Origin: a candidate division WOR-3 bacterium
GTDB lineage: Bacteria > Hydrothermota > Hydrothermia > B15-G9 > WFZT01
NCBI GenBank assembly: GCA_027053075.1
Contig: JALUEE010000047.1
Location: 11,155-75,154 of the forward strand
DNA: 64,000 bases
Reading direction: 5' to 3'
Shown here: piece by piece, positions 1-64,000 of the stretch
Position numbering within the stretch: the stretch's first letter is position 1
Layout: every line of letters starts with the position of its first letter
The notes under the pieces: model-generated
What the model was told of the DNA's origin: nothing
The model's input: only the letters and a program-made list of their open reading frames with translations
Databases searched by the model: none
Translations under genes and position numbers: made by a program

Positions 1-794
1 ATCTGACGCTTCAGAATCAAATTCCGATAGCTCTCCTTCACGTTTTCCCTGATGTCCATAATCACTGGATAAAAATCCACAATATAAAGCATTGGCTCGT
101 ATCCGTGGGCAAATTTATTCCCAATAAACCTCGCAATTTCAAATATTTTCTTGAATTGCTCCTCGCCTCCAAAGAGGAATGAAATCAAGTCCACCTCAAG
201 ACCGCGCTTCAAAAGCTGGTAAAAGGCCACTGATGAATCAAAGCCACCGGAAAAGAGAAGGTGTATCCTGCCCTCGGTCCCCACGGGCAAACCACCTGCT
301 CCCCTGACCTTTTCGACTATGTAAAACACTGTTTGGTCAACAATTTCCAATTCCACCGTAGTTTCTGGATTTTTAAGGTCCACTCCCGCTGAATATTCGT
401 ATAGACGTCCGCCGAGCGCCCTCTCAATGTCCATTGAACGAAAAGGATGCGTACCTGTTCTTTTGACCCTGACGGCAAACTTTTTACCCTTAACTTTTTC
501 TTTAAACAACTCTTCGCCGCGCTTTAATATATCATCAAGGTCGTGGAATTCTTCTTTAATGGCTATCTCTATCTGATTAATCCCAAACACATTTTTAAGG
601 GTTTCGAAGGCCTCTTTAGTTTCTTTTGTTTCGATAACAAACCTTCCCCTCATGTTTTTTATGGAATAGGCCTTGATACCGGATTTACTGAATGCGCTTT
701 TTACATTCTCAATCAGACGGTTTTCAAAGCGCTTCCTGATTTTTCGGGTTTTCAGGGTAATTTCACCGGGCTTTGCAATCAACACCTCAGTCAT
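1..794 (-). CDS. thiI: tRNA 4-thiouridine synthase ThiI, N-terminal part (gene runs off the window start)
   Basis: Hand translation of the minus strand from the ATG at 794 gives MTEVLIAKPGEITLKTRK..., with a THUMP-like N-terminus and the PP-loop SGGFDS. No stop codon occurs before the window edge, so it is absent from the ORF track. Confidence 0.6.
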   Translation of the reverse strand, partial: MTEVLIAKPGEITLKTRKIRKRFENRLIENVKSAFSKSGIKAYSIKNMRGRFVIETKETKEAFETLKNVFGINQIEIAIKEEFHDLDDILKRGEELFKEKVKGKKFAVRVKRTGTHPFRSMDIERALGGRLYEYSAGVDLKNPETTVELEIVDQTVFYIVEKVRGAGGLPVGTEGRIHLLFSGGFDSSVAFYQLLKRGLEVDLISFLFGGEEQFKKIFEIARFIGNKFAHGYEPMLYIVDFYPVIMDIRENVKESYRNLILKRQ

Positions 795-1878
795 AGATAC
801 CACCTCCATGCATGATCTGTGAGAAAGCAGAGGTTGATTCAAGGAAAACCTTCTCAAACTCCAGAATGTGTTTAGTCCCCTCACGGTAAATTTTAACAAC
901 TCTAACTTTCAAATTCTGGGAAACATTTTTAATGTGGTCGAGAAACATTGCAAGGTGTGCATCGTCGTTAAATCTAAGTCTGTAGGTGTAGGAAATTCTT
1001 CCCTTTTCCTTAAATTTCCTTATGCCGCGCATGAATCCTTCAATAAAGGCTCTTCCAACTCTTTTAAAGAATTCTTCATCAGGCTCTATGCCAAATTCAT
1101 CGAGGGCAAAGCCTATGCGGGCTATCCGGGAAGTGTAGAAATTCCCCGGCATCTCCAAGATTAACCATGAATCTGCGTCAATGTCAGAAACATTTATGTT
1201 GATGGTTGTGTATTTCACAACCTTCTCGGGACTTTTCATAATGATACCCTCGATTCCTTCATCGTTTAGCTTTTGAACAATCTCACGGATAGCCTCTGCC
1301 TGAGATGGTGAGAAACGCCCGAATCTCCTTACCTGCGGGATGTTGTATTTTTCAAGGAGTTCATAGCGAGTTTCAGGTGGGAGCGGTTTTCTTTCTCCAA
1401 CCTTAAACACATCGAAGGCAAAAAATTGGACATCCTCCTTGATATATGGGGGGTAAACCTCAATATAAGGGTTCTCAGGCCCTGCTATTTCACCGGCAAT
1501 GACAAGGTCTGGATTGTCATTAAAGAATTTCTCAAAATCTGCGAAGTCACGGAGGCGGTCTGTTGAAAATGGACAGACGAATCCACCGCGCGTAATAGCC
1601 ACTATATGGCCTTTTAGCTTTGCAATGCGAACATTATATCCATCCACCTTTTCCTCGACGAAAAATGGCTTTTTGAAATGAGCTTTAATCCCCTCACGAA
1701 GTCTCATTATCCTCATAATTGAAGGGTAACTAAATATGACTTTTTCTCCAGATATCATCGTTCCACGCTTATATTTGCCCATGTCATCAGAGATGCGGTA
1801 ATAGTGAAGATCGAAGTAATCACCCTCATCTAATACACCTTTATCAAGCGCTCTTTTTAGAATTTCAGATATTGCCAT
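787..1878 (-). CDS. ATP-dependent RNA ligase, Rnl3/Pab1020-like
   Basis: Nucleotidyltransferase motif I KVDGYNVR (KxDGxNxR) is present. The size (363 aa) fits the archaeal-type RNA ligase family. The stop codon overlaps the thiI start. Confidence 0.55.
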   Translation of the reverse strand: MAISEILKRALDKGVLDEGDYFDLHYYRISDDMGKYKRGTMISGEKVIFSYPSIMRIMRLREGIKAHFKKPFFVEEKVDGYNVRIAKLKGHIVAITRGGFVCPFSTDRLRDFADFEKFFNDNPDLVIAGEIAGPENPYIEVYPPYIKEDVQFFAFDVFKVGERKPLPPETRYELLEKYNIPQVRRFGRFSPSQAEAIREIVQKLNDEGIEGIIMKSPEKVVKYTTININVSDIDADSWLILEMPGNFYTSRIARIGFALDEFGIEPDEEFFKRVGRAFIEGFMRGIRKFKEKGRISYTYRLRFNDDAHLAMFLDHIKNVSQNLKVRVVKIYREGTKHILEFEKVFLESTSAFSQIMHGGGIYD

Positions 1879-2165
1879 ACTTACATTATACTGTCAAACC
1901 CCAAGCTTTTGAATTGGAGAGGGTACAAAAACGTTATCTTCTCCCTCATATCCTTGGCCACCCAATACATATGGAAAAGTCCGAAAAGAAAATTGCTTTT
2001 AACAACTGGATTCCTTACGAGAAACTCACTCTTTCAAGAGCTCACTTAAAAATCCACTCAATTCATCCTCAGGTAAAACTCACAAGGGATCCTTAAATTC
2101 TCGCGCAGATTTCTGATTCAGCAAACCGCTTTTAGTATAAATCTCTGTTGAGCTAATCTGATGAG

Positions 2166-2194
2166 TTGACAATGTTTTTTGTTTTTGTTAATAT
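2166..2194 (+). promoter_or_regulatory. sigma-70-type promoter for tRNA-Pro (TTGACA-17 nt-TAATAT)
   Basis: A near-consensus -35 and -10 with 17-nt spacing sits about 15 nt upstream of the tRNA 5' end. Confidence 0.5.
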
Positions 2195-2210
2195 TTCCCC
2201 ACGACAAAGT

Positions 2211-2285
2211 CGGGGCGTAGCGCAGCCCGGTTAGCGCGCCTGCCTTGGGAGCAGGAAGTCGGTGGTTCAAATCCACTCGCCCCGA
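2211..2285 (+). tRNA. tRNA-Pro (anticodon TGG)
   Basis: A cloverleaf can be parsed by hand: acceptor CGGGGCG/CGCCCCG, anticodon stem CCTGC/GCAGG with loop CTTGGGA, and T-arm GGTGG-TTCAAAT-CCACT. Confidence 0.85.
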
Positions 2286-2314
2286 CTTTAAAAACTGCTA
2301 AACGGAGGGGTTTG

Positions 2315-2755
2315 ATGAACATTCTAACTTCCAGTGTGGCAGTTGACCTTTTCAAAGACCTTCTTTCCCAGCTTTCAAAAAAGATTCTTCAGGCAAAAGA
2401 CGTTCTCGATAAAATAAAATCCGACCCCCAACTTGAGCTGGAATTAAAAAAGCTTGCACAGAAACAACTTGAACTGGAAATAGAACGAGAGAAAATTGCT
2501 CAGCAAGATAGGGCAAGTGCACGTGAACTTGCAAAAGTTGACGTAATGTCTGATAACTTTCTCTCAAAAAACATCCGCCCCATCACCCTCCTCGTCATCC
2601 TCATGATTCTTGTGATCTACGCGATAACAGGCCGAGAGCTACCTACCGAGATGAAAGGCCTTTTTGAGCTCGTTTTCCTCTTTTATTTTGGCGGAAGGTC
2701 TATTGAGAAGGTAGCTGCAATGATGGCAAAAGGGAAAATGATGCCCAAAGGTTAG
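2315..2755 (+). CDS. hypothetical coiled-coil protein with C-terminal transmembrane segment
   Basis: The ORF has a GGAGGGG RBS before the ATG at 2315. It has an N-terminal charged coiled-coil region (ELELKKLAQKQLELEIEREK) and one hydrophobic helix (ITLLVILMILVIYAI). Confidence 0.4.
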   Translation: MNILTSSVAVDLFKDLLSQLSKKILQAKDVLDKIKSDPQLELELKKLAQKQLELEIEREKIAQQDRASARELAKVDVMSDNFLSKNIRPITLLVILMILVIYAITGRELPTEMKGLFELVFLFYFGGRSIEKVAAMMAKGKMMPKG

Positions 2756-3735
2756 ACCACTCTTGCACGCATAAGGTCGTGCAGGTGGATAATACCTATG
2801 GGATGGCGCTTCTCATCTACAACGATGAGAGCTGTGACACCGTACTGCTCCATTAATCTCGCTGCTTTCGTAGCGAGTTCATTTTTGGTAATAACCTTTG
2901 GATTCCTGGTCATCACATCTCTGGCATGAAGCTTAAAAATGTCCTTTTTGTTGGTAAGCTCCTTTTCAAGAAGCCTTCGAAGGTCTCCATCAGTAAACAC
3001 CCCGACCACACGTCCCTCATCATCAACCACACTCGTAATTCCACGCTTTGAAGTCATCTCGAGGATAACCTCTTCCATTGTAGCATCTTCTTTCACGATC
3101 GGAACGTGTTTCTCACCAGTAAGCATCATATCCTCAACACGCACCCAGAATTTTTTCCCAATGGCACCTCCTGGATGAAGTTCGGCAAAGTCATCAAGCT
3201 TAAAGTCCTTCTTGTAGGCAAGAGCAATGGCCAGTGCATCACCAATGGCCATCGTAAGGGTTGTTGAAACTGTCGGTGCAATATCGTAGGGACACGCCTC
3301 TTTAACATTGGGCAAAACAATTAGTACATCAGCATGTTTCGCAAGCTCGGAATTTCTGTTCGCAGTTATAGCGATAATCGGAATATCCCACCTCTTGAAA
3401 AGCGGAATAAGTGTATAAAATTCATCGGAGTTTCCACTTTTGGAAATGGCAAGAATCACGTCATCCTTGCTCACAATTCCAAGGTCTCCGTGAAGGGACT
3501 CAGTGGGGTGGAGAAATATCGCAGGTGTTCCAAGGCTTGTCATTGTAGCTGCAATCTTTTTCCCCACTATTCCAGACTTTCCGATACCTGTCACAATTAC
3601 TCTGCCTTGCCTCTTCAAAATAAGCTCAACGGCTCTTACAAACTCATCCCCAATGGTCTTTTCAAGTCTTATAAGACCAAGTTTTTCTCTCCTTATAACT
3701 TCTCTTGCTATTTCTAAAATCTCTTCGCTATCCAT
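2752..3735 (-). CDS. kdsD: arabinose-5-phosphate isomerase (SIS plus tandem CBS domains), KdsD/GutQ family
   Basis: An SIS motif (VIVTGIGKSGIVGKKIAATMTSLGTPAIFLHPTES) is followed by C-terminal CBS repeats. Confidence 0.8.
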   Translation of the reverse strand: MDSEEILEIAREVIRREKLGLIRLEKTIGDEFVRAVELILKRQGRVIVTGIGKSGIVGKKIAATMTSLGTPAIFLHPTESLHGDLGIVSKDDVILAISKSGNSDEFYTLIPLFKRWDIPIIAITANRNSELAKHADVLIVLPNVKEACPYDIAPTVSTTLTMAIGDALAIALAYKKDFKLDDFAELHPGGAIGKKFWVRVEDMMLTGEKHVPIVKEDATMEEVILEMTSKRGITSVVDDEGRVVGVFTDGDLRRLLEKELTNKKDIFKLHARDVMTRNPKVITKNELATKAARLMEQYGVTALIVVDEKRHPIGIIHLHDLMRARVV

Positions 3736-4279
3736 TTAGCTTTATCACCTTCAGTTTCTCATAAATTGGACCTTCAGGGGTAAGGGTGGATTTAAAAAGA
3801 ATGAGCTCGTTTACGGTAAATGGAGGAATATTAAGCTCAGTTTTGAAATCAGTAGGCCTGAAACGTCTTTTTGAATGCTTTCTTGCCCTTGCAACAGTGA
3901 GGTGTGGCACAAACGGCCTCCTATCACGGGGGAATCCGAGTTTTGCTGTAAGATTCTCCACCTTTTTGGCAAGCTTCTCTATTTCACGATTTCCCCTGTC
4001 TATTCCTATCCAAAGAACTCTCACACTTCCATGATCAAGGAAACTTCCAAGCCCACCCAACTTTACCTCAATCTTTTTTTCTTTCTTTAATGATTCCAGT
4101 TCACGGGCAAGTTTTTCTACTTGATTCTCGGGTATTTCTCCTAAAAATTTGAGCGTAAGGTGTAGATTATCCCTCGTAACCCACTTCAACTCGGGTTTCT
4201 CCTGCATTTCCTTTTTCAGGTCTGAATAAATACGAGATTTAACCTCTGGCGGGAATTCAAGAGCTATAAAACAACGCAT
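3728..4279 (-). CDS. thpR: RNA 2',3'-cyclic phosphodiesterase / 2'-5' RNA ligase (2H phosphoesterase, ThpR/LigT)
   Basis: Two HxT motifs (HLTLKFLG and HLTVARA) are present. The size (183 aa) fits the family. Confidence 0.7.
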   Translation of the reverse strand: MRCFIALEFPPEVKSRIYSDLKKEMQEKPELKWVTRDNLHLTLKFLGEIPENQVEKLARELESLKKEKKIEVKLGGLGSFLDHGSVRVLWIGIDRGNREIEKLAKKVENLTAKLGFPRDRRPFVPHLTVARARKHSKRRFRPTDFKTELNIPPFTVNELILFKSTLTPEGPIYEKLKVIKLNG

Positions 4280-4381
4280 GGTTGAAAATTTTAAAGTTTT
4301 AGCGCCTTTTATGCAAAATCAGTTGACATACCTGACTAAATTAGTTAATTATTATTCCCAAAATCCCCAAGGAGGTAGGAA

Positions 4382-5341
4382 ATGGAACTGATTTTTGGAA
4401 TGCCAACTGAGGAGCAGACTTCTGGCAAAAAAGACTTTGATATAATAATAGTTGGAGGTGGACCTGGTGGTTTATCCGCAGCAATTTATGCATCTCGCGC
4501 AGGGCTTGACGTTCTTGTACTGGAAAAGGACGTTGCCGGTGGACTCGTGGGTGAGGACCCACTTGTGGAGAATTATCTTGGATTCCCAAGTATAAAGGGA
4601 GAGGACCTTGCAGCAAAATTCAAAGAGCACGCCTCACAGTATGCAGAAATTCACGAAGGCGAGGGTGTGGATGAGGTAAAAAGAGACGGTGAAAAATTTG
4701 TCGTCAAGACTTTCAAAGGAGAATACACTGCTGATGCTCTTATAATCGCCACAGGAACCACTCATAAACATCTGAACATTCCGGGAGAAAAAGAGTATGA
4801 TGGACGTGGGGTATCCTACTGTGTTACATGTGATGGATTTCTTTATAAAGGAAAGCCTGTCGCTGTAATTGGCGGTGGTAATTCAGGAGCCATTGCTGCC
4901 ATCACATTAAAAGAGATTACACCCAAAGTAACAGTGATCGAGTTTATGCCCAAATGGATGTGTGAGAAGGCGTATCAGAAAAAAATTCAGGAACTCGGTA
5001 TAGATTACTGGATGAATTCTCAGGTTGTGGAAATTTTTGGGGACGGAAAGAAGGTTAAAGGTGTCAAGGTGAAGGATCGTGCTACAGGCGAAATAAAGGA
5101 GCTCCAGGTTGATGGAGTATTTATCTATGTGGGACTCATCCCTCAAAATGAAGTTGCGAAACAGCTTGGAGTGGAGCTGGATGAGAGGGGGTACATAAAA
5201 GTTGACAAAAATCAGAGAACAAGTGTTCCAAAGGTTTATGCCGCCGGAGATATCACAGGTGGTCAGGCGCAGATAATTGTGGCTGCAGGTCAGGGAGCAG
5301 TTGCAGCCCTATCAGCATATGAAGATTTGAGACTTAAGTAA
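4382..5341 (+). CDS. trxB: thioredoxin-disulfide reductase
   Basis: FAD-binding motif GGGPGG and NADPH motif GGGNSG are present, along with the redox CVTCDG motif. Confidence 0.85.
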   Translation: MELIFGMPTEEQTSGKKDFDIIIVGGGPGGLSAAIYASRAGLDVLVLEKDVAGGLVGEDPLVENYLGFPSIKGEDLAAKFKEHASQYAEIHEGEGVDEVKRDGEKFVVKTFKGEYTADALIIATGTTHKHLNIPGEKEYDGRGVSYCVTCDGFLYKGKPVAVIGGGNSGAIAAITLKEITPKVTVIEFMPKWMCEKAYQKKIQELGIDYWMNSQVVEIFGDGKKVKGVKVKDRATGEIKELQVDGVFIYVGLIPQNEVAKQLGVELDERGYIKVDKNQRTSVPKVYAAGDITGGQAQIIVAAGQGAVAALSAYEDLRLK

Positions 5342-5350
5342 TTAAAATTT

Positions 5351-5379
5351 GGGGCTCCCGCGCTCCGCGCGGGAGCCCC
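5351..5379. terminator. GC-rich hairpin between convergent trxB and rluB (stem GGGGCTCCCGCGC, loop TCCG)
   Basis: A perfect 12-13 bp stem with a UCCG loop lies between two convergent stop codons. Confidence 0.5.
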
Positions 5380-5390
5380 AATAAAAATTT

Positions 5391-6143
5391 TCAGCTCCTC
5401 CTTCTCTTCTCCATCTTGAGCTTCCTGATATCCGCTCTCGATAACTTAACCATTTCACCTGGTTTTAAATTTGGTGGAAGTATGTAATTTCCAATGCGAA
5501 TTCTCTTTAATTTTTTCACCTCGAATCCCAGTTTCTTGAAAATTCTTCTGATTTCGCGCTTCTTACCTTCCCTCAGTACGATTTTGAAGACTCCACTCGT
5601 TCCTGTGGAGTGAAGAAGTTGAACCTTGTGGGGTTTCAAAAAAGCATGATCCACATAAACTCCCTTACTCAAACGTTTGATAACGTCACGATTTATCTTT
5701 CCCCCTTCCACACTCACAATATACTCCTTCTCTATCTGATACCTCGGGTGTGTAAGAATGTTCGCCAGTTTTCCATTATTTGTAAGAATCATCAAACCTT
5801 CTGAATCCCGGTCAAGTCTCCCAACCGGGAATACCCTTTTGCTGATATCTTTCACATAGTCGGCTATGGTTTTCTCAGCATGCTTATCATACAAGGTGCT
5901 TGAAACACCCGCAGGCTTATAAAAGGCAAAAGTTGTGTCGCTATGGTCCTCAAGTTTTATCTGCTTTTTACCAATATAGACAGTGTCCCTTTCAGGGTCT
6001 ACCTCAAACCAGGGCTCTCGAACAACCTTTCCGTTTACCCTGACACGTCCATCTATAATAGCCCTGTCACAGAATCTCCTGGAGCCGACTCCTGCCTTTT
6101 GTAGAAAAGTTCTAAGCTTCATAGGCGTAAAGTATAACCTCAT
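5391..6143 (-). CDS. rluB: pseudouridine synthase, RsuA/RluB family, with N-terminal S4 domain
   Basis: The S4-like N-terminus is present, along with the catalytic motif VGRLDRDSEGLMILTNNG. Confidence 0.8.
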   Translation of the reverse strand: MRLYFTPMKLRTFLQKAGVGSRRFCDRAIIDGRVRVNGKVVREPWFEVDPERDTVYIGKKQIKLEDHSDTTFAFYKPAGVSSTLYDKHAEKTIADYVKDISKRVFPVGRLDRDSEGLMILTNNGKLANILTHPRYQIEKEYIVSVEGGKINRDVIKRLSKGVYVDHAFLKPHKVQLLHSTGTSGVFKIVLREGKKREIRRIFKKLGFEVKKLKRIRIGNYILPPNLKPGEMVKLSRADIRKLKMEKRRRS

Positions 6144-6179
6144 TCCGGGGATTTTTCCGTTGGCTTCGTGGGGAGAAAG

Positions 6180-6251
6180 TGGACCCGGTGGGACTTGAAC
6201 CCACGACCTGGTGACTGCCAGTCACCCGCGCTCCCACTGCGCCACGGGCCC
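6180..6251 (-). tRNA. tRNA-Ala (anticodon GGC)
   Basis: The reverse complement folds as a tRNA with the G3:U70 alanine identity pair and anticodon loop CTGGCAG. Confidence 0.75.
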
Positions 6252-6257
6252 ACGAAA

Positions 6258-6330
6258 TGGGCCGTGCAGGACTCGAACCTGCGACCCCCTGATTAAAAAT
6301 CAGGTGCTCTACCACCTGAGCTAACGGCCC
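6258..6330 (-). tRNA. tRNA-Lys (anticodon TTT)
   Basis: The reverse complement is GGGCCGT...CCTGA-TTTTTAA-TCAGG...GCAGG-TTCGAGT-CCTGC-ACGGCCC-A. Confidence 0.8.
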
Positions 6331-6862
6331 TGCAGGTGCATATTCTAATGTCTCACCTACCTCTTTTCAATAGATTGGGGAACGTGTTCGAAAAATTTCA
6401 ATTTATCCGAAATTTTAAGAGGAATTCCCCCCACCTCTATCCTCTCCCCACACACGAAGTGCGTGGGGAGAGGATAGGAGAGAGGAAGCATTTTCAAACT
6501 TTTTCATAGACTAAAAGTGGAGAAAGTAACACCCCCCTTGATAAATAATTTTCTGCTCTATTCTTTTCCGAAACTTTTACACAAGGTGGCCTGCTCATGC
6601 ATGGATGATTCTTTCACTTGGAAGTCACCGATTTGTCGCATTTTATGCTATAAAGACACCTATGTAATAGAACTTCTTTAGAATACAGGCGTGTTGGAAT
6701 TGTTTGTGAGGCCCGCGCACGAAGTGCGCGGGCCTCACAAATTAAGAAATTTCCCCTTAAAATCAACCAATTTGAAATTTTTCAACCAGGCTCTCAAAAT
6801 ATTGACAGTTGGTCATAATATGGTCTAAGATGAGGTTTGTTTAACCAAAAAGGAGGTCTGTC

Positions 6863-7903
6863 ATGGAGGATAAAAAAATAACAAGAAGGGAGTTCCTCAA
6901 AAAAGGAGCAGTCATAGGAGGGACCGCGGTTGTGGGGTCAACCTTTAGCTTCGGTATCCTTTCTGCAAAAAGTCCTAAAATCACACTGACCTTCTCAACC
7001 ATGTTCCCTACCTCATACTTCTGGACTCCTGTGGCACAGAAATGGACAAAGTATGTTGAAGAGAAATCCAACGGTGAGGTTAAATTTAATTTCTTCCACA
7101 GTGGCCAGCTCTTTAAGGCAAAGGCCGAGCTCCCGGCGCTTCAGAGGGGCGAGATTGATGTCTCGATTCCAAATGCAAACTACCAGTCAGGAACAATTCC
7201 TGGCTCTGATGTGGGAGCACTACCATTCCTCCTGAGAGACGAAGACGATGCATGGCATGTTATTCAGGAAGGGCTCTGGGATATAGGTCTGAAGCAGAAA
7301 TGGCTTGAAAAGGGCATCAGAGTTCTCGCCGAGACACCGGGTGGAATGTACCAGTTTGGTAATCTCCGCCATGAGATTAAGGGTCCAGACGATGTAAAAG
7401 GTCTCATCTGGGCAGTCTCAAGTAAGGCCCACGCCAAGGCAATTGAAGTCCTCGGTGGTTCACCCACCTTCATGTCCTCTGGAAGACTTTACACCGCATT
7501 CCAGAGAAAAACCATTGATGGATGCCTGAGACCTTACCTTACGTACACCGGTAGAAAACTATACGAAGTTATGAAGTACCTCACCGTGGCAAACGTTGGA
7601 AACTACACCATCCTTCTTGCCTTCAACAACAAGAGATTTAAATCCCTGCCAAAAGATATACAGAACCTGCTCCAGTCATCGGCCCACAAGTGGGCAGAAT
7701 GGTCATTTGCAGGCGTCAAAGACACAAAGGCAAAGGCTCTGAAGATATTCAAAGAGCACGGAATGAAAGTTCATATCCTCGACGACGCCGCGTTCAATGA
7801 GTTCAAGAGCAGACTGACCTCAGTGTATGACTGGTGGATCAAGCAGGTTCCAGACGGAAAGAAATACATCGACTTCATAGAGGCACATCACCTGAAAAGA
7901 TAA
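6863..7903 (+). CDS. dctP: TRAP transporter substrate-binding protein DctP family (Tat signal RREFLKKG)
   Basis: A twin-arginine signal is present, the size matches DctP, and the permease genes follow. Confidence 0.75.
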   Translation: MEDKKITRREFLKKGAVIGGTAVVGSTFSFGILSAKSPKITLTFSTMFPTSYFWTPVAQKWTKYVEEKSNGEVKFNFFHSGQLFKAKAELPALQRGEIDVSIPNANYQSGTIPGSDVGALPFLLRDEDDAWHVIQEGLWDIGLKQKWLEKGIRVLAETPGGMYQFGNLRHEIKGPDDVKGLIWAVSSKAHAKAIEVLGGSPTFMSSGRLYTAFQRKTIDGCLRPYLTYTGRKLYEVMKYLTVANVGNYTILLAFNNKRFKSLPKDIQNLLQSSAHKWAEWSFAGVKDTKAKALKIFKEHGMKVHILDDAAFNEFKSRLTSVYDWWIKQVPDGKKYIDFIEAHHLKR

Positions 7904-7940
7904 AGCAGTAAGCGGATTATAGCTTAGAACCTGTGTCACT

Positions 7941-8429
7941 ATGAAAAAGATAGTGAGGATTATTGACCAGATTAACGAGTACATGGGGATTATTACGGGA
8001 CTCACTATTTTTATTCTCCTTGTACTCGCAACGTGGGGGGTCTTCTCAAGGTACGTCTTGAGAAGACCCAGCCATATCGCTCTCGAGATCAGCGGATATC
8101 TCATGGTTGCTATTACCTTCTTTGGCTCGGGCTACATCCTTCTAAAAAGTAAACACGTGAACGTACAGGTTCTCACATCCAGAATCAGAGGGAAATTTAA
8201 AAAAATCCATGATTTATCAGTTAACATTCTCTTGTTCTTGTTTGTCCTGCTCGTTATTTACGAAGGTTTTGGTTTCACTATTCTTGCTTACAAAGAACAC
8301 TACCGTTCAACAAGCCTGCTTAATTTCCCCATGTGGATTGTCTATCTCTCCATTCCAATCGGAATGATATTTCTTCTATTACAGATCATCAGGAACATAA
8401 TTGTGCTCCTTTCAGGAGAAGAATCATGA
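7941..8429 (+). CDS. dctQ: TRAP transporter small permease
   Basis: This is a 4-TM protein of 162 aa lying between dctP and dctM. Confidence 0.7.
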   Translation: MKKIVRIIDQINEYMGIITGLTIFILLVLATWGVFSRYVLRRPSHIALEISGYLMVAITFFGSGYILLKSKHVNVQVLTSRIRGKFKKIHDLSVNILLFLFVLLVIYEGFGFTILAYKEHYRSTSLLNFPMWIVYLSIPIGMIFLLLQIIRNIIVLLSGEES

Positions 8430-9730
8430 GTGCTGTAACAGTTTCCGTCATTGTACTTATCGTTTTCCTTGCAGTGCTGTTTTATGGAGTGCCCGTTTTT
8501 GCCTCTCTCGGAATTGCCAGTGTAGTGGGGATTTTGATAATGAATGGTGTCGGTGGGCTCAGCGTGATTCCGGAGATATTCTATGAGAAAATGGATAACT
8601 TCGTGCTTATTGCGATTCCGCTATATATTTTGATGGGGGAGATTCTATTTCACACTGGAATTGGTGCTGACCTTTACCAGATGGCGGCTCGATGGACCAA
8701 CTGGCTGCCAGGTGGACTCGCAATGGGAACGGTGGTCGCAAGTGCCGTTTTCGGAGCTATGTGTGGTGTAAGCGTGGCTGGAGCTGCTACCATCGGAGCC
8801 TTCGCCATACCGGAAATGCTCAAGAGGGGGTATGACCGCTCCCTTGCCTCAGGCTCTGTTGCCGCTGCCGGCGCCCTGGCCCTGCTCATCCCTCCAAGTA
8901 TCGGATTTATCATTTATGGCGCAATTGCTGATGAATCAGTAGGACGCCTGTTTATCAGCGGAATAGTGCCCGGCATAATCCTTGCCATCTTCATGATGAT
9001 TTACATTTACGTGTATGTCTCATTGCATCCTGAAAAAGCTCCTCCTCCAAAGGAGAAAATCACCTGGAAGATGAGATTCGAGAGTCTGCTCAGGTCGTGG
9101 ACGGCCCTTTTCCTCATTATTCTGGTGCTCGGAAGTATCTATACGGGTATTGCTACGCCCACCGAATCTGCCGCCATCGGTGCAGTGGGAGCTTATTTCC
9201 TTGCTATCTTTGTGTACAGGTCAATGAACTGGAAGATATTCATGGAAATCCTGCTTTCCACCATGAAAACTACGGGAATGATTCTTTTAATTTTCGTAAA
9301 CGCAATGCTCTTTGGATACGTTATTACACGCCTACAGCTCCCACAGCAACTCGCCATGTATGTGGCCAATGCCCACATGTCCAAGTATCTGGTACTGGCA
9401 TTGATCGTGCTACTACTGATCTTTCTTGGCATGTTCATTGATGGAACATCTGTGATTCTTATCTCGACGCCAATTCTGCTGCCTACCATTCTGCTCATGG
9501 GCTACGACAAAATCTGGTTTGGTGTGATAATGATGATAACCATTGAGATGGCAGTGATTACACCGCCTGTGGGTTTAAACCTTTACGTGATCAAGAGTAT
9601 TGCGCCGGAGGAAGTTACGCTCAAAGACATAATCACCGGGGCACTCCCCTTTGTATTGGTGGAAATTGCCTCGCTGATTGTATTTGTTATTTTCCCAAAA
9701 CTTGCTCTATGGTTGCCGAGTAAGATGTAG
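8426..9730 (+). CDS. dctM: TRAP transporter large permease
   Basis: It is a polytopic membrane protein. The start MSAVTV overlaps the dctQ stop (ATGA). Confidence 0.8.
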   Translation: MSAVTVSVIVLIVFLAVLFYGVPVFASLGIASVVGILIMNGVGGLSVIPEIFYEKMDNFVLIAIPLYILMGEILFHTGIGADLYQMAARWTNWLPGGLAMGTVVASAVFGAMCGVSVAGAATIGAFAIPEMLKRGYDRSLASGSVAAAGALALLIPPSIGFIIYGAIADESVGRLFISGIVPGIILAIFMMIYIYVYVSLHPEKAPPPKEKITWKMRFESLLRSWTALFLIILVLGSIYTGIATPTESAAIGAVGAYFLAIFVYRSMNWKIFMEILLSTMKTTGMILLIFVNAMLFGYVITRLQLPQQLAMYVANAHMSKYLVLALIVLLLIFLGMFIDGTSVILISTPILLPTILLMGYDKIWFGVIMMITIEMAVITPPVGLNLYVIKSIAPEEVTLKDIITGALPFVLVEIASLIVFVIFPKLALWLPSKM

Positions 9731-9744
9731 GTGGTTGGATGGGG

Positions 9745-10182
9745 TTAAAAATCAGCGCCTACTTCGGAGACAAATTGTAGCCAGAAATTGCGGTATTCTT
9801 CTGGAATGGTAACTACACGATTGTCCCTATCTACTGAGACGTGAATGGATTTACCGCGTGATAGAAGCTTTCCGTCCGAGGCTATCAAAACTTCGTAGTA
9901 AAAGATCACCTTCCGGGTCTTCACTTCCACAAGTCTTGTTCTAACAATCACTTCCTCGTCATAAACAGCCGGATGTTTGTACTGTGCACGAACTTCAACA
10001 ACGCTGAAAAAGTAGCCACTCTCTTCAATCTTGCTGTAAGGCATGCCAATCTTTCTTAAAAATTCAGATCTCCCTTCCTCAAACCAGACAATGTAAGAGG
10101 AATGATGGACAATCCTCATGGCATCTGTTTCGGCATATCTCACCCTGAATTTTGCATCAACGTAAAAATCTTTCATGCCCAA
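9745..10182 (-). CDS. acyl-CoA thioesterase, 4HBT/YbgC-like hotdog fold
   Basis: The protein is 145 aa and its N-terminal region (FRVRYAETDAMRIVHHSSYIVWFEEGR) is typical of YbgC/FadM hotdog proteins. Confidence 0.55.
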   Translation of the reverse strand: MGMKDFYVDAKFRVRYAETDAMRIVHHSSYIVWFEEGRSEFLRKIGMPYSKIEESGYFFSVVEVRAQYKHPAVYDEEVIVRTRLVEVKTRKVIFYYEVLIASDGKLLSRGKSIHVSVDRDNRVVTIPEEYRNFWLQFVSEVGADF

Positions 10183-10350
10183 AGTTTAATTTTAACCCCA
10201 GGGACTTGCAAATGATGGGATTGGCCTGGTCGAGCATTGTATAAAGCGGAGGGGGGCCCGCGCACGAAGTGCGCGGGCCCCCCACACAAAAACACTTGTG
10301 TTAATAACCGGGGTCATGTATTATTCTCTAACTTATTCGGGAGTGAGCCA

Positions 10351-12585
10351 ATGGCAAAAAACGGAAAGAAAAAGCTTTTAATCGTTGAATCGCCCACAAA
10401 GGCAAAAACTTTAAGCAAATATCTTGGCAGAAATTTTTCAGTAATTGCATCCAAAGGGCATATTCGCGATCTGCCGCCTAACCGCTTTGGAGTAAAAATT
10501 GACGAGGAAGGGTTCAAGCCCTCATACGTCATAATGAAAGAAAAGCGGGACGTGGTCAAAGAAATCAAGGAAGCCGCGAAAAAAGCCTCTGAAATCTACA
10601 TTGGAAGTGACCCTGACCGCGAAGGGGAGGCCATCGCCTATCACATTTCCCACATTATAAAAAGAATAAAGAAGCCAGAGGAAATTAAACGGGTTTTATT
10701 TTTTGAGATTACAAAGGATGCCGTAAAGGACGCCATCAAGCGCCCCGGAACTATTGACCTCAACAAATTCAACGCGCAACAGGCACGAAGAATTCTCGAT
10801 AGAATTGTCGGCTACAAGGTAAGTCCATTGCTCTGGAAATCGGTCAAAAAGGGACTCTCCGCAGGCCGTGTCCAGACCGTTGCCCTTCGATTCATCGTTG
10901 AAAGAGAAAAAGAAATACGCAACTTCAAGCCTGAAATTTACTACGTCGTAAAGGCTGTTTTCGAAAAGGATGGTGTTCAATTTACCGGAACACTCATAAA
11001 AGGCCCGGATGGCAAAAGTCTTCAAAAAATTAAGGACAAGAATCAGGCTGAAGAAATTGTAAAAAAGCTCAAAGAAGGCCTCTTCACGGTAGCAGAATTC
11101 TCAAAACGCACACGCAAGCAGACACCACCCCCTCCCTACAAAACCTCCACACTACAGCAGGATGCATCTTCAAAACTTGGATACGCGCCCAGGCGGACCA
11201 TGAAAATAGCTCAGGAGCTCTATGAGGGGGTTGATCTTGGTGGTGAAAGACGGGGATTGATTACTTACATGCGTACCGACTCACTCCGGATGTCTGAAAA
11301 GGCAATCGAAAAGATCAGGGAAATCATCAAGGAAAACTTTGGTGAGGAATTTCTCTCATCAAAGCCCCGTCAGTTTAAGTCAAAGGGGAGCGCTGTGCAG
11401 GGAGCACACGAGGCAATAAGGCCCACGGGATTCGATTTTCCTGAAAGTATCAGGAGCTTCTTAACCCGCGAGCAGCATTCCCTCTACAGCCTAATCTGGA
11501 AAAGGGCTGTCGCTTCACAGGCAAAAGAAGCCCAATTTGAGGTCCGGAAAGCTATTTTAGAAAACTCTGGCTACAGGTTTAAAGCAGAGGGTGAAACCCT
11601 GAAATTTGAAGGGTTTTATAAGATCACAGGGGAAAAGCCGAGAGAGGTGGAAATACCGGTGATGAAGGTTGGAGAGCAGGTCAAACTTGTGGACCTCAAG
11701 ATGGAGAAAAAGCAGACCGAGCCACCGAAACGATATACAGAGGCAACGCTCATAAAAACTCTTGAGGCAAAGGAAATTGGAAGACCATCCACCTATGCGC
11801 CTACCATTTCAACACTGTTTGAGCGCGGATACATTGAAAAAGACGGTAAATTCCTCAAACCCACAGAGCTCGGGGAGCTTGTCAACGACATTCTCATCCC
11901 GAGGTTCAAGGAAATCTTTGATTACGGTTTCACTGCGAAAATGGAGGACGAGCTCGATAAGGTGGAGCTTGGAGAGCTCTCCTGGCAGGACCTTTTGCGA
12001 GAATTTTACGATCACTTTAAAAAAGAATTTGAAAAGGCACAGGAAGACATTCCTGCCATCAAAAAAGAAAATGTCGAAGTTCTCGACGAAAAATGCCCTC
12101 TATGTGGCAGACCACTTGTTATAAGATGGGGCCGGTACGGAAAATTCATCGCATGCTCAGGGTATCCTGAATGCAAATACACGAGGCCACTTGAACAGGA
12201 GATTGTAGAAGGTGAAAAATGTCCTGTATGTGGGAAGCCTATGGTTATCAGAAAAGGAAAGTATGGCAGATTCCTCGCATGTATTGATTACCCCAAATGC
12301 CCTGGTGTGAAGCCGCTTTCAACAGGTGTAAAATGCCCCGAATGCGGCGGCGATATTGTAGAAAGGGTGAACAAGCGCGGGAAGGTCTTCTACGCCTGTT
12401 CCAACTATCCCAAATGTAAATTCACTTTACCTTACAAACCTGTACCTGTGGAGTGTCCCAATTGTGGCTATCCACTTTTAATGGAGGTACATCGCGGTAA
12501 AAAATTCTACTACCAGTGCCCTAATTGTAAAAAAACCTTCTCACCGAAAGAGATTGGCCTGAAATTAGAAAAATCCAAGAAGTAA
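10351..12585 (+). CDS. topA: DNA topoisomerase I with four C-terminal zinc ribbons
   Basis: A TOPRIM N-terminus (LLIVESPTKAKT) and multiple CxxC...CxxC repeats at the C-terminus are present. The ORF track starts at 10237, but that extension contains a stable hairpin, so the ATG at 10351 is preferred. Confidence 0.85.
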   Translation: MAKNGKKKLLIVESPTKAKTLSKYLGRNFSVIASKGHIRDLPPNRFGVKIDEEGFKPSYVIMKEKRDVVKEIKEAAKKASEIYIGSDPDREGEAIAYHISHIIKRIKKPEEIKRVLFFEITKDAVKDAIKRPGTIDLNKFNAQQARRILDRIVGYKVSPLLWKSVKKGLSAGRVQTVALRFIVEREKEIRNFKPEIYYVVKAVFEKDGVQFTGTLIKGPDGKSLQKIKDKNQAEEIVKKLKEGLFTVAEFSKRTRKQTPPPPYKTSTLQQDASSKLGYAPRRTMKIAQELYEGVDLGGERRGLITYMRTDSLRMSEKAIEKIREIIKENFGEEFLSSKPRQFKSKGSAVQGAHEAIRPTGFDFPESIRSFLTREQHSLYSLIWKRAVASQAKEAQFEVRKAILENSGYRFKAEGETLKFEGFYKITGEKPREVEIPVMKVGEQVKLVDLKMEKKQTEPPKRYTEATLIKTLEAKEIGRPSTYAPTISTLFERGYIEKDGKFLKPTELGELVNDILIPRFKEIFDYGFTAKMEDELDKVELGELSWQDLLREFYDHFKKEFEKAQEDIPAIKKENVEVLDEKCPLCGRPLVIRWGRYGKFIACSGYPECKYTRPLEQEIVEGEKCPVCGKPMVIRKGKYGRFLACIDYPKCPGVKPLSTGVKCPECGGDIVERVNKRGKVFYACSNYPKCKFTLPYKPVPVECPNCGYPLLMEVHRGKKFYYQCPNCKKTFSPKEIGLKLEKSKK

Positions 12586-12880
12586 CCTGCAAATTTCAAG
12601 ACGAGGTGTATAAAAATCCCCCCATATTAAAATTGTTAGGGAGCAAGTTCATTCTGTATCTGAAAGAATTTAGGTTGTAGCTCAACTTTTATACCCGCAA
12701 AGCAAACGGCCTCTAAACAAAGAATTTTTAATCTTCAGTGAATCACAGGCTTCATCAGAAAGTCAAATACACCATCACAAGCGAAGCTTGTGGGGAAAAC
12801 TCCATCACCCCCCAGCACTCACCCGATTTTGCCTGACGTTTTTACGCTGTCGAGGGAATTTCACCAAGCACTTCCCTCCC

Positions 12881-12945
12881 CCACGCTCTGCGTGGGGGAG
12901 GGAATGAAAGGGAGGGGGCTTTCCGCTTGAAAACTGTAAAGATTC
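12881..12945. repeat. repeat family B element: hairpin CCCTCCCCCAC..GTGGGGGAGGG plus AAGGGAGGGGGC.TTCCGCTTGAAAA
   Basis: The same bipartite unit recurs at 23990-24075, next to the CRISPR leader, and at 29075-29140. Confidence 0.45.
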
Positions 12946-12998
12946 ATATCTAATCCATCAGGAAAAATTAAGAGATACCTAATTCTAAAAAACCCCCA

Positions 12999-14327
12999 CT
13001 ACCCCACTTTCCTCAACCTCGCTGCAAAGGAAAAATCGGAGTCGTGCAATGTTCCATCCACAAATAGGAATTTTCCCCTCGTAAATTCAGATGGGATAAA
13101 ATCCGCTGCACCCTCAAGCTCAAAATCAGGATGCTTGGCGAGAAACCACTCAATTATTCCCTCATTCTCCTCCTTCGTAATTGTACACGTTGAATAAACA
13201 ATTACTCCACCATCCTTAACAAGCGTTGCGGCATTTTCCATCAGTCTCTTCTGCAATTTCACAAGCTCATTTATCCTCTCCTGTGACATTCTCCACCTGA
13301 GCTCAGCATGTCTCCTCAGAGTTCCAAGACCGGAACACGGAGCATCAAGCAATATTTTGTCAAACTTTCTTTTAAAACCAATATAAGTGGAATCCCCGTT
13401 AACAACATAAATCTTTGTCCCCAGTCTACCAGAAAGCCTCTTAATCTCTTTAGCCCGCGAGAGATGAATCTCCACACTTACAGCGTTTATGGTAGGCTCA
13501 AGCTGATAGGCATAGGTAATTTTTCCACCTGGAGCCCCTGTCATGTCCAGAACCAAATCCCCCGGCTCAGGGGCAAGAAGATGGGGCACCGTCTGTGATG
13601 AGAGGTCCTGAACATAGTAGTATTCTTCAGGAATTCCAAGCAAGTGCGGGAGTTTATCCACACGATATGCAAACGGAGGAAATTCAAAGCGTTCAAATTC
13701 AGTGAGCATGCTTTCAAACTTCTCTCTTGAAGCACGCAGCGTGTTTACCCTCAGAAATGTTCGAGCTGGGAGGTTGTTATGCTCCATCACCTGGACTGCC
13801 TTATCGTCTCCAAAAATTTCCACCAATTTTTTATAAAGCCATTCCGGGTGGGAATATCTGATCCAGACCTCGTCGGGATAAATCCTCTCCCGTGCTACTC
13901 TTTTCAGCACTGCATTTACCAATCCTGCAGTTCCCCGATGGCCAAACCTTTTTGCAAGCTCAACACTCTCGTTGACCACCGCATATTCAGGCACATTCTC
14001 TAAAAAATAGAGTTGAAAAACTCCCATCCTGAGTATTGTCCTTATCCATGGGGTGAGTTTTGCAAACTTTTTCTTACCGAGGTATTTCTCAAGAACCCAA
14101 TCTGTGAAAAGCTTGTACTTCACCGTTCCATTGACAAGAGCCGAAAGAAGAGGGACGCTCTCGGGCTTGACTCTAAAAGAATAATAGACAAGGAGTTTAT
14201 TGGCCCATCGGCCCTCTTCGAGTACCTCTTTGAGAATCAGGACTGCATAGTATCTAACCCTGCTCTTCAATGTAAATTGCAGCCTCCAGGAGGTTTTTTG
14301 CCGTGAATTCAGCCTGCGTCTGGACAT
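12999..14327 (-). CDS. rsmB: 16S rRNA m5C967 methyltransferase RsmB/Sun (NusB-like plus MTase)
   Basis: The catalytic motif DAPCSGLGTLRRHAELRW is present. Confidence 0.8.
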   Translation of the reverse strand: MSRRRLNSRQKTSWRLQFTLKSRVRYYAVLILKEVLEEGRWANKLLVYYSFRVKPESVPLLSALVNGTVKYKLFTDWVLEKYLGKKKFAKLTPWIRTILRMGVFQLYFLENVPEYAVVNESVELAKRFGHRGTAGLVNAVLKRVARERIYPDEVWIRYSHPEWLYKKLVEIFGDDKAVQVMEHNNLPARTFLRVNTLRASREKFESMLTEFERFEFPPFAYRVDKLPHLLGIPEEYYYVQDLSSQTVPHLLAPEPGDLVLDMTGAPGGKITYAYQLEPTINAVSVEIHLSRAKEIKRLSGRLGTKIYVVNGDSTYIGFKRKFDKILLDAPCSGLGTLRRHAELRWRMSQERINELVKLQKRLMENAATLVKDGGVIVYSTCTITKEENEGIIEWFLAKHPDFELEGAADFIPSEFTRGKFLFVDGTLHDSDFSFAARLRKVG

Positions 14328-14769
14328 CTGTTGGGGAAATGCGTATTGCTCTCATTCCCGCGTTGAGCCCGGCAAGCACATCTGATTCCTTATCCCCTAT
14401 CATGAAAGACCTGCCAAGCTCAATTGTGGGATACTTATCCACTAATCTCCTGACCATCAGTGGATTGGGTTTTCGACATCCTGTCCTCTCTAAGGGATGA
14501 TCAGGGCAAAAGACCACATCCTTGATATAAATATGGTGGGATTCCAGCCTCAGAAGCAGTTCTTTTGTGATCTCACGATAACGCTCGAAGGATAGGTAAC
14601 CTCGTTTGATCCCCGATTGATTGGTGACAATGAAGAGTGAAAATCCCATATCCTGGAGCTTCTCTAAACCCTCAATGGCAAGGGGCAAAAATCTAATAAA
14701 TTCAGGGGAATTTATGTACCCCACATCCCGAATGATGGTTCCATCCCGATCAAGAAATGCCGCTCTCAT
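14254..14769 (-). CDS. gmhB: HAD-IIIA phosphatase, D,D-heptose 1,7-bisphosphate phosphatase-like
   Basis: The HAD motif FLDRDGTI is present, and the size (171 aa) fits. Confidence 0.65.
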   Translation of the reverse strand: MRAAFLDRDGTIIRDVGYINSPEFIRFLPLAIEGLEKLQDMGFSLFIVTNQSGIKRGYLSFERYREITKELLLRLESHHIYIKDVVFCPDHPLERTGCRKPNPLMVRRLVDKYPTIELGRSFMIGDKESDVLAGLNAGMRAIRISPTDVQTQAEFTAKNLLEAAIYIEEQG

Positions 14770-15349
14770 GAAGTTCTAAAAATCTCCCGAATTCCCGAAA
14801 TGCCCGCGCCCGATGGCTGATTTTGTTTTTAATCTCAATTGGTATTTCAGCAAACGTAAGACCAAGCTGCGGATACAGGAAAATCGAATCATAGCCAAAG
14901 CCTTGACTTCCCCTTTCCTCGGTTGTTATAAAGCCCTCCACCTCGCCTTCAAATGAATAAATTTCATCTTCGTTTTTAACAAAAGTGACCACAGTCACAA
15001 ATCTTGCACGTCTATCAGTCACACCTTCCATCAGTTTTAAAAGTTTTTCTCGATTATCCCGGTAAGTTGCATTCTCCCCTGCAAACCTTGCAGAAAAAAC
15101 TCCGGGCATCCCATGGAGGGCATCAACGACCAATCCAGTGTCATCGGCAACTGATGGAATTCCCGTTTTTTTAAAGGCATCAAGTGCCTTTTCCCGCGAA
15201 TTCTCTATAAGGGTCAATCCTTTTTCATCAGCACCGGGAATTTCTGGAAAATCGAGGAGGGATAAAAATTCTATACTATAGCCCTCAAGGAGTTCTGAGA
15301 TTTCCCTGAACTTATCCGGGTTTTTGGTGGCAATCAGGATTCTGGTCAA
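14750..15349 (-). CDS. rdgB: non-canonical purine NTP pyrophosphatase (Ham1/RdgB)
   Basis: The N-terminus ILIATKNPDKFREI is typical of this family of about 199 aa. Confidence 0.8.
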   Translation of the reverse strand: MTRILIATKNPDKFREISELLEGYSIEFLSLLDFPEIPGADEKGLTLIENSREKALDAFKKTGIPSVADDTGLVVDALHGMPGVFSARFAGENATYRDNREKLLKLMEGVTDRRARFVTVVTFVKNEDEIYSFEGEVEGFITTEERGSQGFGYDSIFLYPQLGLTFAEIPIEIKNKISHRARAFREFGRFLELHESGIS

Positions 15350-15945
15350 CTTCCCTTGATCTCAGTCTCCACTACGAAGGCATCTGGGTAGCCGTTGGCT
15401 CTGAGATATTCTTTGTATTCCTCTGCATCCTGTCTGTTCTTGAAATCCCCCACGCGGACCTTGTAGAAAGGTGGAATATACTCGATATAGACGGGCTTGG
15501 ATAGCACCTTACGAGCTTTTTTCGCAACTCTTTCAGCATTCTGCTTTTTCAATGTGGCAAAGATCTGTACTCTGTAGCCAATAATGGTCTGAACAGCCCC
15601 AGTCTGAGGCTTTTCCTTTGTAGGCGTGGCAGGAGCCGCATTTGTCTCTGGAGTTGTAGCCGATGCAACCTCTTCTGGTAAAACAACTTTCACAGTATCC
15701 TGCGTTTTCTTTGTGGTATCACCCTCAAAGACCACAATCGGGCCCTGAAATCCAGTGGTGTCCTTTTTCTCTTCATGCAGCACCCTGGTAGTTTCTACCT
15801 TTGCAGGTGCAGTCACAACCTTCGTCGTCTCCGGTGGTGGTACGGTTATCTTAGTCTCCTCTTTTACCTCTTTCCTCTTTGCACAGGATGTGAGGGCAAA
15901 GACCCCGGCGAATAGTATTATTAATACTCTTTTACTTGAGCCCAT
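15346..15945 (-). CDS. SPOR-domain lipoprotein
   Basis: A lipobox (LTSC) is present, and the C-terminal SPOR repeat reads [20 protein letters not shown]...VRVGDF. An internal start at MGSSKR was chosen to avoid overlapping rpmE. Confidence 0.55.
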
Positions 15946-16141
15946 ACTTTTTGCGGAATTTCTCGATTCTACCACCGGTGTCAACAAGTGTCCTCTTGTA
16001 TTCACCGGTGTAGAACGGATGGCATTTTGAGCAAACTTCAACCTTTATTTCTTTTTTGGTTGAGCCTGTAACCACCACATTCCCACATGCGCATTTTATA
16101 ACTGCATCTGGATAATATTTCGGATGAATTCCCTTTTTCAT
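15932..16141 (-). CDS. rpmE: 50S ribosomal protein L31
   Basis: [10 protein letters not shown]... with the CxxC...CxxH zinc ribbon. Confidence 0.85.
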
Positions 16142-16184
16142 TTCGATCTCTCTCCTTTCGGGGAAAATTTGGGATTATTATACT

Positions 16185-17171
16185 CTAATAGTGTTCAAGC
16201 TTCAACTCCCTGGACATAAGCCAATCAAGTGCTTCCATGGGAGTAAATTCGTCGTGAAGGATTTTGTAAACCGCCTCTGTGATCGGCATACTGACATTAT
16301 GAATTTTGGAAAGTTTATAAGCAGCCTCTGCTGTGTAAACTCCTTCTGCTACTTCTACCATCGAATCTAATATATCCTTGAGTCTCATTCCCATGCCCAA
16401 CTTTTCCCCAACATATCTGTTTCTTGAAAAACCCGAAAAACACGTGGTAATCAGGTCTCCGATACCGGAAAGACCCGCAAAAGTGCGATTGTCTGCGCCA
16501 AGGGCCATGCCAAGTCTCGTTATCTCTGCAATTCCTCTTGTTATCAAGGCCCCTTTGGCATTTGCACCGAGCTTGAGACTATCAACTGCACCAGCAGCAA
16601 TGGCAATCACGTTTTTAAGGGCACCACCGAGCTCAACTCCTTTAATATCAAACCACCTGTAGACCCTGAATCTGTTGGTACTGAAAAGACGCTGAATCTC
16701 CTCTGCAAATTCAATGTCTTCGGAGGCAACTACAACCGACGTGGGTAACTCTTTCAAAACCTCCCTCGCGATGGAGGGACCTGATAAAACACCGATTTTC
16801 ACATCCCCAAGCTCCTCAGCAATCACCTCAGACATTCTTTTGAGCGACGATATCTCAATCCCTTTAACAACACTTAAAATTTTCTTCGGATAGGCCAATC
16901 CCTCGATTTTTCTGGCCGTCTCTCTCACACTCTGCGATGGAACCGCGAAGACAAGCAGGTCAACATCCAGTACTTCCTCGACCCTGGAGGTGAAATCCAT
17001 TCCGTCGGGGAATACAAAATCACCAAACCTATCGGTATCCTTTCGCTCTCTTTTTAGCCTCTCACACCTCTCAGGCCTGTGCTCCCATAAAACGGTGTAG
17101 TTTCCCTTCTTCACAAGCAAATTGGCAAGCGTGATACCCCATGAACCAGCACCAAGGAATCCAATTTTCAT
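16185..17171 (-). CDS. gpsA: NAD(P)H-dependent glycerol-3-phosphate dehydrogenase
   Basis: A Rossmann motif (GAGSWG) is present, and the gene sits next to plsY in the usual pairing. Confidence 0.85.
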   Translation of the reverse strand: MKIGFLGAGSWGITLANLLVKKGNYTVLWEHRPERCERLKRERKDTDRFGDFVFPDGMDFTSRVEEVLDVDLLVFAVPSQSVRETARKIEGLAYPKKILSVVKGIEISSLKRMSEVIAEELGDVKIGVLSGPSIAREVLKELPTSVVVASEDIEFAEEIQRLFSTNRFRVYRWFDIKGVELGGALKNVIAIAAGAVDSLKLGANAKGALITRGIAEITRLGMALGADNRTFAGLSGIGDLITTCFSGFSRNRYVGEKLGMGMRLKDILDSMVEVAEGVYTAEAAYKLSKIHNVSMPITEAVYKILHDEFTPMEALDWLMSRELKLEHY

Positions 17172-17749
17172 TTTATTCTCGGTTCCTCCCCTCTGATGAG
17201 CCTTTTTATGTTGGACTTGTGCCTTAAGTAAATGATGAATACGGCAAGAACAATGATAACTCTGAGAACCACACTATCCGTCGAAAAAAATATGTAAATC
17301 CCTCCAACTGTCACCGCGATAAGAGATGAAAGTGAAACAATCTTAGTGGAGGCAAGAACAGCAAGCCAGGTAACTATTCCAATGAGCACCCCCAATGGAG
17401 AAAGCCCAAGAAATGCCCCCACCGTGGTTGCAACTCCTTTCCCCCCTTTAAACTTCATATAAATGGTGAAAGAATGCCCGAGAATGGCCACAACTGCAAC
17501 AATAGCCGCAAAATCCACTCCAAAAATTTTGAGGGCATAAAATGTGGGAAAGAATCCCTTTGAAACATCGAAAATTCCAGTTAGTAATGCAATCCATAGT
17601 CCCCCGGCCCTATAAACGTTAGTTGCCCCTATATTACCGCTCCCGACGGTGCGGACATCGATTCCTTTAAAGATTTTGACAAAGATGTACCCGAAGGGTA
17701 TCCCGGCCACAAGGTAGGTCATCACCAGATACAGGATTTTGAGGAGCAT
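17168..17749 (-). CDS. plsY: glycerol-3-phosphate acyltransferase PlsY
   Basis: A polytopic membrane protein with motifs SGNIGATN and GGKGVAT. Confidence 0.85.
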   Translation of the reverse strand: MLLKILYLVMTYLVAGIPFGYIFVKIFKGIDVRTVGSGNIGATNVYRAGGLWIALLTGIFDVSKGFFPTFYALKIFGVDFAAIVAVVAILGHSFTIYMKFKGGKGVATTVGAFLGLSPLGVLIGIVTWLAVLASTKIVSLSSLIAVTVGGIYIFFSTDSVVLRVIIVLAVFIIYLRHKSNIKRLIRGEEPRIK

Positions 17750-17805
17750 GGTTGAATTATATCATGCTTGATTTTACAAATCAAATTCACTAAATTAAGT
17801 GCCCG

Positions 17806-18651
17806 ATGGGATTATTGACACCAAGAGAAATATTAAAAAATGACCTCTTTTCAAAAGGCACTCACATCCTCGAAATTGGCTGTGGTAACGGAGAATTTCT
17901 TCTCCATCTGCATCAAGCGCGCCCCTATGCAATAATATGGGGTCTTGATATCTCAAATTTTGCTTTGAAAAAGGCGTTTTCGAGAACAAAAGATAGGGCT
18001 AACATTTTCCTTGTAAAGTCAGATGGCAAATGGTTTCTTCAATGGCTTGTGCCTCCTAAAACTTTAAAAGAGGTTTATCTCCTTTTCCCTGACCCATGGC
18101 CCGGTAATGAGAAGAAAAGGATGGTTAATCAAAATTTCATCAAACTCCTATCCGAAAGGCTCGAGATCGGAGGCAGGTTTACATTTGCCACTGACGTTAG
18201 AGATTACTATGAGAAAACCCGGGAACTTTTTGAGTCATCGGGCTTCTTCAGAATCACAGAAGGCATAGAATCATTTTATACAAAGTACGAAAGAAAGTGG
18301 AAATCTCTCAGGAGAGAAACATATTCCCTCACAGCAGAGCTTGTGAAAGCGCCCAAAAACATCGAAACTTTCGGAGTATTCCTTGAACATCCGGTGGAAG
18401 TTTCAATCTCCGTAGAAACTATAAAAAATCTTGCAGGACTTGAGCTCAGATGGGGTGATATTTTCTTCAAAATCATTGATGTTTACGAAAAAACCGGGCG
18501 TGAATTCCTATTTAAAACTGTTTTCAGATTCCGTGATATGGGGCAAAAACAGTTATTTATCTTGAAGGACGGAAAAATAGACCTGCTACCTGTTCAGCTT
18601 GAAATTTACCCTGAACCTCTTCTTGATGCAATTAAATTGGTCTTTACCTGA
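17806..18651 (+). CDS. trmB: tRNA (guanine-N7)-methyltransferase TrmB with ~60-aa C-terminal extension
   Basis: The SAM motif is ILEIGCGNGEFL, and the LFPDPWP motif is present. Confidence 0.7.
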   Translation: MGLLTPREILKNDLFSKGTHILEIGCGNGEFLLHLHQARPYAIIWGLDISNFALKKAFSRTKDRANIFLVKSDGKWFLQWLVPPKTLKEVYLLFPDPWPGNEKKRMVNQNFIKLLSERLEIGGRFTFATDVRDYYEKTRELFESSGFFRITEGIESFYTKYERKWKSLRRETYSLTAELVKAPKNIETFGVFLEHPVEVSISVETIKNLAGLELRWGDIFFKIIDVYEKTGREFLFKTVFRFRDMGQKQLFILKDGKIDLLPVQLEIYPEPLLDAIKLVFT

Positions 18652-18654
18652 ACC

Positions 18655-19059
18655 TCAGGGACGCTCAAATTCCCTGTCAATGTTGGCATTTATCTCTGTG
18701 AAGCGGAAGAGATGTGCAGAGATATAAGAATCCACCATGGAGAATCCCCAGACCCCGATATACCAGAAAACCGAGCTCATAAACGCCCTGAACTGGTTTT
18801 CGTACGTAATTTTATCAGTGTAAATACCAGTCGAAAGATACTGGTTTCTGTAATACTTGTACCAGTAAAAGTGATAACCAGCCTTCCCTAAAAAGAATGC
18901 CGCAATTGAGGAAATAACGAGGGCCTTCCTGCTATTACCGGTGTAGTATTCGCCGAGTCCAGGGAATGTGAGGGAGTAAAGGGCAGCCCTTGTTGGATCA
19001 GGATGTGATGACATCTTTATGGGGAACGATATGAGTGCAAGAATTAGAAGTGGAGTCAT
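18655..19059 (-). CDS. hypothetical membrane protein (DUF5683-like)
   Basis: It has two or three hydrophobic segments and a PGLGEYYTG motif. Confidence 0.4.
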   Translation of the reverse strand: MTPLLILALISFPIKMSSHPDPTRAALYSLTFPGLGEYYTGNSRKALVISSIAAFFLGKAGYHFYWYKYYRNQYLSTGIYTDKITYENQFRAFMSSVFWYIGVWGFSMVDSYISAHLFRFTEINANIDREFERP

Positions 19060-19068
19060 AAATTAAAG

Positions 19069-19145
19069 TGGCGCGCCCGGAGGGAGTCGAACCCCCAGCC
19101 TACGGATTCGTAGTCCGTCGCTCTATCCTGTTGAGCTACGGGCGC
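19069..19145 (-). tRNA. tRNA-Arg (anticodon ACG), CCA encoded
   Basis: The reverse complement is GCGCCCG-TA-GCTC...ACGGA-CTACGAA-TCCGT...GGGGG-TTCGACT-CCCTC-CGGGCGC-G-CCA. Confidence 0.8.
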
Positions 19146-19182
19146 ACCGAACGGTTTTGATATTAACATTTCCCCTTTTAAG

Positions 19183-19530
19183 TGTCAAGGACCCGGGAGG
19201 GTGTTCGAAAATATCACCCCGGTCTTCCATTATTCACGAAGTGCATGATGATGAAAAATATGTTATTCAATGATTCAGGTCTTTTCACCCTCCCTTATCT
19301 GGGGAAGGGAGGGCAGGGGTGGAATGGGGAAATTTTGGTCGGCAAGACTTTGGGTTCATTTATTCTTCCCATTCTCCCCTAACACCTCCTTCCAATTAAA
19401 GGAGGGGCAATTTGTTGACTGCGATTGTCACCGTGGTTACGAGGACCCCTTGGGAAAGGTAGCTCTAAAATTCAGGATTTTCGAACAGGCTCAGGACCCG
19501 GAAGGGTATTCGAAAATGTCACCCCTGTTT
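19183..19530. repeat. composite intergenic repeat element (family A), full copy flanked by ~30-bp direct repeats GACCCGG.AGGGT.TTCGAAAAT.TCACCCC
   Basis: Hairpin modules CCCTCCCTT..GGAAGGGAGGG and CCATTCTCCCCTAAC.CCTCCTTCC..GGAGG are shared with the copy near 47262-47390 and the partial copies at 44340-44412 and 44812-44870. Confidence 0.5.
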
Positions 19531-19650
19531 ATCCCTTTGTGCGACATGGCGGAAGTAAAAAAGATATCAAGAATTAAGTGATTCAGAATTTTCCAGGTTA
19601 GACACTAGTCCCTCTTTCCTTCATCTGGAAGGGGGAATTGAAAAATTTAA

Positions 19651-19679
19651 GGGGGGCGCGGACGAAGTCCGCGCCCCCC
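19651..19679 (-). terminator. intrinsic terminator hairpin (GGGGGGCGCGGA-CGAAG-TCCGCGCCCCCC) followed by a U-run on the minus strand
   Basis: It lies directly after the stop of the LVIVD-repeat gene, with a T-rich tract on the transcribed strand. Confidence 0.6.
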
Positions 19680-19693
19680 ATTCACATTCTTCC

Positions 19694-21763
19694 CTACCTC
19701 ACTACAAGCACCTTACCAAACTTTCCATCCACCGAGTAATAGTAAATACCCGGTGCAAATCCTCTCAAATCAATTTCCTTTCTCCCAACACCGTTGAGCC
19801 TGAAACTCTTAACCCTTCTCCCATCTACACTGTATAAATCAACTCTCAGATTACGCGATTCCCGAATATTCAACTCGATCCTGTTTACCATGGCCTTAAC
19901 TTCCAGGCTCTCGAAAGCATTTCCACTTTCCTCCACACCTGTCATCGGGAAATGGAATATATACAATCCATCACCGCGGTCATCTGCAATAATATAATCG
20001 GGCTCAAGCATAAGTCTCCATACCCAATCGGGCGTGTCAAAGGAATCTGCTACAGTCGGATTAGATAGGTTGGACACATCATACACCACAAGTCCACCAG
20101 CTTCTTCACCGGCAAAGAGATAGTGTCCATAAGCTGCCACATCCCTCACATTTGCGTCTGTAGTAATGTGAGACAACATTACAGGACTTGTGGGATCGGC
20201 AACGTTGTAAATGTAAATTCCGTCATTCCAGGCACCTGCAAAAGCAATTGTATCCTCTACCCAAATTCCGTAAGTCTTTCCACCGTGGACCATTGCCCCG
20301 ATTTCCTGCGGAGACTGAGGGTTGGCCACATTGATTATTCTCACCCCACCAGACCTGTCAGCAACATATACAAGCGTGTCTTTTTTGAAAAGCTTGAAGG
20401 CCACATTCTGCGTCGGCACATGAGAAATTACCTGAATATTTCCCGGATTAGCAAGATTTACTATATAAAATCCATCAGATGCAGCCGCAACATACCCAAG
20501 AGTATCCTCAGCGATAATATCGTAGATATTTGTGGCAATGCTGGCAGAACTTTCAAAAACAGGATTTGTCGGGTCGGATAGATCATAGACCCATAAACCC
20601 ATAGATGCAGCGGCAACAAATAGCTTTCCATTGGAAACCGATGCACCCCACGCAAAGTCAGGTGCTGCGGTCACAGCGTTAACATACTGAGGATTCGAAA
20701 GGTCACTCACATCAAGTACAAAAATTGGACTCCACGCTCCCACTGTGTAAAGATAGTTCCCGTATTTGGCCATTCCCCAGACCCAGAATCCTGTCTGAAT
20801 TTGACTTACAAGTGTTAGGTTATGTGGGTTTGACCAGTCAAAAATTTTAAATCCACGCGTTCTATCACCTTCGTAAATATAACTCGAATCAAGCACAAAT
20901 TTACTCGCCGTTCCATCCGTATCATAAAAACCAAGCACAGTAGGTAACATTGGATTCGAAACGTCATACACGTAAATGCCTCTCGTCCAGTGAGTGACGA
21001 CACAGTAGTTTCCAAGAACCTTAACGTCCCAGGCATAACTACCAGGGTCATAGCTACCGAGATAGACCGGATTTGTGGGGTCGGCAACATTTAGAGTAAC
21101 AAGTCCATTTCCGCCATATGCAATATATGCAACTGTGTCTTTAACCCATATTCCGTAGGCGTATGAAGTTCCGAGACTCCAGGAATTTACAAGCGTCGGG
21201 TTGGATGGATCAGAAATATTTAGAATTTTTATCCCATTCCCATAATCGGCAATGTATGCGAGTGTATCCTGGACAAATACTGATAATACTGCATCCACAT
21301 TGTTACTAAATCTTCCCACCTGAACAGGTGCTGCAGGGTTGGAAACATTGTAGATTCCGAGACCATACTCCCTTGCCGCAACGTATAGAAGCGTATCCTC
21401 CACCCAGAGACCGAGAACACGCCACGTGGTGTCAGCCGTAACCGTGGCTATCACATGGGCACTATCTACGTTGTGAACATCAGCCACTGAGAAACCAGTG
21501 TAAGAATTTGCAATGTAAAGATATCCATTTTGATACTTCAAACCGTGCACAATATCTGGCGTATAAAACCAGTTCAAAACCTGAGGATTGGAGGGCGTTG
21601 AAACATCCACTATCAAAACAGCAGCTCCTCCACCAATGTAAAGAGTATCTCCATGTTTGGCAACCGCCTCAGAAGGCCCCCACAATGCGCGTGATACAAG
21701 GTTTAATCCCTGTGCTCCAACAACCCCCACGGTCAGGGTTAGCGCCAACAATAACTTCTTCAT
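19694..21763 (-). CDS. secreted LVIVD-repeat beta-propeller protein with T9SS-type C-terminal sorting domain
   Basis: A signal peptide is present. A ~40-aa unit recurs more than 10 times (YVADxxxGxxIxNVSNPxxP). The C-terminal ~80 aa resemble a Por secretion tail. Confidence 0.5.
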   Translation of the reverse strand: MKKLLLALTLTVGVVGAQGLNLVSRALWGPSEAVAKHGDTLYIGGGAAVLIVDVSTPSNPQVLNWFYTPDIVHGLKYQNGYLYIANSYTGFSVADVHNVDSAHVIATVTADTTWRVLGLWVEDTLLYVAAREYGLGIYNVSNPAAPVQVGRFSNNVDAVLSVFVQDTLAYIADYGNGIKILNISDPSNPTLVNSWSLGTSYAYGIWVKDTVAYIAYGGNGLVTLNVADPTNPVYLGSYDPGSYAWDVKVLGNYCVVTHWTRGIYVYDVSNPMLPTVLGFYDTDGTASKFVLDSSYIYEGDRTRGFKIFDWSNPHNLTLVSQIQTGFWVWGMAKYGNYLYTVGAWSPIFVLDVSDLSNPQYVNAVTAAPDFAWGASVSNGKLFVAAASMGLWVYDLSDPTNPVFESSASIATNIYDIIAEDTLGYVAAASDGFYIVNLANPGNIQVISHVPTQNVAFKLFKKDTLVYVADRSGGVRIINVANPQSPQEIGAMVHGGKTYGIWVEDTIAFAGAWNDGIYIYNVADPTSPVMLSHITTDANVRDVAAYGHYLFAGEEAGGLVVYDVSNLSNPTVADSFDTPDWVWRLMLEPDYIIADDRGDGLYIFHFPMTGVEESGNAFESLEVKAMVNRIELNIRESRNLRVDLYSVDGRRVKSFRLNGVGRKEIDLRGFAPGIYYYSVDGKFGKVLVVR

Positions 21764-21984
21764 AACTTTACCTCCTTTTTATATCGAGGTGATATTATAA
21801 CCCTATTCGCTGCGGAGAATAAACCGACAATTAAATAAAAATACAAGTAAAATGATGATTTATGCACTGACCGGATAAAAATAAAAGTGCCGAAAATTCC
21901 AGATTACCGTTAAAAGGGGGCCTCTGCCTCTATCCAGCGTGCGTAATGATGAGAGGGAGTTACCTCTCGTCAAAGGCACGGATG

Positions 21985-22833
21985 TCATTTAACAATAAGT
22001 ATTTTTCTGAAATTTTTCCCCGTCCTTAGCAAATAAAATCCAGATTTAGGAACTCCCCGGATTCTCCTCCCGGTTATATCAAATAATTCTCCATCCGGAA
22101 TGGGGATTTTCCCGGCTGAAATTATTGCTTTTTCTTCAATAGATACGGAATTTAACGCATTCTCGATAATTTGAATAAACCATCCCCAATCACTTCCCGA
22201 ATCTGGCAACTCCGATGCAAAATTCGTGCTGTCTCTGTCACTATCCTCTTCGATTTCTGGGTGAACACCACTTAAGATAACCTTACCGTCCCCGTAATTT
22301 AGTTCGATGATAGCAGGTTCATTATTGACATTGTAAATAGCTATGGTATCAAAATTTCCGCCAGAAAAATATGGGCCTCCGTAGTAGAGGACCCATTCCG
22401 TTGAATCCTGCAAATTAATAGATGCCATGTTGTAGCTTGGCCATGGGGCGATCGAATCAATTGGACCAATAGCCGCTCCACTGTAAAGTGAGAGCGGATA
22501 AGAATATGACCTGCCTTCCCAGATCACGGTTCTTGACGCAAAGTAAGCCCCAGCGCAGATACCAACATAAACTCCACCATTCTGGACGAAACTTCTTATG
22601 TGAGAGATACCCGCAGAGTTTATGTTTCGCCTGTAATTGACAGCCCATCCTCCGGGGATCACAAGAACGTCGTAAGCATTTAACGGACTGGAATTAATAA
22701 AGCTGGCGTTAACAGTATCCACGTAAAAATTATAAAACCTGAACATCTGGATCAGGGCAACTTTGCCATCATCCCACACACCTTGACCGGTAAACAACGC
22801 CACCCTGAATGCGAGTATCATGAGCAAAAGCAT
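21985..22833 (-). CDS. secreted class-I glutamine amidotransferase-like (BPL_N/DJ-1-like) domain protein with T9SS-type C-terminal domain
   Basis: A GATase1-like nucleophile-elbow context (VYVGICAGAYFAS) is present, and the C-terminus resembles the sorting tail in the other two secreted proteins. Confidence 0.35.
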   Translation of the reverse strand: MLLLMILAFRVALFTGQGVWDDGKVALIQMFRFYNFYVDTVNASFINSSPLNAYDVLVIPGGWAVNYRRNINSAGISHIRSFVQNGGVYVGICAGAYFASRTVIWEGRSYSYPLSLYSGAAIGPIDSIAPWPSYNMASINLQDSTEWVLYYGGPYFSGGNFDTIAIYNVNNEPAIIELNYGDGKVILSGVHPEIEEDSDRDSTNFASELPDSGSDWGWFIQIIENALNSVSIEEKAIISAGKIPIPDGELFDITGRRIRGVPKSGFYLLRTGKNFRKILIVK

Positions 22834-23656
22834 GTAAAGATTTTACAAGCAAAATGTGTCTGAAAGCAAATTACAGATAATTGAGATCAGGGCTCATCAA
22901 TCTAAGTCGCACTTATTTGTGCAAGTTATTTCTACTCTCTACCATGCTAAATACTCATTCCAGGGATATGAGCATGAGGTTCTCTCGGGATTATAACATA
23001 GACATTCATCTTCTGCTTGCTTGGGTGTAAATCAATAACAACCAGGAACTTCTCTAAGCATAGTCTCCAGGGAGGTATAGATCGAATCGGAAGACGGGGG
23101 AGGATGTCTTATATTTCGCTGATTCTTGCATTTTGGCTTCATGTTCGCGTTTTGAGCTGTTTCAATACGTCTTTTATGAGTAAAAGGGAATAACACCGTA
23201 GGAAGAAATTCTTTAACTTCCTTAATAATTCTCCCGTTTGCGGCCTGAAAGATGAATCGAAGAGGTTGAAAATTCCCCCATGTTCTGCGCTCATCAGAGT
23301 TAGAGCTCTATTTCTGGGTCTTTGTAAACGTCTGGAGGTTCGTATGTTCCGGGGTCGTCAGAGTTGCCGAGCTTTTCCAGTTGTTTGTCTTGCATGTCGA
23401 GAATTTTCTTCTGTTCCCCTGATCGTTGATTATCCTTTTTCCACTTTCTCTGCAAGCGTTGTCCTGAAAAAAATGGTAATTGGAAAAACTGGTGAGCTCC
23501 CTCCCTCGCTTGCGAAGCAAACGGGCTCTTTTACGCTCAGAAACGTTGGTTGGGATAAGTTAGCGCCCCGCATTTCTCGAAATCTCATTCCGTAGAGGTG
23601 TTTGGATAAGTTAGCATTCTTCCCCGCCTGCAAAATAAGTAGGGGAGCTGCCTGAA

Positions 23657-23890
23657 TTAAATCCAGCTCTGCGTCATGAGCACGGGTATTTGTGAGAAAG
23701 TGGATTTCTGGGCACTAAGAATTAAATCAAGCTCTGTGACATAAGCACCATCCGCGAGAGAAGAGATTACATTCACGACCTTAAAGACAATAGGAATTAA
23801 ATCCAGCTCTATAACATAGTCACTTAAAAAACAACGCTGAGCTGGTTTTGAAAGAGCATGAATTAAAATCAGCTCTATAACACAGTCACC
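23657..23890. repeat. four degenerate ~30-bp direct repeats (GAATTAAATCCAGCTCT..N..CA.AG.CAC) with 35-45 bp non-conserved spacing
   Basis: Units begin near 23657, 23718, 23793 and 23860. It lies ~450 bp upstream of the CRISPR leader. Confidence 0.5.
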
Positions 23891-24349
23891 CTCCCGTGGT
23901 TTTTTTGGTAGAACCTTTTTCATAGGCTTTTTCATAGTCACCCTCCCCCACTTGCTCTGCAAGTGGAGGAGTAGTCCAGTTCCCACCTTCGAAACTAAGG
24001 AAGTTTCCCTCCCCCACTTGCCCTGCAAGTGGGGGAGGGCAAGGGAGGGGGCATTCCGCTTGAAAATTTTAAAAACTTAAGACGTTTATCTTCTTCCCCC
24101 TTGCGCAAGTAGGAATATTACTAACCTTTAAGTGACCAAAATTACTCCAACAAGTTTGGAAAAATTTTAAAAAGACACTGACATCGTCAACTACTATTAG
24201 TGGAATCCCAATCTTTTTACGACTAAAGTGTTGAAAATTCACGATTTCAATAAAAATTAAAGAGTTTTACCATCTTAGTGTCTAAATTTTATTTCCCTAC
24301 CAAAGCAAACTGCTTGCAGAATCAGCCACTTAAATTTATCATATATGTG

Positions 24350-25635
24350 TTCCGATCCTACCTACGAGGCATGGAAATTATCATCCACCTGAACGTCCCA
24401 TGAAGCAGAATCAAGTTCCGATCCTACCTACGAGGCATGGAAATGAAAAATTCGGAATCAATTGCCCTGTAAGTGAATTGTTCCGATCCTACCTACGAGG
24501 CATGGAAATATTGGCCTTGTTCCTGCAGAAAACATAAGAGTGTCTTTGTTCCGATCCTACCTACGAGGCATGGAAATTTGAGATTGAGAAGTAGCCGTCA
24601 GTAGTGGAGATAGGTTCCGATCCTACCTACGAGGCATGGAAATTCCCCATATTCAGCTCGATATAGTTTTTTCAATTCGTTCCGATCCTACCTACGAGGC
24701 ATGGAAATTACCTCCTTTTATTTTAATTATCCCTAAACCTAACGTTCCGATCCTACCTACGAGGCATGGAAATGCTTTGACTGATTGAGGTATGTGGAAA
24801 GTAAGTAAAGAGTTCCGATCCTACCTACGAGGCATGGAAATTTTTGTTTATAATCCCTTTCATAACATTTCTCCTCGTTCCGATCCTACCTACGAGGCAT
24901 GGAAATGCGATCTTCTCAGAGAAATACGGGAACTAAAAGAGGGTTCCGATCCTACCTACGAGGCATGGAAATGCAAAAGTCCCAGGTAATTGCCCTGGAG
25001 AATCCCTTGTTCCGATCCTACCTACGAGGCATGGAAATCTCCGTTGCCGGCTAATCCGAATGCAAGGGTATTGGTTCCGATCCTACCTACGAGGCATGGA
25101 AATTAGATATCGAGAAGATTCTGAGGCTTCCGGTGTATTGTTCCGATCCTACCTACGAGGCATGGAAATCATTTCTATTTTCTAACTTGGGTTTCACAAA
25201 TTTTTCCCGTTCCGATCCTACCTACGAGGCATGGAAATAAACCAATATCACCAAATCCTATATAATCATGACTTTCGTTCCGATCCTACCTACGAGGCAT
25301 GGAAATGAATAGACTATAAAAGCCCAGCCGTTTTGAGTTGGTGTTCCGATCCTACCTACGAGGCATGGAAATTATGTTTGGAAACATGAAATAAAATGGT
25401 ATAAGAGAGTTCCGATCCTACCTACGAGGCATGGAAATCCGGAAGACCCAGAAAAGATAAAGGAACTTGATGTAGTTCCGATCCTACCTACGAGGCATGG
25501 AAATACGGTTTTATCCACACCGTACACGGAGTTTGACAGGGTTCCGATCCTACCTACGAGGCATGGAAACTCCAATCCTCTTTTAAGACAAATACATACG
25601 GCAATGTTCCGATCCTACCTACGAGGCAAAAAATT
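24350..25635 (+). CRISPR. CRISPR array, 20 repeats of 30 bp (GTTCCGATCCTACCTACGAGGCATGGAAAT), 19 spacers of 34-39 bp
   Basis: - The period is exactly 65-69 bp.
- Repeat 19 ends in C instead of T.
- Repeat 20 is degenerate (..GAGGCAAAAAATT), which places the leader at the 24.1-24.35 kb AT-rich side and transcription on the + strand.
- The repeat starts GTTCC.AT like the P. furiosus type III/I repeats; the predicted 8-nt crRNA tag is AUGGAAAU. Confidence 0.95.
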
Positions 25636-25714
25636 TGGTCTATCTTCTCTGACTCATTGACCTTCTGAGATTGCTTTGAAGATAAAAAATTTTGGGATTT
25701 TGAAACGTCCTCCA

Positions 25715-25755
25715 CGCGGTTTTGCCCACAAACGAAGTTTGTGGGCAAAACCGCG
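25715..25755 (+). terminator. perfect 18-bp hairpin with CGAAG loop immediately after the terminal CRISPR repeat
   Basis: CGCGGTTTTGCCCACAAA-C-GAAG-TTTGTGGGCAAAACCGCG. It has no U-run, so it may act as a pre-crRNA 3' boundary or REP-like element rather than a classic terminator. Confidence 0.4.
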
Positions 25756-25849
25756 AAAATACATTCACCCCACCATCAAAAACTATCCCTTCCCATCCCT
25801 CCACCTCCAATTCTTGTTTGAAAGCTCCCCATTCGTTAGAATTTTCGAC

Positions 25850-27724
25850 ATGACCCTGAGGAAAAGACTTTCAATCTACACCATAATTCTCGTAGTGGTT
25901 TTCATCACTACCGCCACCGGAATCTATTACGTCATCTCCACAAACTCCCTCAAAAAGGAACTCTTCTCTCAGGGTGAACTCATGGTCCAGCAGAACATCC
26001 TTCTACTTGATGACTTCTTTAGTAATGCAAGGAATATCACCGAGGCTATTGCAGCCAGCGAAAAACTCAAAAACTACCTCCTCAACCCTTCAAAAACCCT
26101 GCAACTTTCCCTCGAACAGGAGTTCCTCCAGATTTATAAAAAAATTGACATTATCCAGGCAATTAGACTCGTGGATACTTCCGGCCACATTCGTGTGTTT
26201 ATCAAGGAAGGCGAAATCTTATCAGAAAATCCGCGTTACACAAAAATCAGCCTTTCTCACAAAAAATTTTTCATAAAAGCGAGGAATTACAAAGGCAAAG
26301 GAGTCATTTTCTCTAATATGGAACGCGGAAAACTCCCCAACGAAGAAACCTTCTGCCCCTCAATGGTTAGATCCATAAAACCCCTCACTCGCAATAATCA
26401 AAGAATTGGATACCTTGTCATAAATTTCTGGGGTGACAAAATCGGTAGTACACTGAATCTAAACAAAGACCCGGAGAGAAAACACTCATTCCTTGTCGAA
26501 ATCAACCTCAGAGACTCTACAAGGAATGGCATTTTCCTCTACCACTGGAACAAAAAATACGAATTTGCTAATCAATTCAGAACCGGTTATACATTTCAGG
26601 GAATGTACGGCCCCGACCTCTGGCAAAAATTAACATCTCACAAATGCGGAGTTATGAGATTAAAATCGGGGGATTTCATGTTTTTCGATACATTCTATCC
26701 TTACAAAGATTCTCTGCAGGCATGGAAAGTCTGCTCAATCCTCAACCATGATCAATTCTTCAAAAGTGTAGTTTACATCAAAAGATTTTACTTTCTCATT
26801 GTCCTTGTATCTATCGTTTTTGTAATAATTTTCTCGCACTCTTTCAGCCGAAAATTTACAAACCCCATCTGGCAAATCCTTGGACAACTCGAGAGAATTG
26901 GCAGGGGAGACCTCTCAGGGATAGACCCCATAAAAGGGGATTACGAAATTGAAATAATCTCAAAAAGCATAAGCAGCATGGTGGAATCCTTAAGAAAATA
27001 CATTGAGGAACTCCATGACACTCGCAAAAAGCTTGAAATGCTTGACAGACTTTCATCTCTGGCTACCCTCTCAGCAGGTCTGGCCCACGAACTCAGCACA
27101 CCACTTAATTCGATAATATTGATATCCGAAATGCTCGCAGACGAGCTCGAAGGAGAAAAGAAAGACGACGTTCTGACTATAAAAAATCAGGCAGAAAGAT
27201 GCATGAAAATAATTCACAGCCTGAGAGAGTTCTCCGCACGCAAACTCGAAGACGAGCACATTGAACTTATTCGACTTGGGGAAGTAATTAAAAAATTGAA
27301 GCCATTACTCGAGTTCTACGCCTCAAAATTTAACTTTGAAGTCAAACTTCAGGATACCGGTCTCATCAAAGGTAATCGCATTCAGATTGAGCAACTCATA
27401 ATAAACCTGGTGATAAATGCGGTGGACGCCCTGAAAAGCACAAAAAATGGGGTTATAAGGCTGGAGACATTTAATGAAAACGGACATGTTGTCCTGAAAA
27501 TTGAGGATAACGGTGAGGGAATTTCCAACGAGCACATAAACAGGATTTTCGATCCGTTTTTCACAACAAAGGATGTGGGGAAAGGAACAGGTCTTGGCTT
27601 ATCTATTGTTCACGGGATCATAAAATCCCACGGTGGGCATATCGACGTAAAATCCGAGAAAGGCAGGGGGACTATTTTTATCATAAGATTTCCGGAGGCA
27701 AAAAATGAAAATTCTATTAATTGA
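25850..27724 (+). CDS. sensor histidine kinase with large periplasmic sensor domain (2 TM, HisKA, HATPase_c)
   Basis: - The H-box is LSAGLAHELSTPLN.
- N/G boxes include GTGLGLSIVHG.
- The ATG at 25850 (MTLRKRLSIYTI..) is preferred over the TTG at 25676, which overlaps the hairpin. Confidence 0.8.
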   Translation: MTLRKRLSIYTIILVVVFITTATGIYYVISTNSLKKELFSQGELMVQQNILLLDDFFSNARNITEAIAASEKLKNYLLNPSKTLQLSLEQEFLQIYKKIDIIQAIRLVDTSGHIRVFIKEGEILSENPRYTKISLSHKKFFIKARNYKGKGVIFSNMERGKLPNEETFCPSMVRSIKPLTRNNQRIGYLVINFWGDKIGSTLNLNKDPERKHSFLVEINLRDSTRNGIFLYHWNKKYEFANQFRTGYTFQGMYGPDLWQKLTSHKCGVMRLKSGDFMFFDTFYPYKDSLQAWKVCSILNHDQFFKSVVYIKRFYFLIVLVSIVFVIIFSHSFSRKFTNPIWQILGQLERIGRGDLSGIDPIKGDYEIEIISKSISSMVESLRKYIEELHDTRKKLEMLDRLSSLATLSAGLAHELSTPLNSIILISEMLADELEGEKKDDVLTIKNQAERCMKIIHSLREFSARKLEDEHIELIRLGEVIKKLKPLLEFYASKFNFEVKLQDTGLIKGNRIQIEQLIINLVINAVDALKSTKNGVIRLETFNENGHVVLKIEDNGEGISNEHINRIFDPFFTTKDVGKGTGLGLSIVHGIIKSHGGHIDVKSEKGRGTIFIIRFPEAKNENSIN

Positions 27725-28991
27725 AGACGACGCTGTATTATGCAAAACGCTCGCGAAGATCCTGAGAAAGTATCATCACGTGGATGCATTCACAGACTCT
27801 CAAAAAGCGCTAAACCACCTTTCGTCCACTACTTATGATGTAGTTCTAACAGATGTTCGTATGCCTGGAGTCTCTGGCATAGACATTTTACAGCATGTCA
27901 TGACTCATTCACCTGGCACGCATGTAATTTTATTTACGGGATACGGGACGGTTGATGAGGCGGTTCGTGCCATAAAAATGGGAGCATACGATTACATTCT
28001 GAAACCAATCGATACCACTTATCTCCTTTTGAAGCTTGAAAAGCTTGAAGAGATGAACTGCGATTTCCTTGCAAAATCTGAAGTCAATCTTGTGTATCAA
28101 AGTCAGGCAATGAAGTCCGTCGTGGATATGGCCCTCAAAGTGGCTCAAACTGATTCCACTGTGCTCCTAACTGGCGAAACCGGCGTGGGGAAAAATCTTG
28201 TTGCAAAACTCATTCATCTGAACAGCAAAAGGAAATCGAGGAAATTCCTCTCGTTTAACTGTGCGAATCTTCAGGAATCTCTCTTCGAGGGAGAATTATT
28301 TGGATATCGCAAGGGGGCATTTACGGGCGCAGTGAATGATAAAAAGGGCATTATCGAGCTTGCTCACAGGGGAACACTGGTGATTGACGAAATAACCGAA
28401 ATGCCAGTGAACATTCAGGCAAAATTTCTAAAATTCCTCGAGGAAAAGGCCTTTTTTAAGCTCGGAGATAATGAACAAACCCGGGTTGATGTTAGAATAA
28501 TTGCTATCACAAACAAAGACATTGAATCAATGGTGAAAAGTGGAAAGTTCAGGGAAGACCTGTTTTACAGAATAAATGTTTTCAGGATTCATATCCCACC
28601 TTTGAGGGATAGGAAAGAAGACATTCCTGTTCTTGCTCGCTATTTTCTTGATAAATTCAAAGAGATAAATCCAGGAATTACTGGAATTTCCGATGAAGCA
28701 ATGGAAAAGCTCATGGCCTACGATTACCCCGGGAATGTGCGGGAACTCTCAAACATCATTGAAAGGGCGATGATACTTTCGAGAAGTGAGAGGTGGATTC
28801 TTCCCCATCACATAACAACTCTTTTTGGCAGACCACAGGTAACGAACCTGAGTCTTGATGAGCTAACAAGACGACATATTTTATCGGTACTTCAATTTAC
28901 CGGAGGGGACAAATCAAAAGCCGCGAAGATACTTGGAATTGACCGCTCTACCCTGTACAGGAAGCTGAAGGAGTATGGGATAGAGGTATAG
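27705..28991 (+). CDS. sigma-54-dependent response regulator (NtrC family: REC, AAA+, HTH)
   Basis: The REC domain has DDAVL..D. Walker A is GETGVGKNL. The GAFTGA motif is present (GAFTGAV), along with ESELFGH-like EGELFGY and a C-terminal HTH. Confidence 0.85.
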   Translation: MKILLIEDDAVLCKTLAKILRKYHHVDAFTDSQKALNHLSSTTYDVVLTDVRMPGVSGIDILQHVMTHSPGTHVILFTGYGTVDEAVRAIKMGAYDYILKPIDTTYLLLKLEKLEEMNCDFLAKSEVNLVYQSQAMKSVVDMALKVAQTDSTVLLTGETGVGKNLVAKLIHLNSKRKSRKFLSFNCANLQESLFEGELFGYRKGAFTGAVNDKKGIIELAHRGTLVIDEITEMPVNIQAKFLKFLEEKAFFKLGDNEQTRVDVRIIAITNKDIESMVKSGKFREDLFYRINVFRIHIPPLRDRKEDIPVLARYFLDKFKEINPGITGISDEAMEKLMAYDYPGNVRELSNIIERAMILSRSERWILPHHITTLFGRPQVTNLSLDELTRRHILSVLQFTGGDKSKAAKILGIDRSTLYRKLKEYGIEV

Positions 28992-29876
28992 ATAGTCGGG
29001 AGTGACCAATTGAGTCTGTTCGAAAGTTCATTCTTTAATATCTACATTTGGGAAACAACTGAACCTAAGTTTCCTCTCTCCCACGCAGAGCGTGGGAGAG
29101 GGTTTTAAAAGGGTGACACTCCGCTTGAAGATTAGAAGTTTAGGATAACGATCTCATGTAGGGTTGAAAAGGGAGTTTGAATACTCATTTTATACGAAAA
29201 CTTTGAATTATGTTGCCCCTCTCCTTTTATCCTCTCCCCGCAAGTATTTATGCGGGGAGAGGAGTATTTTGCGTTTGGAAATATTCGGCTCCCAGGTCGA
29301 TTTTCGAAGGGCTTTAGGTAGGGGGTTACGTCAGAAACTTTCGAGTGTTATACTACGATAGAGTCATTAGACAGAAATCCTTAAATTCAATCTTTCATCA
29401 TTTCCTCCATCCCTGGGAATGAAATGGGCAGGGAGATTCCTCTTTAAATTCCAGATAAATTGAAATTCTTCGAACACACTTTGACCAATTAAATTTAGAA
29501 ATTTTTGCATTGATTATCGAGGCGTTCACTGATTCGGGATTGTTTAGAACAGAGTGGTAGGGTATGTAGAAACGTTATTGGTGCCGCCGCAAGCTTCGCT
29601 TGCGGCGGCACCAACAAAAAACGGCATTCCACTCGAATAGAATTTCTTAAACCCCACAAAAGATATTTTCCCCAACCAAAATCAAACCACCACTGATCAA
29701 CCTGGTCAGCTCTTTTATCTCCGAAAGTTTAGCCCTTTCAACTAACCCAAACTTTATCAGTTGCTTCTTGTGTAGATTGAGATATCTTTTTGTTGCATTC
29801 TGCGACATAATTGACACCAATCGTCTCATTTTAAGACTGATGGCATCCGAAATCCCCTAATTTACTTACAAAGCTG

Positions 29877-29892
29877 TGGCAGAAAAATTGCA
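29877..29892 (+). promoter_or_regulatory. sigma-54 promoter TGGCAG-N5-TTGCA upstream of the cytochrome gene
   Basis: It matches the -24 GG / -12 GC consensus (TGGCAC-N5-TTGCW). An AAGGAGG RBS lies ~17 nt downstream, and the ATG is at 29924. Confidence 0.65.
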
Positions 29893-29923
29893 TCTCACTC
29901 TCCGACAAAAGGAGGTGAAGTGT

Positions 29924-31837
29924 ATGAAAAAATTACTGGCCCTGTTATTAGTTTTTACCGTGCTACACGGCTATGATGCAAAATCTTCCTGCGTAAAGTG
30001 CCATTCCAATAAGGAGCTTCTGAAAAAACTCGGAGCTCCTCAAATGTACATGGACCCAGCACAGGTCGATAAGGAAGTCAATATGAACGGAGTTCCCAAA
30101 TGCGTTGACTGTCATCTTGGTAACAATAAAACCATGGACATGAAGAAAGCCCACAAAGGTATGCTGAAGCCATTCTACGCCGCCATCGGTAAAACCCTTA
30201 AATACCAGTATGTTGATCGAAGCGTTACCAACTACGATCGCATACTTCCAAAAGGGAAGAAAAGATTTAAAGTTCTCATGCGTAAGCCCACCTCTGAGGC
30301 AAAAAAGAAATACCACATCAAAAAACTCATGCAACTCTTTTATCATGACAGGGACACGGCAACATTTACATTTAACATAAAAATTGCCCAGAAGACCTGC
30401 GGAAAATGTCATTCAAAAGAGGTAAATGACTATAAGCACACCTCTATGGCACTTTCACTTTATCAAAGGGCATACACGGACTGGACAAAATCACCTCCAG
30501 GCCCTCAAAACTGCGGAGTCTGGTTTGCTGACAATTACCAGACAATAAAAGGAAAATGTACGAGAGATTACACAGAAAAAATGGCAAAATCAGCTACGAG
30601 GGGATGTAACAAGTGTCATACTTCATGTCTTGATTGCCATTATGCTGGATATAAAAAATCCGTGACAAGCCACAAATTCCTCTCAGAGCCAGAGCCTATG
30701 TCATGCTACGGTGGAGGGAGAGGAACCATCTGCCACGCAGGTCCAATGGATCGCCGTCGTGGTGCTGGTTATATGAGACAGGAGTTTGCTTTCCCGGTAG
30801 GAGAACTCCCAACCGACGTACATAATAAAAATGGTGTCACATGCCTCGATTGTCACGAGCCTCACAACCATGACTGGGGTCACCTTGCTTCAGCAACTGC
30901 ACGCAACTCCTGCTCAAAATGTCACGAGGAAATAGTTGATGCTGTTAAAACCGGCATTCACAAGAATGTTGACTGCACTGCGTGCCACATTCAAAAAGTC
31001 GGGGCCTATCAGTTCACATTTTGGGGCCCCGGAATATTTGTTGGCATGCCCAACGTTTTTACAAAGCACAAGCAGTATTACGGTGTGAGAAGTATGCCTC
31101 TACTCGTCAAACACCCGACGCGTAAAGTCTGGATACCGGTCAAACCCTATCCTATGGCCGTTATGAACATCTCCGAGGATGTGAAACCCACCGGACTTAT
31201 GGTAAGGTCTATTCCTGAGGAGAAAATTAAGGGACATCCCGAAGTTGGAGAGCCTAAATTTTTGAAAGTCAAGCGCTCACCAGACCAGATAAACGACATG
31301 TACATAATAACTGGCACGTTTGACGGGCTTAAGAAAAACAATAAAATGCTCGCATGGATTCAGATGGATAAGATGTCCCACGCTATCGGAAAGGGTAGAT
31401 CATGTCAGTCCTGCCACAGCTCTCACGATCAGGTTGCAACAACCTGGTACACTTATTCCAATATGAAGGATGTACAGAAGAAATTCAGCGGAAGTTATAT
31501 CGTGAAGGCAACAAAGGACGGCATCACTTTCAGTGGTTTTGAAAATCATACACCAATAATTCCAAAGCCGGGAAGAGATGTGGAAGATTTCGCTCCATTT
31601 TTAACACTTCCCAACGCCTGGAACGTGAGGGGAATCGACTTCTCCATACCGTTTGATGAAAAGAAATACGAAGCAGAGCTAAACAAATACAATATGATTT
31701 ACGCCGAAATCCACGCACTGAAGCTGAAATATGCAAAGGATGAGGCCAAACTCGAACAGCTGAATTTGATCAAAGCCATTCTCCCCCACAATCCCGAAAA
31801 AGCCCAACAGATGCTGAACGAGATGAAAAAGGGGTGA
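29924..31837 (+). CDS. secreted nonaheme c-type cytochrome
   Basis: A signal peptide (MKKLLALLLVFTVLHG) and nine CxxCH motifs are present. A C-terminal coiled-coil follows. Confidence 0.8.
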   Translation: MKKLLALLLVFTVLHGYDAKSSCVKCHSNKELLKKLGAPQMYMDPAQVDKEVNMNGVPKCVDCHLGNNKTMDMKKAHKGMLKPFYAAIGKTLKYQYVDRSVTNYDRILPKGKKRFKVLMRKPTSEAKKKYHIKKLMQLFYHDRDTATFTFNIKIAQKTCGKCHSKEVNDYKHTSMALSLYQRAYTDWTKSPPGPQNCGVWFADNYQTIKGKCTRDYTEKMAKSATRGCNKCHTSCLDCHYAGYKKSVTSHKFLSEPEPMSCYGGGRGTICHAGPMDRRRGAGYMRQEFAFPVGELPTDVHNKNGVTCLDCHEPHNHDWGHLASATARNSCSKCHEEIVDAVKTGIHKNVDCTACHIQKVGAYQFTFWGPGIFVGMPNVFTKHKQYYGVRSMPLLVKHPTRKVWIPVKPYPMAVMNISEDVKPTGLMVRSIPEEKIKGHPEVGEPKFLKVKRSPDQINDMYIITGTFDGLKKNNKMLAWIQMDKMSHAIGKGRSCQSCHSSHDQVATTWYTYSNMKDVQKKFSGSYIVKATKDGITFSGFENHTPIIPKPGRDVEDFAPFLTLPNAWNVRGIDFSIPFDEKKYEAELNKYNMIYAEIHALKLKYAKDEAKLEQLNLIKAILPHNPEKAQQMLNEMKKG

Positions 31838-31921
31838 AAACGGTGAGACGTAAGGAACGAATTGTGTTTTTTTATGTCTTGAAAGTTCAACGGGGCTAAA
31901 AATCTGATTTAAAGGGGAATA

Positions 31922-31950
31922 GGGGGGCGCCTCCTTCGGAGGCGCCCCCT
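31922..31950 (+). terminator. intrinsic terminator GGGGGGCGCCTCC-TTCG-GGAGGCGCCCCC plus a T-run
   Basis: It lies between the convergent cytochrome gene and the TM-CARF gene. A canonical U-run follows on the + strand. Confidence 0.7.
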
Positions 31951-32017
31951 AACTTTTTATCGGCATCTCACTGGCTCAAGTTATGGTTTTATTCAATGTG
32001 ATATCAAACATCTTCAT

Positions 32018-33040
32018 TTAATCAATGACAGGAATATCCATTTCAGTGACGTCAATTCTCACGAGACTTTTATCACCGGACTGTCTCACATACTCAGCCT
32101 GTCTATCTCCCACCACAGCCTCAAGAATCATTGCTGATGATACCATCGCGGTCCCACCGGTTATATTAAAACTAATATCGCTATCTTCATAATTTTTGAG
32201 ATTTTGCAGCAACCTATCTAATTCAATCTTAACGTCTCTGAAATCACTGACATCAACAACTCTGGACTTTTCTATGATCAAATCTCCCGTGGTAATTCTT
32301 TTTTCGAGATGTGGAATAACCTTCAGAAATTTTTCAAAATCAGCAAAATGTTCTTTTGCTTTCTCTGATAATATGACAATAACCCCTTCAAGAATGTGAT
32401 TTTCGTGTATAATTGCTCTCAACGCCGGTGTCCAGTTGCCGGGCAAGTCTTTTAAAGTTTCCTCTTTAGGTATTGCCGGGTTACCCAGTTGCCGTAATTT
32501 TTCTTGAAGAGATTGAATCTGTTCAAAGGGCTCACTGCTGGGCAAACTCAGTGCAAAGATAAGAACTTTTCTGGGGAGCGGTTTATCGTGGGCAGGTTTT
32601 TCTTTTGGCTCGAACAAACAATTGATGTATAGTAGAGGCAATAAAAACAGAAACAAGATTGCCAATATGAATGTCAGAATGTGATGCCAGAGTAAGCCCT
32701 TATTGTAATCCGGTGTTAAAACAAGTATCCCTGCATCCCTCACACTATCAAATACCCAGGAAATCTGGAATAAAACACTCAGGAAAATCCAGATGGACAG
32801 GTATCTATAAATTTTCTTTAACCCTTTTCGCGGTGGCTCTTTTAGAAAGTTACGAAGGGCATCTGTGAGGCCAATAGATTTGTCCTTATATTTATACATC
32901 AAGATGGTTATTGCTGAAATCAAAAGGATAATCAATAAAGTTTGGCCTAACGCCATAAAGGAGAGTATAAATGGGAAAACGCTTGAAAAGGCCAAAAGTG
33001 CAATTATGAACAGTATCTTTAAAAATTCCCTGAAGCTCAA
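32018..33040 (-). CDS. CRISPR-associated membrane protein: 4 N-terminal TM helices plus C-terminal CARF-like domain (Cam1-like architecture)
   Basis: TM helices lie at about residues 8-30, 33-49, 80-98 and 120-142. The C-terminal Rossmann-like domain has a beta1 motif KVLIFALSLPSSEP and the CARF signature NITGGTAMVSSAMILEA (compare DxTGGTK). It is the last gene of the cas operon and overlaps the upstream stop (ATGA). Confidence 0.5.
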   Translation of the reverse strand: MSFREFLKILFIIALLAFSSVFPFILSFMALGQTLLIILLISAITILMYKYKDKSIGLTDALRNFLKEPPRKGLKKIYRYLSIWIFLSVLFQISWVFDSVRDAGILVLTPDYNKGLLWHHILTFILAILFLFLLPLLYINCLFEPKEKPAHDKPLPRKVLIFALSLPSSEPFEQIQSLQEKLRQLGNPAIPKEETLKDLPGNWTPALRAIIHENHILEGVIVILSEKAKEHFADFEKFLKVIPHLEKRITTGDLIIEKSRVVDVSDFRDVKIELDRLLQNLKNYEDSDISFNITGGTAMVSSAMILEAVVGDRQAEYVRQSGDKSLVRIDVTEMDIPVID

Positions 33041-33042
33041 TT

Positions 33043-33429
33043 TTATATCCTTCTCATTTCTCTGAACTTTTCTCTGATGCTCTGGAGATTTATTATTTCT
33101 GCAACCTCAAATTTTGGAGGGGTAGAATTCGGAACCGGCTTCAATCTCACTACAGGTGGGAAATATCCCATCAAACCATGAAGTGCTGCAAGGAGGGTGA
33201 CAGCAATAAAATTAAAGGCTGGTGGAACTATTATAATCGGCCGTGTCTGCCACTCCTCAGGTGTCAGGTTACACGCCTCAATAAGATCTTTCACCTGCTC
33301 CTCAAAAGACTTTTCATTATCAAAAAACACTGGAATCTGCCTTATCTCCTCAATCTCCTCATCTATCAATTTCCTGATCTGCCCCACCTGCTCCTCAGTT
33401 AGTGGATGAGAAAAATTAAGCACGAGCAT
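33043..33429 (-). CDS. hypothetical 128-aa protein embedded in the type III cas operon
   Basis: It has no recognisable motif and is acidic at the N-terminus. It is translationally coupled to the TM-CARF gene. A 134-bp gap upstream could hold an internal promoter. Confidence 0.45.
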   Translation of the reverse strand: MLVLNFSHPLTEEQVGQIRKLIDEEIEEIRQIPVFFDNEKSFEEQVKDLIEACNLTPEEWQTRPIIIVPPAFNFIAVTLLAALHGLMGYFPPVVRLKPVPNSTPPKFEVAEIINLQSIREKFREMRRI

Positions 33430-33563
33430 GGTTACTTTAAAATTTTAAACACTCCATATCCCTGATTCCCTTTTGCTCCAACACCTATGTTTTCAAGGGC
33501 AAATTCGAGAAATCTTTATCCCAGAATATTGAAAAAGTATCTATAAAAATAACCTTCCCGTTA

Positions 33564-34421
33564 TTATGATTTAATTGGTCGCCATAAACCATTATCCAAT
33601 ATTTCAAAGTAAACATCTTGATCGCTATCCACCTTTGTTCCTGGTTTCCAAGTCAAGCCTTGTGTATAAATACGCTGTAAGTACCTGCCCTCCAAAACTT
33701 CAAAATCTCCTTTAAATTTGAAGTGCGGGTCTGGCATTATATGACCAAATGCTATATTGGATTTTATGCGTGGATTTGTATGATTCAGTTCCACTTCGTA
33801 ATCCAAAAAACGAGAAGCTTCCGGATGTTTCACGAGTTCAATATGACCAAATCCGTAGCGGGTATCTGCTCCTACCATCAGTTTCTTTATTGAGAAAACT
33901 TGGTTTTGAACACTCTCATCGGCAATAAACACATACCCCACCATGAACATCTCGGGAGGTGGATAATGGTTACTAATTTGCCAATAAGGTTGAATGCACT
34001 CTAATTCGCGAAGTGTCCCTTCCTCAGCACTATCTGATTTGGGATCAATGGATGTGGAGGGAAACGAATACAGAATTTTTGATTTGAAGTCTCTGTTTGG
34101 CTTATCATCATTTGGAGTGTCTTCCCTTTTCCAAACGAGTCCATCAGAGTATTCTGAATACCACATAGCGTATTCATCGCCAATTTTTTCGGCTGGGAAC
34201 AGATAGGAAAATCGGACATTTTGTAGCAAATTTTCACCAATCGAAATATAATCCGGGAAACTACTTCCTGCCGTATCCCGTGATAACTCGGCTGTTAATG
34301 CTCCCCAAATTGTCCTTGCTGGTATGTATAAGCGGGTTCTGTTCAAAATTCCTGCTGGTGCCGTGCCGATATTTATGGGTGATTTTACCTTCCAGACCCA
34401 TCGGAACATCTTCCATGCCAT
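33564..34421 (-). CDS. cmr3: Cmr3-like (Cas5 group) subunit
   Basis: The N-terminal motif YIPARTIWGAL is present (compare IPGSS.kGAL), as is the G-rich loop GADTRYGFGHIE. Confidence 0.7.
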   Translation of the reverse strand: MAWKMFRWVWKVKSPINIGTAPAGILNRTRLYIPARTIWGALTAELSRDTAGSSFPDYISIGENLLQNVRFSYLFPAEKIGDEYAMWYSEYSDGLVWKREDTPNDDKPNRDFKSKILYSFPSTSIDPKSDSAEEGTLRELECIQPYWQISNHYPPPEMFMVGYVFIADESVQNQVFSIKKLMVGADTRYGFGHIELVKHPEASRFLDYEVELNHTNPRIKSNIAFGHIMPDPHFKFKGDFEVLEGRYLQRIYTQGLTWKPGTKVDSDQDVYFEILDNGLWRPIKS

Positions 34422-34427
34422 AATTTC

Positions 34428-34781
34428 TCACCCCTGTTTGGCCTTCAAGTGATAACGAGCATACGAGAATGCGGTGCGTAGAAGGTCTCGAGCAAAAAGT
34501 AAATCATCTAAATCTTTGGAGTTTGCTAAGAGCTTTATTGCTTCCAAAATATCGTCCGTAGTATCCAAGCGATTTCCGAAAATGGTCTTGAGAAATTGCA
34601 GAGATTCCGATCTAACCTCTTTAGCTACATTGTTATTCTTGGCCTTGAGATATAGAAACATCGCATACGGGCCTTGCTCTTCCAAAACAGTCAAGGCCTC
34701 GTTGACAAGATTTTCATCTATGCCAGAAATCTGGGCTATCTCACGGCCCAATTCGGCACACTGAATGTCCAAATTTTTCAT
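34428..34781 (-). CDS. cmr5: Cas11 small subunit (Cmr5-like)
   Basis: It is an alpha-helical protein of about 118 aa that follows cmr4. The MKNLDIQ start was chosen to avoid an 80-bp overlap with cmr4; the ORF-track start is 34904. Confidence 0.55.
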   Translation of the reverse strand: MKNLDIQCAELGREIAQISGIDENLVNEALTVLEEQGPYAMFLYLKAKNNNVAKEVRSESLQFLKTIFGNRLDTTDDILEAIKLLANSKDLDDLLFARDLLRTAFSYARYHLKAKQG

Positions 34782-34824
34782 TTGAGCTTCACTCACGGCT
34801 TTCCTCCTCGTTTGGTTCAGAGGC

Positions 34825-35856
34825 CTATGACGGATTAGATTGTCTCTGAGCGGGTTCAACGCAATCAATATCTTGGGTTCCGGGCGATTCATTCTCATGC
34901 ACAACTTCTACGCGTCCCATGCCTCGAGTGCCCATGCCGCCGATGCCCAAGTGTTTGAGATAGGGGTGAGCCTGGTGGGTTACCTCATGCACCCTTTCTG
35001 GAGAATACATTCGCTGACCACCATCCAGAATGACGCCTATCTCCTGTCCACCTATTCTAAAATGCTGAGGATTCTTTGCGATAATTTCCCACACCAGGAC
35101 CGTGGATCGAGGCAGGGCTTCGTAAGAGAAGAGAGCCCTTTCTTCGGCAGCACCAGTTTCGGGATTGATGGAAACCGAGGTGCGCACTTCCAAATTGCTG
35201 TTGACGATGTGGGCGAAGAGGCGGTCAGGCACCAAAGCAAGGCGGTTTTGGATGTAATCTGGGATACCCAGGCCTTGCAATTTAGTTTTAATATCATTCA
35301 TTTGGGCACACGCTTGCACAGGCAGCAATAACCAACCCAAGTTAAGAGGGTTGCCCGAGTTTGATTCAAGGTAAACGGCATTTTCCTCCACCCCCTGCAC
35401 ATTCAAACCTATAAAACGCAAGGTCTGAGGTGCAGTCACCCACATGGGGCCTTGACGGGTAGCGACAGGGAAGAGCAGCAAATGGACATCAGTAAAGGCG
35501 GCCAAGCCTGCAAAACCGCCTTCCTGCCCTGCACCACGGGCGAAACCAAAGACAGTGCAAACGGGACAGTCAGGTTGGCGACAATGCCCATGATCCGCAT
35601 CCAGCCCTAACCCGGCGCAATCGGGGTAAAAAGGTTTATCTCGGTTCGGAAATTGTGCTGTCCGATTTTCTTCAAAATACATCGCCACATAGGCCCGATA
35701 CACTCCAGCTAAGCTGGACCCAGGAATTTTAGGCACCTGGGTGACCGGGTCGCGCACAATAGTCAAATCTACCCGACCGATGCGGGTCCCACCGGTGCCC
35801 ACATGAATAGGGTCCAGAGCCAGACCAACCTGCAAGAATTTTTTGTAACTAGACAT
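34825..35856 (-). CDS. cmr4: Cas7 backbone subunit (Cmr4-like) with CxxC..CxxC insert
   Basis: The N-terminus is LALDPIHVGTGG...RDPVTQVPKIPGSSLAGVYR, followed by a zinc-finger-like segment CRQPDCPVCTVFG. Confidence 0.7.
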   Translation of the reverse strand: MSSYKKFLQVGLALDPIHVGTGGTRIGRVDLTIVRDPVTQVPKIPGSSLAGVYRAYVAMYFEENRTAQFPNRDKPFYPDCAGLGLDADHGHCRQPDCPVCTVFGFARGAGQEGGFAGLAAFTDVHLLLFPVATRQGPMWVTAPQTLRFIGLNVQGVEENAVYLESNSGNPLNLGWLLLPVQACAQMNDIKTKLQGLGIPDYIQNRLALVPDRLFAHIVNSNLEVRTSVSINPETGAAEERALFSYEALPRSTVLVWEIIAKNPQHFRIGGQEIGVILDGGQRMYSPERVHEVTHQAHPYLKHLGIGGMGTRGMGRVEVVHENESPGTQDIDCVEPAQRQSNPS

Positions 35857-35869
35857 TATTTACCTCCTT

Positions 35870-38800
35870 TCAAACATTTTCTTTAAGGACTATTGTATGC
35901 CAATCTATCGCCCATTGGAGTAATCTCTGTTGGGCAGAGTCTATGAGGGTTTCAAGTGCTGTGCCCCTGACCTCTAAATGGTGCACAAGCATGGCACGGA
36001 GAGTATCTTCCCACAAATCTTTTGAAACGGCTCGTTGCCCCTCGGGTGTTTGCCATTCCTTTTCCAAACGCCCAAGTTCTGTTCTAAATCTCTGAAGAGC
36101 CGTTTGGCTTGGGACAACTTTCTTTAATAGGTTCCATATTTCGCGCATTTGCTCCCAATCTTCCAAGTAATGTAAATCTGGGTTAGAGAAGCGAGCGGAG
36201 GTGCTTCCCATGAAGAGGATGGTTACACGCGCTGTGGATACTTTTACACCATCACCTGGACGAAGGTCCGATACATGACGGTAAACACGGCCATCCTTTG
36301 GATGGCGAAAATCTCGGGGAAAACGAAGTTGTCGATCCTCAATTACCATGTAAGGATAGAACACATCATCTCGCCCATCAGGCATAGCAGTAGGCACTAT
36401 CTTTAAGATGCTCTTGCCGTCTTCCAGTTTTAAGCGGAGGACTACCACACCTGCTTGTCGTTCCACTTCTTCCACCTGCCATGTTTCCTCCTCTCCTTTC
36501 AGTTCTTCTTCCATTTTACGTGTTGCTCCGATCACGGCCTGATAGGGCAACATTCGAGGGAATGCGACCACGCCTATCCGTAAAGGAAGCCGATCCCACA
36601 CGCGGGAGAAGTGTTCCTTCCACCAGGAAACAGCTATATCCACACATTCGGAGGCCGCTTCCAATGGCACCAGCACCCGAAAACGAAGTGGAGAGACTTC
36701 TACCGGAATGACCGGGTGATACAAGCTCAAGTGCGCATGAGGCTGACGCAGCTCATTCACATGGGTAACAGTCATAGGACGCTCCTGACCAAAGGTATCT
36801 TCTTCTTCCAGCCTAATTTGAGCACCCTGAAAGGAACTCGATTGCTCTTCTGGCCGTAGCAATCTACCCAGATTGGAAGCCGTCACAAAACCTCCCAGGC
36901 TACGCACATAGACCAGGCTAATCTGCCGACCTTCCCAACGGCCATTGTAAAGGGTCAGGTCTCGCCAATCGTTATTGTCGTCTGGAACCAACACCAAGCG
37001 TCGGACACGCCAGCAATTTTCGCTGCGAGCCGCTATCTGCCGAAATTCCTTCAGCAAGTCATGGAAGAACTCCTCGGCCTCCCGCCAGAAGCGATAGACA
37101 CGGCCAGGTGAGGGAAGCTTGCGGAAGAGTTGATGCGCAAGCCAAGCAGCTCGCTGGTCGTCATTCAAGATACCCCATGTAGGTGCATCGGTACGATCCT
37201 CTACAATTTTACGGAAAAAAGTTGGCCAGTCATTTTCATACTTGTAACCCTCTTGAAGGTTGGCAAGCAATTGGTCGTTTTTATCGAATTTAAAATGCTG
37301 TGGATTTTGTGGATCGCGAAACCTTTGTTTTAGCTCGTCAATCAGCTTATCCATAGAGCCTGTGGGGGCAATAGGATTAGGTTGACCTGAAAGGACCAGG
37401 TTAAATCTCACCCACTCCGGTATTGCTTGTACCCGCAGGCTATCCACACGGCTGCCATTGAGCCAATCTTCAAGGTCCAGTGAGAATGTTAGCAAAGCCA
37501 GGCGGCCGTTGCGGTCAGCCACCTCCTCGAACCAGATGGTGTCGTAATCCAGTTGCCCCTGAAGCCATGCATCTCTTCGATGGTGGCGCCGCTCGCGGCA
37601 TACCGCGCATGGCTTACCCTTGTTGGTGGGATCACCGTTTAGTCGCACACGGCAGACGGGACACACATGACCACGCGTCTCTGAAGGAGCCCTCCAATGA
37701 ACATCCCACTGCTTGTGAACAGGGACGGCCACTACCAGCTTGGACTCTTTAAGCTCCCTAACAATGGGTACCAATGAACGGGTCGGCTTACTCAGGCGCA
37801 CAAAGGGCGGGGTTTCCAGTTCCAGATTACGGGCGATTTCTTCTACTTGATCTTGGAGCCATCCATTCCATCCTCGGAGCCGGGATGCGAAGTTCTCTTC
37901 ATCAAACTCAAAATTCGGATCTCTCCGTCTTTGACGTTCCTGTTCTTCTTCATCGAATCTCTCGCCGGGAAAAGAAAACACGGCCATGCTGCTGTCTCGA
38001 TAAAGCAAAGAGCCTGCAGCAATGTCCACCTCCACCAATTCAGCTACACGACGGAAAAATTCGTCAATGGCACCTTGAGCACCTGTCCAGTCACCAATTT
38101 TTACCGCGCGGGCTTCGTAGTGCTCGGTCCCAAGGGCGATAGTGAGCAGGCGCCAGCGGGTATTGCTTTTGGTAAAATTATTGATAGCCAATTTCTCATC
38201 TTTCGATAGGTCATCGAAGGACTTCTCTTTTCCTTTCTTTGTTCTAAGGTTTATACCCAATTTGGTAGCTATGCTCTTCCAGTTCCAAGGAAAACCCTTA
38301 TCGAGCAACGCCCCAGCCACCGCGCTCTTAAATAGAGCCGCAGCCACATAGGACTGGTCCCACAAGGTAACATCGTTGTTGGGCAAACGCGTCTCGGCTA
38401 AGGTGGACATAAAAGCTCTTCGGACAAAAGATTTTTCTCCGATAGCTCTATTCCGCCAGTCTTGCCAATGAGCTACATCTGACACACCTCTGGTTCCTAA
38501 GTCCCGCAACTCCTCCAAAACTCGCCGGATTTCTCCCACCAATTGCTGCCAGCCCTGTGGAGTCAATAGTTCAGGTGGATTGGCCAGCAGGTTACGCTTT
38601 GGGTGGCCCCAAGGTGAGGAAAGCCACATGTGAGGAATGGTTTGCTTAAGATAATCTGAGGTAGAAGTAGGAAGGTTTTTCTCGACGCCAGAGACAATAC
38701 CATGTCCTGCTTGGAGTAATCCCAAAAGACCAGGGTTACGTCCTGCATGTTGTTCAATAAACGTAGAAAAAGAACCTGGCCATGCATTATTGGGTATTCC

Positions 38801-39028
38801 ACTCCCGTATAGCCGTTTTACCCATTCTAATAAGGTATCCCATGGAAAAGGTGGCGTTTCCAAATCATGCCAATGTCGTTCATCGTAGCCGTTGTTCTCG
38901 CCACCATGACGGCGTAAAAATTCAATTCGTGCCTTTCCAGCCATGTGAAACCACCCAATGGCCTCCATTGCTAAGAGTAAAGGGCGATGTTGCCGTAAAG
39001 TCTCAGCCGGTGAGAAAGTGCTGCTCAT
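35870..39028 (-). CDS. cas10: Cas10 large subunit: HD-like N-terminus, treble-clef Zn finger, palm domains without a GGDD cyclase motif
   Basis: - It is ~1050 aa.
- There is a possible HD motif (H..RHWHD).
- The zinc finger is CPVCRVRLNGDPTNKGKPCAVCRER.
- The palm beta1-like segment is LALLTFSLDLEDW.
- No GGDD/GGDE/GDD occurs anywhere in the protein.
- A start at 39028 gives a 4-bp overlap with the cmr6 stop. Confidence 0.65.
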   Translation of the reverse strand: MSSTFSPAETLRQHRPLLLAMEAIGWFHMAGKARIEFLRRHGGENNGYDERHWHDLETPPFPWDTLLEWVKRLYGSGIPNNAWPGSFSTFIEQHAGRNPGLLGLLQAGHGIVSGVEKNLPTSTSDYLKQTIPHMWLSSPWGHPKRNLLANPPELLTPQGWQQLVGEIRRVLEELRDLGTRGVSDVAHWQDWRNRAIGEKSFVRRAFMSTLAETRLPNNDVTLWDQSYVAAALFKSAVAGALLDKGFPWNWKSIATKLGINLRTKKGKEKSFDDLSKDEKLAINNFTKSNTRWRLLTIALGTEHYEARAVKIGDWTGAQGAIDEFFRRVAELVEVDIAAGSLLYRDSSMAVFSFPGERFDEEEQERQRRRDPNFEFDEENFASRLRGWNGWLQDQVEEIARNLELETPPFVRLSKPTRSLVPIVRELKESKLVVAVPVHKQWDVHWRAPSETRGHVCPVCRVRLNGDPTNKGKPCAVCRERRHHRRDAWLQGQLDYDTIWFEEVADRNGRLALLTFSLDLEDWLNGSRVDSLRVQAIPEWVRFNLVLSGQPNPIAPTGSMDKLIDELKQRFRDPQNPQHFKFDKNDQLLANLQEGYKYENDWPTFFRKIVEDRTDAPTWGILNDDQRAAWLAHQLFRKLPSPGRVYRFWREAEEFFHDLLKEFRQIAARSENCWRVRRLVLVPDDNNDWRDLTLYNGRWEGRQISLVYVRSLGGFVTASNLGRLLRPEEQSSSFQGAQIRLEEEDTFGQERPMTVTHVNELRQPHAHLSLYHPVIPVEVSPLRFRVLVPLEAASECVDIAVSWWKEHFSRVWDRLPLRIGVVAFPRMLPYQAVIGATRKMEEELKGEEETWQVEEVERQAGVVVLRLKLEDGKSILKIVPTAMPDGRDDVFYPYMVIEDRQLRFPRDFRHPKDGRVYRHVSDLRPGDGVKVSTARVTILFMGSTSARFSNPDLHYLEDWEQMREIWNLLKKVVPSQTALQRFRTELGRLEKEWQTPEGQRAVSKDLWEDTLRAMLVHHLEVRGTALETLIDSAQQRLLQWAIDWHTIVLKENV

Positions 39029-40044
39029 GGCGTACCTCCTTTGGTTAGCCAGTTTTGAACTTCCTGCCAGAGTTCGTCGCGAGTATCCTTTTCCACGCTG
39101 CCATGAGTTTTGTGGAAAGCGCGCCACTTTTTGATTTCCGCTGTGCCCCAGCCCACAGTGCGCTTGGCGGAGATCCCATAGGGAGTAAGCAAAGTTTCAA
39201 TAGCTTCAAGCAGTTTTGGGAGTACATCCACAGGTTTTGCCTCTGGCTCCATACCGGGCCAGGGCGCGTAAAGTAATGAAAGTGTTCCTTCGGCTCCCTC
39301 AACTTCCTCTCTTTCTTGGGTTCCATCAGACTTTTTCTTCACCTGTATCGTCCGTCCAGGAACCACTTCATAGTAAATAGGTTGGGTGCCAGCGCGATTG
39401 GTACGACTATGTGGGTTGATGACCTCGAAGCCGATCTTGTTGAACCACGTGGGGTAGAAGACCAGAGCGCCCTGGTGGAAGTTTTTCTCTTCCTTCTTCT
39501 CGTTACCAAAGAGATGCTGAATCCAGTCCGGATCCCACCAGCCATCTATTTTGCCATTGTGTTGTTCCAGATATTCCATCAGTCCTTCGTGCATTCTACA
39601 GGCCCATCGCAGCATGCCTTTACAAGAGGAAGCCGCCATAAATGGCACGCCAAAGACCCGGTCTTTACGCACAGGGTTGTCCATCACATGGAAAATTCGG
39701 TCATCACGGGAATACCAGGGAGTGAGTAGTTCAAAATCCACCTGAAGAGCAAGCCAACGATCAGATAATAGCGTGGAAAAGTCAATTTGTAGTCCTGGAT
39801 ACAACTTGACCGGGAATCTCCGAGGCACTTTTCCCATGTATTCCTTACGGAGCCTCGTTTTCTCCCGCTCCGCCTGACGTTTTCCCTGTCTGTCATTTGT
39901 CTTTTCCGCTTCTAATCGCTTGATTTCAGTCTTCAAGAAGCATTTGAAAATATGATCGATAAAACCTCCGGCCAGCCTCCAAGCCACCGGAGTGTTTTCC
40001 AATGGTTCGCAAGTCTCAAGAAAGATGAAGTAATCCCAAGTCAT
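39025..40044 (-). CDS. cmr6: Cas7 family subunit (Cmr6-like)
   Basis: Motifs GVPFMAASSCKGMLRW and HLFGNEKKEEKNFHQGALVFYPTWF are present, with a C-terminal G-rich loop GWGTAEI. Confidence 0.65.
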   Translation of the reverse strand: MTWDYFIFLETCEPLENTPVAWRLAGGFIDHIFKCFLKTEIKRLEAEKTNDRQGKRQAEREKTRLRKEYMGKVPRRFPVKLYPGLQIDFSTLLSDRWLALQVDFELLTPWYSRDDRIFHVMDNPVRKDRVFGVPFMAASSCKGMLRWACRMHEGLMEYLEQHNGKIDGWWDPDWIQHLFGNEKKEEKNFHQGALVFYPTWFNKIGFEVINPHSRTNRAGTQPIYYEVVPGRTIQVKKKSDGTQEREEVEGAEGTLSLLYAPWPGMEPEAKPVDVLPKLLEAIETLLTPYGISAKRTVGWGTAEIKKWRAFHKTHGSVEKDTRDELWQEVQNWLTKGGTP

Positions 40045-41267
40045 GAATTTTCCTCCTGTTTGAACAATCGTTCCATAATTTGCTCTCCTGTAATGAAATC
40101 CTCATTCGGATTAAAGTCCTGCCAAATTTGCCCCAAGCGGCGCTTCATTTCTTCAAAATCCACTAAACCCGGCTTCACAAAGCCAAAGGTGCGGCGTGCT
40201 TCTTCTGGATGTTCGAAACTGAACACTTTTTTGCTTACCTGTTGACTACCCGCAAGCCAGTGATTAACCTCGTTATCTCGCCAGAAGTTCTGCGCTTGGT
40301 TCTTCCGCATATTCCTTCCAATGACAAGATTATATGTACTTTTGGTGAACGATTGCCTTGCCAGATACCGTCCTTTCACGAACCAGAAGTTTTGCAACGA
40401 GGCCCAGGCAAAATCTTGGTCGTTAAAGCTCTTTCGCCACCGTTCCTGTTTTACATATGCTTCTGCTTGCTGCAGAGTGCAGCCAACTCCTTGAGGCCGC
40501 TCCTCAACCGTGATGAGCCCGAAATCCTGATGGTGTCTCTTTCCGGCCCAAGCATTGATCTCCCGAGTTTCATTGTCCCTTCGCACTTTGATTTTGAGAG
40601 GTTCACCATGCGGTTTTCCACTAAGGAGGTTTTCAAGGTCAAGAAGACGAGTCACCAATGTGCTATCAACTTCCAGGATTACATCGCCTTCTTGTAACTG
40701 GAGCCCCCGCCGACTGTGTCGCACTTTTATCTGCCCGCTTGAATCGTCCAGATCATCGGCGCCAAGATCAGCGATTCCCCATTCATCTGACGGCTTGAAC
40801 ACCGTTTTCCCACCCAAGGCCCCGTATTCGGCAATAAGGTGGATGGTTGCATCCAGCAGACACCATTCTTCTGGATGAATAGGTCGCAAAGGGATGAAGC
40901 GTAGGATAAAAATATTACTCCCGTTGTCGTCATTATCTACCTTGATCTGATTTTGGATGACCTTTTTTCCATATTTGTCCACCACCATAAGCCGGAACTT
41001 GCGTGCCCAACCAGTGCAACCGAAAAGTTCACAAACCACGCAATGGTGGCCAGGTTCATGTGGCTGTTTGTTAGGAGCTGGGCAACGAATTTCCGACGCC
41101 GTCGGGTCACAAGCCTTCCCACCCAATCCTCGAACTAACACCTCGAACCACCAGCGAAGTGAACCCATTATACCGGTCAAGATCGTTCTTTCCCCACGCC
41201 TTGAAGCATCCCCTGTGAATATCGGGGTTAGCGCTTTTAACTTCCATTCCTCCCATTCTTTACTCAT
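40041..41267 (-). CDS. cmr1: Cmr1-like RAMP (Cas7 group) with Zn finger and an inserted PDZ-like domain
   Basis: - The RAMP N-terminus is LTPIFTGDA...GSLRWWFEVLVRG.
- The zinc finger is CPAPN..HHCVVCELFGCTGW.
- The first G-rich loop is GALGGKT.
- Residues ~165-240, GLQLQEGDVILEVDSTLVTRLLDLENLLSGKPHGEPLKIKVRRD, align with the PDZ core (GL.aGDvI..vnG..v.s...l...l.....G..l.l.v.R). Confidence 0.6.
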   Translation of the reverse strand: MSKEWEEWKLKALTPIFTGDASRRGERTILTGIMGSLRWWFEVLVRGLGGKACDPTASEIRCPAPNKQPHEPGHHCVVCELFGCTGWARKFRLMVVDKYGKKVIQNQIKVDNDDNGSNIFILRFIPLRPIHPEEWCLLDATIHLIAEYGALGGKTVFKPSDEWGIADLGADDLDDSSGQIKVRHSRRGLQLQEGDVILEVDSTLVTRLLDLENLLSGKPHGEPLKIKVRRDNETREINAWAGKRHHQDFGLITVEERPQGVGCTLQQAEAYVKQERWRKSFNDQDFAWASLQNFWFVKGRYLARQSFTKSTYNLVIGRNMRKNQAQNFWRDNEVNHWLAGSQQVSKKVFSFEHPEEARRTFGFVKPGLVDFEEMKRRLGQIWQDFNPNEDFITGEQIMERLFKQEENS

Positions 41268-41506
41268 TAGGATATCTCCATTTTTAAAATAACCTGTAAG
41301 GACAAGAGAATAACGGTTTCATCAGGAAATAAGCATTTCGGGTATAGGGAATCATGGCTGTAGAAATTCAAGAGATAAAAAGTCTCTGTGAACCAGAATC
41401 TCATTGCGCCTCTTATCGAGGCGGGGCGGAGTTCGGGCTCACCCTCTGGGTCAGCTCCGCCCATAAACATTGGGGTTAAGACTTTTAGTTTGAAGGTGGT
41501 TTTCAT
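41267..41506 (-). pseudogene. 79-aa ORF consisting of a Cmr1-type RAMP N-terminal motif followed by unrelated sequence; probable duplicated/decayed cmr1 fragment
   Basis: The first half of LTPMFMGGADPEGEPELRPASIRGAMRFWF is a textbook Cmr1 N-terminus. No continuation exists in any frame. It has its own GGAGG RBS, and its stop overlaps the start of the full-length cmr1. Confidence 0.45.
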
Positions 41507-41543
41507 AGTCCCTCCTTACCCATTCGCAAAGAATGGGATTTTG

Positions 41544-42302
41544 TTAATCCTTATTTCTCACCACTTCGATCATGCCGAAGCCCTGGCTGTTTTTGGCTCC
41601 CAGGCCCGCATTGTAAGCAAGCATAAACCAGGGCTCGGGCAGGCTTAATTCATATATTCCTACCCAACCCTTAACAATGACGCCTTTAAACTTCGTTATT
41701 ATCTCGTTGTGCTTCTTAACCTTTACGGGCTTTATATACCCCTCAATTGGTGGGATGTCGTTTTTGGAGAAGTAAGCTTTGGCCTTGCGACGGAGGTTAT
41801 CAAAGATCAATTCTTCAAATTCTTTCTCGAAGGGACTAAAGTAATAGGTCTTTCTCTGTCCATCGGACGTGTATAAAGTTCGATAAACTGTTATCGGAGA
41901 GATTGCTTTAATTTTCATAGGTCCCGAGAGTTTGAAAGGTCTCTCAACCTCAATTGATACGAGATTGCATTTAGCTGAGCCGATTCTTACCACCCCTTCC
42001 TTAACCAGTGTAGCTGCGAAAGATTCGAGAATCTCAATATCAACAGATGAAATCTTAAACCAAACTCGCCCCTCAAAAATCAGCTTTTTGCTTATCGGAT
42101 CATACCTTCTATTTTCACCGAAGAGTCTTGAGAAGGTGTATAACTTGAATCTTCTCTTTCCAAATTGGTAGCCTTCATCATGTACCCATTCAGCGAGCTT
42201 CTCTTTGATGTTGTTGAGGATAAAACTCTGGATGATGTGGTTGTAATTGACGGAGATTCTAAGGATTCCGTTCTCTGGCTCAAATTTTACAATTAATCTC
42301 AA
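41544..42302 (-). CDS. cas6: Cas6 pre-crRNA endoribonuclease
   Basis: The C-terminal G-rich loop is GLGAKNSQGFGMIE, and the size (252 aa) fits. It uses a TTG start with an AGGAGG RBS. It is the first gene of the operon, below a 340-bp AT-rich promoter region. Confidence 0.85.
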   Translation of the reverse strand: MRLIVKFEPENGILRISVNYNHIIQSFILNNIKEKLAEWVHDEGYQFGKRRFKLYTFSRLFGENRRYDPISKKLIFEGRVWFKISSVDIEILESFAATLVKEGVVRIGSAKCNLVSIEVERPFKLSGPMKIKAISPITVYRTLYTSDGQRKTYYFSPFEKEFEELIFDNLRRKAKAYFSKNDIPPIEGYIKPVKVKKHNEIITKFKGVIVKGWVGIYELSLPEPWFMLAYNAGLGAKNSQGFGMIEVVRNKD

Positions 42303-42644
42303 AACATCCTCCTACTTGAAACCTATTTTAATAGTTCGTTAACCGTACTTGCAAGTAGCAGGATGACATCGTTGTGAAAAGTTATAAATTGCTGGTTTTG
42401 TAGAGATTCTCCATGCGCACGAAGTGGGGGAAAATTTATCAATATATTTCAAAGCTTAGCGCTTTATAGTGATCGATAATTCCTATTATTCAAACAAGTT
42501 TGATAACGAGTGGACTTTTATGCAAGAAGGCGAATATAATTTCAGTTTGAAATTGTGTTGGGTAAAGGATGCTTTGAATGTAAACTTACCCTTCATAAGC
42601 GTGTATAGGAAAAAATCCCGCGCTGCGGGATAGGAGGTTGTCAG

Positions 42645-44297
42645 ATGAAAAAATTGTTGCCGGTAATATTATTGGTGAGTACACTATGGAGTTACAAATA
42701 TGCAGTGGTAATAAAGGGGTCAACTTACAGCAACGATCCTGGGTGGAGGGCAGTTGCGGACACGCTCATAAATAGACATAACGGCAGGCTTTTTACATGG
42801 ACATCAAGGGTAACCGATGTGCAGGATTCGTTGAGTGCCTACATGCCTGATTACATTGCCTTTATTGCCAGACCGGTTATTGAACTGAACGCAAATTTTG
42901 TCAGAACCGTATCCACAATGACAAGGGAATTGGACGATGACCCCTACGGAGATGCTATCTGGGGAATTGTAACAGGATTTTATGCGGATGATGCCATTCG
43001 TGCAGTGACAGTTGATAGTTTAAGAGTAAAAAGCCTTCTCGGTGGGTTTATCGGCTATACCGGACTTGTCCATCAATCCATTACCACCTCAGTCTCCCAG
43101 CATCACAGAATTGTATTTACTTTTCCTGATAGGGCCGTAATTGATACTGTTGCAAGTGACCTGTGTCCCACGGACAGAACATATATGCTTGCAGGATATT
43201 TGAATAACGGATTCAACGATTCATTACCGGGTCATCCACGCATTGAGGGACCTGTGGATATGTTTGTAACTTCAGGGCATGCCAATGTAGATGTCTGGCA
43301 ATTGCATTATCCTGATCCGGACGATGAAGGATACTTCCGGTCAAGATTCCCTGGCCAGCTTTATGGTGCTCCCCACAGTGGAGCAGATACTTTAATAAAT
43401 TCTACCAATCCCAAAGTCTATTATGCCCCGGGGAATTGTTTGATAGCAAATCCAAGTATGTATGACAACATGGTTTATGCCTGGTTCCACACGGGCGGGG
43501 CAATCCAGATGATAGGCTACATAGTGGTAACATGGTATGGATACATGGGATGGGGAGTTGGATCATATTTCTTTCAATCTCAGGGAGACTATACCCTTCA
43601 GGAATCATTTTTCGCCAACAATCAGTCCCTTGTTTATGATTTACTCCACGGTACTCCGGGCACTGATTCATCGGGTCTGGCTTATGATAAGGACGCAGTG
43701 GTAATATATGGCGATCCTGCGCAACCTGTGAGACTTTATCCGGTAAGATCACCCCTCTACTCTCAGAGTTTAACTGTCCGTCACGGTTCAACAAGAGATA
43801 CTTTCGAATACAGAATTACGGTTAATTACGACAGCACCGCTTTAAGCAGACATCCTATTGGATTCCTGCCCTACAGGATTGACAGCGTCCAAATATTAGA
43901 AACTAACGCTGTTGATGCCGTTGTAACAGATAACTTTGTGATGCTGCACTGCTGGCATTCGGGAATGCAAAGACTGAGTGCGGGTGATCAGAGGTACGTA
44001 ATATTTACCGGTAAACGAATACCCACACAGGTACAGGAGACACCGGAACCTGTTCAAATTGATTTCCCTTCAATGGTTACGGGTGAATACTTAACCATTA
44101 GATTCGGAAACGTTAGTCAGGGACCCTGGCAACTCAGTGTGTACGGGTTAGATGGACGTAAAATCCTTAGTCAAAGGTTATTACCCAATAGTGGCACTCG
44201 CTTCACTTTGCCATGGAACCTGCCCGCTGGAGTTTACTTTGTGAGGATTTACTCAAACACTACAGGAGTGATGAAAAGGGTAATAGTTGTTAGGTAA
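42645..44297 (+). CDS. secreted protein, possibly a cysteine peptidase (C25/gingipain-like), with T9SS-type C-terminal domain
   Basis: A signal peptide is present, and the C-terminal tail (GVYFVRIYSNTTGVMKRVIVVR) resembles the other two sorting tails. The peptidase assignment is weak. Confidence 0.35.
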   Translation: MKKLLPVILLVSTLWSYKYAVVIKGSTYSNDPGWRAVADTLINRHNGRLFTWTSRVTDVQDSLSAYMPDYIAFIARPVIELNANFVRTVSTMTRELDDDPYGDAIWGIVTGFYADDAIRAVTVDSLRVKSLLGGFIGYTGLVHQSITTSVSQHHRIVFTFPDRAVIDTVASDLCPTDRTYMLAGYLNNGFNDSLPGHPRIEGPVDMFVTSGHANVDVWQLHYPDPDDEGYFRSRFPGQLYGAPHSGADTLINSTNPKVYYAPGNCLIANPSMYDNMVYAWFHTGGAIQMIGYIVVTWYGYMGWGVGSYFFQSQGDYTLQESFFANNQSLVYDLLHGTPGTDSSGLAYDKDAVVIYGDPAQPVRLYPVRSPLYSQSLTVRHGSTRDTFEYRITVNYDSTALSRHPIGFLPYRIDSVQILETNAVDAVVTDNFVMLHCWHSGMQRLSAGDQRYVIFTGKRIPTQVQETPEPVQIDFPSMVTGEYLTIRFGNVSQGPWQLSVYGLDGRKILSQRLLPNSGTRFTLPWNLPAGVYFVRIYSNTTGVMKRVIVVR

Positions 44298-44339
44298 CAG
44301 GTTATGAAGATGGGACCTGTTCGAAAATTTCTTATTGGG

Positions 44340-44412
44340 CATTAAATCTTATTGATATCTTTCACCATTCTCCCCTAACCCCTCCTTCCTCAAGGGAGGA
44401 GGGGAATTTGGA
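44340..44412. repeat. partial copy of repeat family A (CCATTCTCCCCTAACCCCTCCTTCC..GGAGGAGGGGAA)
   Basis: It is near-identical to the second half of the elements at 19340-19420 and 47330-47385. Confidence 0.5.
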
Positions 44413-45087
44413 CTTGCAATGAGCTAAACGTGATAGATGCAGGGTCAAAAGGGGATCGTCTTGCGAAAGGATTTTCTAACCAACAAAGATATCCACAGAA
44501 TCTTCCTCTCACCACGTAAATACTTGCGGGGATAGGATTGAGGTGAGGGGCAACAACTTAATTTTTCAAGATTTCAAGTGGAATGCCCCCTCCCTGAATC
44601 CCTCCCCCGCGCATCGCGCGGGGGAGGGGTGCCTTTATGTGTATGCTACACAAGATTCGCTCGTGAGGGAATGACACTTGCCACATAGACGGAGTTTCAG
44701 CTTCCCTGAGTAAATTTTCTTGTGTAGAGAGAAATCAGGGGAGAATGGGAAAAATTAACTATCTTTAGGTCGTCTAATAGAGCGATATTCCTAAACATGC
44801 ATAAAATACCAATAAATTTATCCATTCCACCCCACCCCTCCCTTCCAAAGGAAGGGAGGGAGTTTTGCTACTTGTCGTGCCTGGAGAAAGTTGTTTAACA
44901 TCACTTCCATACGCTACATAATAGCAAGGGGGACATTTTTGAACAGGCTCATCCTGTATGGCAAACTCTTAGGGATAGCTTCCGATTCTTTTCTACTTCG
45001 AAATTTCAAACCCTGCTTGACATTCTTCCCTCTCTTATTCCATCAACAGGGAAAAGAAACTTTCATAAATTCAAGTTTCTGACCCTA

Positions 45088-47118
45088 TCAGCTTACTTTT
45101 GTGCCGGGTGGAACTTCTTTGTCTGGATGCAGAAGTACTACGTTGCCGTCCTTGTCCACAGCGGCAAGTATCATTCCCTGTGAAAGTATGCCCCTTATTT
45201 TCCTTGGCTCTAAATTGGCAAGAACCGGGAGCTCCTTACCCACAACATCCTCAGGACTGTAAAACTTAGCAATTCCGGCCACGAGGGTTATGACTTTATC
45301 CCCGAGGTCAACCTTGAGCTTCAAAAGCCTGTCCGCTCCCTCTACCTTTTCCGCTTCAAGGATTTTCCCGATTCTAATATCCAACTTTGCAAACTCATCA
45401 TACGAAATCTTTTTCTCTTCCACCTCTTTCTCCTCCTTCTGTGGCTCAGGCTTTTTGAGCCTTGACTTCAATTTGTTTACCTCGGCTTCTATCTTTTCAT
45501 CAGAGATTTTCCTGTACAGAATCTCTATCTCACCAAGCTCAAGTCCCGCTGGCAAATCCAGCTTCCCAGCATCCTCCCACGTAAGCCTGTCTTTAATATT
45601 CAGCATCTGCCTTATCTTTTGAGCCCCAAATGGGATAAATGGCTCCGCAAGAACGGACAGGGTTTTCACCAGCGAAGCGCACAGGTAAAGGGTTCTTGCC
45701 GTCTCCTCAGCATCGGTTTTCCTTGTTACCCAGGGTTTCTTGTAGTCAAAATATCTGTTGGCAAGGTTGGAGAGGTCGAGAACCTCACGCAAGGCCTTCC
45801 TCATTTCAAATTTTTCAAGGAGTGCCCCCACTTTCCCGGGTGCCTCTTCGATAGCTTTAATGACCTCAAGGTCCATATCTTTGAAATTCTTTGCCTCAGG
45901 AATTCTGCCACCGAGGTAATTCTTGATAAAGCTCAGGGTTCTATTCACAAAATTGCCGAAATTATCCGCGAGCTCCGAATTCACCCTCTGCTGAAATTCA
46001 TAAAAATTAAAATCCGAATCCTTGTATTCAGGAAGTGAAAATGCCAGTCCGAATCTCACATAATCGGGGCCAAACGCATCCACAAACTCGGGAATCCAGA
46101 TTGCCCAGCCCCGGGAGGTTGAAATCTTGTCTCCCATCAAGTTCATGAACTCGTTGGCCGGGACGTTATCCGGGAGCACAAAGTCACCGTGTGCCATAAG
46201 CATGGCAGGCCACACGATGGCATGGAAGACAATGTTATCCTTCCCTATGAAATGGATGAGCCTGGTTTTGGGGTCAAGCCAGTAATCCTTCCATTTGTTG
46301 GGCTGACCAATCTTTTCGGCCCATTCCTTTGTGGAAGAAATGTAGCCGATGGGGGCATCAAACCACACGTAGAGCACCTTCCCTTTGGCTTCAGGCAGGG
46401 GAACCGGCACACCCCACTCAAGGTCACGGGTAATGGCACGGTCTTTGAGTCCCTCCTTAATCCAGCCGAGGGCTGTGTTTTTAACGTTTTCCTTCCAGTC
46501 TTTTGACTCGAGCCATTTTCTTAAAGGCTCAGCAAATGCGGAGAGTTTGAAATAGTAGTGATAGGTCTTTTTAATTACAGGAGTGGTTCCACAGATGGCA
46601 CATTTGGGATCAATGAGCTCCGTGGGCTCAAGCCATCTGCCGCATTTCTCACATTGATCACCCCGAGCATGGGGGTAACCGCAATACGGACAGGTTCCAA
46701 CAACATACCTATCCGGCAGGAATCTTTTACATTTTGGGCAGTAAAATTGCTCGATGTCCTTTTTGTAAATGTAACCCTTCTCATAGATTCTCAGGAAAAA
46801 GTCCTGTGAGGTTTTATAATGCACGGGTTTTGTGGTTCTTGAAAAATTATCAAAAGAAATGCCTAATTTATCGAAGCTGTTTTTGATGTCTTTGTAGTAG
46901 TAGTCAACCAATTCTTTTGGAGTTATGCCCTGCTTTTCGGCCGCGATAGTAATTGCAACTCCGTGCTCGTCTGTGCCGCAGATATAGACAACGTCGTCGC
47001 CTTTGAGTCTCTTATATCTAACATAGATGTCAGCGGGGAGATAGGCCCCGGCAATATGACCAATGTGAAGGGGACCATTGGCATAGGGTAAAGCGCTTGT
47101 AACGAGTAATTTTTCCAT
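45088..47118 (-). CDS. metG: methionine--tRNA ligase with C-terminal tRNA-binding domain
   Basis: The HIGH motif is PYANGPLHIGH. The KMSKS-type motif is KISTSRG. Zinc-knuckle cysteines are present. Confidence 0.9.
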   Translation of the reverse strand: MEKLLVTSALPYANGPLHIGHIAGAYLPADIYVRYKRLKGDDVVYICGTDEHGVAITIAAEKQGITPKELVDYYYKDIKNSFDKLGISFDNFSRTTKPVHYKTSQDFFLRIYEKGYIYKKDIEQFYCPKCKRFLPDRYVVGTCPYCGYPHARGDQCEKCGRWLEPTELIDPKCAICGTTPVIKKTYHYYFKLSAFAEPLRKWLESKDWKENVKNTALGWIKEGLKDRAITRDLEWGVPVPLPEAKGKVLYVWFDAPIGYISSTKEWAEKIGQPNKWKDYWLDPKTRLIHFIGKDNIVFHAIVWPAMLMAHGDFVLPDNVPANEFMNLMGDKISTSRGWAIWIPEFVDAFGPDYVRFGLAFSLPEYKDSDFNFYEFQQRVNSELADNFGNFVNRTLSFIKNYLGGRIPEAKNFKDMDLEVIKAIEEAPGKVGALLEKFEMRKALREVLDLSNLANRYFDYKKPWVTRKTDAEETARTLYLCASLVKTLSVLAEPFIPFGAQKIRQMLNIKDRLTWEDAGKLDLPAGLELGEIEILYRKISDEKIEAEVNKLKSRLKKPEPQKEEKEVEEKKISYDEFAKLDIRIGKILEAEKVEGADRLLKLKVDLGDKVITLVAGIAKFYSPEDVVGKELPVLANLEPRKIRGILSQGMILAAVDKDGNVVLLHPDKEVPPGTKVS

Positions 47119-47261
47119 TTGACCACTCCTTTGGGGGTTAATTATAGCTTTTAAGCGAGGTTATTTCAATTGAGTGGGACCCACTCGAAAATGTTATCCC
47201 ACCTTTTTGTTACGCACGTAGTGCACTGGGACCTTTTCAAGAAATCCAGAGATATTTCACC

Positions 47262-47390
47262 ATCCCTTCCTTGGGAAAGGGATGGCCGGGGTGGAATGGG
47301 TGGCCAACAAAATTTCAGAATTATCCATTTGTCCCCATTCTCCCCTGACCCCTCCTTCCTGAGGAAGGAGGGGAAATTCCGGGATTGATT
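47262..47390. repeat. full copy of repeat family A in the metG upstream / argG downstream spacer
   Basis: It reads CCATCCCTTCC..GGAAAGGGATGG-CCGGGGTGGAATGGG...CCATTCTCCCCTGACCCCTCCTTCC..GGAGGGGAAA. Confidence 0.5.
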
Positions 47391-47481
47391 TATGGAACGT
47401 ATGCTTGTTGATAAAACGGTAGGATAATCTCGCGGTCTTGTATGGGAAGGAAATTTTTTGAGGGGGTTTATTTTAGAGGGG

Positions 47482-47508
47482 GGGGCGCGCCGCGAAGCGG
47501 CGCGCCCC
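47482..47508. terminator. GC hairpin GGGGCGCGCCG-CGAAG-CGGCGCGCCCC after the argG stop
   Basis: It is a perfect 11-bp stem with a CGAAG loop. Confidence 0.45.
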
Positions 47509-47545
47509 ACTCAAAAAATCTATCCTTGAAAGGAGGCAGTGCGGG

Positions 47546-48724
47546 CTAATTCTCGTAAAGCACCAGTTCAAGACCAAAAATCTTTATAAATCCCTCTGAT
47601 GCCTTATGGTCAAATTTATCTCCTTCACTGTAGGTCGCAAGCTCCTTCCTGTAAATCGCTTTGGGTGATTTGCGACCCACAATCTGCATGCTTCCTTTAT
47701 AAAACTTCAACCTCACGGTGCCTGTTACATGCTCCTGAGTCTTCTCCATAAAGGCATCAAGCGCCTCCTTCATGGGCGAGAACCATTTCCCGAAATAAAC
47801 AAGCCGGGCATAATAGTTTGATAGATTCTGCTTCAGGAAAATCAAATCCTTTGGCAATGTTAGAAATTCCAGAGCTTTGTGAGCCTCGATGAGACTCAGG
47901 GCTCCCGGGGCTTCGTAAACCTCTCTTGACTTAATTCCCACAAGTCTGCTTTCAATATGATCAATTCTACCATATCCATTCTCACCACCCACTTTGTTCA
48001 GGTATTCGATAATCTCCAGGAATGACTTTTTCTCACTGTTTATCCCAACAGGCACACCTTTTTCAAATTCTACTTCAACATAAGTGGGCTCATCTGGGGC
48101 CTTTTCAGGGGCGACAGTCATCAGGAATGCGTCCTCCGGGGGTTCGACGTACGGGTCTTCAAGGACTCCCGCTTCAATGGACCTACCCCAGATATTGAAG
48201 TCTATGGAATACGGGCTCTTTTTAGTCACTGGAATAGGGACACCCTTCTCTTTTGCATAGTCAATGAGCTCATCACGTGAAAATTGCCACTCTCTTATGG
48301 GAGCTATGACCTTTAGGTGTGGAGCGAGGATATTGAAGGAAACATCAAACCTCACCTGATCATTTCCCTTTCCTGTGCATCCATGCGCAACTGCCACAGC
48401 ATTTTCCTTTTCTGCAACTTCGACAAGAGTTTTTGCAATCAGTGGACGGGAAAGTGAGCTTATAAGGGGATAAACCCCTTCATAAAGGGCATTTGCCTTG
48501 AGCGCTGGTAGAACATACTCGTTGACAAATTCTTCCTTTTTATCAAAGACATAAACTTTTTTAGCACCGATCTTGTAGGCTTTCTCTTTTATCTCCTCAA
48601 GGTCTTCACCCTGCCCAACGTCTATTGTGACGGCAATCACACCGTACCCGTACTTGTCCTGAATCCATTTGATGGCTGTTGAGGTATCGAGACCTCCTGA
48701 GTATGCAAGCACTACATCACCCAT
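47546..48724 (-). CDS. argG: argininosuccinate synthase
   Basis: PP-loop AYSGGLDTS. Confidence 0.9.
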   Translation of the reverse strand: MGDVVLAYSGGLDTSTAIKWIQDKYGYGVIAVTIDVGQGEDLEEIKEKAYKIGAKKVYVFDKKEEFVNEYVLPALKANALYEGVYPLISSLSRPLIAKTLVEVAEKENAVAVAHGCTGKGNDQVRFDVSFNILAPHLKVIAPIREWQFSRDELIDYAKEKGVPIPVTKKSPYSIDFNIWGRSIEAGVLEDPYVEPPEDAFLMTVAPEKAPDEPTYVEVEFEKGVPVGINSEKKSFLEIIEYLNKVGGENGYGRIDHIESRLVGIKSREVYEAPGALSLIEAHKALEFLTLPKDLIFLKQNLSNYYARLVYFGKWFSPMKEALDAFMEKTQEHVTGTVRLKFYKGSMQIVGRKSPKAIYRKELATYSEGDKFDHKASEGFIKIFGLELVLYEN

Positions 48725-49497
48725 GTATAACTCCTCCTTATCGTAGTTCCTTTTTCCATGTGGATTATCTGATTTTTTATGGACCCCGCACCGGTCCAGT
48801 TGATGATGTGAACAAACTCTGTGCCAAGCAAAAGTGAAGTTCTGGCGGCCTCCAACTTTGGAATCATGCCACCGGTTATGAAATCTGACTTTGCGATTTT
48901 TTCAATTTCATGAAGGGTGATTGTGTCTATAACCTCTCCTTTATCGTCAATGATACCCGGGACATCTGTGATGAGGAATAGATGATCTGCATTCACCGTC
49001 CCCGCTATGTGGGAAGCAACCGTGTCCGCGTTGATATTCAAAGAATTGCCAAAGGGGTCTGTTCCCACAGGTGCGACAACAGGAACGTAGCCTGCTTTGA
49101 GGATGTTTTCAAGGATTGCGGTGTTTAAGCGTCTTATTTTCCCAACAAAGCCAAGCTCCGGATTTAGGATGTCTGCTTCAATGAAGTTCCCATCCTTTCC
49201 GGAGATACCAATTGCCGAGACTCCTGCCTCCTGAAGAGATGCGACGAGTCTCTTATTTACTGTGCCGCATAAAACCATTTCAACAACTTTTAGAACTTCC
49301 TCAGTTGTGACACGTAGTCCGTTGACAAATTTTGTTTCCACACCGAGCTTGTCGAGCATCTGGGTAATTTCATTGCCTCCACCGTGAACCACTATGACCT
49401 GGTGCCCGTAATGAACAAGTTCAGCGATTTCCTCCGCTATAGGGAGGAAATTAGCCCGTTTTGTCATTTTGCCTGACACTTTTATTACTATTTTCAT
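48712..49497 (-). CDS. argB: acetylglutamate kinase
   Basis: It belongs to the amino-acid kinase family and lies between argC and argG. Confidence 0.85.
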   Translation of the reverse strand: MKIVIKVSGKMTKRANFLPIAEEIAELVHYGHQVIVVHGGGNEITQMLDKLGVETKFVNGLRVTTEEVLKVVEMVLCGTVNKRLVASLQEAGVSAIGISGKDGNFIEADILNPELGFVGKIRRLNTAILENILKAGYVPVVAPVGTDPFGNSLNINADTVASHIAGTVNADHLFLITDVPGIIDDKGEVIDTITLHEIEKIAKSDFITGGMIPKLEAARTSLLLGTEFVHIINWTGAGSIKNQIIHMEKGTTIRRSYTWVM

Positions 49498-50489
49498 ACT
49501 TCTATGCCTCCTAAAGGTAGCCCTTTTGTTTCGTTAAAGCCAAACATAATATTCATGTTTTGAATCGCCTGCCCTGCTGCCCCTTTGATGAGATTATCTA
49601 TAACAGAGACAATAACAGCGGTCTCTTTGTCCTCGAAAACCGAGATGAAGATGTTGTTTGAATAAACCACGTCTTTTAATGAGACCTGCTTTTCGCTGAA
49701 GACTTTCACAAAGGGTTTATCGGAATAAAACTCCTGCAGGGCATCGTAAATACTGAAGTCCCCGGTTTTTGTAACGTAGATTGTGGAAAGAATTCCACGT
49801 GATAGGGGCAGGAGACCGGCAGAGAATGTGATGTCTTTACCTGTTATCTCCTCCATCTCCCCAACGTGCCTGTGGACTTTCCCCACAGAATATTCGAAGA
49901 AGTTTTCGTTGACTGATATAAAGTGAGTATTTGAATTGCAGGATTTGCCTGCACCTGAGACACCTGATTTGGCATCTACAATAACCCTTTGATCAATGAG
50001 ATTTGCAATGGGCAGGATGGGGATAATAACACTCGTCGGATAGCATCCGGGATTTCCTACAATCTCTGCATTTTTAATCTGATCAGAGAATAACTCCGGG
50101 ATGCCATAAATGGCTTTTGAGAGGTATGAGGTAGCCGGATGTTGCATTTTATACCATTTTTCGTAGGTCTGTGGTTTTTTGAAACGGGAGTCACCGGAGA
50201 GGTCTATCACCTTCACACCGTTATTCAGGAATTTCTCGGCAAATTTTGCGGATTTCCCGTGAGGGAGAGCGAGGAAGACAATGTCAATGTCGGTAAAATT
50301 AAGTGCCTCAACATGGGAGATGAACGGGAATTTGTATTCGTGCAAGCCCGGGAATAAGAAGTCTATACTTTCAGACCTGTGCTCATCTGAGGTGGCAAAA
50401 ACTACGTCCGTTGCGTAATGGTTTTGAAGCAGACGAAGGAGCTCGATGCCGGTGAAGCCGGAACCTCCGACAACTCCTGCCTTCACCAT
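49494..50489 (-). CDS. argC: N-acetyl-gamma-glutamyl-phosphate reductase
   Basis: The N-terminal Rossmann motif is VGGSGFTG, and the catalytic Cys context GCYPT is present. Confidence 0.85.
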   Translation of the reverse strand: MVKAGVVGGSGFTGIELLRLLQNHYATDVVFATSDEHRSESIDFLFPGLHEYKFPFISHVEALNFTDIDIVFLALPHGKSAKFAEKFLNNGVKVIDLSGDSRFKKPQTYEKWYKMQHPATSYLSKAIYGIPELFSDQIKNAEIVGNPGCYPTSVIIPILPIANLIDQRVIVDAKSGVSGAGKSCNSNTHFISVNENFFEYSVGKVHRHVGEMEEITGKDITFSAGLLPLSRGILSTIYVTKTGDFSIYDALQEFYSDKPFVKVFSEKQVSLKDVVYSNNIFISVFEDKETAVIVSVIDNLIKGAAGQAIQNMNIMFGFNETKGLPLGGIEV

Positions 50490-51046
50490 CCTTTTGCCTC
50501 CGTATTGAAAATTTTTACAAAAATATACCTCTCCATTCTTCTTACTCCTTCCCGGGATTCTTTTTCACTTGATCCCGGATATTACAAAGGTCTTCTATAA
50601 GGGAATCTAACTGGTGAGCTGCTTTGAATCTTCAGGGTATGAGATTTTATTGTCTCATATTTTTTCATTTTTGTTGCATAAGTATACGAATTTGGTTATG
50701 GCATGTCAAGGGCTGGGGGGTAACATCTTCATGAGTCCTTTCAAAATTTCTCCCGCGCGAATTAATGGAGTGTACTATTTTCTTTGATTCCACGCTAAAA
50801 AATATCTTCCTTTCCGTGTAAATTTGTTGGAGATCACATTTTATGTTCGCTGCTCTCACAAACACTAATTGCGTGGATGCCATGCTATTTTTTCCACTCT
50901 TCCCCGGCTGCTCCCTTGGGGATAAAGAAGAGAAAATAGCCCAGTCTTGTCGGCAGTATGTGGAAACTTGCCGAAAGTGGCGAAGAGAATTTCCGGTTTT
51001 TGAGCAGTTTTTCAGAAAAAATCCTGAACAAATACAGAAGGGAATT

Positions 51047-51538
51047 TCAGGATTGCTCACACTCTTTCTTTTTCAAATATAGGCTGCGGCTTTTTCTAAT
51101 GAGATAGAGGGAAATTACAAGCGCGACCACAACTGTGAGCGATATAATCGTCTCATATTCGTATATTTTCACCTTTTGCATCGTGAGTTCCTCAACAGAG
51201 TGTGCCCCGATTATAAGTATTTTCCTCACTCCTGAAATGATTCCAATGAAAAGGAAGGGCTCTACAGTAAGAGAGCGGGATTTCAGATAATTTAACACAA
51301 GCCAGATAATCTCGAGCAAAATGAGGATGAGGAGAATATCTTCCAATACCCTCAGGGTGAGGTGCACGACTGACTGGTGTAGCAAAAGACCATCAAAAAA
51401 GTTATAGAAGGCATACGCAAAAATAACGATGGAAATTATTATGAGGAAGGCGGAGATGCCAGTATAAACAATATCATCAAACGTCTCTAAAATACCAATG
51501 ATTTTTCTCATCGTAAGAATTATAAAATTTCGTACCAC
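51047..51538 (-). CDS. PsiE-family-like small membrane protein
   Basis: It is a 4-TM protein of 163 aa. The assignment is weak. Confidence 0.3.
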   Translation of the reverse strand: MVRNFIILTMRKIIGILETFDDIVYTGISAFLIIISIVIFAYAFYNFFDGLLLHQSVVHLTLRVLEDILLILILLEIIWLVLNYLKSRSLTVEPFLFIGIISGVRKILIIGAHSVEELTMQKVKIYEYETIISLTVVVALVISLYLIRKSRSLYLKKKECEQS

Positions 51539-51597
51539 TCATGTAAACGCTTCTTGACTAAAAGAGGGGATAGGTGTTATAAATAAAACTCAAACTT

Positions 51598-51669
51598 GCG
51601 GGCGTAGCTCAGAGGGAGAGCATCAGCTTCCCAAGCTGAGGGTCGCGGGTTCGAATCCCGTCGCCCGCT
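51598..51669 (+). tRNA. tRNA-Gly (anticodon CCC)
   Basis: GCGGGCG-TA-GCTC..TCAGC-TTCCCAA-GCTGA..GCGGG-TTCGAAT-CCCGT-CGCCCGC-T. Confidence 0.8.
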
Positions 51670-51675
51670 CTTATT

Positions 51676-53697
51676 TTGAAAATGATATTTTTTGCCCTTC
51701 TTATTTCTCTTTCAACATCCCCTAAACTCGTTAACTCCATAGTCACCCGAAATTGGCCTGCAATCTACAACTCTGCCACCACTGATAAGCCCGATGATAG
51801 GTTCTTTTTCGTGGTTTCTCTCTTACGCATGAGAAAGTACGATATTCTCTATCAGTACTATTCCACGAGGATGCATAAACTCTCAAAACCCGAATTCTTC
51901 GCTTTTCTTTACTCCTTATACAATATACCTTCAGCAGACAGTATGTTTTACCGGCTGATTGAAGAAGGACTGACCTTTTATCCTGATTTGGGCGATTTCC
52001 TCCTATTTCTCAGGATCAGTAAGAATATCTCCAAGCAGAAGACAAAGGAGGTTCTCATTGATCTGAGGATTTTAAGGAAGAAATATCCTCGAAGCTACTT
52101 CCTTGAATCGTCTATAATGAGCATCCTGAGGTACCTTTATTCCAACTCAGCCCACAAAGAGTATAAAAAGGTTTACACAGGTTACAGTAAGTTTTTGAAA
52201 TACTACAGTGACCGGGCAGAAGCCCTCTACTATCTTGCAATGATTTCAAGAGCATCAGGAGACAAGAAAGGGTTACGTCGAATTTCGGATATTCTCATAA
52301 CGAGGTACTACAAATCCCCGTTTTCCTACCGGGTAATAAGATTCGCATCAAAAAAATATGTGTTTTATAAAGGGCTCTCTGCGTTCTACAGCGGAAAATA
52401 CAAAACTGCTATCAAATACCTGAGAAAAACAAGGCTCGCGAAGAAATATCATTATCTAACAATCAGCTACTATCGGGCTGGATACTTTTCCAGATTGATA
52501 AAGTTGTATAAAAAGGGAAGGGTTCCCGATTCTCTCATTTACTATGTGGGACTGGCATATGAGAAGAAGAAAAAATATGAAGATGCGGTTAAATTCCTGT
52601 TAAAAACCTTAAGGGCCAGGTCCCGGTATGCCGGCAATGCAGCTTATGAGCTCTCGTTTATCTTTGTCAATAACCCCCGTGTTTTCAAAAAATGGGAAGG
52701 AAAACTTCCGCTGGTCATACACAACGCAGATTATTTAATGAGAATGGGGCTTGTTTACATGGTCTCCGGTAAAAGGCAGAGAGCCCAGGCGTTCTTTGAG
52801 AAAGTTCTCACCCTGAACGATAGATTTGCAAGTTCCCAGGCCCTTTACTGGCTTTACAGAATGTCAGGCATCGGAGCTTATCGGGACTTCCTCTTAAGAG
52901 AGCACCCTTTTTCCTATTTTGCATGGATAACAAACGGTAATAAAGTACTTGCACCTGTTGATTCTGTGGTGGGCAGGTTACTCCAGAATAATGGAAATTT
53001 CTTTCTAAAAAGTCCAAAGTTCTGGAATCGCTTCCACACCTTTGCTTTCCTTGGGCTGAATAATTATGCACTTCGGGAGCTAAGAAAATGTTCGGCAAAT
53101 CTTCGGGAGTGTGTGGAATTTTCATATCTTACAGGGGAAGACAACCTAACTGTGGAGATTTTCAGAAGATTCATAGGGCTTGAACGCAAAAAGAAGGGTC
53201 TGGTTTTTGGATACCCACTTGCGTACTGGTATTATATTCAGGGGGAGGCTTCGGAGCCTTTCTTGTTTGTTTCACTCCTCCGTGAAGAAAGTCATTTCAA
53301 CCATATGGCGGTATCGCCGGCCGGAGCCATAGGTATTGCTCAGCTTATGCCATTCACAGCTGCAAAACTTTTAGGTAGACGAGTGAAAAGGGATGAGTTA
53401 CTCGATCCTTATTTCAATATAAGACTTGGGGCAAGATATCTAAACTCTTTAATTGAAAAATACAACGGCCGTCTGATTTTTGCCCTTGCCGCCTACAATG
53501 CCGGTCCAAAAAGGGTGGATGCCTGGATAAAAAAGTATTCCCAATCCGGCATCGCGGAGGACCCTTACCTCTTTGTGGAATTTATCCCATTTCGGGAAAC
53601 AAGAAATTACGTTCGAAGAATAATGAAGGACTACAGGCTTTATAAGCGACTTTATAACTCATACCAAAAAGAATTGCTTGACCGTCAGGCTTCGTAG
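51676..53697 (+). CDS. slt: soluble lytic murein transglycosylase (superhelical N-domain plus SLT domain)
   Basis: The SLT catalytic motif is EESHFNHMAVSPAGAIGIAQLMP. Confidence 0.75.
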   Translation: MKMIFFALLISLSTSPKLVNSIVTRNWPAIYNSATTDKPDDRFFFVVSLLRMRKYDILYQYYSTRMHKLSKPEFFAFLYSLYNIPSADSMFYRLIEEGLTFYPDLGDFLLFLRISKNISKQKTKEVLIDLRILRKKYPRSYFLESSIMSILRYLYSNSAHKEYKKVYTGYSKFLKYYSDRAEALYYLAMISRASGDKKGLRRISDILITRYYKSPFSYRVIRFASKKYVFYKGLSAFYSGKYKTAIKYLRKTRLAKKYHYLTISYYRAGYFSRLIKLYKKGRVPDSLIYYVGLAYEKKKKYEDAVKFLLKTLRARSRYAGNAAYELSFIFVNNPRVFKKWEGKLPLVIHNADYLMRMGLVYMVSGKRQRAQAFFEKVLTLNDRFASSQALYWLYRMSGIGAYRDFLLREHPFSYFAWITNGNKVLAPVDSVVGRLLQNNGNFFLKSPKFWNRFHTFAFLGLNNYALRELRKCSANLRECVEFSYLTGEDNLTVEIFRRFIGLERKKKGLVFGYPLAYWYYIQGEASEPFLFVSLLREESHFNHMAVSPAGAIGIAQLMPFTAAKLLGRRVKRDELLDPYFNIRLGARYLNSLIEKYNGRLIFALAAYNAGPKRVDAWIKKYSQSGIAEDPYLFVEFIPFRETRNYVRRIMKDYRLYKRLYNSYQKELLDRQAS

Positions 53698-53713
53698 TTA
53701 TACCCTTAAAAAT

Positions 53714-54064
53714 ATGCAGGTGGAAAAACTCTACTGGAAAATATCAGAGGTAGCGGAGATTGTGGGGGTTCGTCCTGAGCAGCTTCGGTACTGGGAAAAA
53801 GAGCATGGACTCTTGCATCCTTTGAGGAAGGGGGGCAAGAGAAGGTATACGCGGAAAGATATTCAGATCGCCCTGATGATAAAGGCTCTTCAGGACAATG
53901 GGGAAGACCTGAGAAGGATCAGTTATCAGCTCAGACACCATAATAATTCGGAATTTTTTAACAAGGCTTTAAAAACCTTTTTAAAGTCAATCCAGCAGGA
54001 TGTCAGGAAACTTCTTGAGGAAGTGAGAAAAATCAAGCGGGAATTGGAAGAGGGGTATAATTGA
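53714..54064 (+). CDS. MerR-family transcriptional regulator
   Basis: The HTH is ISEVAEIVGVRPEQLRYWEKEHGLL. Confidence 0.6.
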   Translation: MQVEKLYWKISEVAEIVGVRPEQLRYWEKEHGLLHPLRKGGKRRYTRKDIQIALMIKALQDNGEDLRRISYQLRHHNNSEFFNKALKTFLKSIQQDVRKLLEEVRKIKRELEEGYN

Positions 54065-54804
54065 AATACATTATTCTGGGCGCAATACAGGGATTAACTG
54101 AATTTCTCCCCATATCGTCATCCGGGCATCTCGTGGTATTTGAGCATTTTCTCAACGTTCATTTTCCGGGCATTACCTTTGAGGTATTCTTGCACCTTGC
54201 CACCCTCACTGCTGTGGTTATATATCTGTGGAAGGACGTTATAGATATTTTTCATTTCAGAAAATACTCCTTCTGGGAACAGCCAATAGTTTTAATCATA
54301 ATTGGAACCATTCCAGCAGGCATAGTGGGACTTTTGTTTAATGACAGGATAGAAACATTTTTCGTGACCATAAAATGGGTGAGATATTTCTTCATCTTGA
54401 ATAGTTTCATCTTGCTCACATCCATGTGGTCAAAGGGGGGACGCGAGAAAATAACCCCCTGGGATGCTCTTCTAATTGGAATCGGTCAATCTCTTGCGAT
54501 TTTACCGGGTATCTCGCGCTCTGGCACTACTATAACAGTTGCGTTGCTTCTTGGCATAGCACCGAGGAAGGCCTTTTCATTTTCCTTCCTTCTATCTCTT
54601 GCTGCCATATCCGGTGCCGCAGTGCTAAAGCTTAAGGGGATTGAACACTTTGCTCTAACGACAGGCTATCTTACAGGATTTATCTCAGCCTTAATTTTTG
54701 GTCTAATTGCTATAATCGTGCTGAAAAGAGTCGTGCTTGTCAGGAAACTCCATTACTTCGGATATTACACCCTTGCACTGGGAATAATTCTTTTATTCTT
54801 TTAG
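54061..54804 (+). CDS. uppP: undecaprenyl-diphosphate phosphatase
   Basis: The BacA motif is GLTEFLPISSSGHL. Confidence 0.85.
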   Translation: MKYIILGAIQGLTEFLPISSSGHLVVFEHFLNVHFPGITFEVFLHLATLTAVVIYLWKDVIDIFHFRKYSFWEQPIVLIIIGTIPAGIVGLLFNDRIETFFVTIKWVRYFFILNSFILLTSMWSKGGREKITPWDALLIGIGQSLAILPGISRSGTTITVALLLGIAPRKAFSFSFLLSLAAISGAAVLKLKGIEHFALTTGYLTGFISALIFGLIAIIVLKRVVLVRKLHYFGYYTLALGIILLFF

Positions 54805-55127
54805 GAGTGATCACTGGGGGCCTATCTCCATATCTATTCCTGCGTAAATTGTGGTAAGTCCATGTTTCCACGCTAACCTCGATGTTCATCTGGATGTGTA
54901 AAAATTTTTAAAGAAGCCCGGGTATATTTCTAAAAGTGGAAATCACAACAATCGTGATTCAAATTAATTGAAGGCCAGTTGGGTTTTCATCGAACTTTGT
55001 CTGATTTAACATTAAGACTAAAACTGGAAAATGGCGGAATAAAAGAGATAAATTGGCCTTTTCACTTGATATTACTTTTGAAAGATTTTATACTTCTCAT
55101 ACTAAAACTCAAGAAGGAGGATAGAAA

Positions 55128-55340
55128 ATGGGACTCAAAGTAACAATTGATCCAGATCTTTGTGTGGGAGATTCCATCTGTGTGGACCTCGTACCTGACG
55201 TATTTGAAATGGGCGATGATGGTATCGCTTATGTGAAGCAGGGCATGGAGTGCACAGGCGACAGAGAGGATGTGCAGGACGCAGCAGATCAGTGCCCCAG
55301 CGGAGCAATCATAATCGAAGAGTCAGAAGATTGTAAGTAA
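55128..55340 (+). CDS. fdx: small ferredoxin (single [4Fe-4S]/[3Fe-4S] cluster type)
   Basis: It is 70 aa with D.DLCVGDSICV...CPSGAI, resembling hyperthermophile-type ferredoxins. Confidence 0.7.
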   Translation: MGLKVTIDPDLCVGDSICVDLVPDVFEMGDDGIAYVKQGMECTGDREDVQDAADQCPSGAIIIEESEDCK

Positions 55341-55356
55341 GAATAAATGTGGTTAA

Positions 55357-55644
55357 TTTGATTATGGGGGCGATGGCGAAGCCATCGCCCCCCATTTTTT
55401 TCTTCTAAAAAATGGCCGCAGGAGACCTGTACAGTGGATCAGAAGAGTCAAGACCCTGCCACATGTATGGCATACTCTTACCGTCGTGATAAAAGGCCAA
55501 AGGATTCAGGGATTCCTGGATGGAAAGAAATATATAGACTTTAGAGCTCGTTCTCCCATTTCAGGCAAAATTGGACTGTGGTCAAAGGCAGATTCTTATG
55601 TGTATTTCGACGATTTCACCGTGGAGACTGAAGAAGGTAAATAG
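55357..55644 (+). pseudogene. C-terminal remnant of a LamG/DUF1080-like (concanavalin-like) domain gene, lacking a start
   Basis: An in-frame stop-free stretch ends ...VWHTLTVVIKGQRIQGFLDGKKYIDFRARSPISGKIGLWSKADSYVYFDDFTVE*, which matches the conserved DUF1080 C-terminus (W..h.V...G..i..ylNG......: G.IGLq...). No in-frame ATG is present. The upstream portion is replaced by fdx and its terminator. Confidence 0.35.
55361..55397 (+). terminator. intrinsic terminator GGGGCGATGG-CGAAG-CCATCGCCCC plus T7
   Basis: It lies 20 nt after the ferredoxin stop. Confidence 0.7.
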
Positions 55645-55649
55645 AAACT

Positions 55650-57350
55650 CTACTCAAAGTATCGTTCGATAATCTTCTTCGCAATGGGAGCAACGTGGCT
55701 GCCGTGCTCACCGTGCTCCACTACAACGGTGACGACTATCTGTGGATCGTCATATGGGGCAAAGGCTGTAAATAATGCGTGATCCTTTCCGTGCGGATTC
55801 TGGGATGTTCCTGTTTTACCGGCAAAAATCACCTTATCTGAGCGTGAGGCATAGGCAGTCCCACCCGGTTTATTGACCACCATCCACATGCCCTTTTTGA
55901 TAACGTGAAAAACCGATGAATCCACTTTCCATCGCAAAGTATCCCCAGGAATATAGTCTGCATCCTCAACGCTCTTTAAAACATGTGGGCGTGGCAAAAC
56001 TCCATTACTGGCAATGAGGGCTGTCAGTGTGGCAATTTTTAGTGGAGTTAAAAGAATCTCTCCCTGTCCAATGGCGAGATTCAGGACATTTCCCGGTCCG
56101 AAACCGTTGGCACCGTACCTTTCTTTGTACCAGCTACTGTCAGGCACAAAGCTGGGAATCTCTCCCGGTAGGTCTATACCGACCTTCCCTCCTATCCCGT
56201 ACTTTTTTAGCATTTTCAGGAATCTTCCAAATCCTATTCTCAAGCCCAGCTGGTAGAAATACACATCACATGAGTGCTGAATCGCCTGGGGAAGATTGAG
56301 AGAGCCGTGACCGGGTTTAAACCAGCATGACCAGACCCTCCTTCCGAATCTGTAGTACCCCGGGCAGCTGAAGACCGTGTTTTCACTAACAGCACCAGCT
56401 TCGAGGGCGAACATGGCGGATACAGGCTTAAATGTCGAGCCCGGCGGATACAGACCTGATATTGCTCTATCAAGCAATGGTTTTGTCTTATCAGACACAA
56501 GCTTCTGCCAGAGTTTGTAGGAAATCCCGGCCGAAAGCTGGTTGGCATCAAAGGATGGTTTTGAATAGAGGGCAAGAATACCACCTGTTTTAATGTTTAA
56601 AACAACAACCGCCCCGGCACCGTAATCTTTCATCAGGGAATCTATGTACAGTTCAAGCGGGGCATCAATGGTGAGTGTAATGTCTTTACCATCAACTGGC
56701 TTGATGGGTGGTATTGGGTCCTCTTTGATTAGCTGACCTGTAACGTCCACCATAAAATACCGGGTACCAAATTTGCCCCTCAAAAATCGGTTGTAGAATT
56801 TTTCCACACCGCGCTTTCCGATTGTCTCTCCAACCTTCAGCGTACTATCCCTCTCGATCTCCGTCTGTGTAACCTCTCCAGTGTATCCCGTAACATGGGC
56901 CAGCACCCTGGGATAGTGATAATACCTCACCGGAATAGTCCCCACCACGAAGTAGGGGAACCTGTCTCTTTCCTCTTCGAGCCTGGTGATTTCTTTAAAA
57001 TCAAGGTCTTTTATAACAGGATATTGCAGTAACTTCCGGTAGAGACTGTCTACATTGGTTTTTAGTCCGATTATTTCGAGGAGGTTCTTTAGCTCCGATT
57101 TTTTAAGACCATTTTTGAGAATATAAACTGCGAACCCTGGCCGCCAATCTGCGAGAACCACTCCATTTCTGTCGAGAATTCGACCTCTTTTGTAAGGAAT
57201 TCTGATGGACTTGAGGAAATTCTTTTGAGCCCAGCTTGTAAATTCCTCATGTCTTACAATCTGGATATCGTACAATCGGCCGAGGAGAACAAAAAACACA
57301 AAGATCACAAGCGAGAAAACGATGAGCCTTCTTATCTTTTCTGTACCCAT
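55650..57350 (-). CDS. mrdA: penicillin-binding protein 2 (elongasome transpeptidase)
   Basis: The SxxK motif is STFKP. It lies in a cluster with mreBCD. Confidence 0.85.
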   Translation of the reverse strand: MGTEKIRRLIVFSLVIFVFFVLLGRLYDIQIVRHEEFTSWAQKNFLKSIRIPYKRGRILDRNGVVLADWRPGFAVYILKNGLKKSELKNLLEIIGLKTNVDSLYRKLLQYPVIKDLDFKEITRLEEERDRFPYFVVGTIPVRYYHYPRVLAHVTGYTGEVTQTEIERDSTLKVGETIGKRGVEKFYNRFLRGKFGTRYFMVDVTGQLIKEDPIPPIKPVDGKDITLTIDAPLELYIDSLMKDYGAGAVVVLNIKTGGILALYSKPSFDANQLSAGISYKLWQKLVSDKTKPLLDRAISGLYPPGSTFKPVSAMFALEAGAVSENTVFSCPGYYRFGRRVWSCWFKPGHGSLNLPQAIQHSCDVYFYQLGLRIGFGRFLKMLKKYGIGGKVGIDLPGEIPSFVPDSSWYKERYGANGFGPGNVLNLAIGQGEILLTPLKIATLTALIASNGVLPRPHVLKSVEDADYIPGDTLRWKVDSSVFHVIKKGMWMVVNKPGGTAYASRSDKVIFAGKTGTSQNPHGKDHALFTAFAPYDDPQIVVTVVVEHGEHGSHVAPIAKKIIERYFE

Positions 57351-57763
57351 AATTCGACCAGAACCGAAAAGATAACCGTCAATAGGATCGCCCTGAAGTA
57401 CAAGAGCGAGAGAGCAAGACCATTGACATAAAGGTAAACAGCGTAATAAACAACGATGCTCACAGTGAATAGAATAATCTTGGGCAGGACCAGGGCAATA
57501 TTTACAAAGTTACGATAAATGATGAAAATGAGTCCAAAAAGTGTGAAAGTGAATGGAGATACCCAGGGAATATCCAGATACAATCCATCTCTTAAAATAC
57601 CAGCTGTAAGGGCGAGCGGACCAACATAATCATCAGCAATGTGCAAAATCAGGGGTAGTAGAAAAATTAAAACCGGGTCTGGCAGCCAGATATACGTTAC
57701 TTTGGCCCTTATGGCCGATGAGACCAGCAAAAGTATAAGCAGTGTCCATTTTTTCGCGTTCAT
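57332..57763 (-). CDS. mreD: rod shape-determining protein MreD
   Basis: It is a small polytopic membrane protein downstream of mreC. Confidence 0.7.
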   Translation of the reverse strand: MNAKKWTLLILLLVSSAIRAKVTYIWLPDPVLIFLLPLILHIADDYVGPLALTAGILRDGLYLDIPWVSPFTFTLFGLIFIIYRNFVNIALVLPKIILFTVSIVVYYAVYLYVNGLALSLLYFRAILLTVIFSVLVELWVQKR

Positions 57764-58473
57764 TTCACAATCCCGAATATGCCTGTTGATGAAAAATCCC
57801 AGAAGGGTCTGACTTTAATCCTGAAGAAAAACTGGTCCTCGGAGGAATTTTTTACCTCATCAACAACTCCTGCAGGAATTCCACCTTTTATTATGCCAAT
57901 GCCTGATGTAATGAGAGTATCACCTTCTCTTACATCTGCCCATTTGGGGACATACAAAAGATGGGGAGTGCTACCACCTGCAAGCACTCCGAGCACACCG
58001 CTCCTCTTGTCCGCAACTCCCACCCTGAAATTCTCGTTATAGAGGCTCATCACAAAAGAGAGCCTGTCAGTTGTATAGTAAACCTTTCCAACCAGATTTC
58101 CTCTGTAAACAACGGGTAAGCCATATCTGACACCTGAATTTTTCCCCTTATCGAGCGTAATTTTTTGCACCTTTCCAAAGGGGTCAAAATAAAGCGCCTT
58201 GGCGAGGATATAGGTGGTATCAAGTCCGTTTTTCCAGATTCCATAAAGCCTTTTTCTCTTCTCTTCACTCAGCTCTCCCATGGAAAGGAGCAAGAGCTCA
58301 TTAAGCTTCTCATACTGTGAGCGCATGAATGTCAATTCTTCCACAAACTTCTCGGCCTTCAAAACCGGGATATAGACCGAGTCCGCAAGGATTGTGTGGA
58401 AAATAGTTTTAATAGGTTTGATGAAGAACAAAAGGGAAACGAGCAGGTAAATCAGGTAACTTTTTTTCATCAA
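57760..58473 (-). CDS. mreC: rod shape-determining protein MreC
   Basis: It has an N-terminal TM and coiled-coil. Its position after mreB fits. Confidence 0.75.
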   Translation of the reverse strand: MMKKSYLIYLLVSLLFFIKPIKTIFHTILADSVYIPVLKAEKFVEELTFMRSQYEKLNELLLLSMGELSEEKRKRLYGIWKNGLDTTYILAKALYFDPFGKVQKITLDKGKNSGVRYGLPVVYRGNLVGKVYYTTDRLSFVMSLYNENFRVGVADKRSGVLGVLAGGSTPHLLYVPKWADVREGDTLITSGIGIIKGGIPAGVVDEVKNSSEDQFFFRIKVRPFWDFSSTGIFGIVK

Positions 58474-59522
58474 ATAGAAATGAGTTTATGTGGTTTCAAT
58501 AGGACCTTCTCATATTTCTCCAGGTTTTCAAGGATTTTACCTGCACCCAGTGCAACGCAATCCAGTGGATTGTCCACTGTTTTAACGTAGAGGTTGGTCT
58601 CCTCCCTGATCAGCTCATCAAGCCCCTTGATAAGTGAGCCACCACCTGTCAGGTAGATTCCGCGATCAATAATATCCGAAACCAATTCTGGTGGCGTTTT
58701 CTCAAGTGCATTTTTAACCGCATCTACAATCTGGTTCACCGGGCTCTTTAAGGCCTCTCTAATCTCGGCTGATGAAATTTCGATAGTTTTCGGATTTCCT
58801 GAAACAAGATCGCGTCCCTTGACCTCCATTTTGGTCTCCTCGATCAGTGGGAAAACGTTTCCTATCTCTTTTTTCACATTTTCTGCCGTTTGTTCACCAA
58901 TGATGACACGGTACTTTTCACGGACATAGTTGATAATCGCCTCATCCATCTCATCACCAGCGATACGGATGGATGTGTTTGTAACTATTCCAGAAAGGGC
59001 GATCACAGCGATTTCCGTGGTCCCCCCGCCAATGTCCACAATCATATTACCTGTGGGCTCATCAATGGGTAGCCCGATTCCCACGGCCGCTGCAACAGGC
59101 TCGGACACGAGAAGCACCTCTCTTGCCCCCGCATTTTCAGCAGAATCTTTAACTGCGCGACGCTCCACCTCTGTAATTCCAGATGGGACAGCAATCAAAA
59201 CCTTGGGCCTGATAATAAGGTTTTTCTTAAGCACCCTTGTTAGCATGCTATAGAGCATTTCCTGAACAAGTTCGAAGTCCGCAATTACCCCGTCCTTCAT
59301 GGGTCTTTTGGCAAGGATGTTGCCAGGGGTCTTTCCAAGCATCCTTTTTGCCTCTTCTCCAATAGCAAGCGCCTTTCCTGTAGTCTTATCCACAGCAACG
59401 ACTGAAGGCTCCCTTAAAACTATTCCTCTGCCTTTAACGTAAATCAGGGTGTGCGCGGTCCCGAGGTCAACGGCCACCTCACTCCCCCAGCCTTTGAAAA
59501 TCTTTGAAAACAGTCCGCTCAT
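58470..59522 (-). CDS. mreB: rod shape-determining protein MreB (actin-like ATPase)
   Basis: Motifs DLGTAHT and GGGTTE are present. Confidence 0.9.
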   Translation of the reverse strand: MSGLFSKIFKGWGSEVAVDLGTAHTLIYVKGRGIVLREPSVVAVDKTTGKALAIGEEAKRMLGKTPGNILAKRPMKDGVIADFELVQEMLYSMLTRVLKKNLIIRPKVLIAVPSGITEVERRAVKDSAENAGAREVLLVSEPVAAAVGIGLPIDEPTGNMIVDIGGGTTEIAVIALSGIVTNTSIRIAGDEMDEAIINYVREKYRVIIGEQTAENVKKEIGNVFPLIEETKMEVKGRDLVSGNPKTIEISSAEIREALKSPVNQIVDAVKNALEKTPPELVSDIIDRGIYLTGGGSLIKGLDELIREETNLYVKTVDNPLDCVALGAGKILENLEKYEKVLLKPHKLISI

Positions 59523-62056
59523 TTCTTTAGCTCCTCTTTGAGTTTGTAAATTAATTCTAAAGCTTCACGGGGTGAAAGCGTATCCGGGTCCACCCCTTTC
59601 AATATCTCCACTATTCTTGATTCCTTCTCACTCTCCTCACGCTTGAAGATATCAAGCTGAAGGGTCTCTTCGCGTGCCTTTACTTTAAGGGATTTTCTTC
59701 CCTTTTCAAGGTCTTTTAGAATCTCCTTTGCACGCCTGATCACAGGCCCCGGAATCCCAGCCAGCTTCGCCACATGAATTCCATAACTTCTATCGGATTC
59801 ACCAGGAATAAGCTTCCTCAAGAAGATTATCTCGTCGCCCCATTCTTTTACAGCAATGGTAAAGTTTCTCACACCTTTGAGTTTTCTCCCCAGAATGGAA
59901 AGTTCGTGATAATGTGTGGCAAAAAGTGTTTTCGCACCCACAAAATCTGCGATGTATTCAACAACTGCCCACGCTATTGCGAGTCCATCGAATGTGGATG
60001 TGCCGCGGCCCACCTCGTCAAGAATAATGAGACTCCTGTTTGTGGCATTATGGAGTATCTGGGCTGTTTCTATCATCTCGGCCATGAATGTGGAAATTCC
60101 GCGCGCAAGGTCGTCAGAGGCCCCAATTCGGGAGAAAACCCTGTCCACAAGCCCAATCTTTGCACTCGCAGCCGGGACAAATGACCCGATGTGTGCCATT
60201 ATCGTGATAATCGCCACCTGCCTCAGGTAGGTTGATTTTCCGGACATATTGGGTCCAGTGATGATAAAAACCCGGTTTTCGGAGAGGTCCATAAATGTGT
60301 CATTCGGGACAAATGTCTCGCCCTTAAGCCCCACTTCCACTATGGGATGCCTTCCATCCTTAATCTCAATTCTGCCATCTTCTTTTATTTCTGGCATAAC
60401 ATAACGTCTCTTAATGGCCACGTCTGCAAGCGATGTTATGAGGTCAATTTCCGCAATTTTTTCTGCAATTCTCTTTATCTCAAAGGATTTCTCAAGCACT
60501 CGCTGGCGAAGCTGTTTCACGATCTCATTTTCCAGTCTGATCGACCGCTCCTCTGCTCCGAGAATCTTATCCTCTAATTCCTTCAACTCCTCGGTTATAA
60601 ACCTCTCTGCATTGGTGAGTGTCTGCTTTCTGATGTAATCCTGCGGTACAAGATGGAGATTGGATTTAGTGACCTCGATGTAGTAACCAAAAACTGAATT
60701 ATAGCCAATCCTCAGGTTCTGAATACCGGTTCGCGCCCTCTCGCGTCGTTCGAGCTCAAGGAGTTTATCCTTACCGTGCCTGCTTATGTCTCTTAATTCA
60801 TCGAGTTCGGGATTCACCCCATCCCTCACAACCCCGCCGAGATTGAAATTCACCGGTGGATCGTCAACAATGGTCCTGAGTATTTCCCTGTCGATTCCCT
60901 CAATATCCGGAAATGTGACAAGTTCTTTCCATTCTTCATATTCACCAAGAAGGGCCTCAAGCTGTGGCACAAAGGATAAAGATTTTGCAAAGCGAACGAG
61001 CTCGCGTGGATTTGTCTTGTTGGCCGAAATCCGCCCAAGTTGCCTTTCAATATCAGAAATGTCTGATAAAACCTCCTGGATTTTCTTAAGGAGCGACTGA
61101 TTTTGAACAAGATGATTAACGCGAGTGAGTCTTACTAAAATATCTCCTTTGGAGAGGAATGGAGATAGAAGAGACTCTTTTAATCTCCTTGAGCCCATGG
61201 GGGTTTTGCAGTGGTCAAGAACCTCAAACAGGGTCAATCCTTCAGTATCCGGCCTGATCTTTTCAACAATCTCGAGGTTTTTAATGGTCTGGGGGTCGAT
61301 GTACATGAAGTTTGAAAGCCTGAGTTTTTTAATTCCCCTGATGTGCTCAAGCATCCCGGGTTTCTTCTCGCGCAGGTATGAAACAAGAGCCCCGGCAGCC
61401 CTCACTGCAAACTCTGAATCCTCAAGCTCAAATGCATCCAGCCTCGAGGTATTGAAAAAGGACTTAATTTCATCACGTGCTTTGAAAAGGTCAAACTCAT
61501 ATGGGTCTCGCGATGTCAGATTCTCAAGTGGCAGTTCCATTTCTTCCTCTACCAGTACCTCAGTTGCACCAATTCTTTCAAGCTCTGTAAGCGCACGCTC
61601 AAGGTTATCTTCAAAAACGAAAAAATCGCCTGTCGTGATGTCACAGTAAGCGACTCCAGCCCTCTCTTTATCCGTGTAAAGTGCAGCAATGTAGTTGTGT
61701 GATTTATCCTCAAGAAGTGTAGGTGAGAATACGGTGCCCGGAGTTATTATCTCGACCACTTTACGTTCCATTAATCCAGAGTTGTTCTCTCCAACCTGCT
61801 CGCATATAGCTACTTTATAGCCTTTTTGAAGGAGTTTAGAAATATATCCATCGGCTGCTTTTGCCGGGATACCTGCAAGGGGAACCCTTATACCCTTTCC
61901 CATGGGCTTGGAGGTGAGAGCAATACCAAGAATCTTTGAGGCTATCTTTGCATCTTCGTAGAAAAATTCGTAGAAATCGCCCATTCTAAAGAGCAAAAGC
62001 TCGTCCTTATGCTCTGCCTTTATCTTCTTGTACTGATTTAAAATGGGTGTTGACAT
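59519..62056 (-). CDS. mutS: DNA mismatch repair protein MutS
   Basis: Walker A is GPNMSGKST. The N-terminus is TPILNQYKKIKA. The internal start MSTPIL was chosen. Confidence 0.9.
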   Translation of the reverse strand: MSTPILNQYKKIKAEHKDELLLFRMGDFYEFFYEDAKIASKILGIALTSKPMGKGIRVPLAGIPAKAADGYISKLLQKGYKVAICEQVGENNSGLMERKVVEIITPGTVFSPTLLEDKSHNYIAALYTDKERAGVAYCDITTGDFFVFEDNLERALTELERIGATEVLVEEEMELPLENLTSRDPYEFDLFKARDEIKSFFNTSRLDAFELEDSEFAVRAAGALVSYLREKKPGMLEHIRGIKKLRLSNFMYIDPQTIKNLEIVEKIRPDTEGLTLFEVLDHCKTPMGSRRLKESLLSPFLSKGDILVRLTRVNHLVQNQSLLKKIQEVLSDISDIERQLGRISANKTNPRELVRFAKSLSFVPQLEALLGEYEEWKELVTFPDIEGIDREILRTIVDDPPVNFNLGGVVRDGVNPELDELRDISRHGKDKLLELERRERARTGIQNLRIGYNSVFGYYIEVTKSNLHLVPQDYIRKQTLTNAERFITEELKELEDKILGAEERSIRLENEIVKQLRQRVLEKSFEIKRIAEKIAEIDLITSLADVAIKRRYVMPEIKEDGRIEIKDGRHPIVEVGLKGETFVPNDTFMDLSENRVFIITGPNMSGKSTYLRQVAIITIMAHIGSFVPAASAKIGLVDRVFSRIGASDDLARGISTFMAEMIETAQILHNATNRSLIILDEVGRGTSTFDGLAIAWAVVEYIADFVGAKTLFATHYHELSILGRKLKGVRNFTIAVKEWGDEIIFLRKLIPGESDRSYGIHVAKLAGIPGPVIRRAKEILKDLEKGRKSLKVKAREETLQLDIFKREESEKESRIVEILKGVDPDTLSPREALELIYKLKEELKK

Positions 62057-62061
62057 GCGGG

Positions 62062-62577
62062 CTATATTCTCACAACCCTTCGAATTAAGTGTCGGTAGAT
62101 TAAGTATATACCCAAAATTATCCAAATGTAACCCAAAATCCTGACACCGAGAAGGACTTTAGGATTTAAATTATCTGTCAGGACAAGAACAAATGTATTT
62201 GGTGAGACCTTAAAACGCTCAACCACTTTTTTGTATCGGGGAATTCTTTTAAGGTAGGTATAATACCCCTCGTAATCATCGGCCCACCCAAGATTTCCGG
62301 ACGGTATACTGTTATTAATGTCTGCTATTAAAAGGTTGTCGAATTCATCCGTTCTATAAAATGTAAGTTTAAAAACAAACAGTATCCTGTAGGAAATCGA
62401 GTCCCTGTCACCGGGGGTGAGATTTGCAGAAACCAGCTTCCCGACATACTGTTCATTCGGGAAGAACATTCGAACCTCACTATCACCGTGACGAAAAACC
62501 CTGATTGCTCTGAGTGTGTAAATGCCTATGTAAATGAAAACGATACCGAGGAGGATGTAAAGGATTCTTTTAAACAA
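62062..62577 (-). CDS. hypothetical membrane-anchored protein
   Basis: It has an N-terminal TM (ILYILLGIVFIYIGIY) and a C-terminal TM. No motif is recognisable. Confidence 0.4.
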   Translation of the reverse strand: MFKRILYILLGIVFIYIGIYTLRAIRVFRHGDSEVRMFFPNEQYVGKLVSANLTPGDRDSISYRILFVFKLTFYRTDEFDNLLIADINNSIPSGNLGWADDYEGYYTYLKRIPRYKKVVERFKVSPNTFVLVLTDNLNPKVLLGVRILGYIWIILGIYLIYRHLIRRVVRI

Positions 62578-62580
62578 TCT

Positions 62581-63096
62581 CTATTTCTCCCTGGAGAGTG
62601 CTTCTACAACCACAAGAGGCACGTCAGCGTCAATTTGCTCACCTGGTGAGGCATTGACCTCTTTCACTACTCCGTCAAAATCTGCAGTAAACTCATTCTC
62701 CATCTTCATGGATTCCACAATAATCAATCCCTGACCCTCTTTTACCTTATCATCGGGCTTCACAAGTACCTTCACCACCTTTCCGGGCATGGGAGATGTA
62801 ACAAACTGGACTCCTTCCTCTTTTTTAACAGCTCCACTGGCACTATATTCTTCAGTCTTTTCGCTTAGAATGTAGGCCTGGCCGTCCATCCAGACGTAAA
62901 ATTTCTCCCTGTCTTTTGCAATATAAACAGTCATTTTACGGCCATCTTCGAAGAATAAAACATAAACGTGCGGCTGAACCCGCCTGTAGGTGAATTTAAG
63001 CTCTGTGCCATTCACCGAAATTTTACGAAGTTCTCCCTCTGTATCAAAAGTTACGTTAAACTCCTCCTTACCCAAAACGTAAGTGGTCTCTTTCAT
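62581..63096 (-). CDS. biotin carboxyl carrier protein-type subunit (biotinyl domain EAMKM-like: ESMKME)
   Basis: The C-terminal biotin attachment motif is [12 protein letters not shown]. The start overlaps the stop of the upstream biotin carboxylase (ATGA). Confidence 0.6.
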
Positions 63097-64000
63097 TTCA
63101 CAATCCTCCAGTTGCCCACAACGAGCCATGGATCAAAGACCTTTTCCCTTCCATCTGAGGTAATCTTAATCGAAGGAGCGGCCGTCTCCTCATTGGCCTC
63201 AATAGCAGCAAAGATCTCTGGTGGAACATCACTTTTTGGCTTCCATCCCAGCATGTGGTCAGGAATAAATGTCGTGAATGTGTTCCCCTTGATAAATTCA
63301 GGATGCTCGAGGATATCGATAAGGTAGGGGATATTGGTTTTAATGCCCAAAATTACGTAGTTTTTGAGGGCCTCTATCATACGCCTTCTTGCCTCTTCAC
63401 GATCACGCCCCCACACAATAAGCTTGGAGAGTATGGGGTCGTAATAAGGAGGCACTTCTACCCCCGAGTATATACCAGAGTCAACCCTTATTCCCGGTCC
63501 TGCTGGCTCACTGACAAAAATGATTTTACCCGGTGAAGGCATGAAATCCTTTTCCGGGTCTTCTGCATAAATTCGGCACTCAATTGCATGTCCATGCTGT
63601 GAAAGCTCTTCCTGTTTGAATGAAAGTGGATTGCCTTCAGCAATATTTATCTGCTCCTTCACAAGGTCTCTACATGTTACCATCTCAGTAATTGGGTGTT
63701 CCACCTGAATTCTTGTATTTACCTCAAGGAAGTAAAAATTCCCGTGCTTATCAAAAAGAAATTCTACCGTGCCGGCACTCTCGTAGCCCACGGTCTTGGC
63801 AACCCTGATGGCAGTCTCCCCCATTTCCATCCTCTTCTCCATTGTAAGGGCACCCGAGGGTGTTTCCTCAATGATCTTCTGGTGCCTCCTCTGAATGGAG
63901 CATTCTCTTTCAAAAAGGTGCACATAGTTTCCAAACTTGTCTCCAAGTATCTGGATTTCTATGTGCCTCGGATTCTCGATGTATTTCTCGATATAAACGG
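63093..64000 (-). CDS. accC: biotin carboxylase, C-terminal part (N-terminus beyond window end)
   Basis: The ATP-grasp C-terminal region is [18 protein letters not shown]. Confidence 0.75.

Follow-up and report, generated by a model that had tools for sequence, protein, structure and literature searches.

A type III-C Cmr1 with a predicted HtrA-type PDZ domain in its inter-RRM loop

Introduction

Why should the subunit with which an RNA-guided CRISPR complex captures its target carry a domain of the kind that binds peptides? The locus analysed here raises this question in a system for which few answers are at hand: type III-C is common and its mechanism poorly understood, its cyclase sites have been lost, it has no known effectors, and an HD nuclease domain can be recognised in only half of these systems (PMC11229360). 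Cmr1, the subunit concerned, binds both target RNA and crRNA and has a role in target capture (PMC5737701). The window, that is, the whole stretch of DNA that we analysed, covers 64,000 nucleotides of contig JALUEE010000047.1 from a candidate division WOR-3 bacterium. A first-pass annotation made from its letters alone had placed a PDZ-like domain between the two RAMP/RRM halves of a Cmr1-like protein, and we asked what this segment is, how it is distributed among relatives and what it might bind.

Results

A type III-C locus

The locus is a type III-C CRISPR-Cas system whose genes lie on the minus strand in the order cas6, cmr1-PDZ, cmr6, cas10c/csx11, cmr4, cmr5, cmr3. The cas6 gene (41544-42302, -) matches TIGR01877 (E 9.9e-37) and the Pfam families Cas_Cas6_C and Cas6_I-A, and between it and the cmr1 gene with the PDZ insert (40041-41267, -; 408 aa plus stop) lies a 79-aa N-terminal fragment of Cmr1 (41267-41506, -). 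Downstream come a Cmr6-like RAMP subunit of 339 aa (39025-40044, -; PADLOC Cmr6 E 2e-62, Pfam RAMPs), found in the same place in more than 70 related loci; the large subunit Cas10c/Csx11 of 1052 aa (35870-39028, -; TIGR02682 Csx11 at 285.1 bits against a cut-off of 248.95, PADLOC Cas10c (CAS-III-C) E 5e-115); the backbone RAMP subunit Cmr4 (34825-35856, -; TIGR02580 at 113.6 bits against 87, PADLOC Cmr4 E 8e-47); the small subunit Cmr5 of 122 aa (34428-34796, -; PADLOC Cmr5 'CAS-III-C; effector_SS' E 4.8e-30); and the Cas5-group subunit Cmr3 (33564-34421, -; PADLOC Cmr3 E 7e-73). The order of the six effector genes is the same in every related locus that reaches far enough, out of 80 from GTDB species representatives, and cmr1, cmr6, cas10, cmr4, cmr5, cmr3 is reportedly the order typical of III-C in the 2015 classification. 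Beyond cmr3 lie csx15 (33043-33429, -) and a CARF protein with two transmembrane segments (32018-33040, -). The csx15 product, labelled a peptidase by PADLOC and in PMC6546367, occurs at the window locus only and lies in its low-GC relic part. A CRISPR array without assigned strand (24349-25638), in which the 30-nt repeat GTTCCGATCCTACCTACGAGGCATGGAAAT occurs about 20 times (repeat search, families D1 and D2), is the likely source of crRNA; the cas-associated gene closest to it, that of the CARF protein, is about 6.4 kb away.

Alignment of the large subunit indicates that Cas10c of the window is without both the HD and the GGDD catalytic motifs. At the HD position the window protein has HM, as do 50 of 52 homologs, the other two having HN and HQ. 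The GGDD position reads YRDSS in the window and is of the YRDxx type in all 52 aligned homologs, consistent with the inactivated polymerase described for III-C (PMC8730458; PMC3150331) and with the reported lack of cyclase sites and known effectors in III-C loci (PMC11229360). The PDB holds no solved structure for this Cas10c or for a close Cmr1, and our literature search found no paper on a III-C structure.

The host protein is Cmr1

The 408-aa protein is called as Cmr1 by TIGR01894 (NCBIfam; 59.6 bits against a cut-off of 28.65) and by PADLOC (E 5e-13), with a Pfam RAMPs match at residues 9-155 (E 5e-21). Its N-terminal RAMP/RRM domain (residues 1-162; 40782-41267, -) contains columns that are invariant or near-invariant in 66 homologs, and its C-terminal domain (residues 245-408; 40044-40535, -) starts at the conserved strand HHQDFGL. 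The GSLRWWF motif and the G-rich loops read earlier in the flanks are there, at residues 35-41 (GSLRWWF), 149-154 (GALGGK) and 361-363 (FGF), and all three are invariant or nearly so in the 66 homologs. By presumed correspondence we take RWWF as the counterpart of the region described for Cmr1 in the literature. The 'CxxC..CxxC finger' of the first-pass annotation survives in part: a cysteine cluster exists in the N-terminal domain (C53-x8-C62 ... C76-x2-C79-x4-C84), but it holds just one CxxC, C76-x2-C79. The sole sequence match to this region in the PDB is a gRAMP-like RAMP protein that shares C-x2-C-x2-FG-x-TGW.

An 82-residue insert related to HtrA-type PDZ domains

When 52 long Cmr1 proteins are aligned with 14 short ones, an insert of 82 residues stands where the insert-less relatives have the 7-residue loop 'PGRENVL'. 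The short proteins read KPSDE-PGRENVL-HHxDFGL and the long ones KPSDE-[82 residues]-HHxDFGL, with both junctions conserved. The peptide quoted in the first-pass annotation, GLQLQEGDVILEVDSTLVTRLLDLENLLSGKPHGEPLKIKVRRD, is present in the ORF at residues 165-240 (40548-40775, -), and the segment thus lies where it was said to lie, although the insert delimited from the alignment boundaries is wider, running from W163 to R244 (40536-40781, -).

The Pfam search bore out the PDZ assignment. PDZ_2 (PF13180) matches residues 190-238 (E 9.7e-8) with 32.6 bits, where 27 is the gathering cut-off. This match spans only positions 29-77 of the 80 in the profile; the N-terminal strands and the binding loop were placed by means of the predicted structure and a single HMMER alignment. 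Weaker matches to PDZ_6 and PDZ_Tricorn overlap it, and the NCBIfam models for HtrA, DegP, SpoIVB and RseP match the same segment weakly. PDZ_2 is also matched individually by 50 of the 52 insert-bearing homologs (best E 6.3e-11), and a profile built from the insert only matches 43 PDB chains of PDZ domains at E <= 0.01 (best 8.8e-10). Because PDZ_2 scores above its gathering cut-off, TIGR01894 identifies the host protein as Cmr1 and HtrA-type models match weakly, the resemblance is real and does not arise by chance; judged by its sequence, the segment is a true HtrA-type PDZ domain. The insert profile itself behaves as that of a generic PDZ domain: among 1.84 billion representative proteins it has 9573 matches, whose top is occupied mostly by multi-PDZ proteins with summed scores, and Cmr1-PDZ proteins account for only about 3 clusters at 50% identity within the first 150.

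The GLxxGD and HG motifs of the insert are conserved in the 52 sequences. So is W163-G164-I165 (PGL in other members), which aligns to DegP-like PDZ2 although the Pfam match begins only at profile position 29; it stands at the expected place of the Phi-G-Phi carboxylate-binding loop, of which it would be a putative version. The hairpin at 166-179 is strongly acidic (mean charge -4.6) and the loop at 180-192 consistently basic (mean +3.9, rising to +11 in one homolog, P0008, via an Arg-rich expansion), with a net charge near zero.

Predicted structure

AlphaFold2 modelled the full-length Cmr1 from the 66-sequence alignment with a pLDDT of 90.6 and a pTM of 0.89. Outside the insert the model has the two-RRM-domain fold of solved Cmr1 structures, and the insert, with a pLDDT of 95-98, is predicted as a PDZ fold, as the first-pass annotation had supposed, rather than as an expanded thumb or lid of the RAMP domain. 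Modelled alone from 33 sequences, the insert has a pLDDT of 79.6, and Foldseek searches with this model returned PDZ-containing proteins for all of the top 50, almost all of them HtrA/CtpA-type proteases, the alignments typically covering about 70 residues at 2.0-2.5 A with a probability of 1.0. The predicted fold resembles the PDZ domains of HtrA, DegP, DegS and CtpA, with a beta-sandwich of 5-6 strands and an alphaB helix. In the model, strands at I165-L168 and I180-V182 are followed by GLxxGD at 188-195, a strand at 196-200, a helix at 208-215 and strands at 223-230 and 233-241, which is the order of elements in bacterial HtrA-type PDZ domains.

Taking these lines together, we put the probability at about 95% that the gene encodes a type III-C Cmr1 with a complete, minimal HtrA-type PDZ domain inserted in the short inter-RRM loop.

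The insert is conserved and facultative

A survey of Cmr1 homologs showed that the insertion is shared by more than 50 proteins and is optional, not a peculiarity of the window. A query of the same 5.8 billion proteins with the 83-aa insert by itself gave no homolog, its word index offering a single candidate. With the full-length protein we obtained 1776 homologs; about half of the best 120 are some 400 aa long, most of these with a precomputed PDZ_2 match (for example in Rhodothermus profundi, Brockia lithotrophica, Thermanaeromonas, Bellilinea and a Methanomethyliaceae archaeon), and the remainder are about 320-340 aa long and have no PDZ match, as in Thermus thermophilus. Of 348 GTDB-representative relatives the best 80 were examined, and only four loci among these (L001-L004) have the insert. 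Outside the insert, PDZ+ and PDZ- proteins are 60-80% identical.

The two kinds of protein interleave in a tree built from the non-insert columns (neighbour-joining, without bootstrap, the PDZ- sample being biased to the top matches of a PDZ+ query), and most PDZ- proteins have a PDZ+ protein as their nearest neighbour by flank identity (up to 81-82%). Compared pairwise, PDZ+ proteins have a mean identity of 0.46 in the insert, against 0.70 in the N domain and 0.54 in the C domain. Distances in the N domain correlate only weakly with those in the C domain (Spearman 0.35), a sign of mosaic evolution. The insert is intact in all 52 bearers, across bacteria and one archaeal MAG, and we saw no frameshifted or decayed version among these sequences. 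From the interleaving, the PDZ+ nearest neighbours of PDZ- proteins and the conservation of the insert, the PDZ domain is best read as a conserved yet facultative module that has been repeatedly gained, lost or exchanged. A single-origin clade of PDZ+ proteins was considered and rejected on the grounds of the same interleaving, in a tree that has no bootstrap values.

Neighbouring genes and C-terminal tails

The surroundings of the operon were read for at least 6.5 kb on each side at four PDZ+ loci, those of the window (L081), Brockia (L082), Bellilinea (L083) and a metagenome (L084). The only genes common to all four are the six effector genes, and neither a protease gene nor a conserved extra gene was found at any of them; the operons are flanked by housekeeping genes, a two-component system or a further defence island. 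A fifth PDZ+ locus, L001, has the same six genes on a short contig that ends at both edges of the operon. The first-pass annotation had suggested that the domain might recruit a protease, by analogy to Craspase, or tether the complex to an envelope protein: the former finds no candidate gene at the window locus or at L082-L084, and nothing was found that points towards the latter.

The subunits themselves offer conserved C-terminal tails, namely ...WLxxGGTP in the Cmr6-like protein (flexible), ...LKE-x-V/L/M in Cas10c and ...HLKAKGG.. in Cmr5. Between PDZ+ and close PDZ- loci we found no difference in operon content, subunit lengths or tails, and nothing that co-varies with the insert. The Cas10c tail, which resembles a class III PDZ ligand, was rejected as a ligand in cis: it occurs equally in PDZ- loci, and in Cmr complexes of known architecture Cas10 sits at the opposite end from Cmr1.

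Discussion

Comparison with known systems

The closest comparison is with the PDZ-less III-C Cmr1 of Thermus thermophilus (P0099, 329 aa), which is about 64% identical outside the insert, shares the GSLRWWF helix, the Cys cluster and the G-rich loops, and is encoded in an operon of the same order (cmr1, cmr6, cas10c, cmr4, cmr5, cmr3), but has the 7-residue loop PGRENVL in place of the 82-residue PDZ domain. Type III-B complexes have a catalytically active Cas10, and in Sulfolobus islandicus the Cmr-beta complex is decorated by extra Cmr7 subunits. The III-B Cmr1 proteins of Pyrococcus furiosus and Archaeoglobus fulgidus (PDB 4w8z, 4l6u) lack a PDZ domain and are only 14-17% identical to the window protein, and Cmr-beta (PDB 6s6b), a III-B complex with an active Cas10, differs in that its decoration is a separate subunit and not a PDZ domain.

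With the PDZ domains of the HtrA family (DegP, DegQ, DegS, HtrA), CtpA and RseP, the insert shares its predicted fold, GLxxGD, the vI..vnG strand, the alphaB helix and the final beta-hairpin. Unlike them, it is not attached to a protease, is inserted in a loop rather than appended, would be cytoplasmic as part of a ribonucleoprotein subunit, and is minimal (about 80 residues), with a shortened and strongly acidic beta1-beta2 hairpin. Craspase, in which the III-E gRAMP/Cas7-11 effector is joined by the TPR-CHAT protease Csx29, is likewise a type III RNA-guided effector, and its protein-protein interface gives a non-nuclease output. The system of the window differs in being multi-subunit and not a fused gRAMP, in having its interaction module built into a subunit, and in that the PDZ+ loci examined have no protease or TPR-CHAT gene.

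Possible roles of the PDZ domain

Since its Cas10 is without HD and cyclase motifs, RNA cleavage by Cmr4 is the only predicted enzymatic output of this complex, and the PDZ domain might link an enzymatically crippled III-C complex to another protein. If Cmr1 sits at the crRNA-3' end of the complex, as expected for Cmr complexes, and helps to capture target RNA there, the PDZ domain would be displayed on the distal 'head'. It could then serve as a facultative peptide-binding adaptor that grips the C-terminal tail or a beta-strand of a partner, presumably a host or phage protein from outside the operon, and the partner so held would add a protein-level link, whether recruitment, localisation or regulation. 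Signs of function in the insert are the retained Phi-G-Phi (putative), GLxxGD and HG motifs and the constraint suggested by an identity of 0.46. What argues against an adaptor is that no candidate ligand is encoded at the PDZ+ loci, that the tails are the same in PDZ- loci and that the PDZ domain can be dispensed with. We therefore regard an adaptor at the Cmr1 end, with its ligand encoded outside the operon, as a tentative proposal with somewhat less than even odds. As presence varies among close relatives, the domain appears dispensable for core function, and it is for this reason unlikely to be the sole or main output of the system.

The absence of a partner gene in or beside the PDZ+ operons examined (the window and L082-L084) would also be expected if nothing external were recruited and the PDZ domain bound a neighbouring subunit, the Cmr6-like protein or a terminal Cmr5 or Cmr4, thereby stabilising the Cmr1 head, for example at high temperature. 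The conserved tails of the Cmr6-like and Cmr5-like proteins are available for such a contact, and many PDZ+ hosts are thermophiles or hot-spring MAGs (Rhodothermus, Brockia, Thermanaeromonas, KatS3mg bins). But the tails are unchanged in PDZ- loci and do not co-vary with the insert, and PDZ- Cmr1 occurs in thermophiles too, Thermus thermophilus P0099 among them; moreover, a C-terminal proline is disfavoured in PDZ ligands, which makes GGTP a poor one. The high pTM and the rise in PDZ pLDDT from 79.6 alone to 95-98 in context suggest fixed packing on the body of Cmr1, although the rise may only mirror the deeper alignment (66 against 33 sequences). On balance, such an intra-complex brace seems rather unlikely to us. 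It is also conceivable that the insert binds no peptide and instead touches RNA, at the 3' end of the crRNA or in the 5' part of the target, so as to tune target capture or release. The insertion point between the two RRM domains, the RNAs bound by Cmr1 (PMC5737701) and the consistently basic loop 180-192 fit a contact of this kind, whereas the net charge near zero, the strongly acidic hairpin next to the loop and the retention of a putative Phi-G-Phi motif speak against it. We know of no established RNA-binding role for PDZ domains, and find a lid on the RNA path quite improbable.

Least credible, in our estimation, is that the PDZ domain is a functionless passenger, tolerated without a selected role, drifting and being lost. 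Its patchy occurrence among close relatives and its faster evolution than the RAMP core (0.46 against 0.70 and 0.54) are what one would expect of a passenger, yet the insert is undecayed in every bearer, in bacteria as in the archaeal MAG, its signature motifs and junctions are conserved and its fold is predicted with high confidence. A bolder reading may also be imagined, in which the PDZ domain would give the complex a protein output gated by RNA: the PDZ groove would open or close on binding of target RNA at the Cmr1 head, and a host or phage protein encoded elsewhere would be caught or let go by its C-terminus. Candidates for such a protein would include toxins, proteases, sigma or anti-sigma factors and phage structural proteins. 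We consider this reading a long shot; if true, it would amount to a Craspase-like protein switch made from a different module, for a complex that has neither cyclase nor HD activity.

Significance

A peptide-binding-type domain in the target-capturing subunit offers a concrete handle on the question of whether III-C complexes use proteins to signal. The close relatives with a 7-residue loop at the same place are a natural control for the role of the PDZ domain, and they make a clean deletion or swap easy to design. Should the domain be a structural brace only, the finding would amount to a small addition to what is known of modular evolution in the Cas7 family. The first-pass annotation knew of no PDZ domain in a Cas7-family protein, and our full-text literature search likewise found no description of one in Cmr1 or in any type III CRISPR subunit, and PDZ goes unmentioned in the major type III accessory-protein surveys that we examined. 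Public databases already hold both the RAMPs and the PDZ_2 matches for these proteins, under the plain name 'Cmr1'.

Apparent mosaic structure of the Cmr1 family and of the locus

Our comparison of the Cmr1 family shows that the HtrA-type PDZ domain is not the only optional element of this protein. The family alignment (A1) reveals two further segments that some members possess and others do not: a Cys-rich insert of about 20-25 aa in the C-terminal domain, with the pattern C-x2-C ... C (e.g. KRCKNCGRVHLPGQRCPKT), and an 'LRDGDGNGRxPDP' segment close to the C-terminus. These inserts were noted from A1, from the related type III-C loci L002, L005, L017 and L025, and from the Cmr1 homologs P0007, P0040, P0013, P0016 (Rhodothermus profundi) and P0099 (Thermus thermophilus), and their presence or absence is independent of that of the PDZ domain. 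From these sequences, the Cmr1 gene of the type III-C family appears to be a mosaic built from interchangeable modules. Smaller expansions also occur. In the window Cmr1, one N-terminal domain loop contains a small acidic insertion (VDNDDNGSN, residues 109-117, window positions ~40917-40943, minus strand), which is absent from other family members; the Cmr1 of locus L010 carries a DEKSR repeat at the matching site, and that of homolog P0008 an Arg-rich expansion (RVRLRVRRRRRGRRG) within the basic loop of the PDZ domain.

In the window locus, a 79-aa ORF lies between cas6 and cmr1 (41267-41506, minus strand) whose residues 1 to ~40 (MKTTFKLKVLTPMFMGGADPEGEPELRPASIRGAMRFWF) correspond to the N-terminus of another Cmr1, not the one that bears the PDZ domain; it matches the PADLOC Cmr1 profile over residues 3-40 (E = 3e-12), with no similarity past that stretch. 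In the GC profile of positions 31000-43500, cas6 has a GC content of ~0.39, the genes from cmr1 through cmr4 0.47-0.56, and csx15 and the CARF gene 0.34-0.45. An older Cmr locus seems to have had its inner part exchanged for a type III-C cassette. Csx15 was identified by NF040560 (E = 2e-49) and the two-TM CARF protein by PADLOC CARF_2M (E = 1.4e-23); both genes (32018-33429, minus strand) lie directly downstream of a Cas10 that lacks the cyclase motif. There is no obvious source of cOA for the CARF effector within the window locus; the effector may be left over from the system that was replaced, or a different type III system located elsewhere may serve it.

Conservation of Cas10c/Csx11

The HD dyad of Cas10c/Csx11 is replaced by HM in 50 of 52 homologs, and by HN and HQ in the remaining two. 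The surrounding motif, GW(L/F)HMxGKA, is nearly invariant among these proteins in very diverse bacteria, as is a second block, NNDVTLWDQSYVAAALFKSAVAG. Because it is so strongly conserved, the 'inactivated' HD-type domain probably still has some function.

Genomic setting

The CRISPR array begins at position 24349 and comprises about 20 repeats of 30 nt. Three genes lie between it and the cas genes: 25676-27724 encodes a sensor histidine kinase, 27705-28991 a sigma-54-dependent response regulator and 29876-31837 a multihaem cytochrome. Among the window genes examined, neither cas1 nor cas2 was found. Just upstream of the array, a degenerate second repeat cluster (23654-24037), overlapped by a 123-aa ORF, contains two kinds of unit: one of 30 nt (GAATTAAATCCAGCTCT...CAC), present in four diverged copies spaced 65-75 nt apart, and a palindromic one of 36 nt (CCCTCCCCCACTTGCxCTGCAAGTGGxGGAG), present twice; this cluster may be a decayed array of a different CRISPR type.

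In the Bellilinea MAG (locus L083, region 1093-9980), the PDZ-containing type III-C operon appears to be located in a defence island. It is immediately preceded by an SNF2-helicase/DUF1156 methyltransferase/DUF499 trio that looks like another defence system, and an IS605 OrfB/TnpB gene is found nearby.
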